Of a stretch of 64,000 bases of DNA, positions 1 through 64,000 are shown piece by piece; within the stretch, counting starts at the first letter, position 1, and each line of letters starts with the position of its first letter. This stretch comes from Phoronis australis (Eukaryota; Animalia; Phoronida), in contig NMRA01000368.1 of NCBI GenBank assembly GCA_002633005.1, positions 234,166-298,165 on the forward strand, written 5' to 3'. The notes beneath the pieces were generated by a model. It was not told the DNA's origin, made no database searches, and saw only the letters and a program-made list of their open reading frames with translations. The translations under genes and the position numbers were made by a program.

Positions 1-1908
1 AATAAGTTAATACCGAGTCTGGTGTCTCAATCCTCATTGGATATAAAGCTGGGAATACACTAGACATATTTAAACTTAAACCAATACGTTGCTGCCTTCT
101 AAAACTCCTGAAGGCGTGATCCGCCTGTGAGATACATTGTTTAGATAACGCCTCCAGACGGCATCAGGGTCTGAGTGAAAACAAACAGTCACGCCATATG
201 ACGGGATCAGGGACGAATGAGCAGAAAGCGTGTATCAAAAGAATATTGGATCTACAGAACTCTTGCCAATAATAACAATTAGAAACAAGTGGTGTTTTGG
301 CGGTTCTTAACATTGCTGGATTTCTGGATCGTGACAAGTCGGCAATCCAAGCAGAACGATAAAAGGAAAGAGGACTTGTTCATGTACTTTGGACCAAAAG
401 GTAAGGAGGTAAGGAGGTAGAAAGGTACAATTAAGTCACACATTTCCAACAGTTATAATATTAACGATGACTTAGCTCAAAATAATCTGATGGTACACCT
501 CGTAAAACGGAAAGATGTGTTGGACGAGTTTTAAGAGGTGGGAAATGTTAAAGAGCAGGAAACACTCTATAGATCGCCAACTTCATTAGAGCACTTTTTT
601 AAGTTTCGTGTATTACAGATTATTAATAATACTTAACGTTCCGTTTTTGTTAGGACGAAGTGTAATGAAGTTGGTCAAGATGTCTCCAAAACGTGTACTT
701 CTTTTAAGTTTGATGCAACCTTTATCAGCGGCTCATGTATGCGGTTAATATTTTATGCAGTCAGACATAATTTGAACGTCACCATCAGAACTAGTATTAA
801 AAATTACTGATTACTTTCAACTGAATGAAAGGTTGAGTAATGTTGTGTCCAGGCTTAAGACACCGAGTATTCGATTTTTGCCTTCTGTTGACTGACTCTA
901 CTTATATGAAAGGTATTTGAGATTCGGGTTGCACGCCACACGATGTTTAGTTATTTTCATTCTCTTTGACACCTGTTCCTAGTTTTATAAGAATGTTCAA
1001 TGATACCGGTGACACGGGAAATAAGCTTCTTTGGGAACTAAGCTCAGACAATTTCATGCCTGCATCACTTTTTCTTCATCGGGAAACCATTCATACTAAG
1101 AACTTTCATCTGAGTATGTCGGTATTTGCCAGTATCACATAGTGCATACATGTAGGTTTATTTTTACGTTAAATTAGGTACTAACTTATGTTTTAACTTA
1201 TTACTAATTCCCAGCTCTTACTTAGCTCGGACCCAGGTTATTCTATTGAATTTAGGACACCAAAGAAACTTCAAATTCAAGAAAAATACTACTACAAAAT
1301 TGACTAACAAGAGTTTAAAGTTACAAGAGCTAATAATTTGGGAACAAGAACCATTTACTTAATTGTATTGTTTTCCATAAAAGATAACTTCAGGGCATTT
1401 CCACTTACATGCACTAAAAGACCTGTGTAACGTGACAGTCAACTTAACTATTAGTCATGATCTTAAAATAGTTTACTCATCCTGGATAATATATCACAAG
1501 AGTGCTGTTCTATTCCGATAGCTATATTCAGAATAAAAAAAAGAAGAAAAAGTTTCGTTCCCTTTATTCAACTCAGCGTGTTCAGTAGCGGACCTAGGAT
1601 ACAATAAGGGGGGGGGCAACATGATGCATCGGGAATTGGGTAAAGCGCGATTTTATGTGCACAGGCGGCACGAAAGCCGAATGTTGCGGGGGCCGGGGAT
1701 GTGGACCTCCTATTTTCAAAATCTATCGGTGGACTAAAAAAAAACNTGTTTCCTTGTGGCTATTTTGAAGAAATTTACCAAGCTATGAGGAAGTACACAT
1801 ATTGCTGTCTAAGCGAGAAATGTGAAATTCAATATAAACTGACTACCTTTTATGAAATGACGTTGCTTTTAAGGAATTATAAAACTGTAAGATAGCAACT
1901 TATAAAAC

Positions 1909-1921
1909 GAAAAGTGAAAGC
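1909..1921 (+). promoter_or_regulatory. IRF-E/ISRE-like site GAAAAGTGAAAGC
   Basis: Matches the IRF1/2 consensus G(A)AAASYGAAASY; a second core GAAACTGAAA lies at 5662-5671 in intron 1. Confidence 0.25.
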
Positions 1922-3357
1922 AAGACGAACAGGTATGTAGTGTACAGTCTTAGAAGGCGTGTTGTTTTGTACTCATCAAATCTTCGGTTAATGTGTAAAT
2001 TCCCATACGCCGTTAGAACCGAAAACAGGTTATTTAGGATGTGAATCAGGAATACATGTATAAGTGACTGATTATTTAACTGGAGATAACATGGAGCGGG
2101 AAATTGAATGTAATACAACATTCGTGATTATAACCAAGAATTGAAACCAGCACAGTATCAAACAATTCGGTAGCGACAAAAGAGATTTTTTTCTACTGTT
2201 ATATGCACATATTGTATGGTTTACTTGAAATGCAGCAATCAAACTTGAAAATCAGCGACCAATACGCTGTAATTCAAAGGGGTCAGTCACTTACTGTAGA
2301 AATAATTCTCAGTTGTAAAAAGCATAGAGTTTCTTGTTGACTGAGAACATGGCAAACTCCACTAATAGAAACATTCTCATTACAACAACAATATTCATTA
2401 ACAATACTTTCTTTCATCAACGGCAAAATGTATGAAATGCGATCGTTTATAAAACATGTGTCTTGAAAAAACTCACTGCTAATGAAAAACTAATATTTAT
2501 TTTGCCCTCCGTTCCCATTCACGCTAAATTTAAGCTATTCATCGCTACAGATAATCACCTATTCAAACTTTTTAGCGTACAATTTCGCAGAAATGAGTCA
2601 CAGAAAAGGGGCTTCATGTGCGAAAGCAAGACTGCAGTAATTTTTTTTTTCAATGTCAATGTCAACTGCATATCCAAACACGAAAATGAGAACAAAATAT
2701 CTGCGTGTTGATTTAGTTCTTAACCAATTGTTGCTCATGCTGTCGCAAAATTGGCCTGAGTTTCAATGACAGCCATGGTTAAAACCAGGATGTCTCCAAA
2801 GTGTCTGAAAATCCGTCTAAACGTTTTATTTTTGCAAAGACTTAACATTTTTTGCTACCCCAATAACATGTTGTTTTCTCTACCTTAGTACATATAAATA
2901 ATATACTTATGTATCATATTTCCCAAGTATTTGATGTGAACTTTGAGAATAATGCAAAAAGTTGTTCATTATTCTAATAGCACGCTTGAAAGATTCCAAA
3001 CAAGATATTCTTCCGTCCCAGTAACTACAGCGTACGCTCTTCCATTTGGGGTACGATATTATTTGATGTATTGGACTGTATTTAGGTTACGTATTTGGTC
3101 TTTCATTGAACTAATAAACTTAGTATCAGGAAAAGCATGCAGAGTGTAGTCCCTGAAATTGTGTTCTAAATTAAAGATTGTATGTTTGTTGTGAGAAATA
3201 TGTTTTTGTTTGTTGCCATACTACTGGGAACCCTTGATGGAATAATGTGTAAGCTCCCACCCGTGTCCGTTATTGTCTTGAAAATGCAACAAAATGCTTT
3301 GATAGAACTTCGGCTTAAAATGCATGAAAGGATGCGTTCCGTACGCGCAAAATTCTC

Positions 3358-3367
3358 GGGAAATCCC
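3358..3367. promoter_or_regulatory. Consensus NF-kappaB site GGGAAATCCC upstream of the immune-like gene
   Basis: Exact match to GGGRNWYYCC, about 2 kb upstream of the first coding exon; could be chance. Confidence 0.3.
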
Positions 3368-5366
3368 ACTATCATGCAGTATTAGCGATCACATTAGCTT
3401 TTTTCGCGAAATTCTTAACTCTATGGTATGGCATGCAGTCCAGGATACCGGAATTTCGATTCCCTGATCTCAGCAGAGATGACATACGTTAGGCTTAATT
3501 TGTTCGTTCATTATACATGTAAGTTGTGTTTTTAAAATGTCACGTTTAATTTTGGATTAAATTAGTTTGTTCAATATAAAGTTGCTACTAACATTTCTAT
3601 GTAAAGCGAGTCGAATTTTTTTTGAAAAACTTAGATGAAGATCAGACTAACGTACATGTATCTGGACCATAAAAGTACTGAAATATATATTTTAGATTAT
3701 TAGAAAAATTATGAAAAAGGACATCCATAATAAGACCAGTTTATTGTAAATGTCTAGATATTTATCAATGGTCGTTGCTGCAGTAGATTTGCCGGATAGC
3801 ACATTGTGTCATTTGTTGGGTATAGAGGAGAGGTCTTGCTATTGATTTCCATTATTTGTCGACGATTTTTTTATCACATGTCCGTTTTTTTGATGTAAAC
3901 ATACCTACACTATGAGTATAAGAATTATTAGTCCACGTACATGCCTCTGGTGCGTTGGTCACATCACGTGCCCTGTAGTGTAGCCCCAACGAACTCTTAA
4001 AGATAAACTCGAAAGGTTTGTCGTACAAAAATAAGAGCAATAAATTTGCATACCCCAAAAGACCATCTTTAGTCTAGCGCGACAACTGATTAACAGTGAA
4101 CAATCTTATGCCAGCCGCACACGACACGGCAACGGAAGTGCCTTACCCTGGCTTCACGGCATAGTCAACCTGTAGGTGGTGCTTCCCCATATGGAAACCC
4201 TCGGGTCTATTCCAAACCTCCAATTTTCCTTCGGTGGTGAATGTTGTTTGCACATAACTGGGCTTCAGTTACAAGAATGTCACGTGACTTTCAAATTGGC
4301 AAAACACACGTTACACTTATAACATTGAAACAAAACAAAACTACTTCAGTCATAAACCTTTTCAACTCTTTACGGGATTTAATTTTACTCAAATTCCAAT
4401 GGTGGAGCTGCAGCCCCGCCATATTGGACATGTGCCGGAATGTTGCAATGTGGCTATAGAAGTACATGTATTATTCAATAAACGAATACGTCAACAAGAG
4501 AACGGGAGACGGTCACGCGGAGGCTATGCATATACGTGTTGTGCCTGACTCCTTTAAAGAGTTCCCACCTTCCCACCATTCATAGTTTTTGAGATATCAG
4601 TTAGCTAATATGAAATGAATGCCATAAAATCTAGCTACGTAAGCATTTTGTATGCCAAAGCAGGCTGATCGATGTAGGTTTGTGTAGGTTTAAAGTCATT
4701 GTATGGGCGCAGCAATCCAAAGAGACGTGCTTTTTCTTTCAGTTGTATTGACGTCAGAACCCCGTAATTGCGACAAATAGGCCTACATGTAAAAGTTTTA
4801 TGCTAGTTGCAACAATACCAAAATCGAAACATAAAAGAGGTTATGCCAGTTGTAAAAACGCTATTCGGACGTCGCTCGACGGATTTCAATTGCATATCCA
4901 CTGCTTACAAGTTGATTGCTGGTCGGACTCGGCGGGGTTGAAAGTTTGTTGCATTGACGTTATTTCTACGTCGATATTATGAGGGACCCAACGTCGGATA
5001 GACGTCGTACATGTAAATCGCCGTTGATTGTTGGTTGTACATGTGTTCTAACTTTGCTTCCACGTAGATGTTTTGTCGGATCCGAAAAGGCACAGACTTA
5101 GCAAAAGGAAGTTGATTGTTGGTTGGCGTTGCTTCAACGTTCATTATTTTTCATTAATTATTTCAGGGTAGCACGCAGGAGTTTACGCTTAGCCAAAACA
5201 AAGACGTTTTTTAAATGGCGTTTCGTTTTAGATAGTATTCCACCCCGAGTAGCAAAATCAACGATAAAAGAACGCTTTATGGCTTGGCGCCCTGTTATTT
5301 CTTTGCATTTTGTATACGGCACTACATCCTGATATCTACCATTTTTAACGGGTGTCTTACTTTCAG

Positions 5367-5600
5367 GCTCTTGCACTTGACAAGTGATGAAGCAATTGCC
5401 GGGTAATGTCAAAACATTAACCGGAACCAAAAGAACCAAAACTCTAACAATGGCTGAATGCAGCCCCTCGCTGGATAACTGCAGAGTAGAAAATATAGAT
5501 GAAACTCAAGAATCTAAATGCACATACACCGCTGGTGAAGAACCATCACCAGCGCCAACAAACAGTAGAAAGAAGGAGGAGGTGAATGAGGACGAAACAG
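5367..5600 (+). CDS. First coding exon (MAECSPSLDNCRVENIDETQESK...EDET); an upstream non-coding exon is implied
   Basis: Acceptor tttcag ends at 5366; ATG at 5450 (alternative in-frame ATG at 5387); donor G|gtaacg at 5600/5601; acidic, low-complexity peptide. Confidence 0.7.
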
Positions 5601-8600
5601 GTAACGAATTGCAAGGCAGGTGATGTTATACGAATGTTCCGTTCGTTGAGTTCCTTTACAAGAAACTGAAAATATCAATTCAATCTTGAGTACGATCATC
5701 GCCTATAAGGCGAACATATCACGTGTACAAAGTGTCATCTGACATCCCTGTCAACCTCCCTCATCCTTCTTACCTCCTTCTCACTCCCTTCTAAAACCGG
5801 GTTTTTTGGCTGTTTTGGAGATGAATAGGTCAAGAGTATTATTGTGGGCGTAAGTACATGTATGGACTGAGTAATGAGTAATTTCACTGGTTATCTGTGT
5901 GAATAGACATATGTTTGTATAAATAAATCTTTTTCAGTGAGGCGTGGAGATATGTTGGAAATGGTTTATCCCTGCACGGTTAGCAGAAGGTCATGGGTTC
6001 GAGTCCCGGTCAGGGGCAGAAATCTTTTCGGACTTACATTCATTAGGTCACGTCACGTGACCAAAAGATGGCGGGTTGAACGGGATAAACTATTTCCAAC
6101 ATATGCAGCCGATTTCATAAATGTGGATTAACTTAAACCTGGTCTTCCTAAACCTGGTCTAATTTTAGACCTGACTTGCATTTCACCAACATGGTTTAAG
6201 AGTCTGAAAGCCTAGTTTTGCAGCTGGTTCAGTAAAACTGTTACTGTGTCAACCATATCACGTCTACTAGACAAAGTGTCATCTAATGTCAGAACAATTC
6301 TCGGACTCTTTACCGTCGGAGGTGTCCCCACCTCCATCCCTCTCAACCTCCCTGCTCCTTCTTTGCTCCCCCTCTCTCCATTATGAAACCGGGTAATGTG
6401 GCTGTTTGAAAATGAGTAGGTCAACAGCATTACGGATGGGTAAGTGTTGACTGAGTAATGAGTAATTTCACTGGTTATGTGTTGCTTTTTGAATTTGCTG
6501 GTTTGTCGGTGAAAACGTTTTTTCGATGTGAGAATCGTAAGTTAGGGCATATGTCTTGGGGGGAGGGGCAGCACCAGGATCACAAATGGGGTAGACGAGG
6601 AGATGATTTCACTGGCGGCTGTGGAAAGATATTGAAAATCACCAGGCATGGTATTTTGTGGACTCATTGTAAGCCTGGTACACCGATATGAAATGCCGAC
6701 TTGGATATACATTTTTCATGACCCTTTATTTGTCAATCCAACATAATATTTCAGGAGAATCTGAACATGGATCGTATAGGCAAGGGCTTTCTGATGCAAT
6801 CAATGGTCGAGTAATAAGTGGAGTGCATTCTCTCAGTATTTTTGACAACGTGGACAATCTCCAGATGGGGAACAACAATACTATGATTGAGTGTCAGGAG
6901 GAACCGGGAAATAGTGAGTACATGTGTTCACAAGAAAGATTTGAATTTACAGGACACATAAGATATGACACAGTCCGAAACTTCATACAGAAAGGGTAAA
7001 AGGCAGGAATTTCTTGCTTTCATGCAACACGAAAACGAAATATTTACTAAAAGTTATTTTAACCATCTTCTGATGGACTAATCAAAGTAAAAAATAAGGT
7101 GATTTTAGATAAAAGTCCAGCGCAATCAATCAAATACTTTCTCGAATTCTACCAGTGAAGCCAACCCTAGACGTTCACCTGACTGAGGACAAAACCTTAA
7201 TTCACAATGCACGCGGATATTTTCGTCCCTAATTCTTCCTGAAATGAATCCTGTTTGGTCTTCACTGATTAATTTTCCCATAACAGATTACTAAAAACGT
7301 TCAGCCACAGCCAATGATGTCATTTTTACGTTACATTTGGTAAACATACAATCTGTATTTTTAAATAATGATCACTTGTGCTTTGAAGATATAAGTAATC
7401 AGGTCCGTTTTCAATGTGCTTGATATTACTGAGCTTTAACTACACGTTAAACGCGAACGCGAACGTGGGTCGGAATTACTATGTCAAACCAATGACTTAT
7501 ACATTTCCGCGACAAGTCCTGTCACTCGTTTGGAAACAACGCGAAGACAACGAATCTCACGAAAGTGCAAAACGTGATTTTCAATTGTCCATTTATCATA
7601 AAAAGTCGTTTGATGCATGCAACTTTTTAAACGTCTTTTGAAAAATTACCAATAGTGAAGTGTAGAGCATGATTGTGTCCCACACAGTTGGATGTCTGAA
7701 ATATCATAGGAGGATCCAGAGGGTCAAGGAGATCCGAACTTCTTTTTACCCTTGATTTTGGAGAAATCAAATCTAAAAGTTTCAATCTTTTGACTTGAAC
7801 CCCCTTTTCAAAAAATCTTTGATCCGACCCTCCCTTTAAAAATCCTGGATCCGCTCTTGAATATGACCTTTGTTTGGGGGCCCTTCTCCCATTGCGGATT
7901 TTTTCAGAAAATCCAAGGAAAACAGTGGCAATAAGTGACACACATTTGCTGTCAAACACAGTAGCGTGTAGAGGTTTGATGATCTGTACTTAAATGCATG
8001 AGTCCTAGTACTAAGAAAGATGTTACATAAAGTTAAAGCTAAAGTAAACTAATCACTCCAAATTTCAAAAGGGATATGCGTAGTGACTGGAGGCTCCATC
8101 CCTGCCCGGGGCAGCAGCCCTGTCGCCCCCCTCCCCTCTTTCTGCCCTCCACTGCCAAAATATCTCTATCACGATAATATTCCAAGAAAGCAAATGAGAT
8201 GAATGGCTTGATTAAACTGTAATGTTAGAGTTAAACACAAATCTTTTTTCTCAGTGCAATTTTGCTCAAAATCAGTGTTGGTATCACAAAAATGACAGCT
8301 TAAATTTTTTGATCATTTGGATGTTGATTGTTTTCACGGGGGACAGAACATAATGTTGTCACCATGGTCATATTTAGTTCCTCGAGCTGCCACCACTGTT
8401 TAACGCAGTTGCCGGTAACAGTCAACTTTATGGATCCCTGAGGTCAGAATGACAGCATTATTCAATGGAAGTAACTGGTTCTGCTGAAATCTGGGACCAA
8501 TCCGCGACCCAAAAAACCTACTAGTCAATGCCGTGCCACAGTGACATCACCACAGTGTCGCTCACACGGTGGCTATCATTAGGTAACCCTTCTCATGGGC

Positions 8601-11600
8601 GGCGCAGAACTGAAAAAAGTTGGGCTATAGCCCTCCAGTCCCTTTTTATGGGCCGCCCATGCTTTTTCAGCGGCGTTCGCGTTTGACGTGAAGCTAAAAC
8701 TCACCAAAAGGAAACTCGACATTTTAGCAAATAAAGAATCAAAGAAATTAATGACCGACGTTAGTCCAAGCAATTCAAACATTTGACTGAAAAACCTTCA
8801 GAACCTACATAACGTTGTTTTTCATTTTTTCTCAAACAGCGTGAATTCTCTTTGTATACACTATAAAAGACCTCCAATTTTCCTTTCCCGCACACACCTT
8901 ATTACCTGAAGAAGAGTCTCTAAGGCAATATCAGATACTTCTTACAACTCATCACCATTGGTTTCATGTCTCTAGAAAGTTAAGTGCGAAACTCTTGGTT
9001 GGCAAACCTTGGCTCTTTTGACCTCAGGTCATAAGATATATCCTCCAACTGACTTTAGCTGCTGCAGGGAGCGTGCGTTGGCAACTGTTGTATCCCCTTC
9101 GCTTAAGTGTGGGTTTTGGTATTTGTACATAATTAGTAGTGTACTCAGACGGTGGATATTCATCCAGGTGAATAAATAGATGCAAAAAAAATATATTTTA
9201 CAACTTCTGTTGCCCAATTCTTAGTTCCATTTCTGAGCAGAGAATGTTATTTGAAGTATTCACTAGAAAGCGAGAAATGAAAAGTTTACATATCAATCAC
9301 GCCAAGCGATATTACGAGATCCTGACAGTAAAAGGCCCAGTTAGGTTTTCGTTCTTTGGGTAGGGAAACAAGGATAACTACAGGCTTATGTATACATATG
9401 AATGTAATTATATTTCAGATGAACTAAAAAAGGAGGACAGTAGCGGACAACCCTCCCATTGTACTACTAACACGCCTGGACGTGCGAATTCTTCTTGTGT
9501 CGCTGTTTTGCGTGACGTAAAGAACGCCCAGATAGGAAACTGTAACAAAATGATGGTTGCTGGTCAAATAAACAACGAAGACACAGAATACTTTAGGGCC
9601 CAACATGAACAAATTGGAAGTTCAAACCCAGACACGCCGTCTGGCCAGGTTTCATCAGACGGCAGCTCAGAGAGCACAATTAATGAAGGAATTAATAAAG
9701 GTAATGGCCCATGGACTGTATTTTGAAGGGTTCCAGCAAGGGCATTTCACAGTCTTATTATCGAAACACCACAGGTGTTACCTCTCAAGACCGACACTTT
9801 CAAGACATACACCTTCTTTAAATGAACAATGTTGTCATCATATACAATTGTCAGAGCAATCTTATCCAACAGTTCATGTGACACTGGTGACATAGTCATT
9901 TGGTTTTATGTTGCAAGAGTGTAGTCACTTTTGTGCAAACTGATTTTGGCTAAAACTACTGCAAGGTCTTACAGTAGGCAGACAAGCGCCTTTGCTACAT
10001 AGGGTATACCTTGTACAGAAAAGGAATCGTCTTTTGAGCAATGTCATGAACAATCAATGCAATGTTCTTCCAGAGTCACCATGGAATGTGGCTTACGTTA
10101 TTTTATTATCCGTCCATTGATGCTCCGTTCCTCAAATTTCTTTGTCTTGTAAACTGGCATGTTATTCATGGTTCCATGTACTTACATCGTCTTCTGCCAT
10201 CTGTAAGTTAACAAGTTAGTGGCTTATTGGTCCTGTAAAGTGTAAATTGGCCACGTTGGGTGTTGGCATATGAACAATGCGGATGGAGTGGCGTTATTGT
10301 GTGACCATAAGGAAGCCATGGTATTGCGTTTTAGGAACACTTAGACACCATAAATATCAGTGGATCTGTATTTGCCCATGTGGCTCACTTGCGCCCAAAC
10401 AGACGTTCACAGAATATTTGAACGAAATTGTCCCCTTAACTTTGAGAACAACTTACTGAGTTAATGAACCCACCAAGTGGATCGCAAGTTTCACGAATCA
10501 AGTAAGGAGTAGTACGGGACATGGGCTGCACATAATGGAGGGTTGGGGGGGGGGCTATGACCCCCTTTTATTTCAGTGCTGCGCCGCCCGCTGTCTACGC
10601 GGGGACTGGGGGGAGGGCATAACCCCAATTTTTCATTGATGCGCCGCCCTTGCTGGATACACGTGTAACTAAATGAAGTAGGAACTAAATGAAGTAGGCA
10701 TCGTGTCCATAAGACCTTTGCTTTAATATCAATGATCACCGACAGAATGATAAACACAACAAATTTGCAAGTTTGCCTAAATACAACATCTTTTTGGTTT
10801 CAGGTGCCAGTGATGGTTGTTCTGCGGAGCCCGAACCAACACACGATATCAAATTAAATGAATTGGTGACAGAAGCGATCGATGGTAATTTATCAATGTA
10901 CAAATGACACAGTTGACAATTACGGCGTAAACACGTTGTAGCTTTAAAAATATGACACATAACTAATCATTATCGATAGAAATTTAAAGGTACAGGAAAA
11001 ACCTATGTCACGTGGTAAATACTTTGCCGGTAGGCGTTTGAAATAACACAGTTTGACTGGAATGTAATTATGAGTTTATTGATCAAATGTTTAAATTTTC
11101 TCAAATAAATCGTAAAAATTCCCAAAGAAGGTTAATCTAATCAGTCTGTGATCACGTTTTCCCTTTCCCGTCGTTGTCATTGGATTCAACGTTACGTTTG
11201 TTGTCTGTGACGAGTTTCCTTTCTCTTGATCAAGCCATCCATTGTTCCAAGTAGTCTTCATTTGACAGAATGCTTCGGAAAAAAACATAAAGTTCAGTCC
11301 GTCAAAGATTAGATATGTTAACATGAATTCAGTCCATCGAATTCTATATACGATGTATCCTATTGAAATTCGGTCCATCGAATTTCTGCTACAATGCATC
11401 GGATTGAAATTCAGTCCATCCAATTTCTAACATTTGTGATATTTATGTAGCAATCCAGTGGCATCTCTTCAAGAAATATCTGCGATAACTCTATAGCTAT
11501 CTGGTTGCCACTCTTCAAGAAATATACCTTCTTGAATAGCTAACAGAATATTCATACTGAACAGATTAAATGTGGCCGAGATAGATTAAAACATAAAACC

Positions 11601-14600
11601 CCAAAACTTCCTCCAAACGCTACTCGTAGTTAAAAACAATTCTCGGAACAAAATCGTATGATTCCAAATAAGAACCCATGCCGTCGCCAAACATGGTAAC
11701 GGACAGCTACAGTTTTAAGTATTTTCTGATCAATGATAACAAGATTATTGTTGTTGCATGAAATGGCTCGCCCCAAAGTTGACCAGTTCCCGTGAATTTA
11801 AAGTTACATAACTCTGCTAGCATAACATGAACACATGGTCACAAATTTCGGTAAACAGCCAATACATTTAATTAATTACACATGCATTATTCGCATGCAC
11901 ATAATTAACTTTCTCATTCAAAACTTGCATTTGAGTTTATTTGGGTAAAAATCCATGAGTGCGCATCAGTAGATATAAGTGCAGCACATGTATGAAATCT
12001 TTAATAACCGATACTGCACTCAAATCAAGAAAAATGTATGCATGTTCTCATTTCGTGATGACTGGCCAACTAATCATTTTGGTCATGGTGACAACCTGTA
12101 CCTGAAGACACGTCTAAGGAAATAACGGAAATATGATTAACGTGGAAACAAAGAAAAATGTCAAAGGTTCTGTTCTAGGGTAGCTCGTACTCTGGACGAC
12201 ACAATTATCTCCCTAAAAAATTATGTTTTTGCTTTTTCAGACGCTGAACATTTAGTTGACAGTAGCTCGAGATTGCTGCAGCACATTGACAGTGACTCGC
12301 AAGGTTCGTATGGAGTTGTCGTGCACACATTATATCAATGCATAAAAATTTCTACTAACATTTTGGTGTGCAAACGCAGTTTTATTTGAAATAAAATTCG
12401 AGCACCATTTTGAACTGAAAGTAAAAAATAATGACCAATTTGTTATTCTGAGCCGTCGGTGCGGGGAACATGGGCTGCAGGAGATACGGGTCTGAGAACA
12501 GTAAGACGACCGCCTTAAGCATCTAACAAGAATCTAATTTTTCAATACCTTAAAAAACAGAGCATGTGATGTATGAGCTACACTCTTCAAGGCTAACCTT
12601 CTAGGGAAAAGAGTTGGTTACAAGTATGTAATGCAAATCCATATGGTTTTTGTTCCCAAATATCAATTTAAGCACATTAATGTGTCAATAAATAACATTC
12701 CTTTTATTGTTGATCAATCCTATAACATTTTCAAATTATTTGGTTGGGATGTTGCACAGAAATAGTGTCATATAGCTTCGTATAGATGTCTTTTTACATC
12801 TTCTACAAATCCATGTACTTATGAAGAACCAACAAACAAATGGTCGAAATCACACAACTTTAAAAGGGACTTACAACTAATCAAGTTACTGCTTAAGCTT
12901 GTGGGCTTCTGGTTAGAGTACGTATTGATGTGGTTAAGTTACATGTAGATAAATATTTCACTTGACATCAAATCATGTTTCAACGATTCAACGATCTTAA
13001 GCTCATTCTTGTCAATCACAGTTTTGGTAATTCTCGACCAGTTGCTTGTATATCACGAAAAGTGGATGAGTCATGAAAGTTAAAACGTAAAGTTGGAAGT
13101 TCATTTCTTCCAGAAGACTACAAGTAGGCCTATAGAATTTGTTGCACCAGTGTTACAGTTGAAGGAATGAATCTACACATTATCTAATGCATAACGTTTT
13201 GGTGCGTCAGGTAACGATTCTCCTGCTAAAGAACACTCAAACGAAGGAAGGATGCGGACTGTGGAAAGCACGATAATAGAGCAACAAAATGCTGAGAACT
13301 CTCAGCTTCGGAAAGAAATTATTGTATTGTCACGTGGAAACTGGAAGGTGATTTTTTTAAAAAGTGGCTGCATCGAAATAACCTTTGAATGCACGAGTTT
13401 GGAAGATGTTGAAGACCTTAGAAAACAACTGTTGGATGGTCATTTAGATGGAAACCTCAAAAGAGCTTTCATGACCGAAGAAGTAACGAAATTGACCGAG
13501 GGTGTTGACTTTGACATCAGCATCGAGGTTGTCGATATACGTACAAGTAAGTGCAGTCACAACAGGATACTCGTGTAGTGCTTTAGATGGCAAATTCATG
13601 ATGTAAATCGTTGGATAATTCAACTTTTCGCATTGCCATTCTCTGACAGGGCTTCATTTTCAGAAGTTTCAGAAATTGTACAATAAGCTTGTACTTGTCT
13701 GGCATGTACTGATAAAGCATTAGAACGGAATAGAGAGTAAAGAAATCGTCTCTTGGTGTCTTAGCAGCTGTAACTCTGAGATAAAATCCTTCACGTGCTT
13801 ATTGTAAACACTTCAGCACACAAGTTTGGAAATTTGTGTTCACTCTTCCGTGTTCTCCTTACTTTTGGTTTATTTAAAATAATCATGTTGCATTCCCTTT
13901 TTCAACAATATTACAATATGTCAACAAATTTTTGATGTGCCCAGTAATTTATTGCCACAGAGAGCGTGGTCTCAAAGTAAATGTTGCAAATTTCCCTGTT
14001 TTTGCCAAGTAGTGTCACCACGTGTGATGTGCTGGTGATTAACACTGGGGTGAGGGGTAAACACCAAATGTGTGAGACACTGTAGTAGCATAGAACCCCT
14101 GCTGTTAGGAAGCTCAATAAGAATCGCAATTATGCAAATTGTGGTTGGAGTGTCCAGCTTGCAGCTTTCTTGAAATGTGAAAATTTGGTGTTCTGGCTCC
14201 AAGTATGCCACGTTTGCCTGAAACCGAGAAGGTCCGAGCTCTTGAACAAGTTGATGTTGATCTTCCCAGAATGTATTAGGCACCTCCTGACTCAGGAGTG
14301 GAATGCCATCACCCAGCTACGAATCACCAGGCTAGTAAACAGCATGCGAAGAAGATCTGTCGCTGTATTGACTGCGAGTAGATTGTCAACCCAATACTGG
14401 GAAGACCACTGTTATCTATCAGTCAGATCATCACTATTGTCTATCAGTTGGTTGTTTAAAAAATAAAGTGATTAAGTGTTGCCTAATTGTCATTAGTTTT
14501 TAGTTCCATGGAACCAGCATTGAAATTGCTATTGAAAAAGATGAATGCTTTAACTTGAATACACATTTAGCTCCAACTGAATTTGCAACATTCACTTTGA

Positions 14601-17600
14601 GACCAAGCCTTCTTTGGCCGGGCAGAAGAGTAACTAATCATAATAACCATTTATTGACGGAAAGTGGTATCATTGGATAGGAGAATGACTGGGGTTTCTA
14701 TTGGTATGCAATATGATTTACTTAAAACAGAAATAATGAAAACACTGAAGAGTGAACACAAATTTCCGAACTTTTGGATATGTGTTTATTTTGTTGCCTA
14801 TACACGTACGTGCTCGAAATTAACTCGGCTCATTGGTCATGTCATAAATTGTGCCCCACGATACAGTGAGACGAATATCTCACTTTATCTGACAAGCGTA
14901 AATTCTTGCAGCATGCAGGCGAGCTGGGTTAAGTGCTTAGCCTATTATAATTCATAATTGCATTTCCTGGCAACAACCAATCTCTCTCGCTGGAACTCCC
15001 TAACCGTGTGTACTACATTTATTTCGTTTACTACCAACGTAAATAACAAGTCAGTCTGCATTTCGCTAGCGTTGAGTTGTAACCTGAGCTAAAGTTCACT
15101 CAAAGACGACAGGTCAGCCTGAGCAATCCTCAGCGCTTGTCCTAATTTCAGTACAATCAGCGTTGCTTTTTCGTAACGAGAGTCGTATAAAGGAGGTAGA
15201 CATGCATATCGGTTTTTCATATTCTTCTATAAAATGTGTAAAATTTATTGTTACAGGGTGTTAGATGTTTCGGAAATCCCGAGGAAACATGGAACAAGTT
15301 TTTGGGTCATCCATTGATCCAAAGAAAAATACCGTTTTTTTAATCCCTCTTCCAACAAATGCTGTCACGTGTTTTCAAAAACTTACCGTGGTCCCGTTCA
15401 TGGCACCAATAATTACTTAAAGGTGTAAATCTATTGTGTATGTATCTTACTGTACTTTTTGGATTTGCCAAATACGTAATATTCACTTCATAACCCTAGG
15501 AGGGCTTTGAAGTTCCTTTATATAAGATTTCAAATTGTACCATGATTTGGTTTGATCAATTCATGACAGAAAAAAATTCATCAATTGTATTGCCTCTACC
15601 GTCAAATAATGAATTGGGATCAATGCGTTCGAAGTTTTGCAAACATCACATTCTTCTTTTGGTCACCTCAGACTGAAAAGTATGCATGTAATGCTCCAGT
15701 GTTACCAGTGTGCATGGATAACTGTACAATTGTTCATTCTGACATAGATTTTACGTGTAGTGGTGTGAAAATTGGCAATTTGTGGTTAAAACGTATGTGC
15801 TATCGTGTGGGTTGTGTAGTCAGATTCCGTTCAAATGAGCTGAACCGTTTTGTAGGGTAATGGAATTTTCAAATTTTATCAAAATGACCACTTTGCAATT
15901 TTTCGAATTAATTAAAATGTTCACGGCGAAACGCAACTGAAGAATCAAAGCCTATGTTTATGAAAAAGTTTTTGAATTGTGAAAAAATTCTAAAATATAG
16001 TGTTAAGACAGAATTTTCTTCTACAAGTAAATTTGTTTTAGACGGGCATAAAACAGTACTAGGATGGCAAGGGATCGTACAATTTTAAAGTAAATGAGAG
16101 CTGGCTGTATGAATTGCTTTGTGAGAATGACTTTTTGCTGTGATGCCTTTGTACTGTTTCAGTTCACGTTGACGAAATTATGACCAAAGCAAAGGAAATA
16201 GAAGAAGGAATTTCGAGGTTGCATCAGAAAAAAGGCAATGTGATGGATCTATTGCCTAAAGCGGGAAAAATTGACTCCTGCACGGGTAAGTTCAATCTTT
16301 AGCCTGGTTATCGCTCCTCTCCAAAATTCACAGTGGCTGTATTTCACTATTTGCTAATGATGTTCCATAATCTCACTATTGCAGTTTACCTGGAATTCAC
16401 AGGAGGCTCAGTTTCTTCTCGCAGTGATTTTGTGTGTGTCCATGTATCCTCCCAGGACAATTTGTGACTCCACAGTAAAGATTTTTGAATCGATAGTATG
16501 AGTTGTTTACTCACCACACTGGTTCACAAAGGTTGCAAGAGATAAGAACTTAATTATACATGTACATATACATATATTCACTGCCTTGTACATCTAAGGT
16601 ACAGTGGGGTGTTCGGTTGACTAGTACCATCTCACCATAGCAGAGCTTAGAGAACTCGGATCCGGCGGTTAATCTGCCTCCTCTTGGTCATAGAAATGAC
16701 TTGGCAAGGTAGACTGGCCCTCCCAATAAGTGCACAGGCTGCTCCCCAATCACAAAACATTTTTATACTTTTATATTTTACTCCATGTTGATGTCCTCTG
16801 GATAACAGCAACGCATTGATGAATTCACTCTACGCAAATCCTGTGCTGTTCGTTCTTATTAAATAAGCAGAAATGAAGCGAGACGTAACAGGCTAGTGAT
16901 TTTCCAAATAAAGAAGTCAATCACTAAGGAACCTGACTGTATTTTTGGCTTGAACGAAGCCGACTGCACGATGCAAGTTGGAGTCAAACTAACATTACGG
17001 TTGTGAACTATCAGCCTAGATGTAAAGTGTATGACTTATATGCCAAGACAAAGGTCCCGGACACAAAAACAGCTGTTCCGTGCCCAAACTCAAAACAATT
17101 CCACCACGGGGGTTTGGTCTAGGACTACACAGAGTTTCAGGACGATCGGCCACGTCGTCTCGGCGCCTTAGTGGGTACTTAAAGAATTTTGCTTACCGGG
17201 TATTAAATTCACAGGATCGCTTCTCATGGTGCCTTCAAACTTTTGTTTCCTATTTTGTATCAAGACTACTCTTAAAATTCCTTGTGAACCGCCCGGGCGT
17301 TCTGCTTATCACAGTTCTTTTCTCATGAACACGCCGGATTACCCGCTGCAATTGTTTTTTTGTGTACCACCATGAATCTGTTCTCTCTGTATCATTCGTA
17401 CATGTAGTTGAAATTCTGAAAACTAGGGCAACCTCCCTGGGTGTGCACGGTCGCATTCTTGCTGCCCCATATCCCACACGAATATGCATGGTGTCATTTG
17501 TCTCCGAGGGTTTTCGTTGTTATTAGTGTTTTTATTTTAAGTGGCAGTTATTATCACACGTGCGTAAATGTAGCCGCACCAGCAGTCGTGGTGGTGGTAC

Positions 17601-20600
17601 TGATGCTTGTACCGTTGGTATTTTTAGATGATCAACTTAAGCAGCTTTCGGAGAAAGAGGAGAAATTGAAGAGTAATTACAAGAAACTCACAGAAATCAT
17701 CCAGAAGGAAGAAATAAAACAAAAACATGAAAGTATGTAGAAGCTATATTTGTTCCTTATACATGTATGTGTCCTTGGAGCATGTGTCAGTCTAAGAATC
17801 CTTCACAAAAAGAATTCATCCCCGAAGCTTGAAAAAACAAGCAGAATTTGAAATCATGTGACAATTACGTTTTTGTAAATGCATTTATGTCTCATTTCTG
17901 AAAAAATAGCATTGTTTTATCAAGCCATGGATATGTTCGCATGCTCTTCAAACTGGAACAATCCGTCTCGAATGGGTGGTTAACCTGAAACTGGCGCCTC
18001 TTTTTTGAAATTCCATATAATATGCAAATCCGCAGTTGCGAGTCTGATGTCTGTTATCGATGCTTTAACATAAATTGTGGGTTAATTTTTGATAAGTTTC
18101 TACTAGATATGTGTTAAGAGTAATTGTGAACGAGAACCGTTATGGAGGGACCCTGTTTTGTTTCCACTATATTGGCGATTTCTCGGTTAAGAGTTATATT
18201 GTTTGCAGGCCAATCTTCAGTTGATTACAGTTCCGAGAGTAACTCTAGGAAAGAAAATTTGCAGTTAATAGCACGAGTGAATCTTATTGAAAAGGGCGTT
18301 TTCGAGGAAGCAGGTTAGTATACGTTTCTTGTTAGAATGGAAATTTTCCCTTTTCAGATTGAAAAGTTACTTGCCGTATGACGCGTTTTGACACCCACGC
18401 GCCTTCTTGGGACAACTTTTTGACACATAGTTTTATCCAAAATAGTAATTTGGTACACGGTGTATTCAGTTACCAATCCTTTACACGGCGATCGTTATTC
18501 CATAACAGTGAAACTATGATACTGGTCAATTTCAATAAAAGCAAGTGCTATCAACAGCAAATAATCAAGTTTGCATTTCAGAGCGACAACTTGAAAGGTT
18601 GGAGGCGAGGGAAGCAGAATTGGCAGCATCATTCAGAGATCGTTCTGCGACTGGAGGATCGTCATCAGTATGTGAAATACTTCAGCAACTGGGAGATGTT
18701 TACAAAGAACGAGGTTTGCTGACTAAGTCCACACAACACATCGCAACAGCTTCTGCATTATATAACGCGGCTTTCGTTGGTGAAAAGGAAGCTGATTCTG
18801 TTCGGAATCTTGAAATGCTGTTGAGAGAAAACGAAACCGCTTTCTGCCGAATTTTATCCTTATCAGATGGTATGCTACCAGTTGAGTTCAGGTCAAAGGT
18901 TATTGACAGGTTAGAGACTCTTAGACTTGGCGTGACCTCTGAAAGTAAACAGTTACTGGACAACTTTTCGGAAAATCTTAAATTTGATGCACCACACGAT
19001 GAAAGAACTGATATAGAAAAGGCGTTTGTGATCGAGACCAGAAAGCTCTCTCAACGTGTAAGCGATGAAATAGCATCTTTGTGTGAAGAGTTCTTGTCAA
19101 AAAGTTGCGAAATACTGGGTCCACCACCTCACGAATATGCTGTCATTGCCTTTGGGTCCTTGGCAAGGGGCGATATTACACCAAGTTCAAGTAGGCCTAT
19201 TAAACTGGGTATTCTTTGTGAAAACGATTGCAGAGATGTCGAGTATTTTAAAAACATGATGAATCTTGTCCACGTATTTGGCCATAATGTGGGAGAAACA
19301 GATGTTAGTACTTTGAACATCAAATCACTGAACGACAATGTTACACTAGGTCGTGTAACAACTCCCGGATTCTCACTCGACAGTTCTTTTCCTCATTCGG
19401 ACGCAACAGGGCAGGAAAGAAACACATTAATTGCGACTCCCACCCAAATGACAGAGATACTTGACTATGGCTCATCGTCATCACGTGGTCATGAGTTCAT
19501 TGATGTCGTTCAAATCCATGGTAGCGCTGGCGGCGATTCACTATTTAAGGAATTTGAGTACATGAAATCTAAAAAATCGGCAAGCAGAAAAGGAAATCTC
19601 TTGTCGGAAATTCAAAATTGCAAAGGAGACATGTTTGTCGTAAGCCTTTTTAAACCACTCTTTCGTCTGGAAAACAACAATGTGTGGGAAAGGCTTAATG
19701 AAATGAGATCCAAGGCATTTTTGTCAGACGAAGCCACGCACAATTTACAAGTGGCGTTATCGATAAGCGCGCTCTTCAGACTGCACGGACAGACTAGTGA
19801 CGGGGAGCAGAATGAATGGCACACTGTAAGCCAGCTCTTATCAATTCTTGCGAGCGGTAACTCTGAACAAGGAGAAGCGCCGAAGTACAGCAAATACAAC
19901 CCTGTCATTATCAGATACTGTTGTACGGCTTTGCCTTTTTTTGCCTTTTTGTGCAAACAGGGTTCTGATTTTGAGCTGGACACCGAAATAAAAAAACAGA
20001 AGTTCTGCGATGAGTTTCTATTAAAAATGGGTGGGGTACTCATATTGTCACAGGTCAGTGAAGACAAAGGTGAGCATAGTATTGAAGAGTATCTTAAATC
20101 CTTAAGTGTCGCAGGTGAGGCTAGCAGTGATACTATGGAGGAGATAGCAACGGAATGGTTGAACCGAATAACTGGGACAGACCACAGCAATACCTCTTCC
20201 CAGGACTCGGCAGACGTTGGGTTTTCAAGTAGTTTTGACGATGCCGGGTGTCATATACTAGCGCCATGTTTGTACATTATGGGACAAATGTACAGTAAAA
20301 TGGGTAAGCATCAATTGGCCTTGAATTATTACCACAAATCACTGATTCTCTGGAAAAGACTTTATGGTGAACGCGATAGGCACGAAGTTGCTGCATGTTT
20401 CAATGGCATCGGATGTGCACACGTGAGTTTGGGCGATTACAACCAGGCCCTAAAGTTCCTTAAGGAATCCTTGGATGTGACGAAGAGAATCACTGGAAAC
20501 AGAGATGACAGCAAAATTGCTCTATGCTTAAATAACATGGGGAACGTTTACTTGGACAGGGGAGATTACAAATCCGCTCTGGAATGTTACAATAACTCGC

Positions 20601-21526
20601 TGAGTATGATGAAACGACTTCCTGGAGATGAAAATCGAGCTGATATGGCGTCTTGCTTGAACAACATGGGTAACTTGTGTAAAACGTTGGGCCAGCACGA
20701 TTTAGCCATGGAACACCTTGAGGAGTCGTTGAGGTTAATGCGAAGAAAGTACGGTGAAGTAGATCACCCGGAAGTTGCATCGGCATTGAACAATATTGCA
20801 AGTGTATACCTGGCTAAGGGCAAATACCAAGTTGCATTGGAATCTTTTAAAAAGGCTTTGGCAATGAGGAAGAGAATACTTGGAGATGTTGAAGATTCTG
20901 ACATTGCATCATCTATGAATAACATAGGTGGTGCGTACTATGAAATGGGAAACTACAATGAAGCTTTAACATACTTAAAACAATCACTGAAAACTTTAAA
21001 GAAAATAATTGAAAAAAAAGATCACCCTGACATCGCGCACTGTTTGAGTAACATAGGAAGTGTGTATAGTAAAACGAATCAATACGAAAAAGCTTTGGGA
21101 TATTTCAAAGAATCATTGGCTATGTTGAGAAAGATCCATGGTGATGCTCATCCAGATGTTGCGTCATTTTTGAATAATATTGGGAATGTGTACAGTCGGA
21201 TGGGGAATTACGGAAGCGCGCTGAAGAACTACAAAGATGCACTGACGATCTGGCAGAAGGTCCATGGAGATAATTACCATCCTAACATGGTCACGTGCTT
21301 ACAGAATATGTCGGCTATGTGTGCAGGACTCGACAAAGTTGATCTAGCCAAGCAGTATGCAAGAGACTCGCACTATGTTAGGAACAAACTTGAGTCTGGT
21401 GGACATAAGGTGGATGTTAATTCAAGACTAGCAAAGGGTAATTTGAATGCAGCTTCTTCCTCAAGTTCGTTTTTACCTTTCACAGTAAACCAAATAGGAC
21501 ATCCTCTAAGGTACTGGCGGTGTTAG
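5450..21526 (+). CDS. Spliced gene, about 1449 aa: 2x RHIM-like motif - TRADD-N-like domain - coiled coil - DUF294-like (pseudo)nucleotidyltransferase - 9x TPR. join(5450-5600,6755-6913,9419-9700,10804-10884,12241-12303,13211-13546,16163-16285,17628-17732,18209-18313,18582-21526)
   Basis: Every exon is bounded by a pyrimidine-rich ...ag acceptor and a gt donor (gtaacg, gtgagt, gtaatg, gtaatt, gttcgt, gtaagt, gtaagt, gtatgt, gttagt). All junctions are phase 1 and join into one open 4350-nt frame. ATG context is aacaATGG. The small exons are less certain than the large ones. Confidence 0.8.
5727..6478 (+). repeat. Diverged direct duplication of about 170 bp in intron 1 (5727-5894 and about 6271-6478)
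   Basis: Shared blocks acaaagtgtcatct, catccct.tcaacctccct, aaaccggg, gactgagtaatgagtaatttcactggttat. Confidence 0.75.
5940..6016 (+). mobile_element. Degenerate tRNA-derived SINE head
   Basis: B-box GGTTCGAGTCC at 5996-6006 with T-arm-like context; no intact cloverleaf. Confidence 0.4.
6755..6913 (+). CDS. Exon 2 with RHIM-like motif 1 (LSIFDNVDNLQMGNNNTMI)
   Basis: Acceptor atttcag, donor A|gtgagt; 159 nt symmetric phase-1 exon; core LQMG at 6859-6870. Confidence 0.8.
9419..9700 (+). CDS. Exon 3 with RHIM-like motif 2 (VAVLRDVKNAQIGNCNKMMV)
   Basis: Acceptor tatttcag, donor G|gtaatg; 282 nt phase 1-1; core AQIG at 9526-9537. Confidence 0.8.
10804..10884 (+). CDS. Exon 4 (GASDGCSAEPEPTHDIKLNELVTEAID), linker
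   Basis: tttttggtttcag acceptor, G|gtaatt donor, 81 nt open in phase 1. Confidence 0.7.
11290..11429. repeat. Minisatellite, about 4 copies of a 35-40-bp unit (gaaattcagtccatcgaatt...)
   Basis: Recurring ttcagtccatc core at about 11293, 11328, 11368 and 11411. Confidence 0.75.
12241..12303 (+). CDS. Exon 5 (DAEHLVDSSSRLLQHIDSDSQ), linker
   Basis: Strong acceptor tttttgctttttcag, donor G|gttcgt, 63 nt open in phase 1. Confidence 0.65.
13211..13546 (+). CDS. Exon 6, TRADD-N-like domain (WKVIFLKSGCIEITFECTSLEDVEDLRKQLLDGHLDGNLKRAFMTEEV...DFDISIEV)
   Basis: 336 nt phase 1-1, donor A|gtaagt. The pattern G[SC]hxhxhxCxSLxxhxxL...GxL...hTEE..h.h.h resembles the TRADD-like N-terminal domain I recall from invertebrate death-fold and NLR proteins. 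Confidence 0.75.
13955..14615 (+). mobile_element. Internally deleted Tc1-like DNA transposon in intron 6
   Basis: Inverted repeats tggtctcaaagtaaatgttgcaaatt (13967-13992) and aatttgcaacattcactttgagacca (14580-14605). Internal peptide LLTQEWNAITQLRITRLVNSMRRRSVAVLTA matches the Tc1 transposase C-terminus (EEW..I.Q..I..L..SM.RR..AV). Confidence 0.75.
16163..16285 (+). CDS. Exon 7, helical/coiled coil (IHVDEIMTKAKEIEEGISRLHQKK...)
   Basis: tgtttcag acceptor, G|gtaagt donor, 123 nt phase 1-1. Confidence 0.75.
17628..17732 (+). CDS. Exon 8, coiled coil (DDQLKQLSEKEEKLKSNYKKLTEIIQKEEIKQKHE)
   Basis: tttttag acceptor, A|gtatgt donor, 105 nt phase 1-1, heptad-like E/K-rich peptide. Confidence 0.78.
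18209..18313 (+). CDS. Exon 9 (SQSSVDYSSESNSRKENLQLIARVNLIEKGVFEEA)
   Basis: gtttgcag acceptor, G|gttagt donor, 105 nt phase 1-1. Confidence 0.7.
18582..21526 (+). CDS. Large terminal exon: helical region, DUF294-like NTase fold (about 19110-19500), DUF294_C-like helices (about 19650-19820), nine 42-43-aa TPRs (about 20258-21380)
   Basis: Uninterrupted frame of about 980 codons; acceptor ttgcatttcag ends at 18581; motif GPPPHEYAVIAFGSLAR...LGIL; repeats of type HPDVASxLNNIGxVYxxxGxYxxALxxxKxSLxMxKKI. Confidence 0.93.
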
Positions 21527-23423
21527 TACTCCGAACGAGGATACCCATGTGTTGCGTCATGCATTCGAACACTTGTCCAGCGTAGATACAAATCCTTCAA
21601 TGGTGCACTATACAGGACCAGGTGTATTAGGCACCATCCTCGTTTGGTTGTGTTCTTATGTTATTGTACTATGTTGAACAAAATGTATTTGGTGAAGAAA
21701 ACACGGTAGTCTAGTAATCGAGAGAGCGTGTTCTGGAATTTAAACATTTACATGTACATGTACGTTGAATTTTAAAGAATTGGAAGCACGTGACGTAAAA
21801 AAGATTTGGCAATTTTGTTGATTTTGGCTTGATTAAGCGTTGCTTTTTGTGGGTGATTTATTTTTCCATGGAGACAAGAAAACAACACAATTCGATTAGA
21901 ATTGATAGCTTAGACAACACAGGAAAATTGGCAAAGAATTCCCAGTGTGGCGGAATCGAAGGAATCATTATCGGCGACAAAATCCCAACTCTGCACTACA
22001 AGTTGACTTTCTTAATATTGTTTGCCCAACAACTTTTTCAGTTTGATGGTACGTTTACGGAGGTCATGACAGAGGCACGTCTGTATAGTGAATGCATTTC
22101 TCAGGGGCTTGCTAATGAGACCTATTTTAAAACATAGCTTTCTTGACAAAGCGTCCATCAAATGTAAACAATATGTGTTGTACTGTTATAAAACTGGCTA
22201 TGTTATGCAGACCAGTTTCACGAACTAATCATGTTTATGCTAATGCACTCTTCATTTTTATTACCTTCAAATTAGTGTTTTCAACAGACAATCGTGTTTA
22301 AGGCATGTTTGCCGAGCACAAAGTTTGTACGTCCGTGTGTATGTTTCACTACTAAAATGCTCTGGTTGTCTTGATGGCATATGCACGTTAGATTTGCGTC
22401 AGTTTGGGCGTATATACTCCACTTCCACTTAGCTTTTGATTAGGTTAAGTCATCACTATGCGTGTACTGTGGATTAATAGAATGACGTAGTTTGTAAAGA
22501 AGGTTCTGCGATCACACCGTTTCTAGGACTCACATTAATTATGAAGTCGTTCCATCACTTCCTTACCGATTTGTCCATGCTTCAGCCCATTATACATATT
22601 TCTTACAGTTCTTGAGAGCAACATTTCGTTTGGTGGTCTTAAAGTAAATTTGACCACTAAAAAAGCTTAGCTAAGTGATGCCGTATAAAGACGAAATTTG
22701 ATCTTCGAATTATTTATTTTACCTGATCCAGGTCAGCTGGTCTAAACAAATGTCTTAAAGTCGCTATATCTCATTAAATCGTGAATATGTGAATGGACTA
22801 CTAGTTTACAAACAATTCTGGGTCATCCGGTGTGCCGGAAAACAAACAAGAACCAGATACCATTTCACTCTTGCGAAAGTTTCGTTTTGCGAGACTAAGT
22901 TTTGTAAATGAGTATGGTAATATCTCATCTTTACCTCATCAAAACAAGGCACAGTTTATATTATTTGTTCCTTTCGCTATCAATAACGATTGCGTAATAC
23001 TTGGATTTACTAGATTTTCTACATGTTCACACTTGATTTTAATTGTATCAAATCTGGTGTTTTCTTTTAAACCTTACTTTATTTATAACTTGTTTCTTTT
23101 CCTGATTATACTTGTACACACAGTTCTCCAGGAAATCACAAGGTGGGGCTTGCTAAAAATATAAATATTCACGGTTTTAGTGAGACATAGCATGTTTAAG
23201 ACCAAACATGTATAACGATAGAAGGAAGTCTTAATCTACGCTTTGATTATTAAGTTTAAAGTAGGTGAATTCTATTGGATAACTAGATCACAGTTAACAT
23301 CAACATTGACTTACTGTGTTTGAATTTGATGCATAAAAATTGACGATGATACACATGTATCTATCCAATCGAGTGGCTTTAACACATTTGTGTGACTATT
23401 TTGTCTTATATAGATGTGTGATC

Positions 23424-23429
23424 AATAAA
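23424..23429 (+). promoter_or_regulatory. Candidate polyadenylation signal of the RHIM-NTase-TPR gene
   Basis: First AATAAA I could find downstream of the stop codon, followed by a T/GT-rich tract; implies a 3' UTR of about 1.9 kb. Confidence 0.35.
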
Positions 23430-23619
23430 TATTTGTGCTTAATAATCTGTATTTTACAATTTCACATGTTCATCTTGCGTTAGTCCGTAACAAAATCAAT
23501 TTATATTTTTCAAAATTCTCTTCGTCACGGTGTTAACCTTGAAGCTAACCAGATACGATAAAAATGCCGATAGTGATAAGCGGTTTTCCACCGAAAACAC
23601 ATTCAATTCGAGATCTTAA

Positions 23620-26600
23620 GAGCAATTCCATATAAAAACCAGATGGTGGGCTATAATATATATGCAAAATCACCATTTTTTTTGAAACTTAGCACATCAG
23701 CTGGCCATGTCAAAGAAGCCTGAGCCTGATTTTTTAAGAGTTTTTGAGTTTTCTGAACCCTTTTTACGACCACTTTGTACTTTTTCTAAAAAATAGCAAA
23801 TAAAAGTAGGTGACTTTTTGTCAGCAACAACACATCATCGCTTCACGCTATTGAAAAAATAACTATATAGCACAAAGAAGAAAGAATAACATACAAGAAA
23901 AATTAGTTCGGATGGATTTATTGATTTTTGATGTCTTCCCATTTTAGCCTACAAAAATGTCATTTTCACTGTTTATTATTAAGGCTATTTTTACGCATTT
24001 TTATCGCTCTCCCAAATCTATATCGGATTCTTTTGGAACATGAGTTAACTTCCGTCTGTTACTGCTGTCTTTGTTCAGCCAAACGCAAGAATAAAAAATT
24101 TTGTCTCTTTTTACATAACTCACTTACACACTTTTCTGCCAATCTGTGACTGTCAGTTAGATTAAAAGACTCTAGGAGGAGCTACTCGATTGAGTAATTA
24201 TCTGTCGACCAAGATGCCAAATAGAACAAATATCATTCGTTTTGCTACATCAGTGACGAAGGAGATCACGGGAAGCTGTATGAGAGATTTTTTCTTCGCG
24301 GATTTTCAGTTTTGCTGGTGCAAAAATAAAAATCTATTATAGGATTACAGAACTCAAAAAAGTCAATTTTAATGTACTGTTGAGTTAATAATATAACCCC
24401 CATCACCATCTCATACTTCAGAGAAGCTGGTTTTATTCTTATTAAGGGTGCCCATTCCCCCTTGCTTGGTCAGTTTTTGAACTCCGTAATGGACTAAGAA
24501 TCCCACGCACTACCTGCAGTGCATGCTGGTCCATGTTCAGACCTCCTGGACATGTCCCTGTATATGCGCTTGAAAAAGTCAACTCAAACTATATGCAAAG
24601 TTCGTACTAAAACTAATCAAGATCTTCGAGATCACAAGTGAAAAGAGAACGGTGGATACGACCAGAAGTGTCGTGTTATGGGACACACAAAGGGTCACGC
24701 AATGCTTCTTGTACTACACAAAAGCGGCCGAGCATGGTGGCAGTGCGCCAATGGAATTTGCAGTTTCAGAAAAATAACAGATACGGATATTTACGATTGA
24801 AAACATAATACTTTCAGTTACCGGCTTTCCAAACCAGTATTTAAACAATTGGGTGTTGTTGCGACTTACCAGCTAAAAGTTTCATTATATGTAAATTCCG
24901 TTGATGCGGCGGACTCAAAACCACAGTTTTTTGAAAGTATGCTAGATTTAGTGTATGATGCATTTCCAAAAACACTTCAAAAAATCGCAAAATACGTCAA
25001 ATCCATCCCTAAACGGGAACATGTCATTGTTTCTTTAATAGAAAGCTATTTAACAAATCCAATAAAAATCCGTCAAAGAACTTAGAAGTAAAAGAGGAAA
25101 ACAAAAAAATGAAATTTCCACTAGGGGGCACAGATTCATTGGAAAGTCATCGTCGTCCGTTGTTAACTTCACACAAGTACACTTACTAAAATTAATCAAG
25201 ATACTGCAGTGGGTTTAGGAGATACAGCTATGGGCGCAAAAATCAAAAATGCCACAGTAGTCGATGTCGTTGGAAAATCATCATTAACCGTCCTCTTCAC
25301 ACTAAGAACGTATATGCTAATTTTCAAAATTATGCTTAGAGTGGTTTGGTTGGCAGAGCGGCGGACGCCAAAAACTGACTAGAAAACAATAAAAGTGGCC
25401 CCTAGATGGCGTAAAATATGTCAAATCCTCCAAAAACACCGTTTCTGTAATAGAAAGCTGTTTAGCAAATTTCATAAAAATCCATTAAGGAACTTCAGAG
25501 AAACAGGGGAAAACGGAAAACATGAAATTGCCACTAGGGGGCACAACGCTTGTTGGATCCGTCTGAAAAATGTCTGCGTCCGCTGTCAACTTCATATCAA
25601 TACATTATTGCTAAATTCAATATAGACCCTGCAATGGGTTTAGTAGAAACAGCCATGGGCGCTACAAAAAACAAAACTGCCACTAGGAGGAGTCAAAGTA
25701 GTCAAAGTCGTCGGAAGGTTATCGTCAACCCTTCTCTTCACACTAAGAACATATATGCCAATTTCCACAATCATTCTACGGATGGTTTCTTTGATAGAGG
25801 GGCAGACTCGAAAACAGTAAAAATGGCCACTGGATGGAACAGAATACCTCAAATACATCCGAAAATGGGAGGATAACGCCATCTCCCTAATAGATGGTTA
25901 CATGTATGTGCCAAATTTCATGAAAATCCGTTGAGCTTTGAAGATACAGAGGTAACAAAATGTATAAAACTAGGATTGCCACTAGGGAGCACACCAGTTG
26001 TTGGATCCGTCCTAAATTTGTCGTCATCTGTCAGGTGAACTCATAAAAACCCGTGTTTTATTCAGAAACTGATGAGGTGCACATCTGAATACGACTGACC
26101 GACAAGTCAGAGATGACTGCATGGCAAAAAGTACCGCACTGAATAAGTGGAAAATTATGATCAACTGCCATTACAATTTTAAAGGGAAGTGAACTGTATT
26201 GTCATTATTTGAGTCGTGGGGTATAATCATGAATGGAGCTTATTTCCATACTTAGAAAATATTTTGACGTAAATATTAAAGTACAAATTACGGCAAGCAA
26301 TCACCTCAGGAATGGTCGCCATCATTGCTCTGGCATAATCTACTACTGTAGCTTCAATGGCGATCCGAGCAGACTAGTGGAATGGCAAATCTGGTGACAA
26401 TTTCACCAGCTGTCACAAGTCATATGTACTAAAGATGTGTATAAAGATGGGTCACCTTTTGTACAAGTATGGTAATACTTTTTCATGGTCTTTCGGTATA
26501 AAGATGGGTCACACCATTGAACCATTTGAATAAATATGGAACACAATTTTCAGATTTGCAATATATAACATGTTTGCAATTTCCAAAGCCCAGCAGCCCA

Positions 26601-27899
26601 CCTTAACCCGATAACCGGATAGGCCTATCAGGTGTGTGCACCTGTGGGCAGTTAGTAGGTCGAAAGTTGTCAGCGAGAGCTAATACAATATTCTGAACTG
26701 AAGTCATGGCCAACAGTTGTGATAAATATGAAGTAACTTTTTAACAATTGCTACTAATATCTTACTTGCACCAACAGGGACTAACAAATCAAACTGGCGA
26801 AAAATCTTTTGTGACATGCAAAAGTCATCGCCCCGTTCAATTTTCCGCTTCGTTCTAGCTGTGTGTTCTGGATAACAGCACGTCAATTTTTGTCTAAAGC
26901 CAAGTTCAAACTCACGTCGATGTAAAACATATAACGGCGCATATCCATTGGTTTGCCAGCCCAGCCTCCTCTCTCCAGCTCTGGCAAGAATCAACTGTAA
27001 TTCCGATATACTTTCAAACTTCTGTGGCACTTTGCACGACCTCAGATGACTTCTGACGTCTTTAACACAGCTAATGAAGGCAACATTTCCTCCGCGATCC
27101 CAATTTAGTAACGAAAATTGACCAAATGTACAAGAAGGAAATTCCTCCCTATTCTTTGCAGTGACAGAAAGAGCATGTAATTTTGAACCCTAAAGTGCTA
27201 TTGCTAAAGTTAAACAGAGTGTTTCAGAAAATTGGGGTCTCAAAAGTGAAACTTAAATTTTTGTGATATTGCATTGTTGATATTAGATCAAATATTTTAG
27301 GTGACATCTCTGAACTAAAAGAGTAGCCTCAATTCTCTTGTCAGTCAGAGTAAGGACACATCACAAAAATTCCCAAATTCGAGGGCTACGTTTAGCACTA
27401 AATATATAAGAGACAAGTTTTTTTAAAAAAAATTATCAAAGATCAGTCTTAGAACTGTCTACACAGAGAATTTCGACTTCAAATATATTCCGATATAGCA
27501 GGCAGGTTAAGCAACACCTTGCCACTTGTGACTGACCTGAAAAGTGGTCTCGGAGTTTTCTCCCCTGCTGGAAATTTAAATGTAACTATGAGTTTCAAAT
27601 TTCATTTTCTCACTAACCTTACATGAGTCCTTATGAACATTAATGTCAAACTTTGTCACCAGTTTTCCAAGTTTGATCTTTTGCCGTTCCTAAAGTGCAA
27701 TTTTACTGACATGAAAATGCAAAATAAGCCTTTATAGCCAAATAGGTCATATCTCGGTAACCAAAGGTCATTAAGTGCAAATATTGCAGCAGTGTACTTT
27801 GGGCCAACATCCCAACACATGCACAAAATATTAGCTCTGTATGAATTTTTGAGTATATAGTGATTTTTAATTTTCATATCGTTTTATATGGAATCATTC
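23620..27899 (-). mobile_element. Degenerate Sola3-like DNA transposon with TTAA target site; N-terminal transposase-like fragment on the minus strand at about 26764-27110
   Basis: TTAA|GAGCAATTCCATATAAAAAC at the left end and GTTTTATATGGAATCATTC|TTAA at the right end. Peptide SCVKDVRSHL...SELQLILARAG...LHRREFELGFRQKLTCCYPEH...RG...LLVPVGA resembles the Cys/His-rich N-terminus I associate with such transposases. Confidence 0.55.
24950..26040 (+). repeat. Diverged tandem array of about 140-bp units (three-unit higher order of about 410-450 bp), most with a ccactag(g/a)gggc-like core
   Basis: Cores at about 25118, 25251, 25397, 25530, 25678, 25826 and 25977; the 25110-25390 and 25520-25820 blocks align well. 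Confidence 0.8.
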
Positions 27900-30800
27900 T
27901 TAAAGTAACCCTTTCCTTTACATTCAAAAATTTAAAGAAAAAACGAAACGTAGCTGTGAATCTGCAAACAATTATTGGCCAATTGTATCTCTTTTAGTTT
28001 CATTCATTACTTCAAATCAAATATAGTGCGCGTCCTAAAACAGGGGCTGGTGCACGCAAAAACGGAAATATGACACAATTTGTCATTACGTCCTTCGTTT
28101 CGTGGTGGCAGACAAGGTGAAATATAGAGAATCGTACACTCGTCTCACGTTTATGACATGAGCAAAACCCCTTGGAAATTTCTCACATGAACCGTAAAAA
28201 CGCGTCTTCTTGTCAAAAAACTCGACGTGTCTATAACTTTTAACCACGTGACGCAACTTTCGTAAAAACATGCTTGCGCAATGTAAAGTGAACTCAGTTA
28301 ATTTTTGAGTTGGGATTAGTCTCCGTTTGAATGAACGTCAGGCCCGTAGCCAGGGGGGTTCGATATAGCTAGGCTATATACAACTGTAGCAGCGAGAGAG
28401 CTCCTAAAAAGTAGTGCTGTGTGAATGTTTTCACATCGACCTGCTAGCATAGTACGGTTAAGTGCAGGCATTTTCAAATTTGTAATTGAAAATTGTCGTC
28501 AAATATGTTGTTCATAGAGTTTTCACTTTGTGGATTGGTAGATTGACATGCCTGCGTGTACACGAGTGTGCGTTTCCATTCTTTTAAATTCAGTGCACGC
28601 CGACGGAAAGTTCACTATAGACAGTCCTCCGTCGTTGCTCAAAAAACAGACATTTAACTGACGTGTTTTGTTAAACTTAGAAAGCCCTGACGAGCATGTT
28701 CAAATTATTAGGGAAAAGTAGGTCGAGATCTAATAAAAAGTTTGGTCAATGAAGAAAGAGTTCTCTCCTCAATCAGTGCCTATGGTCTCGTAGCCTTCAT
28801 ATGAGCAAAAAAACTAGATGGAAAAGATTTCCAAGGTTACGTGTCACTATTCCGACAGTTCATTAGCCTACTCTGTGACTCTGATTGTTTGCTAATGAGT
28901 CGGAACTGACATGGATAAAGTATTGTATTTTTACTTAGTAACCATTTAAAAGGTGTGCAAATGTTGACTAGTTCTTAAAACTTTTACAAATGATCTCAGT
29001 TCCAATCATAGCCTTGGTACAAAGCTGTATACTAAATATACAGCTTTGCGCCGATGTGGGTAAAAAGTGTCAAGATAAAATCTGACACAAAAGTAGTGTC
29101 GTCAAAACCTACAGTCCTGCTTGAGTAAATATAGATTATTACATGTTCTCAGTCCTTATCCCCCGTATTCTAGAGCCCAAGTGGATTTTGGAGAATTATT
29201 GTCCGAGGTGCGTCCTTACATCTTTCGCTGCTTAGACGCAAGTTTCGACGAAGAAAGCCCACAGTTGTATTTGCTTTTTTATGATGTTGCTTATGTGGGA
29301 CGACCATTTGAGGTCATGTGATATGGCAAGGCCCAAATATTTAGCCTCCTTGACCGACTTTAGCGCGTGTGATTGTGGACTACATAGGTGGTGGACTGGA
29401 TCTGTCGTTTTCTGGTCAGACAGAGGGAACTACTGTTGTCCGGGTGGAAAGCCACATGTCCCTCTTCAGAAGACTATATAGATCTTTCTGCAGAGCGGCT
29501 CTATGTAAGCGGCTGAGTTGGCAATGTTGCAACTTATTGTATCGTCTGCAAATAGTCTAGGCAAGCACTTAGCTCCGGTAGGTGTACATGTAGGTCTGTT
29601 TCAAAAGTTAAATTAACGCATGGAATTGGCCGTAATTCCGTGCACCATAAAGACATTTAAGGCCAACCGTCTGAAGGAACTTCATATTTTTTTGTAGTTT
29701 CATGGCATAAAAGTAGTTTGCATTTAATTTTAAACGTACCATGATCACTAAGCTGTGATATGGTAACAAAAGATGACATGTCTGGTGTAGTGGCAAAAAG
29801 TGTCCATTTACAAAAATAACTAAAATTGTTTTTAAAAGCTTCATAAATCCACGTATTGTGTTTGAACAACTAGAAAATGAGCTCCCCTTAACTCTACAGG
29901 CGAAGTGTATTCTAAAGGTTTTCATGACAATGTAATTCAACTGTTTATTTTTTCGTGACAACAGATTCGAACGAGGCCTTGAGTTCAGTAATCTAGCGCC
30001 CTCCCAGAATGTACCAATTTTGGTGAGAAGTTCAGTTGAACACCAGCCTACGGGTATATTATATGAATAACAAAAATGTACCTGTACTACGAAACAGAAA
30101 GATGTCCATTGTAGGCCGAAATAAATGAAAAACAATAAAAATGTCCTTAAGAACAACTTTCCGGGGACTACCTAGACCAGTCTTGGGATATCCAGCAGAT
30201 AAAACTCCGGAGTCAAATTCAGATAGGCCTACAGTACATGTATAGCCACCAAACTGAGAAGTACGTATCTTGTAACAAATATATTTGTATTTAACCTTCG
30301 AGAAATCCAGCAACATTGTTAAGTTTAGGTGATCGTGTGTCGTGCGGTCGTCCACACACTTTGACCCATCCTTTACACAGTCTACAACACTTTTCGGCTT
30401 AGGGAATAATCAAAAAGTAGCGGGATATTCTTCTCGAGCTGTATAACGGGGGCCAGAACTACACACACCATATCAACACCGTCTCACCATTCGTATCGCG
30501 CATTTTTTTAGCTATAGACTAAAATAAGCTTTAAGGACAACGACATCGTTTGTCGGGTAAAATGGAGGCTTGGGAAACGAAGACGAAGGTGTGCCAAGAA
30601 TGCTGCGTTCTGATTGGCCAAGCCGTCAGTCATAAGCCTGGCTATAGGTCAATTAAGCTGCGTCAAAGGCCTTACAAAAAACTCTAGTGTCGACATTTCC
30701 AAAGGTCTGCCTTTCTAGAAATTCGAACGTGGATATAATACGGAATTTGCCGTTGAAGATGCGTTCGTTGAAGAAGTTGTGTACATGTCTTTCCGACTGG

Positions 30801-30963
30801 GACTAGTACGTGCAGTTACGACACCTGACAATGTCACCTTCACGGACTTCCGGCATTGTTTGGCTAGCGCGCGTTTGGTTGTTGGTATTAGTGTTTTGCA
30901 GGCGATAAACTGAAAGGCGTATGAATTTCTACTTTGCACAGCTTTGTGATTAGCACATGTAAT

Positions 30964-31842
30964 ATATATAGATTATTACATGGCGAAGTCGTTATCCCCC
31001 GTTATCTAGAGCCCGAGTGGATTTTGGAGAATTATCGCCCGAGGGGCGTTAGCCCCGAGGGTGATAATTCTCCAAAATCCACGAGGGCTCTAGATAAGGG
31101 GGATAACGGCTGAGAACATGTAATAATCTATTTATACCACATACTAAACGAGAAACATTGCAATGAATCGATTTACCTTTTCTGACTCTCCACGGCTTTG
31201 TAACTACTTTCTATGTCAGAGGCCCGGGGTCGGAGGTCGTGACCTTTTAAGAAAAGCCGAGCTATTTTTGTCAAATAATGCTTATACTCAAAACCAATTG
31301 GAAATTAAAACAAAATAGAAATGAAGTGAATCTCTAAATTAAGGTTAAGCAACTATTATAACTTAGAACACGTTTTTTACACGCTAAGCTTCGACCGGGA
31401 AATTATCGTCTGCTAAAGTAGGTTACCACTGGTAACTGAATATAATTCTCAAGTCAATGATCCTGACGACACGATACCCGCATTCAAACTGGAGATCGGT
31501 GATTTACAAGTAAGAGGACATGAGAGAAAAATTTCACTGAATTAAGATATCATTTTTATGGAAATTATGTGTCTTATTTTTCGTAACGTATAAGTACAGT
31601 ACAATGCGGTTTGTTGAACGTGCGATTATTGCGCGTGCTCATTTAAGTACTCTATTTTCACTCTTGATGACGTCAGTCGCTGCGTGGTGTAGTGGTTAAA
31701 GACGGCGATCAGCAATACCAAGGTCCCGGGTTCGACTCCGTTCTCGGTTTCCCGCCAAATCGTTATCTCACTAGTGAGATAACTTTATGGGTTATTACAC
31801 GGTTTTATCTGCCATTTGACGCTAATATTGTGGTATAATAAA
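30964..31842. mobile_element. Non-autonomous element with a palindromic left end of about 170 bp (30964-31136) and short inverted motif tataccaca...tgtggtata; single-arm copy at about 29128-29213
   Basis: Arms tagattattacatg...ggattttggagaattatc and gataattctccaaaatcc...catgtaataatcta around a cgttag loop. Confidence 0.7.
31676..31747 (+). pseudogene. tRNA-like / SINE-head sequence (not a functional tRNA)
   Basis: A-box TGGTGTAGTGG and B-box GGTTCGACTCC at tRNA spacing, but the acceptor and T stems do not pair. Confidence 0.5.
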
Positions 31843-32068
31843 AATTACGTACTCGGTGTTCTTAACCAGCCGTGTCGTAACACATTCCAGCTCATGCTGT
31901 ACGTAGTTTATGAATTAAACGTGACATTTATCACTGATAGGACTTCACTTAATATTCATTTTGTTGAAACCATCGAATGCGGGGGATGTCGAAAACACAT
32001 AATCAAAGCTTGAAAACCCGCTGACTTTTAAGCAAAAAACGATTTCAAATATTTTTAACAAGAAAGTG

Positions 32069-32460
32069 TAAGGTCAACTGAATGGGCAATTAAACGTGAA
32101 ATAATTAGATTATTCCTTGTGTTTCGGACAACAAACCTGAAAATTGTACAATTTGTTTTTTATAGCAACGTATATCAAAATGTATTAGAGTTAAATCTTC
32201 ACCGATTACAAAATACATGTAGGTGATTGAACGTGTCTTTCAATTCCTCGAAATCGCCTTTTTGTCGGTGCCACTGGAGACGTGTCAAACGGTAATTGTG
32301 AGCACTTAAATCACTTAATATGTAATCTTTGCGCGACTAAAGTCTGGTGAAAACCGTTGAATGACACAGAATAGTAGGTAAAATGTCTCACTAAATTTCA
32401 CTGTAAAATTTTAGTAAAAATTATTTTTTAAAAACTCGTAACTTATGCCGCTGTTCCCAA
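32069..32460 (+). repeat. Dispersed repeat of about 400 bp; second copy at about 49151-49556
   Basis: Colinear blocks ctgaatggg, tagcaacgt..tcaaaatgtat, gttaaatcttcac, ttgtcggtgcc, aattgtgagcac, ctaaatttcac, aaactcgtaacttat.ccgctgt. Confidence 0.75.
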
Positions 32461-33461
32461 GGGCGGCGCAGCAGTGAAAAAAGTGGGGCTATTCTGTTAT
32501 TCCTCTTCAAATGCCAACGCCAGTTAAATTAAAACTATGATATTTAAATTCGCGAGAAAACGCTAGAACTTTTGACACAAATCAGTGGAGAAAATCTACC
32601 GACTCGGTGTTGCATGGTACACGTTTCACGTAAGTAACGCATTTTCTGAAGATAACCGAAGTTGACATTTTCTTGTTCTCAGAATGTTGTGGGGCAACTG
32701 GGAGCATTTTTTAAACGAAATATACACGAATTGCGGAATGAAATAAGAAAAATATGGTTCATGAAGAAGCTTTATTCATAGTCACGACGTGTGTATACAT
32801 GTACATCTTAAGAACAACAAATTAGGTCTCAGTCTATCACTGTAAGTTTTTGTTGGACCTTACTGACTAGTTTTTGAATTTGGCAAAATATGTACAAAAC
32901 TACAGAATTTAACTTCGTGAATGAGAACATTTTATGAAAGTAGAAACTATAGATGTAACTATAACCACTTAGGTGTGGTGATCATGTCTTTTTAATAAAA
33001 GTTAAGTAAAAGAAAACTCCTAGCTAAACAGCGTGAGTGGGTGGTGTTAGTCTGGCGGTTTTGCCCCCTCTCGGGGGCACTCCTTGTTAGTGGGGCTGCC
33101 TCACTCATCATTTCCAACTTGGTTATGGATGGTATTGCTGCTCTAAACTTTGGTGCAATAAATAAAAACGAGTCGTCTACAACTCGATAACTTTATTTCT
33201 GTGATCGTATTGTATCGGTTTCCATCGATTCGTATCGTTTTGTATCGTATCAGTGAGTCGTATCGTAACACATGTACCGCTTATCTGAAATGTTACAAAA
33301 GCAAGCGGTCCAAGTTATGCGGAATGAATTAACTATATCATCACGATATCGTTACACTTTGTAGATACTCTATAGCTATTATCTAATAACAAATCTAAGT
33401 CAACTCAAACAATAGTCTGCATGCAGCGTCAAACACTAACTAAATAAATAAAAAGGGGTGG

Positions 33462-33754
33462 CAGGGGCGGATCCAGGATTTTGAGTTAGGGGGGCCAGTG
33501 CATAAGAATAACCAAAATTTTGGCAGATGCGCGCGCCCTAAAATGTAGGGATGCAGGGGTCTCAAATTTTTGGGTTTGGGGACCTGTTGACCAAAAAATA
33601 AAAGAGGAAACAGCGTTTGTTGAGGGCCTATGCATTGTTTAAAACCCCCGAGCCCCCCTGATTGTGCGCATGTGCTAGTCAGCAATTCTCACCCGAACTG
33701 CCAAATGGTATCTGGTAGAATTTTAGGGGGGCATGCCCCCCTAAATCCGCTACT
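33462..33754. mobile_element. GC-rich-ended MITE (caggggcggatccagg...aaatccgctactg); related short elements at about 7706-7859, 10530-10655 and 1585-1720
   Basis: Imperfect terminal inverted repeats with G/C runs, recurring several times in the window. Confidence 0.55.
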
Positions 33755-34148
33755 GGGTTAATTAAGCTGTGAGTTATCCCGAGACAACGCCCTAAAATAT
33801 ACTCGACGCACTATGAGATCAAGAACGCCACCTCTAGGATAACTGGGAAAACACTGTGTACACTGTCTGCATTTACAAATGGTTGCGCGCATTCAAGGGG
33901 GCTCAGGGGGCTCGAGCAAGCCCGTCATTTGACCAAGTGGACAAAAAGGTCCGAATTATTTCATTGCTCAAAACTTCGACTACATTTTTGTTTGCGAGCT
34001 TGATACTGTTACGTTGCCGGGTAATTTCGGAACAGTCTCCTTTCTTCTGGTGTGCAGGTATGAATTGTAAAACACCGAGAGACGTAACAAACAAACACTT
34101 AAATAAAAACACTATATTTCGTGACCGCAAAAGGTAGGCAAAGAGTGG

Positions 34149-34256
34149 AATGAACTTATCACAGGTTATCAGTTCGAACCGGAATACAGTGATCAAGAAA
34201 TACAAGAGAGGCGCCGTGAACATGCACAGGCAAAGGAACGAAGGCCTATATGGTGA
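34149..34256 (+). mobile_element. Peptide relic NELITGYQFEPEYSDQEIQERR, resembling the YxFEP N-terminus of Kolobok accessory (P2X7-C-terminal-like) proteins
   Basis: Short motif recognition only. Confidence 0.35.
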
Positions 34257-34434
34257 GTTGTTTGAAAAGCCGGCATACGGTCGGACTCACTCGTTGTCCA
34301 GTCGACGACTGCCAGCCACAGACACGGCCTCATACTTGCTATTAACAGCGTACTTTTCATTCTTCACTACCGCGAGCCACTTCCTAAGCATTTCGGACTC
34401 TCGAGGAAGTCGAAAGAACGATATACCTGCCTCC

Positions 34435-34575
34435 CGTTCAGTAACGCTAGGACCTCGCTAAAAAGCAAGACTTCGCGAGATTACGTGAGATATAGCCGTG
34501 CATGTTAAATGAGAGCACGTGACTTTGACTAGGTTTTAGCTAGGTCCTAGCGTAGGTCCTAGCGTCTACTGAACG
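34435..34575. mobile_element. Hairpin MITE of about 140 bp
   Basis: cgttcagta-acgctaggacct ... aggtcctagcgtctactgaacg inverted termini. Confidence 0.7.
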
Positions 34576-35389
34576 CACGCCCGCTTTCCTCGCAGCTGCA
34601 TTGTTTGGACACTGCGGGAACCGTATGCACCGCGACACATAGCGGCATTCACTCTGCAAATGAGCCACAGACGTCGCTGCGTCGTTTCTCATCTTCCTCA
34701 CAGGTTAACGGGACACCTCTCAGCAAGGAAAGTTCGAGCGTATGCGAGGCGATGTGAATACACAGGCGTCCCCAGCTTCTGATCGTCCCCAGTACACTAT
34801 ATATAATACTACAAGGTATGACACTCCCGACCAGAAATTACACGGGTGCTCCACTTCAGCCGTCCATATCAAACTCAAAACTCAATAAATTTATACAAAA
34901 CAGGGTTTCAACAAACCATTACTTATTGTTCTTTCTTCTAATACCATTCACGGTGTCTTGCTCCAGCGAGATTGCAACAAATTCGCGGTCAAAGCACAAA
35001 AATGTTCCCAAAAAGCTCACGCATCGAGCCTCCTTGGACGGTTCGAGGTCAAGGACGTTTCAGCAGTTCAAAACACTGGTTAGTGGTGTCAATTTATCTC
35101 TTGATTTCATCGTTTAACACCAAAAATCATCAAACTTCGTTGAACCCTTAAAAATATACCGAGTTCTTATAAAAACTTGCTGTTTTATTTCGCTGTTACG
35201 GATTTATTGGTATTTGGACACACCGTAGCCTACAAATGAGTTCGGCAGGCCAATTTACCAAGGTCCGTATCAGGAGTTTGGGGTCTGTCCGGAGATACGG
35301 ACTATTCTTACGTGAAATACAGACAGGAGAATCTATATCTGTGTTGATTATATACTTGTGATTTTTGAGTTGTACACAAAACGCTTGTT

Positions 35390-35495
35390 ATCCCGGCCAG
35401 TGGCTCAGAATCCGATCAGACCCGTCGCGGCCGGACTGATCTCGTTAGATCCCGGCCAGTGGCTCGGAACCCGATCGGCCCGTCGCGTCCGCAGG
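35390..35495. repeat. Two-copy tandem duplication, 59-bp period, GC-rich
   Basis: atcccggccagtggctc.gaa.ccgatc...ccgtcgcg repeated. Confidence 0.85.
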
Positions 35496-36541
35496 GACTG
35501 GCACGAACAGCTTGAGTTGGAAACTAAAGCTCCAGTCACCAAAAGACTATAATAGTGAGCCAAAGAAATAATGTGCACGTAATCATTTAGGTGAATTGGC
35601 CACGAAAAATCTACTTACTTGTCGGAGGCCGAGATATCGGCCCCTAGCTTCCACAGACCGTCAGGGCAAAGGCTGTACAGTAGGCCTAACAATGATTTGA
35701 ATAACGTATTTGTATTTCTAAATAAAGATTCCCCTAACATGTGACAATAGCATATAAAATCAAGTAATTGTTTCACAACAGCTTCTGTCAGTAAACACTG
35801 AATTAGCATGCGCTCACACGGCCTCGGTGCCCGGTCAGTTACCTTTGTTGACGGCATCAAAAGTCGGCAACGCAGTCGTTTATTCATTGCTGGCTTCTCA
35901 AAACATTTGCACTCACGAGCACTCCAAGGCATTACAAATTGTATCTAATGAGACATACTTTGTTTCAGTTTCTGATAAGCATTGGTTAGGATCATTTTAG
36001 GGTGAGAATAATTCATTTTGAAACAGAACGCAGAATAATAAACTTGTACATGGCAACTCGCGAAAAGGCCACGCTTCTTTTCCCCGCTACGCCACCGGAA
36101 AAGCTGGGGTCTGTGCGCGCGCAAGGAGGCCAAGTAGGTGACATCCACATTAACCTATTTATTGCCGGATGCTCTATGTGACCTCCCTCTGGTTTCCTGC
36201 ATTGCTGAGACAGAAACTCAACTGCGATTTCAAGCCATTATTTAGCGAAAATCTACCTGCCTTACTACTTCTACTGCAAAATTACTCGATTGTGCTCATT
36301 ATTATTGTGTTCAGGATTCCTGTTGTGTAGTCGTAATTACCTTGTTGTGCATCATCTTTCAGCTTGAGAGTCATTTTTGGCTCGTTTGATTTAATTGTGT
36401 TTTAAAGGCTAGAATAATTGTTTTGTTGCCTTGGTAACTACTTATAAGTTATTGTTTCCATAGTATTTCTGTGTATTAGTTGATTCTATTATAAGTTTTA
36501 GACTTTCAGACATCAGATCAGCTTTGAAAAATCAGGTCAGA

Positions 36542-39500
36542 ATGAGGGTGAGTTCTTGGAACATTATTTTCTCAAAAAATATCTTGTGTAGTTTTTACTA
36601 CTATTTTCTCAAATAATATCTTGTGTAGTTTTTACTACATGCCCATGGCATTAATCCTAGGTAGAGTTCCGTAACGTCGCTAGTACCATCCTAGAAAAGC
36701 TTGACGGAAGCAATTCAAATTCGTCAAACTCAGCACTGAGATTAGTTAAAACAGTTTGTGAGGAACACTGTGCAGTATACTAATTGTCATTAATCTTCAT
36801 TTAATACTGATTCTTAGGTTAAGGTGATCACTGATAGCATTTACAAGTACAGTGAGAGTAGCCGCAACATCAGCATCGACTTGGATGTACGCAGTGGAAG
36901 ATGTGTTAGTTTTTGCTCAGATGGTGAGTTTAACATTACAACAAAATTAAAATTTCATTTCGCCCTAAGTCTGGCTAAAAATGAAAATCAAATTTGGAAT
37001 GAAATTTAAATTTGCTCTTTTTAAGCTTATAAAGGCACATATAACAATTATTTTATGCTAATTACCTCACCTTAGTACCACCTTATTTCTGAAATGTTTA
37101 AAAATCCGATCACGTTGTGTGATTACTATTGTTGAATTTGTCGTTCGATGTGAATTAAAATAACATTGTTGTTGAGTTTATTATTCTCATGTTTCATTAC
37201 TTCTTCTTTGCAACAGGCTGTTGTATAAGTATAAATATTATAAGTATAATTTCTATTTTATTAATATCTGTTATTATTTTAATCATTGATATTGCCATTT
37301 TATTAATATTATTGAAGTAAAAACCACATGACACTTGAGTTGTTTAAAAATGATTTCTTTTTCATTGTTGCAGAGACTGACATCACGGGAAGAAATGACG
37401 CTGTCGTGCTTCATGCAGGGACAAATGACGTGGCCAAAAGACATCACCCCATGGCGACAGCAAGGGATCACGGCGCATGGATTGCCAAAACCAGGGAAAT
37501 GTTTGATGGACCAATATTTGTGTCCTCTCTTTTACCACGACTGGATGAGTAAGTAGACGAATGTATCAAGTGGTTGTCCTACGAAATAACATCATTTTGT
37601 CACCTTTTTCACTGTTTTTGTGTTCACTTCGATGAAATGTCCCAATACTGTAATGGAAATTTCAGAGTATGAGTACATTATAAACACATCCAGTATCATA
37701 CGTGAACTAGAATCAGAAAAATCCACTATTTAATCCAATTTAATTTGCTCTTTTATCAAACTGTTCGATCATGTTGTTATTCAAAGCAGTCTATTTGTTA
37801 ATACTTGTCATATAAAGTGATTGCCCTCCTGAGACCGTTGGCTAATACAGCATTTATCCATTAATAATATATAATTATTTATTCATTTTACAGCTGACAG
37901 TCAGGTAATTTTATTTGTGACCTTGTTGTGTACTTTTCCTCACTGTGTGCCGTGGCTTTGCCTAAACCCTTGCTTTTCATTAACTTCTCATCGGGTGTGG
38001 GTGCCTGTTGTACATATAACGTGCAATAGCTCAATGCTACGTTCGTTTCACATATTCCTCGCTGAAGCTACTACAATGATATTCATTTTATGCTTCTTTT
38101 GCAGCATGAGCAAGCACTTGTACCTCACCATATTTGTGATGCGTAACTTTTCTTATTGTCTGTGTTTCCTTAATAAGGGGCATTGTGGTAATTTTAAAAA
38201 CTGTCATCATTGTATGGGTTATGTCTTTTTTGTGAGGGTATTGAATGAATTTGTGAATTTATAAATTGATGGTGTTAATCTGCTAGATCTTGTATCCTTA
38301 TCCCATAAACATTATGTGATATTTCTTTACATTTTAAAAGGCAGGCAGCAGAAGCAGACAACTACAATAAGGGGTATCTGTAGCCGCTGATGAGGAGGAT
38401 GCCACTAATGGACAACAAGATTTTCTACGTTGACTACACCACATGTTTTGACAGGCAGCGACTTCGGAGACTTTTGTCAAGGTATGTTTTTGTCAGTCAT
38501 GGGACATTCCATGTAAGTCCTGTCTAGTTTCAGATGTCTTGTAAATGCTTTAAGCTCATCAGTCAAAATAATCATCAAAAGACTCAAACTAGTGCAAGGT
38601 GCAAATAAATCATCACATGCACTCACACCTTCTGTGTTGAGAGGTTTTGGTAAGCATCCTGTCTGCATATTATCTGTTGCTTCCTTGAAACATTGGTTTA
38701 GTAGTGATGTGTCAGCACCAGTTGAATTTTGGACATCTTGGAGTATCAAACCATCCCCATTTTAAATTTACAACACAGTATTCCTTGTCTGTGACCATTT
38801 CAAAATGACTTTATCTTAACTACTTTTCCGGATATTTTTGTTATTTGGTTTCAGAGACGACGGACTTCATCCATCGAGCGAGGGTAACCGGGTCCTTCAT
38901 GAACACTTAAACTCTACTCTCGCTGCAACGTTGGACGACAGATACTTTATATGGACTAAAAGTGACTTTCCTGCACTTTCAGATGAGCAGTGCGTATCTG
39001 TATTTATACTCATTTAAATTTTTGAAATTTCCAAAAAATGCAACTAGAGGTAATGTAGTATTGTGTGTATTTGGTACCTTTTATGATTTTGCTGCATTTA
39101 CTCCTAGTACCGGGCCCTTATGCCAAACAGGTGTTGGTTACCGAGATGCACTGCTGAGACTGCCACCAAAGACTGGTATGTACAGAATTGTGTTTCCAAT
39201 CGTTTAAGCTCGAATTTTTGAGATTATATGTCGAGCTGTGCCTCAATTCAAAATTTGAGAAATAACTCAGAGGTTATTAAGTGTGTTTGAGCGTGCATGT
39301 GTGTGTGCTTGTGCTAGTGTTGGAGTAGGGGTTTGGTAGACACATATATAGCAAAATGAAAATGTTGGGCCTTTATCATGATATTATAGATCCACCTCTA
39401 GATTGCAGCACTGTGTAGCAATTATTTTCACTTCAACATTTATCTATGATTGCGCGTACTGTACATTGCTCTGTGATAAATGTTATCCCAGATACGGCAT

Positions 39501-42500
39501 TGACAGAGGCTCCAGTGCTGTCGGGACGTTACCAACCTTCGAGGTACTTAACACTTATGGCATGCAAGTGGACAACTACTTCGACTTCCAGATACATAAC
39601 CCTTTGTACAAGACTGTAATCTCATGCATGTAGTAGTCAAAGATTTAATGGATTGCTAAGTTCATTCACTACAGATTTACAATTGCAAGCCCTGACTTAG
39701 AGAATTAGTAAGCAAAATATCATAACGTAGTCGCTGGGACATGAAACACTGAATCTGTGATCTTTAGCATGCACAACAAGACGAGAAGACCAGACATACA
39801 ACCAGTGAACAAGGTTGGGAAGGTGCGAAGAAATGGTATGAGGAGAAGGGTCTCAAAGGGAGAGTTTGATGGGCAGCTAGCATCATCCGCTGATTTTCTT
39901 ATTATTATGTCCGATGGACGCTGGATTGGAGTGAGTGTCAGACTTTCAGAAATTATGTGGTTGCTTTTGCTTTATTGAGACTAAAACATGTTCAGTCATA
40001 CATTTTGTTGCAAATATTGTAAGCTTCTGTTACACTGTAAACACTAAAATGATACAGAATTCATTATTTTGTACCAATGCTCATTGTTGCCCCTTTTGCC
40101 TCATATCCTTGATTTTTCAGAATGAAGCAGCATGTCAAGAAGGCAGAGACTTAGCTCAACCAGCGCAACCAGGACGTAATGTGACGGCAGCGACATTCTC
40201 CAAACAACAGACAGCTAAGAAGAGGCCATATACTGACAGACCATCATGCCATATCAGCAGAGAACTCCACGGGAATGATCTCACAGCAATAGTTGCTCAC
40301 ATGAAGTCAACTCACTACGTAAACCTCACTTCAATACAGTATTTTATTTATGTAGGACCTTATTCAAAAATCTATATATTTAGCAATATAACTACTAAAC
40401 TATAGATTACTAGAGTTATGACTATATCAAGTGGGTCAAAAATTCAAAACTTTAGCTTTAATTTTTCAGAAAATATGTTTTGGTCAATGGATATCATGAG
40501 TTGTTAATTGACATGCAGCCACAGTATATCGCGTTTCTTTTTAAAAAGACATTGTGTGCGAAGACCAGACCGAGAGGCTAGTTGCAATGTCATGTATGTC
40601 ATGGCCTGTTGCCGACACATATTGTCGAGTTGTTGGTGAGTTGAATACCACTGATGCATATGTACAGGTTATCTCTATTACGCAAGACAAATCTCTTAAT
40701 CAGGTTTTCTTTTTTGTGACTTTTCAAATGATTGAAATGTATGTTGAAATGCATCAAACTTGATCTTCCTTATACATCCACGCGTGTTTGCGTATGTGTG
40801 GGTGCTATGTGCTGTTATCCTCACCCGTTCAATAACTGCATCACAACTAAACCTAGTCTACATTTCATTTTAAGGAGCAACGAGGTACCTCAGGCTGTTC
40901 ACAGCCAAGAAGCAAGTCCGCTTTTCAGCAGAATCTAGAGTGTACATGACTGGTGGTGGTGGTAGGAGTGATGACACTGGTGATGCTGGTGACAGTGATG
41001 GTGGTAACCTTCGATAATTGCTGTGGTAGTAATGCACCTATTAAGTATACTAACAAATCGTATGAAGGTAAATGCATTTGCATTTATGATGATGATGATG
41101 AGGATGGTAGTTCACTTACCCCTTTTCTCAGTAGTATTAGTAAAAGGGAAGCTTTATCTCAAATAGCTTATCCAGTAGTGTTACCCACACACCGAATCAC
41201 AGTATGCAATATAAATCAATTTAAAGAAGTCCAAACATGCAAATTTATGCCACGACAAACTGATATTAACAGCAGTTTTGACCTTTTGAACAAATATCCT
41301 ACAATGAATGAAGTTAAACTAAGATTTGGTACCTTCCACAAACGAGATCTTCAATACTTTGGCAACTTACATAACTGTAAGGTCATTTCACGCAAAGTAA
41401 ATGCAGAAAAGTTGTGGTTTAGGAATGCATACACTATTATCGAGCAGTCAAATAATATGAGGGCTCCAATAAACAGAAAGAACATTGAGACATTTCAACG
41501 CCAATCATTGCAGGGCAAAGACATAGACCAGGTCATGAACCACCCTGACTTAATTGTGGCAGATGCTGTGGACCTGCTTTGTAAATATTGGTTAAATAAA
41601 ATTTGCAGCTTTTTTGAATTTGGATCAGGCTAACACTTTGTGTAGCCTTTTTAATTTCCATTACGATTTGGATGTATTTAAGACCAAAGTACATTACCAG
41701 TGTGGTAGTGACCTTTCCCAAAGTAAGCTTATATTTGTTGTACATGTAGGAATCAACAGTAACAAATCTACCTTTCTAAGTGGTGAGAATGGGGAGGCTG
41801 GTAACCACTGGGCGTTACTTGTATATTCGTTTAGAAATCAAACCTTAATTTATGCAGACACAAATGGATGGGCAATACAAAATGTTCTCTCAGAGAACTT
41901 TAATGTTTTAGTCCAAAGTTTGGGTGGGTCAATTGAGTTAACTCATTATGTACACAGTCCTAATAATACACAAATGCGAAGGAAAAAATCACACATTTGT
42001 TTGCAGACTTGTTCTCATACATATCCTATCCAAACATGTGGAACAGTGTGCGGTGTGGCTGCAACTGTTGGGATGGCACTTGCTGTCTGTAATTTTGACA
42101 TCTTCACTAATTTAGCTTATGGTCAAATGGTCTCCTCACTGCACTATCTCAGAAACATAAGCAGTCATCCTTCGTTTTTGAGATTGGTTTTGATAGACTG
42201 GTTGGTTTCCAAAAAAGTTGACCATGAACAAATTAGGGTAAATGATAATGAAGTAGAGGAGAATCATGGCAATCAAACTTCGGGTCAAAATTATTCTCTA
42301 TAGTCCCATAGTAGTCTTATACTTGAGACGGTAATTGCACAAACACCAGAAACTGCCAGCTCTGACATGTCTAAAATGACACACAATTTCACTTATCGGC
42401 TTACTGAACTTGATAAGGAGACTAGACATTCAAAACCAAATGGTGAACATGAACATCCTGTCGATATGAATCATCTGGCAAACAACACTGCTGAACAGAA

Positions 42501-43861
42501 AAAGAGTTGCATTGCAAAAAACAAACTCAAGTTAACAAAAAAACAACTGGCACCAAGTAGCCATAGTATAGGAAATGATGAGTCTGTATTTCCTCAAGTT
42601 AATTCTGACAATGTCAACAGTGACAAATAACAATAATCACAATAATACCATCACCAACAGCAGCCCTGCTCTTACTAAGGACACCATAGATTTTTCTAGT
42701 ATATTACCATTTGTTAATGGAAGGTCAAAAATTTACGGAGATGGTGTTTTTTACAACTCTGTTTAGTCTTAAGGAGTGGTTCCAAAATTCAAAAGAAGTT
42801 TAAAAAGTCAAAGGAATGTTTCCGGACTTTATTAACAGTTGCGAGTGTGCTTATTGGATTCATAACAAGCAAGACCAAAACAGTGCAAAATTGGTAAATA
42901 GAATTGAAAATGTAGATTTTTCTAATATTTCTTCTTTCATTTCCAATAAGACAAAGATTTACAGAGATGGTAATTTTATGCGACTCTTTTTAGTTTTAAA
43001 CAATGGTGCACACCTTTCCAAGAGATTTGCTGGCTCTAATGGTGATACATACAGGACAATACAAAATTTCATCAACAGTAACGACTGCATTGATTGGATT
43101 AATGAAAATCAGCAACAGGTGGAAATAAGAGATGACATTATTGATGCCAGTTTGGTATCAACTTTTATTGCTTCACCGCCGTCACTCTCTTATGATCCAT
43201 AGTCACACTTACCACAGATACATCTAAAATTGTTGCTAAACAATGGCAAAATTTGCAGTCGGTATTTAACTTGCACAAACCAAGGATTGGATGATTGCAG
43301 CAGTGTGCAAAAGATTCAGGACTATGTTAACAGCAGACATTGCCAGTATTGGTTGGCTTCAGCTTCAGCAGAATTTCAAAAAAATAGGTCACTACAGGTT
43401 CGCGTTGGTTCAGATGCACTAAATTACATTGAAGAACTTCCATTTTCTGTGAATCAGGAATTAGTTATTTCAGAGCCACTCTACACGTCTTAGGAGTACC
43501 TCAAAGGGACGTCATGTGTGTCAGTAACCAAGTATCCTAACTGGGGGAAAACAAATAGACTGGACCAAAAATTTATTTATACAGGGAACTCTGTAAACAA
43601 GAACATTATCCATTGGAACTTAACATGCACTTCAAGCACAAATGGATGTAGAAGCAGGTATGGTGAACTTCTTTGTAACATCAGACAGAACATAACAGAT
43701 GATAAATGTCCCATCTGTCACGCTGATTTAAGCAGTAACAAAGTGTGTGGCAACTGCAATAGAAAACATTCTAGCCAGTGTAGTCCAGTCATTCTACGGA
43801 TAACCCGGGAATAATTGCAACAGAAGGTTTTATTGCATAAATCGTATCCTCTCACATCCCT
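36542..43861 (+). pseudogene. Degenerate spliced gene, probably transposon-borne: SGNH/GDSL hydrolase - zinc-finger-like motifs - Ulp1/C48-like cysteine protease - 3x ~75-aa repeat - Cys-rich domain; truncated by an Academ insertion
   Basis: Phase-compatible exons 36542-36547 (MR), 36818-36923 (VKVITDSI, block I), 37374-37548 (VLHAGTND, block III), 38341-38481 (in-frame TAG), 38855-38989 (DDGLHP, block V), 39108-39175, 39492-39543, 39768-39813, 40121-40318, about 40549-40635 (TAG; CHVC). A long exon from about 40875 follows, with frameshifts and stops, containing NHWALLV...IYAD...PIQTCGTVCGV. Confidence 0.75.
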
Positions 43862-46800
43862 TAGTGTGAGAAAAAAGTCTGCCGGAATCGGAGTGGCGGA
43901 AGTTGGTTTTTCAAGATGGCGGAAAAAATGGCCGCCATATTTGCAATGACCATTATAACTCGAGAGTGAAATGTGGTAGAGTAAAAATTCAAAAAGGTTT
44001 ACATATCTTTTGTGGGTCAACAACTCCATTGAAAATAATTTTGCATGGCTGCGGTGACACCGTCCGCCATTTTCCAAGATGGCCGCCAAAACTGCTTCGA
44101 GTTGCACAATTGGCATCAACAAATTAGTGCGTCGTCTTCATTTAAACATAGCCTCATAGGTTTTCTGGGTCGAATAATCCATTGAGACTTATTGCATTTG
44201 GCTCTAATGATAACTTTCGCTATTTTCCAAGATGGCCACCAAATAGTTGCTTGGTGTAATAACTTCAGATTCTAGAAACACGCCACCTTCACAGATTTCA
44301 TATCCTGAGTTTCATAGGTCAACATGTCCATTAAAATTATTTTTTTTGTCGTGCTCTGATTTATACGACTACCATTTTCAAGATTGTTAAACAAATAATA
44401 ACTTATTTGGGTGAAAAGCATCAGGTTCGCCTGGACTGAAGGCTCAATGTCTGGAAAATATGTGCTGTATCGAAAATAATTATCTGCAATTAATTTAGTA
44501 ATCTACTATCCACACCAATTAACCGTCTGTGTCACCTCCAGTTAGCTGTAAATATTAGTGAATACAGCAGCAGTTGAGACATGAGAACGGTTTAACAAGG
44601 TCTGTTTAGCAAATTAAACAGTTTATAAGCGCTTGTTCAGCTTCCACTAGGCTTCTGTCTAATGATGTTACATGTGCGTTCGAAGCAGTAATTCTCAGTC
44701 TGTGATCAAAATCTATACACAATCAACAAGTATTTACACAACTAATGTTTTTCAACTGAGAATGAATTGCTGCAGCTTATATGACTGTATTCTCCGCATG
44801 CAACCGAGCACGGCAATCCTAACTTCTTGCGAGTATATCTCTTGGAACTGCGGTTGGTCTTGCACGAGCATCTTGCTACTTTCAACAGGTTCTCTGGTGC
44901 TGTTGGCTGGTCCATCGTCGTGGGAATGAATTTTCCACTTGCCAGCATCCATCCCCAATACAGCGAGTCTAGGCTATTGCCACGGAAACTTGACCACTCT
45001 TTTTCTTGATAATATGTCCCGGCAGAATGGAATTTAGCTACTGAAGAAAGTTGGTGGTAATGACTATTTTGACTGTGGCTAGTCTGACACCTCATCCACA
45101 AATCGCTTGTATCGCAAGCCATCTAAATTTCCAGAGCCAGTACCGCCATAAAGCATAGACAAAACTCTTCCCAGCTTCAAATATGTCTTGCTTCAGCTTC
45201 ATGGGTCTTGTGGGTACTCCAGCGTTTTCGCAGAATTCTCAATCACACAGTTTCTTGAATGGGAGAGCCTTTGCTAATACCGAACAGGCGTAATGTTTTA
45301 TTGCAACCACCTATTGCATGCGCAAATGGCAAAACTGTGCAAGTTTCGGCACCAAGAGACAACTGTAGTTTCTTGATGTCACAGACTCTCCTCTTGAGCA
45401 TTGGAAATTGTTGTGAAGTAGCATGGTAACGCAAAAGAGCCAACAAGTCTGTCAGTGTATCGTCTGCAATAAGGGTAGTTGGACCTTGTGCTGCATTCTC
45501 TACTGATGCTTCTACAATTAAAACCTCTGTATCACCTTGAACTTTTACCACTGTGAAACCAGCATTTCCTAGCAAACTTGACAAAAAGTGAATGAATCAT
45601 TGTTTGTTTTTGCTCTTTGCCAAAAATGTTCCTTCTTTGACTTGATCACCATGTCACCATTGAAGTGAACTTCAGTTCCAACCACCCCACCCAGTCTTCG
45701 AAAATGGGAGTCACCTTTAGTTGATGGTCCATCTCAGTAACCATCAAAAACAACAGTAGGCTGGGTGCTCTTGCTGAAGTAATCCACATAAGGTCTACCA
45801 AACGACTGAAACGTTGCACCTCTAGGCCATGGAATACGGTGATGGAGAGAACCCCCTTCGATGCATGCATAACCGTGTTGTCTGGAAATTGAAATCCTCA
45901 GGTAGTCCCCCACTGGACTAGAGCGCATCAGCTAATATTGCTTTATTTGCACCTGTGGGAAGACCAGATGTATCAAAAAAGAGCCGGGGAACCAACACAC
46001 AGCTCAAACTTCAAAAGGCACGATGAACTTTCACTGTTGTCTTTTGCAGTTGTCAGGATTTGCTGAAATAGCAGTCGTGGATCCACTTCTGCAAAATTAC
46101 TATTACCAACATGAACTGATTGACTTGTCATTGTCACAACCTTGTCTTTCTTTCTGAATGTGAAGTCTTTCACACTTGACTCCTCCATAGTCAAGTGAAT
46201 CGCCTTCCCCACTTCTTTGGCATTTTTGGCATTGACGCGTGTGCCTGAAGTCACACCAGTGGCTATGTTCTGTAGTGTTTCTCTTTAAAATGGGTTTCTG
46301 TTGCGGAGGAATTCAACAAGGCTGAGGATGTCTTTGCCATCCCACGACTGTCTAGCCTGGGTACATTCTTTATGATGCTGGCAGCCACGGTGCACACTGC
46401 GCATCTCCCATTTTGGAACCTTTATTAAACCTCCTGTTGCTTTAATACTTTTCATGAGCGTTTGTTCAATTACAAGATCATATGACAAGCCTGCCCAGAA
46501 TCTGTCACTTTGTCTTAGGGCTTGTAATGGCCGTAGACGTCTGGGCGGGTGCCTTTGAGTTGCTGCATCTGCTGCAAGTGTATGTATGCAGATTTTGCAT
46601 AAGAGTTGTGACCATGCAGCTGCAAAATAAGGCAGCATTTCAAAAATTGCTTTTAGGCGGAACTCCCAATCTGACGTTATTTCTGCTCTTAAGAAATTCA
46701 AAGGATGTCAAGCACCTTCATATACTGTTGTCAAAGACTGGTGATTCGACTTTGCGAGGACAAGTCTGATTTATGTGCTTCGACTTTTATGGATACCTAC

Positions 46801-47478
46801 AAGACACTCCGACGAGCATACATCACCGCGCAAACGCCATGCCAGCAATAAGATCTGCAGCTTCAGACCAGCTCTCAAATCATCATCAAGTATATAATTG
46901 GCTTTCGACGAACTATCTTTTCTGTCACTGCGAATTCTGAAGACCTATACTCTGATTCAGTCGTGTTTGAGTTTACCAGTGGCCGTAGTTCAGAAGCCGG
47001 AAGTGAACTCTCGTGAGGGTATTCCACTGTTATCCAAGGTTTAGAATCGGAAGACACTCGCTGTGCATTGCATACCCAAGCGTACATGTATACATCTAGT
47101 TGTGTGATCATTTGGGATGTCTAAAGAATCTGTCTCCATATTCTGACGAGCCAACATTTGTGTACAGACATTGAATTGCTCCACCCCTTGGCACGGAATC
47201 TGTGTGCTCTGTGTTGCTGACATTCTGGACTCCTAGAATTTTTGAAGAACCGGAACTTCTTTCTTCATTGGTTCTGGATTGGCGTAACTTAATCTGTCAA
47301 TATTTGGAAGTGGGATGTTGAATGCCCTGGCTTTTATGATAGCATTCAGTGCTGAGTACCAATATACATGTATGCCCCCTCACTGCTCTGTCCACACTTT
47401 TTCCATTTAACATAAGGATCACACTGTTTGATGCATGCACCGTCTCAAGAACTTCTTGAAGCCCTGTGCCTGACATTA

Positions 47479-50400
47479 CAGTCAAGTGACCTAATTATCG
47501 GACTTTTTTTGGCACATTTTGCATTATATTTGATTGAAAATACTACGGATTGTTGTAAATCCTTTGCTGAAATAAAGACTTACCTTCACGGAATTGTTCT
47601 GTTACTATGTATTGTCACTGAAAGCCACATTTACTTTCCGACTGATCTTTAAAAAAACACAACAAGCTAACCTTCGGAGAACCTAAATATCGGACACCAT
47701 GTTTCACTATACGCCACACCGCGGAAAACGGACTAACCACGTAATGGCCGCGGGCACCTTGCAGCCAAATTTCAGCTCGAGCGTATTGACATACATGTAT
47801 ATGCTGCTAGAACACAGGTCCATTCGCAACAAAATTATCCATAAAATGAAATCTGATGACGGCGCCAAGTCATTTCGATGAATTAGTGCAGACGACTAAA
47901 GCACGTGCAAACTCATTGCAGTTTTTAGTATAACTTTGGCTTTTTGATATGACACCCGCACGTGCGCGGTAGGGGTTTGACTTGAGTTTAAAGTCCTACT
48001 CTCACGCGTTCTGAACCATTATTACATGGTTAGAGGATGTTATGAGAATCCAAGAAGTACTTACCCCATAACTATTACACAATCCGTGCTCGAAAAAAAT
48101 TTAAATGAACGGGCCACTCACGATTCGCACCCGAAGAGCCACCGCCATTCTGAACTTGCCGCAAACCCGGAAGTACAATTCATTCAGGAACCCAGGCCGA
48201 GAAAACGCCGTCAGTGCGACTGGAGCAGTGCCTGTACTGTTACCAGCCAGCAAACGGGGATAAAATAATCGACAGCGTGACTTAATTTTAATAAAATCAA
48301 ACTACGGACAATTTTATCGAATTTTCTGAAGAAATCTGGTTTATTTAGAACTTGGGTACTTCTGGCGAACTGTGCAAAGTTGTTGGCTTTCAATATAAAT
48401 TTTCCCAGACTTTGTATGAGCGCACCAAGCCTAAAAGAATGGGGGGCTGGAATTTTTGGGAATGTCCTTTTTTCTACTATAAGATTCAGTGGGTATGTTC
48501 AGAGCTATGAATTGCAGACTCTAAATTTTGGTACTTCCTGTCTTCTAGTGGAATATTGTCTCATTTTCTACTTTTTCGGAATTCGTGCTTCTGTGACTGA
48601 GGCAGACCTTTTTCCAGTTCTCCAAAAAGGGGGCTCGTTCGAGCACATAAGTATGACAAGTCCAATACAACATGTTATCATTTTTTATTCTTTAAGCCAA
48701 AATGATTCAAACTTTTAACATAATAAGTAACTTAAAATGCACAATACTTTACAACATTTAGCATTACAAACACTATTCAACAGCAACAGTTTCCATGATA
48801 TGAAAGTGGACATACATGTAACTATTAGCATGGTGACGGAATAGTGTTTCCTTACACCAGAATTTGACAAGCATCATTTAAAAAATATGAAGTTGCAAGG
48901 AACAAGAATTAGAGGCTTGAAGCTTCTCAATCCAACATAGCTTATTTCTCAAATTAAGATTATTCATATTGTTGACTTGATAACCTGAATTAAGAAGCAA
49001 TAAGTTGCAAAACATGACTTGAAAGCAATTGAGACTTAAAATTTTTAAAAATATGAATCATTTTGTGACACCGAATCAAGTCTTGAACAGCAGTTGACAG
49101 TCAAACAAAAAAACCATTTCAAAATTATTTCAACTATTTTTAGCTTGGTGTAAGATCACCTGAATGGGAAATTTACAATAACATAATTCGAATATATCTT
49201 ATATTTTTGCACAAAAAACACGAAAATTGAACAAAGTTTCTTTTTTTAGCAACGTTTGTCAAAATGTATCAACGTTAAATCTTCACAAATCGCAAAGTAG
49301 CCGATTGAACATGCCTTTCAGTTCAGCAAAAGTCGCCATGTTGTCGGTGCCGCCAGAAATGAGACGAAGTCCAACGGAAATTGTGAGCACATTTATCACT
49401 TAATGAGTAACAACTGCGAGGCTGAAATTTGGTGAACACTGTTAAATCGTGCAGAATAGTAAGTAAAGAGATGTCTACCTAAATTTCACCGTAATTTGTT
49501 GGCGAAAACAATTTACACAAAGTTTTAAACTCGTAACTTATCCCGCTGTCCTTTAATATGGCCGACGCGATCCAAACAAAGTGACCCAAATTTCGCCACA
49601 AAACTTGCAATAACTTTACACTGCTTGACCCGATTTTGATACATTTTCGATTTTTACTGAGTAGAATGCACTGCCTTTCCGATGATAGCAAAGTACTTTT
49701 TCAATACGAGACAAAAATAAAACTGAAAAAATTGGTTCGACCCATATTGGTTCCCAGGTTCGACCGGCCTACGTAAGGAACTAAACACCAATGCTATTTT
49801 AACATACTAAGTACGCGTAACATTCCAAAAAAATCAGCGACCACTAACTACAAACTATAAATACACTACATATGCAATCAAATCACGAGATATTACTAAT
49901 AAAACAAAATAATGAAGACTTTTCGAGCAAGCCATAGCACATTCAGTTACAAGGAAAAAATGGCGGCGTTCAGGACAAGTTCCTGAACTGATGAGCCGGA
50001 AATGTGGTACGGAGATAACCGATGACAGCCGGTAATTATACGCTCACAGAGAAGGGTCAAATACTGTTAATCGCTTTTGGCAAGAAAGGCGAAAAGAATA
50101 TAAAGAAAGGGTGTCGAAAATAAGATTTTATGTAGTAAGTATTTTCGGATACTGGAACCACATGGGCAGTTTGAGAGAAGGACTTTAAAAACAAATGAAA
50201 AAATGGAACAGTGACATATTGTCAGTTCAATGAGATGGTTTCATTGTGGAAAAGATTTTTTCAACTTTGATAACCGATTTATGCGATCGTCCATTTTAGG
50301 CGGACTTGGGGGTCTAAATTGCAACCTCTCTCGGTGAAATCAAAACCAGGCAACGCTGTAAAAAACGAGACGGTGCCGGACATTGAATGCATTACAACGG

Positions 50401-50501
50401 AACAAAAATTGGTGTCATTTAATTCGCAGATTATGCTTCAAGTATGGTTTTGTGAAATGTCCGATATTTAGGTTCCGTCCGATAATTAGGTACACTATGT
50501 G
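47479..50501. mobile_element. Non-autonomous Tc1/mariner/pogo-type element with TA duplication, inserted in the Academ ORF
   Basis: TA at 47477-78 and 50502-03; inverted ends share acctaattatcggac; removing the element restores in-frame GGA TTC GTA ATG TCA (GFVMS). Confidence 0.85.
47992..50184. mobile_element. Kolobok-like non-autonomous element with TTAA duplication nested in the TA element; contains further insertions (about 48422-49150 and 49151-49556)
   Basis: TTAA|AGTCCTACTCTCA ... TGAGAGAAGGACT|TTAA, TIR 12/13 identical, purine-purine terminus. Confidence 0.7.
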
Positions 50502-50584
50502 TACGAATCCCATACATCCCAGAAAGCTCATCTCAGTATGAAATCTGCCAAGCCTGACTAAGAACAAGTGACTGGGTCTACGGT

Positions 50585-50887
50585 CCAAGGTAGTATACAA
50601 AATTATCTGTGCTGGATGTGGCTCCAGTTATATGGGCGAAACTATTCGCCATTTGAAAACCAGGACCAAGGAACATCTCATGAAATTCTGACAGAAATTC
50701 ACATGTAAATATTCATCTACAGAGCTCCAGTCATTGTTATCAGCAGTGCTCTTTCAATGACTTTGCAATAATAGACCAGGCAGTAACAACAAAGGAGCTT
50801 AAAATTCGTGAGGCTTTACACATCAGTTGGTGCAAGCCCAATCTCAATGGGCAACTGACACACCACAGGTTGTCATTGTTGGTCTAG
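50585..50887 (+). mobile_element. Penelope-like retroelement 3' fragment, GIY-YIG endonuclease
   Basis: VVYKIICAGCGSSYMGETIRHLKTRTKEH...HLQSSSHC...FAIIDQA...LKIREALHISWCKPNLN. Confidence 0.88.
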
Positions 50888-51734
50888 TTCATTGTCACTT
50901 TCTGTAACTGACTGTATCTGTGCTTCATTACTTGTTGCTGGGCCTAGCTAGGTGGCCACTGTATTATCACTGTAGGATAACCGGGAAAACAGATTATGCA
51001 TTGTCTGCATATACATGTACATGTACAGATGGTTTACCAGGCGCACACCCAGGGGAGCTCGGGGGGCTCCAAGTGCAACCTAGCCTGACAGAAATACACT
51101 GTACCTATTATGCAGTGTGTTCTGATAGAGCGGCATGGAATGCAAACTTCAATCTCGCTGCAGAGGTTGCGCCGCGCATGCGTAGCATTTGTTTGTATTC
51201 GGTTGTTTTTGTGTTGGTTATTGCTATTGAATTTACTGTCACTAAAATTTGTGCAACTCCGCCGCTTTTCAACTGAACTGCAAACTAGTCATATCATTTA
51301 GAAAGCAATTAATCAGTTCTTGATGGTGTATGATTATAGCAGAAGCAAACGATAAAAAATTTACCTCATAAATAATCTTCCTTTCGCATATCTGACAGGT
51401 TTAATTTTTTAATTCTAAAAACCAAGTGTTACAAAAGTGCTTATAATAACATGATGTAATAGTAACATAAGAAAGGAAATGAATCAGAGAGGTTATATAA
51501 AGGCAAATAATTGCATTGATTCAAAAGATTTTTACCCTATCAAGACAAAGGTTTTAGAATATGGATCGTTCACAGTTGCTGTGAAGAATTTAGTGAGGCA
51601 CTCATTCAAAATTATACATCTTTATATAATAATTGGACCTTCGGTGCCGTTGATACATTTTTTAATTAAAAAATCAGGATCCAGTGACATTTGGAAAAAT
51701 AATTGCTACAACTACCTACTACACGCTTCAACGT

Positions 51735-52395
51735 TCCACTGCATTCAATGGGAAGAATTTATCACGAACACGATCGTCCACAAGTTGCGTCATGCTTAAC
51801 TTGCATCGGATGTGCACACTTTGAAATAAACATGCAATCACATATACTGGCCTTGAAGTTCTACCTAGCCTCCTTCAATATGAGGAAGAGGGTGATCAGC
51901 ATTAGAGATGACAGCAATGTTGCTTCATGCTTAATTAACATAGGTGAATGCGTACTTGCTAAAAACAGATTACGGCTCCATCCTGGAAAGTTATGCGGAT
52001 TCGCTGACTATGATGAAACGACTTCATAGAGACACACGCACGCTTGACCAACATGGGCAACGTACCACAAGATGAATTAACATGAATTGGCCTTAGAATG
52101 TCATCAAGAATCGGAAGAAAAGGGTTCTTGGACAATGATGTTTCGTCGTTATATTGCATAGACACATTGTCTGTCGATATCAAGAAACGGGCAAACTTCA
52201 GTCAATATTTCAATCATTTGAAGAGGATATGACGAACAAGGTGTTTGGAGTTGCACAGCTGATGGCAGTGAGATTGCAATGCTGTTGAATAACCTTGGAG
52301 GTGGGTGTTGTTTATGGACAAGCTTGGAGAAGCTTTGACGGTGTATCTTAAAAATCATTTGAAATAGCAAAAAGATTAAAGGAACCTGATTGTCA
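51735..52395 (+). pseudogene. Decayed paralog of the TPR region of the RHIM-NTase-TPR gene
   Basis: GRIYHEHDRPQVASCLTCIGCAH...ALKF...RDDSNVASCLINIG aligns to KRLYGERDRHEVAACFNGIGCAH...ALKF...RDDSKIALCLNNMG. DNA blocks gcatcggatgtgcacac, agagatgacagcaa and tatgatgaaacgacttc are shared. Multiple frameshifts and deletions. Confidence 0.88.
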
Positions 52396-52687
52396 GTAAT
52401 TTTTGTACAGCAACCAGAAGGTCATCGCCCTGTCTTTTGCCATATTTTGTCACCTCCGTCACACGGGAATCGTTTGCACTTATACGGTCTTTCAGTTTCA
52501 ATTGACCTCCATTGTTATCTAGAAATTGCAGCCCTATTTGAAAAATCTGGACTTTTCTTGCCTTCATTTTAATAAAAGTCAAAGGCTGGAACAATATTCC
52601 TTTATGGTTCTGCCGAATCATATTTTAACATGGTAGTTATTAACTGCAAGAACAGTGTGAATTTAGCGGGTTTCGTGCAATGGTAAA

Positions 52688-52947
52688 CATGCGCGCACCC
52701 AGGGGGTGATCGGGGGGGCTCATCTGAGCCCCCATTTGGCGAAGTGAGCAAAAAGGTCCGCCCCTGGGAGACAAAAAGTCAAAGAAAATGGGACAAAAGT
52801 CCACTAAATAAGCGCAAAGACGCAATTAACAATGGTGCTCCCGTTATTTTTTTATTTTTTTTTTAGTCCGCCTCCTCTTCTGTAAGCAAAACGTCCACAA
52901 CGTCAGGAATTCGAGCCCCCCCATATTGAAGGCCGGGTGCGCGCATG
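52688..52947. mobile_element. 260-bp MITE with perfect 13-bp TIR and 6-bp target duplication
   Basis: ggtaaa|CATGCGCGCACCC ... GGGTGCGCGCATG|ggtaaa. Confidence 0.85.
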
Positions 52948-53797
52948 GGTAAATTACAACGCAAACACACAGTGCTCATTGCAGCCTTGCAGCCTTGCTT
53001 ATATTTTGTATCTGGAGAATGCCGCCTGAGCATCGCTAATGTACAGCATGATACTTTGGTTAGATTTCAAGGCATACTCCTAATTTTTAATGCTGCAACT
53101 GGTTTTCTGTTAAAAATACATGTACTCATGAGTTATCCTCTGACGTCTTGCCCAGATAAAACATCTCAATGTACATTGCTAACTGTGAGCAAGCCTGTTT
53201 ACGGCTGTTGGGACACCGCTCCTCTTATTTAGTTTTTTTATTCTCCAGCCTTCATTGTCCTTGCTCCCTTACTAACTATTGCTCGGTGAGCTTGAGCAAG
53301 ATAACCCCATAATAGTCGTCAGAATTGTAAGCCACATGTAGATTGTCGGAGTTTGGAAACACTTGTTCACTAGTTGGACTATTTACCTTTTTCTACGTTG
53401 AAGTTTAAGTTTGAAAACCATTGCTGATGGATAAACTCCATAGACTGTTACGTTATTACGGCGCTTTTCCGTTGCTCCCAAACTTGTTCGATTCTATAGC
53501 CCAACAACAAATAGGGAAGATGACCCCTGTAGCCAATATCTTACACGACTGATAAACTCCATTCTGGCATGTAAGGTTGGAGGGCCAGTTCTCTTTTGAT
53601 CGATTATTGCTCTAATCCAGTGGATTTAGGGGGNGGGGGGGTGTTCGGGAGTTCGGGTGCGAATTACTGACTAGCAGATGCGCGCAACCATGCATAGGCA
53701 TACATGTAGCACTCCAATGATCTTGTTTGCTTGTCTGTTGTACTTTGGGCCGATGGCCATGTGTACAAATAAATAAAGGAAAGTAAAGGTAAGCTCC

Positions 53798-53905
53798 AAT
53801 AATATTGGCCAAGCTTACATGTAATAAAGTTGACCGAGCTTGAACAATATTGACCAGTCTTGAATAATATTGACCAAGCATGAATAATATTGGTCACTCA
53901 GCTTG
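53798..53905. repeat. Minisatellite, about 20-bp unit (aataatattgaccaagcttg), about 5 copies
   Basis: Visible periodicity. Confidence 0.75.
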
Positions 53906-54393
53906 AGAATGAAGATATGCTTTAACTTGAAAAAGATTATCGAGTAAGGATTGTTCAATTTTGTCGTAGACACTGAGAACCTTGTGTGAATATAATATTA
54001 TATTCCAGTTGCCTGTAATTGACAGCTGCACGATGATGAGCATATCGACACCGAGACTGACGTTATCCATTGTATGGGATTGATGTTACAGGCTTGTACT
54101 ATAGTTGCATGCACAACGTTTTTCAAACCGTGTATTTCATCATAGAAATATATACTGATACACTTACCGCCCACACATAGAAAACCTTATGTGCAGGCTG
54201 GTTAACAAATGTAAAAACAACAAATATAGATAGGATCACTACTGAAAGATATCAAAATAAAATGATCACATGCGATGTTTCCGAGAAAGTTATAAGTTTA
54301 TGTCACCAACAGCATTTGACTTCCCTTGTATGGCAGGTGATTGCAATGAGTAACACTGTGTCATGTACGAAGAATGTTTGTGCTACGTCATGT

Positions 54394-54428
54394 CGTGCGT
54401 TCGTGCGTGCGTGCGTGCGTGCGTGTGT
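54394..54428. repeat. (CGTG)n microsatellite
   Basis: cgtgcgttcgtgcgtgcgtgcgtgcgtgcgtgtgt. Confidence 0.85.
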
Positions 54429-57329
54429 GAGTCGAAATTTCAAGGTTTGTCATTTCATTGACCTTCATTAAAATAGATTGTTATTTTTGTGCTCCCGGAG
54501 ACGTGAACAGAAAAACGAAATTTGAAGTTGGATTCAAAGTCGCTCATTACCTCTTAAAATCATTATAGCCTTAAAAATTACCAAAGTTCTGAGTTAATTG
54601 TGGTGGCTTAGCTGTGAGTGTTGGGTGTCCTCCTGTCCTTGGCGGCACCTTTACCAGCAGGCTTGGCAATTGCAGGCATTCAGGGCGTCCAATGGACACC
54701 CCGACTTAAACTTACACACTTTATCATGGACGCTCTGTTCATTTTTGGATGCCCTGTTCATCATAATGCCCAAGTGAAGGAAACGAAACTTTATTACAGA
54801 CCCATACTGCATTATAACAGTAAACTGATGTTGGACGCCTCATACTTTTAATGTGGATTAACCCCTGCCGTGGTGGAGGGGAACAATTTGGCCACCCTAT
54901 GACGACTGCTTTTATGAGTATTATTTTTTTCTCTTTTAAGGTAATCTCAAACCTTATTATTTGACCTTCATACTAATTCACATGTCAAAATAGGCTATGT
55001 CAAATGGTGAAAGTGTATATTTTCTGAAAGAAAAAAGACGAGATATTATAAAAATGTTTTATATTCATGGGTCATTAATGTTATTATCTAACCACATAAT
55101 TCAAAACGCAGTTAAGGAATTTTCGATTACTCATCTACCGGTAGTTTTTTCTACGTCAACTCACAAACGTAAGGTATTTCTGTAAAAAATAGCAGTAGTA
55201 TTGGTCTATCTTACGGTACGCAAAAACTAGGCGTTTAAAACCAAAATCCTAATAGACTTTTGAGACTGACAAATAAATATATAAAACAGGAAATTTTCAG
55301 CTAAATTCACGTCGTCATTTTCGAGAACTCGTGTTCCTAAGATCAAATAAAGTCCATTTAAGTGACGATTTATCTCATTTCACAACTTGCTGGTGCATTC
55401 TTTCATAACGGTCGTATACATGCACTAGGCAGATATACAATGACCCCCTGAGGATCAAAACTACGTTTTGTCTTCGTGTTCCGCGGCACCTTTTCACGCA
55501 ATGTTCAACTCATTGACTCTCAAAATTCACAAGGAACTGCTCTGGCTGGCGAATAGGATTTGAGTGACAGCCCTGTAACCTTTGACCTCGAATAAGTACA
55601 TGTGGTCAACAAATTTACACGCGGTTGAAGTTCAGTTGGAGCCGGAGTGACTTGACGAAATTATTTATCTGGTGGTATTTTTGCGTGTTACTTAAGTTTC
55701 TTACACAGGTTCACTACTCCAAAAGCTCATGCACTATTCCATAGGTTCACTGCTCCGTAAATATCTAAACTTTCAGACTCAGGTTTAATTTCTATACTTT
55801 TACATGCAATAATAAACGATACTTCTGTTATTAGATGCTTTGAGTGGTGTACATTTACTTATATAGCGAAACGCCCGCATACTTAAACACTTTGCTTGGA
55901 AATCATGCGTATGCGAAATTGCCCGCATGTCTTGATAGGGATGATGTAGTTGCACTTTTAAAGAATATGAATTAGGAGTGTGGATGAATTATCAACCACG
56001 ATACATTCATCAAATCCATGTCAAGATCACATCACAGCGCTGAAAAAGACTAGGTTTCTGGTTTTTGCTCATTTTGAATTCATTTGTTCAGGAAATTTCA
56101 TTTTTTAGAATTATTTCAAAATCTACTGGAGCAAAAGAAACATGTTCACTAAACCATAGTTATTCTTGAAGTGTTTTGTCATTTTCAAGGTAATTAGTTG
56201 CTCTCTTTTTAAAACATCGCTTGTTCAACTTGGCTTCAGGGGCAAAAATGTCCCGTCACAAGTCGAATGGTGAATTTTTCAATTTTTGTTGTTCTTGTTC
56301 GTGCAAAATATAATTTGTGGTTTGGTGTCTATGCCATGTTGTTAACCTAGTTGAAAATCACTCTCCATCTTGCTTTAGAAACACAGTGAGTTATGGATTC
56401 CCAAATATAGTTGTCAAAACTTGCCATTTTCTGTGGCTTGAAATTTTTGGGTGCTGTTTGTTGAACAAAAGGCTATTTTTGAGGCTCTAAAATTTAAATA
56501 AATCGAGAATCGCCAAACTGATTTGAAAATTTCAAAAAATTGTCAAACGGCATGTATAAAGCTATCATTTAGCATTTTTTAAAGAATTTCTGATGAAATT
56601 TGTATTTGTGTTTGCTCACCCTAGCATCGGCAGAGAAGTGGTGATTTTGGGGTGATCAAGTGCCGATTTTGTGTTGTTTGCCCCTTAGCCTACCTTGCTT
56701 TTCAGTAGGAGTGAAAGGCTAAAACGAAAAAAAAAACATGAAGTTTCTGTGCTCATCTGTAGGGCTCTTTACGTGAAATCACTGAAAACATTCCATTTTT
56801 TGGCTTTGCATCACGTTTTCGATAGAGTGAAGACAAGGTAACAAATCCAATGATATGTGTTTTGCTGGGCAAAACCCAGAACTGTTCTGTGCCCCCTTAA
56901 TCCCCGCATTGTCTGACAACATTGTTGTCATCGAACGGCTGCTAACAGCAGAATTCGTCACGTTTAAGAAAATTTAAGACCCTGAACTTGAGAAGATTAA
57001 TCTGCTAGGAATTGGGAACTGAATGAAATTCGATAATGTGTCCTAGTCTGAAGCAGTTTCATGTGGTACTACATTTTGATTTATAAAATCAGTTCTTGGC
57101 CACAATAAGATTAAAAACCGGACGATCGCCGCACAAATGAAGAAGTTCATGTTAAATCAACGTTTCGTCTATTCATTAGACATCATCAGGATATTTACAA
57201 AGGACAGCAAGTGCCAACTTGCACCTCAGGTGACATTCATAAAGTGAAGTGAGAGATACAGAGAGTATAGTCAGTAAGTAGCTGGTCATCACCATAGTTG
57301 CAGGGTCACTGAGCTCTACATGTTGTTCG

Positions 57330-58012
57330 GAGAATCAGTAGCATACCGGTTCTGAATGGCCAATGACTCTTAAATGTACAGTAATTCCTTATTAGTTTCT
57401 CTGCAGATAACACTAACTGAATTGGCTTGGTGATTGTTGCTATAACACAATGCCTATATATGTTGCTTTTCTTTGAGGTGTGATGTTCTTTCAGCCTGTC
57501 ACGACAGAGGCGTCTCTGTGTGAGTCCGATATAGAATACCTAACAGTTGTCACATTCAACCTTATAAACAACATTGCTATTGTTCAATAAAGGGATGGGT
57601 GACTTCAGTTTACATAGCATATTGGAAAGTTTCCGAAGAGGTTTGAAAACAACTATCAGTTCAACGGCTGGGTCTATGCAATGAATAAGGCGAGATAATT
57701 GACGTTTCAATTTCATACTACTTGGCCCAGTGTAACTAAGAGAAAAGATAACTTTCTTTTTCTCGGGTCCAATAACAGCTACCTTATCCGCCCCATTCAT
57801 TTTGAAAGGAAGTGCCTTTTACAGCTATTCAAAAAATTCAGAGGGTAACCATTGACACACAATAACTAGAAAATCTTAGCTACGTCGCTATCAAAACTTA
57901 AATTGGTGGAACAAATTCTCCAGGCACGATGTAACAATGCTAGACCTCTCTTGTATTGAATCGGTACAAAACTAAAAAATTAAGATAAGCCCAGAAAAAC
58001 TGGGCTTACGCG
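57330..58012 (-). mobile_element. Penelope-like retroelement fragment (RT C-terminal/thumb region plus GIY-YIG)
   Basis: RKPSFSGL...SFVPIQYKRGL..LLHRAWRICS...NGYP; LSYTGPSSMKLKRQL...LKSPIPLLNNSNVVYKVECDNC*VFYIGLTQRRL..RLKEH. Confidence 0.88.
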
Positions 58013-58604
58013 GCTAAATCACAATCAAGGTCCATATTAGAGAGTTGGCTGTGTTACGGTCTCAAATAATTTTTGGTTACTTACCAAATGACGACTGAAT
58101 CTCATATGCAAAGAGTTACTTAGTAGTGCAAATTAAAAAAAGAATTATCAAAAACGGACAATGTTTGAGAAATTTATGCATGTTCTTGTATATGAATTTT
58201 GTGCATTTTTAGCGTTACGAGTGGCCATTTTAAAAATAACAATTTTCAACTGTCAAGAGTAGAAAAGACATTTATTTTATCAAGTAAGCAATTGCTTAGA
58301 TATGACTGGGAATAACTTGAGTCACTTTCAGAATCACTAAGATGAAGTTGTGTTTAATCATTGATAAATGGTAGGGTTCATCATAAAATGGGCACTCGTT
58401 ACGATATTTGTAAATTCTGTGTTTCTAACCCTCACCTACAGTAAAGAAGGATAAAACCTAAAGTTCACACTCTGTAATAAAAAGAACTGCAAAATATGTT
58501 AGCCTAGGCAACATAGCAAATTATTCAATATCTAAACAAACCAAAAGTTTGGATATTGACTGGGTTCTGCTATGTTGAAAATGGGCAAAAAAAGGCTAAC
58601 AAAA

Positions 58605-59480
58605 TGTAGTGTACGTATCCCCATGTGGAATTCAGTAACACAAATGGTGATTGCAAATGAAATTATTGCCTTTCAAATAACAACATGGTGCTTATTATCA
58701 TGAAAGAAAAATAAATGGCCATACAACGTTATGTTACCATGTGATGCACAAAAAGTGATGTAGTGTACGTACCCCCATGTTAACAAATGCCGTGAAATTC
58801 AAATATCACTTGGTAAGTGAGCAATATTGGTCATAGACAGTTAGGTTAAAAGGGTGTTTGTTGCAAATACATTTGTTTTGAGTGAAATATTAGCATTTGT
58901 GTAGTGTACGTACCCCTATATTTTAATTTATGCCTATTTTCAAAGTACGGCAGATATGCACATCAATGCTGTGCTTTTTATTTTTTCTGTTTGAATTGAT
59001 TTAGTAAATCAACTAACTTTCAGTAGATTCTTAGTATTTAGTTACAAACTTGACATGTCATTGAAATGTAGTGTACGTACCCCTGTGTAGTGTACGTACC
59101 TCGATGTGAACAAGTACCATAAAATTAAAATATTGCCTGGAGTGCACAGCAAGTAAGCAACGTTTGTCACAGACAGTTTCCTCCATTAAAAATTCTAGGT
59201 TAAAAGGGTATTAATTATAAATACATTTGTTTTGAGTGAAATATTAGCATTTGTGTAGTGTACATAACCCTATATTTTAACATGTGCCTGTTTTCAAAGA
59301 ATGACAGAGAGAAATACACAATTATGGTGTACTTTTTGTTTGTTCTTCTTTGAATAGATTTGGTAAATTAATTAACTCTCAGTAGATTCTAAGTATTTTT
59401 ATATACCTGACAAATCACTGAAATGTAGTGTACGTACCCCTGTGTAGTGTACATGCCCCTGTGTAGTGTACATACCTTCA
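58605..59480. repeat. Cluster of tgtagtgtacgtacccc motifs (about 9 copies) with a duplication of about 355 bp; probably the subterminal region of a DNA transposon
   Basis: Motif at about 58605, 58759, 58900, 59067, 59086, 59254, 59423, 59442 and 59462; 58842-59100 resembles 59196-59450. Confidence 0.75.
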
Positions 59481-60356
59481 ACCTCTGTGCTATAAAGTAT
59501 TGCCCACAAGAATTTTTATATACTGCTGTTCTCATGAACAATACTGATATTTCCAAAGTAAATCCAGTCTGACAAAAAAAACAATGGACATTATCAAATT
59601 TGTGGACAATAAAATGCCACACAGGACTTGGCTGGTACTTAACATCCTGGAAGACACGTCATGTGACAACTGATGTTGCAGAGGCAGGCTCTTTATCTCC
59701 CAAGACAACTTGCAACAAACCAACCAGTAGAGGCAGCACAAAACTTGAGACATACATTTGTAACTTAGTCAAAATTTAACGTTGATTGACTGTGCGTATT
59801 GTACGTATCCTCCAACCAGTACCGTTTTTACTGTTTACAAGTGGAACACTGGTCCTAACATTGCTTTAACTATTTTGACCAACTGGTGAATGTATTGAAA
59901 ACTAAGCAAATAGCACCAATAAAGTTTTTTGGAAAAAAGTAGTCACTATAGTCATTTTCTTTTTGTAAGAATCACATTGCAAGAGAAGAAGTTCTCATTA
60001 TACTGTGTTAAGATATGTAATGTATCATCACCCAGAACAACTTGATCAGCACGGTATAATAGCATTTCTTACTTTAGTATGTGATACTTCTTCAAGTTAA
60101 TCAAAAAGTTATTAAACTACAGCTACCTTACGAATTTTTGCCTGGTAGAAGTGGTCTGTGTCCATGAGTTGTAATGTATGTACCCTTTCCCACAATTGCG
60201 ATGCATTAGGCCATAAAATTTTATTCGGTGGTTCTTGTGCAAAAATATTTTAGATTACAAACCTGGAATTTACAGTTATATGCCCAACCATCATTTTTCA
60301 CCAAAAGTGGCCACCGAATATGGTCCTCGATTGCGATTTGGCCGACGATACACAGA

Positions 60357-61995
60357 TGTAACAACGGTGCATATTGTTCATGGGATTGAAAAAAGTGTTG
60401 ACTGTACAGTAGTTAAGGAAATCTCAAACCTGGACAAAATTTGGCTGTTCAGATTTATTTTACATACATGTCTAGTAGCAAAATATCTTATCTTCATTCT
60501 CAGGGAACTTCAAATATGAAGTATATACCAAGTAGCGAGAAAAAAGATTTAGCAGAACCACCTTCGAACTGCAAAACCGCGTGCAAATTTGTTTACTACT
60601 TATCCGAGGTCAAAGGTTATAGGACTGTCACTCAAATCGAATGCCCACCAGGTATTGAGCAACTCTGTGTGTACTGTCACTCAGCGAGTCGCCACAGTAC
60701 TCAGTGAACGAGGTGTACAAAGAAAGAGAGATGATGGTGAAAACGAAGACGAAGCATAGTTTTAATCCTGAGTCCTGAGAGAGTTGTGCGTCTGCTTTTA
60801 TATAACCATTGAGAACGAATGCTCAGAGTTGCCGCACGCCTCTGTGTGTTTGTGTTCACTGAGGTATCCACGGTTTTACTATAGTATTCTAGTTGGCCGC
60901 CAGAGGCCAGTAACTTGTAGAAGGTCAAGGTCAGGTAATAAAAGTATTGAAATATTTGCCACTTAGTCCGTAATATTTCCTGTAATTGACCCCGAAGGTT
61001 AAGATATAACATTCGGTGACAAGGAAATTGGAAACCTAAACGACATGGGGACTCTTTAAACTATAATTTAAAGCCGTCACTTCTGTTGTAGATGTGCTTG
61101 CAGTGAATCATGGGAGCCTCTCTAGCTCTCTGCCCGGCTAGTAAAGTAACAATGGTTAGCTCACTCGCTGGCTTTATGGGGGTCGTTGGTTCGATTCCCA
61201 GTTTGGGTAATCTAGGCTATTATTACGAATGGCGTAGTTGGAAAACAGGTGTACCGATTGAGCACTACCAAGTAGAACCTGTTTACCTGGGACAGCGTGC
61301 AAGGTTAATACCGTTAATGGTGAGGACCTGTATGAGAGACAACCGTCCTTGTGTGTACCTGTGTTGTGGTAGTAAAGGTATCAAGTTGGTAATCTGTATG
61401 CGAGACAACCTGTTATTCACATTCCTGGTGGTGCACCTGTTCCACAGGAAAGGGGGAATCTTGTAGATGTGCTTCCGGTGAATCTCATGAGCCTCTGTTA
61501 GCCACTCACTAAATGGCAATTGCCTATTAGCTGAATGATTAGCGCACACACCAGTTTTATGGAGGTTGCTGATTCGATAACTGTGTTGGGTAATCTTGGC
61601 CAAAATGGCGATAGTACCCGTTGGTCCGTTCGACCTGCACATGGACAATTGAGAATACTTTTCAAGAGTGGATATGTGGTTTTTGGATGACGATGCAGCA
61701 GGCTGCACTGACTCAAATCAGCGTTGACAACTACTGTTGCACTGTGCAGCCCTCGACTTTCGAGGGCATTTTGAAAATGTATGCTCCTGCCAAACAGAAA
61801 GTCACTGGCCATTTCATACCCTTCACAAACCTACCATATATGAGACACATGTTATGACAATCAAAAATAAGTGAGGGTGAGACAATCTTACAGTTCGTCA
61901 CGCGACTTCGTCAACTGGTGAACTACTGTGATTTTGGCGACCAGCCGACCACCATGATGCCTTTATAACTGATCAGGTCATTGATAAGTGTCTGC
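60357..61995 (+). mobile_element. Ty3/Gypsy (Mag-like) LTR retrotransposon 5' relic: LTR end, PBS-like site, degenerate gag
   Basis: AATAAA at about 60937, LTR end ...gatataaca at 61011, PBS-like tcggtgacaagga at 61013-61025. Gag QR*QLLLHCA...KVTGHFIP.TNLPYMRHML*Q...EGETILQFVTRLRQLVNYCDFG...DQVIDKC at about 61604-61992. LTR start uncertain. Confidence 0.75.
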
Positions 61996-62981
61996 ATGGG
62001 TGGTGCACCATAAGGGGCTTACTTCAGTGCTGTGCCACCCATGCAATGTTGCGGAAGATTACGTATCTTTCTTGGCACACAGTGGAATCCCGTTGACGAA
62101 GGGTTATCTTAAGGTTACTCCGGATGTTGGCATATGATCTATGACAACTTGCCTTAGGACATTCATTGCATTTTTGCCAGATTTCTGTGCCATCAAAGAT
62201 GAACAACTCATTATATAATAATTAGGTATGATTGGAATTTTACTGCGAGGTACACGTGTCGTCATTCCTTAAGCTTTGCAACGTGGAACTGTGGAACTGG
62301 ATTATCACGTTGATGTTGTTTATTGGAATTATTAGTCTTCATACACATCATATGTTGGTCACGTCATGTGACCTATATTTAAATCTCAAAGATCTTTGGG
62401 GCATGGTTAGCTCAGTCATTAATGTCTTTCCCATGAACCAGTCACACAATCTGATTTGAAGTTTGCCGTGCCATGGTATTGCTGCTTGAGTTTACACAAT
62501 GCAGCTGAAGCCTGGGAAACAGTATTTCACCTGACGGATGCTCTTATTTACTTCCGATGTTGCCCATTTCTATCCAAATAAATATTTTTTTCAAATTTCG
62601 CAGCAATAGATCAATTAAAAATTATTTGACTTGTTTTGTAGTATGCAGATATCATAAAATGGCAGTTAGTAATTATTTGCAACAAGGTAATCGCCTTTTG
62701 AAGAATAGACAAATGACAATTTTGACAATATTTTTGCGGAATGAATAAAGAATTATTGTACGGATGGCAGTAGTCACTTACAGGGGGACACTTGAATTTT
62801 GAGAACTAGTAATATGCTTGTTATCCAAGGGGAAATGCTGGCCTGAAAATGCAGGGAACCTGGAAGTGTCTTGTACCATATGACTGTTGTGTTGCCTGTG
62901 CATAGAGGAAAAGCTCAGTCATTATGGACAATGTATCAGTTTATCCTTGTGGATATATCAGTGCTGGTTTTCACATTTCAG

Positions 62982-63627
62982 GAAAGCAGTGTTTCTTTGT
63001 CCTACGCCAACAACAGTTCACACGCTGCCGTGGGTGATCATGTCAGTGAACAGATGGTTTGTCCCTGGGTAAGCTTGATATACATGTATGCAGCACTTGG
63101 TGCTTCCTGTAGGCCCTGAGGTGTTGGTTTTGACTGAAGCCACATACGCCGCCATCATAAATCTTGGGTTTTCAATAGTGCCAGATGCTGTCGGTGTTTT
63201 ACATATCCACTGCAATAGATGTAATGGAGTTTAGTCGTTGTTCCTTTTGCTAGATTTGCCTCTTTAAAATTATTCCACCTATAGCAGATAGTTCGTTCTT
63301 GGTGATTTTGGCTTGATCTTTTTATTTCAGCATGAGATTCATTGTTAAAAATGTTTTTGTAGCGCAGTCTAATTTACTGAGTAAATTGGAACTTTTTGAT
63401 AAATTTTCAATTTTGTGATTGCTTTGCAATGTCTGTCAACATTGAATGTGTGCAAAAACCTCCCATAAAGTTTTCTTTGCTAGTAAGAGTACATGTTGTA
63501 TGTGTCTTCTATTGTTTGTTTTAGGATCACGAAGGAGTCCATTATTGATGTTGAGGGCTTTGTTTGGTGTGTCCTGCAGAAGATTTAAGGGTACTCCCAG
63601 CAGGATGTGGAAATTCATGTTACTCAG
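62982..63627 (+). pseudogene. DARS1: Intron-containing fragment of a cytoplasmic aspartyl-tRNA synthetase gene (two exons: 62982-63068, 63525-63627), disabled
   Basis: GKQCFFVLRQQQFT/AAVGDHVSEQMV and ITKESIIDVEGFVWCVLQKI*GYSQQDVEIHVTQ match the AspRS anticodon-binding domain (human, from memory: [64 protein letters not shown]). Canonical ag/gt sites, a frameshifting deletion and an in-frame TAA. Confidence 0.88.
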
Positions 63628-64000
63628 GTGGACACAGTTGATAAAGTAATAGGCTACATTCATTACTAACGATCAAATTTTAAGTTACTTTATAAGTATT
63701 AATTGTAGAGCTTAAAACTTCTTCCTTGACGATTACAAATTTTATTGTGCACGATAGCAATGCCCATTTGTTCGTAATCACATGATTACATTTCTCTCAA
63801 ACATTATTATTTCACGTAATTAATTTATACAAGCATGAATTTGTTTGTAAAAAACTCACAAATTCTGTTTCTTTATTGTTTTAGTTTCAAAATGTATTGC
63901 CTAGTTACAAATGTATTGCGTTTTAGGTCAAGAACTCTGCAGTCAAAAATTAATACCATATTCGCCGTAATAACCGCCCTAGCCCCTATAAGCGCCCCCT

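Follow-up and report, generated by a model that had tools for sequence, protein, structure and literature searches.

A gene of ten exons in a 64,000-nucleotide stretch of the Phoronis australis genome (hereafter the window) is predicted to encode a protein in which two RHIM-like motifs, a TRADD-N-like domain and a coiled coil precede a nucleotidyltransferase (NTase) core and a TPR array (Table 1). With moderate confidence, its product is regarded as a likely inactive member of a TPR-linked family of GlnE/DrrA-type NTases, likely acting as an innate-immune signalling scaffold via its RHIM-like and TRADD-N-like modules. An earlier note on this DNA had proposed the domain order and a role in immune signalling; both are well founded, the function being one that we infer. 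Two points are new, with functions that are predicted: a RHIM version that is inactive, and the view that an amphioxus-expanded family, shared with endosymbionts of amoebae, comprises candidate animal AMPylases.

Splicing of the window sequence at GT-AG ends joins the ten exons into a stop-free frame of 1449 codons in which every intron is in phase 1; the coding sequence (4.35 kb) and all nine introns are intact. The start ATG has an A at -3 and a G at +4, and the product of exon 1 is acidic and poor in hydrophobic residues. On the + strand of the 12.9-kb gene region, six acceptors open a symmetric phase-1 exon and five of these belong to model exons, compared with zero to three such acceptors in seven control strand-regions of the same size, in a control that used ad hoc splice scores set after the model had been seen. 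As all exons are symmetric, any of them could be skipped in frame. An additional exon near 15256 was rejected due to an in-frame stop and the lack of a good donor. A broken TPR remnant, a decayed piece of a TPR paralog, lies at 51.7 kb, 30 kb downstream of the gene, whose own ORF and splice sites are intact.

Table 1. Position of exons, motifs and domains of the gene in the window.
Feature	Position	Strand	Residues	Remarks
Exon 1	5450..5600	+	1-50	splice signals only; RNA cover none
Exon 2	6755..6913	+	51-103	carries RHIM-like motif 1
RHIM-like motif 1	6835-6888	+		core LQMG..N
Exon 3	9419..9700	+	104-197	carries RHIM-like motif 2
RHIM-like motif 2	9502-9555	+		core AQIG..N
Exon 4	10804..10884	+	198-224	linker; splice signals only
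Exon 5	12241..12303	+	225-245	linker; splice signals only
Exon 6	13211..13546	+	246-357	TRADD-N-like domain; acceptor weak
Exon 7	16163..16285	+	358-398	heptad pattern
Exon 8	17628..17732	+	399-433	predicted coiled coil
Exon 9	18209..18313	+	434-468	
Exon 10	18582..21526	+	469-1449	TPR-like helices, NTase, HEPN-like domain, TPR array, stop
GlnE/DrrA-type nucleotidyltransferase fold	18995..19546	+	about 607-790	predicted fold
Degenerate catalytic motif	19154-19204	+		window reads GSLARGDITPSSSRPIK
HEPN-like / DUF294_C-type helical domain	19595..19981	+	about 807-935	
TPR repeats	20264..21406	+	1030-1410	nine repeats of 42-43 residues

RNA reads were matched at a likeness of at least 90%, covering about 18-19% of each raw-read run. 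The joint of exons 8 and 9 was found in eight reads of run X5, one read of X6 and one contig of X8, and that of exons 9 and 10 in four reads of X5 and five of X6, while neither was seen in the covered part of X7. In all junction reads the first mate maps to the - strand, as expected of a + transcript, and the 14 and 16 letters observed between the joint sides equal the predicted numbers. The reads are mostly 90-95% alike to the window, which points to a diverged allele or paralog as their source. None of the seven joints among exons 1-8 was seen at this likeness and coverage, and we therefore infer that the exons for RHIM and TRADD-N are connected to the core. Of the proposal that nine small upstream exons splice in frame onto the TPR exon to give about 1449 residues, the open GT-AG chain stands and the last two of nine junctions are seen in RNA, from reads of a relative. 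It is decidedly unlikely that inclusion of the RHIM-like and TRADD-N exons is optional, or that they form part of a different transcript, with exons 8-10 (coiled coil, inactive NTase, TPR) giving the main product. Such an arrangement would suit the RNA depth, which is present over exons 8-10 while the bins of exons 1-7 show none or mere traces (exon 7, 0.14 in X6), as well as the weak exon 6 acceptor and the in-frame skippability of every exon. However, strand and phase are shared throughout, the chain is stop-free, another start is not evident, contig no. 6 of X8 carries 99 unplaced letters upstream of exon 8, and in gene models of Branchiostoma, too, the RHIM-like/TRADD-N cassette is attached to this core.

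The tandem RHIM assignment holds in part. Scored with a matrix from 17 relatives' motifs, motif 1 ranks top of 47,597 six-frame windows (19.4 bits, next 8.3) and reaches an HMM E value of 0.016, making it a fair RHIM candidate. Motif 2 is a weak one: although no other six-frame stretch resembles motif 1 as closely (37 vs 29 for the next), it ranks only fourth (5.7 bits) with the same matrix. None of 20,000 shuffles of residues 1-490 gave two RHIM-like cores, under a pattern picked after the cores were seen. The expected Pfam RHIM match was not obtained on the window protein, and neither LQMG nor AQIG fits the mammalian core tetrad, (V/I)Q(V/I/L/C)G (PMC9444067).

Exon 6 is indirectly supported as a domain with a predicted TRADD-N-like fold (TRADD-N itself being RRM-like), in line with the earlier proposal. 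It shows an Atlas value of 0.94 (216/256 features) to a cluster with TRADD-like_N on 58% of its members, and an HMM of 19 relatives' stretches, with the window row left out, matches it at E 1.8e-7 (next 1.8), a partly circular result because the seed stretches were first found by likeness to exon 6. The turn that links strands 2 and 3, conserved as uS or uC, reads GC in this exon. The expected direct Pfam TRADD-like_N match was not obtained on the window itself; three of four homologous stretches match this family (best E 0.0018). A search of PDB sequences with a five-row TRADD-N profile found no TRADD-N chain, and a word-index search with exon 6 alone found nothing. The proposed coiled coil corresponds to a heptad pattern in exons 7-8, its sole basis, and the TPR array was borne out by TPR_12 (E 1.5e-76).

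The core is predicted to adopt a GlnE/DrrA-type protein nucleotidyltransferase fold followed by a HEPN-like helical domain, and not that of a STAND switch. It matches Pfam DUF294 at E 0.0019 (18.5 bits, below the cut-off of 21 bits) and has an Atlas value of 0.95 to a cluster in which 89% of the members carry DUF294. The AlphaFold model from a 76-row alignment (pLDDT 79.5, pTM 0.83) superimposes on the GlnE C-domain (3k7d; Z 17.4, rmsd 3.2, 250 residues aligned), on DrrA (6yx5; Z 17.3, rmsd 3.6, 257 aligned) and on the GlnE N-domain (1v4a; Z 16.9, rmsd 3.5, 259 aligned), far above the next unrelated rows and in agreement with Foldseek, whereas CD-NTase structures score about Z 3. Folding exon 10 from its sequence alone gave a poor core (mean pLDDT 48.5), and that model was set aside; a PDB sequence search with A2 found TPR proteins only. 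Residues 213-339 of the model resemble HEPN-like and DrrA helical domains at a middling Z of 4-6, and DUF294_C matches were found in relatives; an NTase fold followed by a HEPN-like domain is the GlnE/DrrA-type order. Pfam matches of the core at E<=10 included neither NACHT nor NB-ARC, and the region is assigned to another fold.

Judged by its residues, the window copy is a predicted pseudoenzyme. The motif G-X11-[DE]-X-[DE] is absent from it, while both D and E are present in 75 of 75 relatives. Where the family has D, E and D (75/75 each) and K (72/75), the window reads S672, K676, G725 and A743, and it has a two-residue insertion. Of 168 related copies, 161 retain both G-X11-D-X-E acids, two have lost them and five are unmatched by the pattern; these acids are described as required for DrrA activity (PMC8097203). 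The missing acids suggest that the product is likely a non-enzymatic immune signalling scaffold. G660 and S661 (the GS loop), E707, D735, K816 and R868 are kept, so the protein may still bind a nucleotide. The earlier note had envisaged an NLR-like receptor whose NTase fold takes the place of NACHT; on such a model the fold would bind nucleotide as an on/off switch between sensor and effector, in keeping with the effector-core-repeat order, the retained GS loop, D735, K816 and R868, and the NLR-like layouts described for Branchiostoma RHIM proteins (PMC4262963). This model appears decidedly improbable, as the fold is that of a protein transferase and not of a STAND NTPase, and the two metal-binding acids are lost together with further invariant residues: 30 of 52 highly conserved columns are kept, versus at least 79% in each of 75 relatives.

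Homologues of the NTase core comprise 575 representatives at E<=0.001 (best 1e-77); the window core matches the family HMM at E 7.9e-44, and a word-index search with it found two proteins. A TRADD-N-like stretch occurs in four of 152 NTase relatives, where it is preceded by CARD (P0034), CARD+fn3 (P0040) or RHIM-like motifs (P0026, P0045); the architecture is a recurrent one. In Branchiostoma, this RHIM-like/TRADD-N cassette is found at the front of Death, SH2, helicase, ankyrin and TRIM proteins as well, four of them with Pfam RHIM above cut-off. XP_035692194.1 (P0026, B. floridae RefSeq) has two RHIM-like motifs, a TRADD-N-like domain, NTase and TPR in the order of the window protein, with Pfam RHIM (E 0.03) and TRADD-like_N (E 0.058) both under cut-off; the RefSeq model XP_078621836.1 (P0045) has RHIM-like repeats, a TRADD-N-like domain, NTase and TPR array, and an added IRF domain. 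Both are unannotated in RefSeq and differ from the window in core identity (about 30%) and in a kept catalytic motif (D-x-E; E-x-E in P0045). In a tree of 169 NTase rows, the window protein has no supported grouping with either and lies on a long unplaced branch (length 2.44), so no donor, transfer direction or orthology is claimed.

Contrary to the earlier view of an unprecedented architecture, the class was already listed in 2021: the supplement of PMC8195603 holds Branchiostoma proteins with CARD, FN3, TRADD-N, NTase, HEPN and TPR, architectures not discussed in the accessible text, and XP_035692194.1 is a RHIM-like version with an intact motif. This prior listing makes the single gene less surprising. 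XP_002605446.1 (P0040) shares with the window the order immune adaptor, TRADD-N, NTase, HEPN, TPR; unlike the listed proteins, the window has RHIM-like motifs in place of CARD/TIR and an inactive-looking NTase, where P0040 retains G-X11-D-X-E. The term "RHIM" has no match in the main text of PMC8195603 or in 12 of its 13 supplement files (file 4 incomplete). Literature searches yielded no account of a RHIM-NTase-TPR protein or of AMPylases in amphioxus, and the rest of that supplement or Fig. 1 of PMC4262963, a drawing of Branchiostoma RHIM proteins, may hold a RHIM version. Crassostrea HEPN-Ig-DED-TRADD-N-cGAS-like-TPR proteins (PMC8195603) likewise unite TRADD-N and TPRs with an NTase of the pol-beta superfamily in a single polypeptide, but this NTase is of the Mab-21/cGAS type (CD-NTase about Z 3 against the window model). 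NLR/STAND receptors with N-terminal RHIM-like/PFD motifs (fungal NWD2, Branchiostoma BF82280; PMC4262963) share the succession of amyloid motif, central domain and repeat array, whereas the window is without a NACHT/NB-ARC domain. The NTase-HEPN-TPR core recurs (P0001, E 1.9e-9) in the Neochlamydia NEX2 family (F-box, optional OTU, DUF294, TPR; PMC4209131) and in similar proteins of Holosporaceae and Ca. Jidaibacter. These bacterial proteins are putatively aimed at the host; their N-termini are of ubiquitin-pathway type and their motif is intact. E. coli GlnE (GS-ATase) and the ATase domain of Legionella DrrA/SidM share the fold over about 250 residues, and their motif G-X11-D-X-D is matched by the family's G-X11-D-X-E; unlike the window copy, which has lost the acids, they are active protein AMPylases; they lack TPR, RHIM and TRADD-N and show 10-13% identity.

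An inactive copy might instead dampen signalling: it could pair with active paralogs or sequester partners of the RHIM and TRAF type, in the way that cFLIP acts on caspase-8. The loss of the catalytic acids from a kept fold, the intact (P0026) or near-intact (P0045) motif of same-cassette relatives and the non-canonical cores of both RHIM-like motifs point this way; we consider such an inhibitor or decoy unlikely, since both RHIM-like motifs, TRADD-N and the coiled coil are all retained, and neither an active paralog nor, by HMM search, a second NTase copy was seen within the 64-kb window. Among the 21 differing coding codons listed between RNA and window (with 204 further difference rows), 15 are non-synonymous and six synonymous, which relaxed constraint and diversifying selection fit equally. 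Along with the long branch and the decayed TPR piece downstream, this ratio is consistent with a paralog drifting without function after family expansion. That reading is very improbable in view of the intact coding sequence and introns, a structural core that still models well, and a diverged relative that is transcribed and spliced alike at two junctions, with no exon indels among the differences listed.

In the favoured scaffold model, the TPR array and inactive transferase would bind a protein as ligand, of microbial origin or else one that active paralogs target or partner with. Several copies would then be brought together by the coiled coil, the clustered RHIM-like motifs would nucleate cross-beta assembly with RHIM partners, and TRADD-N would recruit TRAF through its MATH domain, with NF-kB/IRF signalling or cell death as output. 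Activation would occur by clustering and not by an ATP-driven NACHT-type switch or AMP transfer.

In review passages, the AMPylases listed for metazoans or eukaryotes are Fic proteins and SelO (PMC8097203, PMC12409994). Against this background, a large family of animal proteins that combines the GlnE/DrrA fold with an almost invariant catalytic motif qualifies as a candidate for a further class, open to direct test. We tentatively suggest, as a possibility short of probable, a third class of animal protein AMPylases, of GlnE/DrrA type, TPR-gated, shared with amoeba endosymbionts, expanded in amphioxus and bearing swappable CARD, TIR, IRF or RHIM+TRADD-N heads; the window gene would be an inactive sensor or decoy member, in which engagement of the module leads to RHIM-amyloid signalling without a NACHT/NB-ARC switch. 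Fusion to CARD, TIR, IRF, RHIM and TRADD-N would link protein nucleotidylation with innate immunity, and the retention of the signalling head in an inactive member suggests that invertebrate immunity may involve pairs of enzyme and pseudoenzyme, or integrated decoys.

The candidate receptor locus is a real gene, lying in window DNA that is eukaryotic and has a GC content of about 39%. Its ten exons, joined at GT-AG borders throughout and separated exclusively by phase-1 introns, give an open frame of 1449 aa, as the earlier note had modelled. In the 12.9-kb upstream region, six acceptors open a symmetric phase-1 exon and five of these are exons of the model, compared with zero to three in each of seven control strand-regions, on ad hoc splice scores whose thresholds were chosen after the model was seen. 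Four RNA runs under the same species label were aligned to the window at a likeness of at least 90%, covering about 18-19% of each raw-read run. The junction of exons 8 and 9 was found in eight reads of run X5, one read of X6 and one contig of X8, and that of exons 9 and 10 in four reads of X5 and five of X6; at this likeness, and at this share of reads if it is a raw-read run, X7 contained neither. The first mates of the junction reads map to the minus strand, and the letters between the two sides of the joints number 14 and 16, identical to the prediction. As the majority of reads are only 90-95% alike to the window, the RNA stems from a diverged allele or paralog, so that these two joints are seen in a close relative. 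No joint among exons 1-8 was found in the four runs at the same likeness and read share, so splice signals and related proteins are the basis for connecting the exons with the RHIM-like motifs and TRADD-N to the core; that these exons are optional or belong to a separate unit is considered improbable. Among 40 of the 244 difference rows, the RNA relative differs from the window in 15 non-synonymous and six synonymous codons, a ratio that would fit fast adaptive change and relaxed constraint alike. Drift as an explanation of the locus is regarded as very improbable.

A homology search with the first 557 aa encoded by exon 10 returned 575 representatives at E<=0.001 and about 30% identity, the best 150 of which were listed. 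Thirty matches were picked by hand, and the 26 with a named organism comprised 23 from Branchiostoma, one from Owenia and two from endosymbiotic bacteria (Holosporaceae and Ca. Jidaibacter). A separate search with the core also gave a Neochlamydia protein with F-box, DUF294 and TPR, a type that has been described under the name NEX2 (PMC4209131, available part). In the Atlas comparison of protein clusters, the core was placed at 0.95 beside a mostly eukaryotic DUF294 cluster; the DUF294 match expected in Pfam remained below threshold (E 0.0019). The predicted structure of the core (aa 595-990, 76-row alignment, pLDDT 79.5) aligned with GlnE and DrrA over about 250 residues, with Z 16.9-17.4, compared with only Z ~3 for CD-NTases, which indicates that the modelled core combines a fold of the protein nucleotidyltransferase type with a helical, HEPN-like domain. 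On this model, a STAND NTPase is ruled out as the identity of the core, and the CD-NTase score likewise speaks against a cGAS-like one.

The family carries a G-X11-D-X-E motif, in agreement with that published for GlnE and DrrA (PMC8097203, PMC12409994, available parts). Both acids are kept in 161 of 168 related copies, one is lost in two, and five lie outside the pattern match. In several amphioxus proteins (P0003, P0004, P0005 and P0007), two or three tandem NTase copies occur per predicted chain. In the NTase-core alignment, D, E and a third D are each present in all 75 relatives and K in 72 of them; the window protein has S, K, G and A at these positions, together with a two-residue insertion, and keeps 30 of the 52 highly conserved columns, where each relative keeps at least 79%. 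With several separate changes, sequencing error appears unlikely. The product is predicted to be a pseudoenzyme. An inhibitor or decoy, a role comparable to that of cFLIP, is a less favoured possibility. The GS loop, D735, K816 and R868 are retained, so the core may still bind nucleotide. These residues favour a nucleotide switch, but the NLR-type switch proposed in the earlier note is unlikely, as the modelled core is of the GlnE/DrrA type rather than a STAND NTPase and the catalytic acids are gone.

Exon 6 alone gave no Pfam match, including the anticipated TRADD-like_N, and scored 0.94 to the TRADD-like_N cluster in the Atlas. With an HMM from 19 Branchiostoma stretches, the window left out, exon 6 was the top hit in six frames at E 1.8e-7, against 1.8 for the runner-up, a test that is partly circular because the seeds were first found via weak likeness to exon 6; TRADD-like_N was matched by three of four seed stretches. 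A GC turn in exon 6 agrees with the uS/uC motif (PMC8195603, section 8). With a matrix built from relatives, RHIM-like motifs 1 and 2 ranked first and fourth among 47,597 windows, and motif 2 is the closest match to motif 1. A coiled coil is predicted from the heptad pattern, and nine TPRs of 42-43 aa form the C-terminal end. The domain reading of the earlier note is largely right, with support for the NTase, the TPRs and the TRADD-N-like stretch. Neither RHIM-like motif fits the mammalian tetrad (PMC9444067, available part).

Further features of the window are compiled below.

Coordinates of the gene and of other features in the window
Position	Strand	Feature	Observation
5450-21526	+	ten-exon gene	
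5743-5898 and 6335-6482		pair of segments	79% alike
5972-6220, 7805-7842, 8594-8631		short intronic repeats	heavy RNA cover with loose ends, most on both strands; 5972-6220 presumably resembles a tRNA-derived SINE
40950-43811	+	open pieces of 96-235 aa with Cys-rich end	separated by stops and frame changes; no family in Pfam at cut-off
44745-46707	-	degenerate ORF pieces	no family in Pfam at cut-off; presumably a decayed mobile-element gene
57543-57818	-	degenerate ORF pieces	no family in Pfam at cut-off; presumably a decayed mobile-element gene
51709-52048	+	broken TPR remnant, likely a decayed paralog	resembles the gene's TPR array (identity 37% as protein, 69% as DNA); frame change and stops; no adjacent NTase remnant found

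A TRADD-N-like stretch was found in four of 152 NTase relatives. It is preceded by a CARD in P0034, by CARD and fn3 in P0040 and by two RHIM-like motifs in P0026, while in P0045 (XP_078621836.1) a single predicted chain unites RHIM-like motifs and the TRADD-N-like stretch with an IRF DNA-binding domain (E 1.7e-18), the NTase and TPRs. Xanthomonas proteins of 43 aa also fall in the 90% cluster of P0034, which is probably an artefact of clustering. In the Branchiostoma proteins P0164-P0174, the RHIM-like/TRADD-N-like cassette stands before Death, SH2, DEAD-type helicase, ankyrin, scavenger-receptor or TRIM/NHL domains. Heading so many protein types, it may act as a swappable signalling head.

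The claimed novelty of the architecture was overstated, as P0040 and a B. belcheri protein are already entered as CARD+FN3+TRADD-N+NTase+HEPN+TPRs in supplement file 4 of PMC8195603, which also has a TIR+TRADD-N+coiled-coil+NTase protein. Oyster TRADD-N/cGAS-like/TPR proteins appear in the main text of that paper; the modelled NTase of the window gene, in contrast, scores only Z ~3 against CD-NTases. Branchiostoma RHIM proteins have also been reported to be numerous and diverse (PMC4262963, available part). In a full-text search, with subscription papers mostly outside it, no description was found of the RHIM-NTase-TPR form or of NTase-HEPN-TPR relatives as AMPylases.

The most likely reading, with moderate confidence, is a non-enzymatic scaffold. 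From domain knowledge, which underlies every functional step, the TPR array and inactive transferase would bind a protein, the coiled coil would cluster the heads, the RHIM-like motifs would assemble with partners and TRADD-N would recruit a TRAF. The finding would weigh more if the family turned out to consist of AMPylases active in animals, alongside signalling members that have lost activity.

Follow-up and report, generated by a model that had tools for sequence, protein, structure and literature searches.

RHIM-like motifs in the likely disordered head of a predicted TRADD-N, nucleotidyltransferase and TPR protein of Phoronis australis

Results

A predicted nine-exon gene holds the motifs

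The window, by which we mean the whole 64,000-nucleotide stretch of Phoronis australis DNA that was analysed, contains a predicted gene that holds two RHIM-like motifs. In a model based on splice signals, the gene has nine exons and an open frame of 1408 amino acids, and all its introns are in phase 1. The domain order of the model is a likely disordered head with the motifs, a TRADD-N-like domain, a GlnE/DrrA-like nucleotidyltransferase (DUF294) and eight TPR units. The exons of the model and two candidate extra exons are as follows:

5450..5600, + strand: exon 1, predicted first coding exon, disordered acidic head (ATG at 5450; splice signals, open frame)
6755..6913 (159 nt), + strand: exon 2, with motif 1 (AG...GT, phase 1-1)
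9419..9700 (282 nt), + strand: exon 3, with motif 2 (AG...GT, phase 1-1)
10804..10884, + strand: exon 4, acidic linker (phase 1-1)
12241..12303, + strand: exon 5, predicted short linker (phase 1-1; splice signals and open frame only)
13211..13546, + strand: exon 6, TRADD-N-like domain (phase 1-1; sense reads in X1 and X2)
15700..15792, + strand: candidate extra exon with a third motif (phase 1-1; acceptor at 15700 or 15709)
16163..16285, + strand: candidate extra exon, helical-looking (phase 1-1; best splice scores of the scan)
17628..17732, + strand: exon 7, likely coiled coil (phase 1-1)
18209..18313, + strand: exon 8, linker (phase 1-1)
18582..21526, + strand: exon 9, the last, with a helical region, a DUF294/GlnE-DrrA-like fold and eight TPR units

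An earlier note on this DNA had placed each motif on its own symmetric exon. Both motif exons indeed have GT-AG borders, a length that is a multiple of three and phase 1-1, but every internal exon of the model is phase 1-1 (7/7). The symmetry therefore does not set the two motif exons apart, and was rejected as a special trait of them.

Transcription was assessed with three raw-read RNA runs, X1, X2 and X3, chosen by species label. Sense reads were present in X1 and X2 on exons 2, 4, 6, 7, 8 and 9, including five (X1) and seven (X2) at 10813-10826 in exon 4; the bins of exons 2, 6, 7 and 8 had zero reads in X3. Sense coverage of the exon 1 region was low in X1 and X2 (bin 5000-5483), and the estimated depth of the candidate exon at 16163-16285 was 0.6, 0.7 and 0.3 in X1, X2 and X3, respectively. 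RNA joints connect exon 7 to exon 8 (8+1 reads, with 14 unmatched letters) and exon 8 to exon 9 (4+5 reads, with 16 unmatched letters); none of the joints listed involves a motif exon or lies upstream of exon 7.

The sense reads on the motif 1 exon (11-14 in X1, 7-10 in X2) come from a diverged copy with at least 10 differences from the window in exon 2. Two of the ten differences listed fall within the 24-nt core, one being silent and the other giving the transcribed copy the tetrad LQIG; together, the listed differences alter seven flanking residues and leave N-x-Q-x-G-N-N-N intact. According to the available text of PMC12119088, LQIG is a natural tetrad that is functional in RIPK3. The motif 2 exon is almost without reads (estimated depth 0.3, 0 and 0 in X1, X2 and X3).

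Support is much stronger for motif 1 than for motif 2

Motif 1 (6832-6888, tetrad LQMG) and motif 2 (9499-9558, tetrad AQIG) are both in frame, and their translations are identical to those reported before. Their description as hydrophobic islands in disordered-type sequence also holds: each is a local hydropathy peak, S, E, N, G and D abound in the first 260 residues, and the flanks fit disorder as judged from composition and hydropathy.

The pattern Q-h-G-x-x-N-x-h, which was defined post hoc with the motifs already seen, is present three times in the six frames; simulated sequences average 0.59 occurrences, and 5/300 of them reach three. Two occurrences lie in the first 260 residues, a number reached by 0/20000 shuffles. 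A test independent of the window motifs was provided by two profiles built from lancelet motifs only. With these, the motif 1 frame took first place (E 0.005 and 0.0085) among 2160 stop-to-stop pieces, whereas the motif 2 frame was fourth with one profile (E 0.33) and outside the 11 matches listed with the other. None of 1000 shuffles matched the score of motif 1 against the head of the lancelet protein P0024; motif 2 was insignificant against lancelet heads (53/1000 and 591/1000 shuffles). There were 35 such comparisons in all, and one control pair reached 4/1000.

A third candidate motif, overlooked in the earlier note, lies at 15765-15776 on the candidate exon at 15700-15792. This exon has splice scores similar to those of the model exons, its inclusion keeps the frame open, and its bin has sense-only coverage in X1 and X2. 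Motif 3 is a degenerate RHIM-like sequence with the tetrad VKIG and was the second match of both lancelet profiles (E 0.2 and 0.32). Its score against P0044, another lancelet protein, was reached by 2/1000 shuffles, a value close to the 4/1000 of that control pair. Pfam had no match on motif 3.

The motifs resemble RHIMs with unusual core tetrads

The core tetrad of RHIMs is (V/I)-Q-(V/I/L/C)-G (available text of PMC9444067), and on the C-terminal side RHIMs have a conserved Gly and then Asn-x-apolar (PMC4262963). LQMG, AQIG and VKIG are all off the tetrad consensus, in line with the deviation previously pointed out for the first two and tentatively linked there to partner specificity. The conserved Gly and Asn-x-apolar are present in motif 1 (G-N-N-N-T-M) and motif 2 (G-N-C-N-K-M) and absent from motif 3. 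The Pfam RHIM scan that had been proposed as a check came out negative: PF12721, whose cut-off is 20 bits, finds none of the window motifs at E values up to 10. The designation as RHIM-like is supported by the PDB ranking described here and by lancelet relatives of matching architecture, which have RHIM-like motifs in this position.

In a PDB search with a profile built from the three window motifs only, four of the top five matches were RHIM fibril stretches (E 0.15-0.39; seven matches among 177,635 sequences). When the P0024 motif was added, 4/4 matches were RHIM stretches. No profile match was better than E 0.1, and the matches include non-RHIM chains; searches with single motifs gave zero matches. 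The best profile matches were fibril stretches of RIPK1 and RIPK3 and a viral ribonucleotide-reductase-like protein, which we take to be M45.

With the vertebrate RHIMs of PF12721 (RIPK1, RIPK3, ZBP1 and TRIF), the window motifs share the layout h-x-x-(N/D)-h-x-N-h-Q-h-G-x-x-N-x-h; they differ in their tetrads and in being missed by Pfam, and the protein lacks the kinase, Z-alpha, TIR and death domains of its vertebrate counterparts. ZBP1, to which the tandem motifs had been compared, was ruled out as the closest model by the architecture of TRADD-N, pseudo-nucleotidyltransferase and TPR array, which the earlier note had not seen.

The suggestion that one motif exon was duplicated from the other found no support. 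Nucleotide identity falls from 58% in the motif to 27% and 20% in its flanks. When the intron edges are included, the motif exons align only as well as shuffles do (151/500), and a recent duplication was rejected. At the protein level, 81/5000 shuffles align as well as the two exons. An old duplication is compatible with the data.

The host protein combines TRADD-N, a probable pseudoenzyme and TPRs

Exon 6 was assigned to the TRADD-like_N cluster by Atlas (0.94; PF20694 on 54% of the members), scored below the Pfam cut-off on PF20694 itself (E 0.086; 13.1 against 23.7) and matched the lancelet TRADD-N profile with an E value of 2.6e-7. It also has a G-C turn, which is allowed in place of the small-Ser/Cys turn of the TRADD-N superfamily (available text of PMC8195603). 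The superfamily has an RRM/ACT-like fold; the single-sequence model of exon 6 was poor (pLDDT 49), and its fold search was uninformative (best Z 4.0).

The enzyme region matched DUF294 (Pfam E 0.007; Atlas 0.95), and its model (pLDDT 79.9) has a Pol-beta-type fold with a G-S motif. The top four Foldseek matches of this model were GlnE (PDB 3k7d and 1v4a) and DrrA (6yx5), with E values of 2e-5 to 4e-4 and low TM-scores (0.25-0.34 by query). Like the GlnE adenylyltransferase domains and DrrA, the window enzyme keeps the G-S motif (at 19154), but in place of their Asp and Glu it has Ser (19190) and Lys (19202), with a two-residue insertion. Asp and Glu are present in 47/47 aligned relatives, and S-D-h-[ED] is kept in 126 of the 129 relatives with a recognisable motif. 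The reading as an active nucleotidyltransferase was rejected because the metal-binding D-x-E pair is replaced by S and K; judging from these residues, the domain is likely enzymatically dead. It also sits on a long branch (1.84-2.08 changes per column).

The TPR array consists of eight units of 42-43 residues (20252-21284) and has a Pfam TPR match. An N-terminal motif head with a C-terminal array of eight TPR units gives the protein an NLR-like layout; no NACHT or NB-ARC ATPase was among the Pfam matches listed for the exons (for exon 9, 25 of 45 families). Elsewhere in the window, Pfam had no match in 16 of the 17 other ORFs, and a degraded TPR fragment is located at 51703-52048.

Homologue searches with a word index gave zero matches for the enzyme region and the TRADD-N exon, and P0024 itself alone for the motif profile; these are weak negatives. 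A PDB sequence search with the enzyme region was empty.

Lancelet relatives carry CARD or RHIM-like motifs on the same body

TRADD-N was found in four of 150 relatives (the profile was built from three of those four). P0032 and P0038 (XP_002605446.1) have a CARD in front, while P0024 (Branchiostoma floridae XP_035692194.1) and P0044 (XP_078621836.1) combine RHIM-like motifs, TRADD-N, nucleotidyltransferase and TPR in a single annotated protein. One P0024 motif scored 19.6 bits on PF12721 (E 6.5e-4), just below the cut-off. The strict motif pattern turned up once among the 150 relatives, where 1.06 occurrences were expected, and so shows no enrichment.

P0024 has the domain order of the window protein but canonical VQIG/VQLG tetrads and a retained S-D-L-E; P0044 has an extra IRF domain. 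With these two and the other lancelet RHIM proteins (PMC4262963), the window protein shares two to three RHIM-like motifs, likely disordered sequence around them, a CARD-type position and an immune architecture. Lancelet RHIMs occupy positions usually taken by CARD-type domains (Kajava 2014, PMC4262963). In the Figure 4 source data of Kaur et al. (2021, PMC8195603), lancelet XP_002605446.1 and XP_019613615.1 are given as CARD+FN3+TRADD-N(DEDD2)+nucleotidyltransferase+HEPN+TPR. They share with the window protein the order TRADD-N, nucleotidyltransferase, TPR, an N-terminal interaction module and a G-C/G-S turn in TRADD-N; where they have CARD and FN3, the window protein has a likely disordered head with RHIM-like motifs, and it has lost the active-site Asp/Glu and is only about 30% identical in the enzyme region.

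Monophyly of the RHIM-bearing enzyme domains was rejected: the window enzyme groups apart from P0024 and P0044 (AU p 0.012, in a quick LG+G4 tree of 30 rows hand-picked from 98, with a long branch).

Discussion

On balance, we favour, with modest confidence, the interpretation that the predicted protein is a cytoplasmic immune receptor of NLR-like type and that its motifs are amyloid interaction tags of the RHIM type, placed at the output end. In this scheme, ligand binding would fall to the TPR array, while TRADD-N and the pseudoenzyme region would pass on a conformational change and cluster the receptor. Once clustered, the motifs would seed a cross-beta fibril and so recruit further RHIM-bearing proteins of the animal, much as CARD would do through domain pairing. 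The main tag would be motif 1, with motifs 2 and 3 as optional frame-neutral cassettes.

A protein with a dead enzyme and off-consensus tetrads might instead join fibrils or complexes formed by active paralogs and cap them without starting a signal. Such a decoy or dampener, which we consider unlikely, would explain why the catalytic Asp/Glu are lost here and S-D-h-[ED] is kept in 126/129 relatives with a recognisable motif, and why all three tetrads are off consensus; the inhibitor Rudra/Pirk, which has RHIM-like motifs, is a precedent (Kajava 2014, PMC4262963). Against it, the full eight-unit TPR array and TRADD-N are retained as in CARD-bearing relatives, and the tetrad of the transcribed copy, LQIG, supported signalling in RIPK3 (available text of PMC12119088). 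Slightly less probable still is decay: in a fast-evolving gene copy, the motifs would be what is left of RHIM exons and would no longer form fibrils, with motif 2 perhaps on an unused exon. The long branch (1.84-2.08 changes per column), the lost active site and the near absence of reads on the motif 2 exon fit decay, as does the TPR fragment at 51703-52048, from which it follows that copies decay in this region; however, 1408 codons are free of stops and frameshifts, and the exon 2 differences listed spare N-x-Q-x-G-N-N-N while altering seven flanking residues.

The lack of RNA joints upstream of exon 7 among those listed would also suit a separate short transcript, in which the motif exons form a stand-alone RHIM adaptor outside the TPR gene. 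We regard this as very improbable: motif and TPR exons agree in strand, phase and two RNA runs, and in both P0024 and P0044 a single annotated protein unites such motifs with TRADD-N, nucleotidyltransferase and TPR. Least probable of all is a chance resemblance in Asn/Gly-rich disordered sequence. Pfam is silent on the motifs, the search pattern was post hoc, and 81/5000 shuffles score as well as the two exons at the protein level, but motif 1 is first of 2160 pieces by independent lancelet profiles, RHIM stretches are enriched among the PDB matches, and the motif occupies the same place in relatives.

A catalogue of invertebrate RHIM proteins dates from 2014 (PMC4262963), and the body of TRADD-N, nucleotidyltransferase and TPR was described in 2021 (available text of PMC8195603). 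We found no paper linking RHIM with this body, and the word 'RHIM' is absent from 12 of the 13 supplements of PMC8195603. The same body with CARD or with RHIM-like motifs provides a natural pair for testing whether an amyloid tag can replace a folded death-fold domain as the output, and the reverse. Off-consensus tetrads would extend the range of sequences known as RHIMs and reveal that such motifs escape Pfam. A dead enzyme at the hub would allow scaffold and catalytic roles to be told apart in an animal family that is large and unstudied.

More speculatively, and in our view doubtful, the receptor could represent an amyloid-signalling NLR-like class of animals without a STAND ATPase, with a GlnE/DrrA-like pseudo-nucleotidyltransferase as hub, a TPR sensor, spliced RHIM cassettes and phase-1 CARD/RHIM head swaps. 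Splicing would pick amyloid tags 1, 2 and 3, and hence the partners that are seeded, and phase-1 exon shuffling would exchange CARD and RHIM heads on one body. Fungal NWD2/HET-s-type amyloid-motif NLRs (PMC4262963) have a comparable layout of an N-terminal amyloid-type motif, a nucleotide-fold centre and C-terminal repeats. In contrast to these, no adjacent effector gene was found within the window, the centre is a Pol-beta-type pseudo-nucleotidyltransferase by its model instead of a NACHT/NB-ARC ATPase, and a TRADD-N domain has been added.

The motifs lie in a nine-exon gene model

Nine joined exons (5450-21526) give an open frame of 1408 codons, and all eight introns of the model are GT-AG and phase 1. 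The earlier note had placed two RHIM-like peptides on two symmetric exons. Translation recovered both peptides at their positions in a + strand frame, and each of the two exons is flanked by AG...GT in phase 1-1. However, because all eight introns are phase 1, all seven internal exons are symmetric and not just the motif pair, so that the symmetry adds little to the argument. The features considered here are:

6755-6913, + strand: exon 2, with motif 1 (6832-6888, tetrad LQMG)
9419-9700, + strand: exon 3, with motif 2 (9499-9558, tetrad AQIG)
15700 (or 15709)-15792: candidate exon in phase 1-1 from a relaxed intron scan, with the degenerate motif 3 (tetrad VKIG)
Exon 6: TRADD-N-like region (Atlas 0.94; weak Pfam match; lancelet profile E 2.6e-7)
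Exon 9: DUF294-like region and eight TPR units

The pattern Q-h-G-x-x-N-x-h, which was defined post hoc, has three occurrences across all six reading frames of the window versus 0.59 expected, a count that 5 of 300 simulations reached. The first 260 residues of the model hold two, which none of 20,000 shuffles matched. The bare Q-h-G core shows no enrichment (47 in the window versus 52.7 expected). The motifs are genuine, and the gene that carries them looks real. Their suggested origin by exon duplication is unsupported as a recent event: base identity between the two exons is 58% within the motif versus 27% and 20% in the flanks, they are unequal in length, and aligning them with their intron edges gives chance level.

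A model of the DUF294 region built from 48 sequences reached a pLDDT of 79.9, and this predicted structure had four significant Foldseek matches, to GlnE adenylyltransferase domains and DrrA. The Asp and Glu following the G-S motif, kept in all 47 aligned relatives, are Ser and Lys in the window, and a third invariant Asp is Gly; S-D-h-[ED] is kept in 126 of the 129 relatives with a recognisable motif. Because these residues are replaced while relatives keep them, the sequence indicates that the domain is most likely a pseudoenzyme.

Resemblance of the motifs to RHIM

The Pfam RHIM scan (PF12721) that had been proposed for motifs 1 and 2 matched neither of them, nor any other window motif, and PDB searches with single motifs gave no match. 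The window tetrads lie outside the RHIM consensus in the available part of PMC9444067, and our literature search found nothing pairing RHIM with AQIG, LQMG or VKIG. With profiles, no individual PDB match was significant, and the evidence for RHIM lies in the ranking: a viral RHIM stretch was the best match of the two-motif profile (E 0.52; one of two matches), RHIM stretches were four of the top five matches of the three-window-motif profile (seven matches; E 0.15-0.39), and all four matches of a profile combining two window motifs with one lancelet motif were RHIM (E 0.1-0.52). We take the viral stretch to be M45.

The alignment of motif 1 with a motif of the lancelet protein P0024 (B. floridae XP_035692194.1) beat all 1000 shuffles, and those of motif 2 with lancelet motifs were not significant in the same test. 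Calling motif 1 a RHIM-type motif is reasonable; the case for motif 2 is weaker. In RIPK3 tests described in the accessible part of PMC12119088, LQIG is functional, TQIG and VQSG fail to activate NF-kB, and every variant tested supported ZBP1-dependent death. By formal sequence tests, the window motifs are RHIM-like rather than RHIM; the architecture context is the strongest support for a RHIM-type reading.

The motifs of P0024 (320-355 and 376-411) and of a second lancelet protein, P0044 (XP_078621836.1; 297-332 and 362-397), extend ahead of the RHIM core by about 15 residues, into a second conserved strand, I-x-x-x-x-x-V-V-h. A similar strand is seen at motif 1, and the shared strand may reflect a beta-arch unit longer than the Pfam RHIM model.

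CARD or RHIM heads on the same body

We examined the best 150 of the 587 relatives matching the enzyme region. Among 20 that were looked up, the 16 named eukaryotic ones are lancelet proteins (~30% identity). The relatives and the gene structure mark the source as an animal. TRADD-N was found in 4 of the 150, by a profile built from three of those four. Two of the four carry a CARD in front (the CARD scan covered 28 of 150), and RHIM-like motifs occur in the other two: P0024, with three canonical tetrads and a motif that scores 19.6 bits on PF12721, and P0044, with an IQIG module and a second, degenerate one. No further relative among the 150 scored with the module profile, and the strict pattern alone was not enriched in them.

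In both enzyme-core trees (98 rows; 30 rows selected by hand), the window is a long branch outside a lancelet clade in which CARD and RHIM heads occur alongside others. A clade uniting the three RHIM-bearing proteins was rejected for the enzyme core (AU p 0.012), a result that the long branch may affect. Heads appear to have been swapped or lost repeatedly, and phase-1 exons would permit such swapping. The informative part is the receptor body, together with the CARD/RHIM swap.

Kajava 2014 (PMC4262963) reported numerous RHIM proteins from lancelets, in which the motif takes the usual place of CARD-type domains, and tandem RHIMs from invertebrates. Lancelet proteins combining CARD, FN3, TRADD-N, nucleotidyltransferase, HEPN and TPR are catalogued in the available part of PMC8195603 (Kaur 2021); 'RHIM' is absent from 12 of its 13 supplements (file 4 in part, file 13 left out), a coverage that may bear on novelty. 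Our literature search found nothing combining RHIM with nucleotidyltransferase and TPR, and among the matches listed for RHIM with TRADD-N, none concerned this arrangement by title and start of abstract.

P0044 also contains an IRF DNA-binding domain (residues 601-705; Pfam E 1.7e-18) that follows its two modules and TRADD-N and precedes the nucleotidyltransferase region. The enzyme motif of P0044 is S-E-L-E, not S-D-L-E.

Transcription and a third motif

Three raw-read runs (X1, X2 and X3) and a contig set, all carrying the same species label, were mapped at 92%, and the runs also at 80%, with about a fifth of each run sampled. In X1 and X2, coverage was sense-only on bins of exons 2, 6, 7, 8 and 9; X3 had none on those of exons 2, 6, 7 and 8 and little on exon 9. 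The reads derive from a diverged allele or paralog, not from the window copy itself. Over motif 1, this copy shows ten differences among those listed: two lie within the 24-nt core, of which one is silent and the other changes LQMG to LQIG, and the remaining eight alter seven flanking residues. Depth estimated from bin means was 8.9/5.7/0 (X1/X2/X3) for exon 2 versus 0.3/0/0 for exon 3: the transcribed copy either skips motif 2, lacks it or has a version <80% alike.

The candidate exon with motif 3, located after the TRADD-N exon, has splice scores comparable to those of model exons, and its bin drew sense-only reads (estimated depth 2.6/5.7 in X1/X2). Motif 3 ranks second with both lancelet motif profiles; its alignment with a P0044 motif was equalled in 2 of 1000 shuffles, and one control pair among 35 comparisons reached 4 of 1000. 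A second candidate phase 1-1 exon (16163-16285) has strong splice signals, low read depth and a helical-looking peptide.

Proposed mechanism and alternatives

We favour, with moderate confidence, a cytoplasmic receptor working like an amyloid-signalling NLR. The TPR array would sense a ligand, TRADD-N and the pseudoenzyme would relay the signal and might cluster the receptor, and the clustered motifs could then nucleate a RHIM-type fibril that would recruit partners. The protein would resemble amyloid-motif NLRs in its working, but it is not a member of them because no STAND domain is among the Pfam matches listed.

The protein could instead be a decoy, which we regard as unlikely. The motifs could also be remnants in decay, an option a little less likely still, for which the poorly covered exon 3 speaks. 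A separate transcript for the motif exons is improbable. In its favour, the RNA joints among those listed are exon 7-8 and exon 8-9 only, with 14-16 unmatched letters each; against it, exon 2 has its sense-only coverage in the same two runs as the body exons. Chance resemblance seems the least probable alternative. The amyloid-type receptor remains our preferred reading.

Other elements of the window

In intron 1, a direct repeat (5743-5898 and 6335-6482, 78% identical) surrounds a repeat near 5950-6220 with abundant RNA reads from both strands, and gives the impression of a tRNA-derived SINE. Further repeats, at 25029-26033, 58759-59452, 30957-31142, and 32036-32454 with 49121-49549, are tandem arrays (about 410 and 330 bases), one inverted repeat and one dispersed repeat. 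Same-frame ORF runs interrupted by stops on both strands (40950-46707), whose ORFs had no Pfam match, are possibly decayed transposon-borne genes. A degraded TPR fragment in two frames (51703-52048), 69% alike to 20340-20628, is a paralog remnant.
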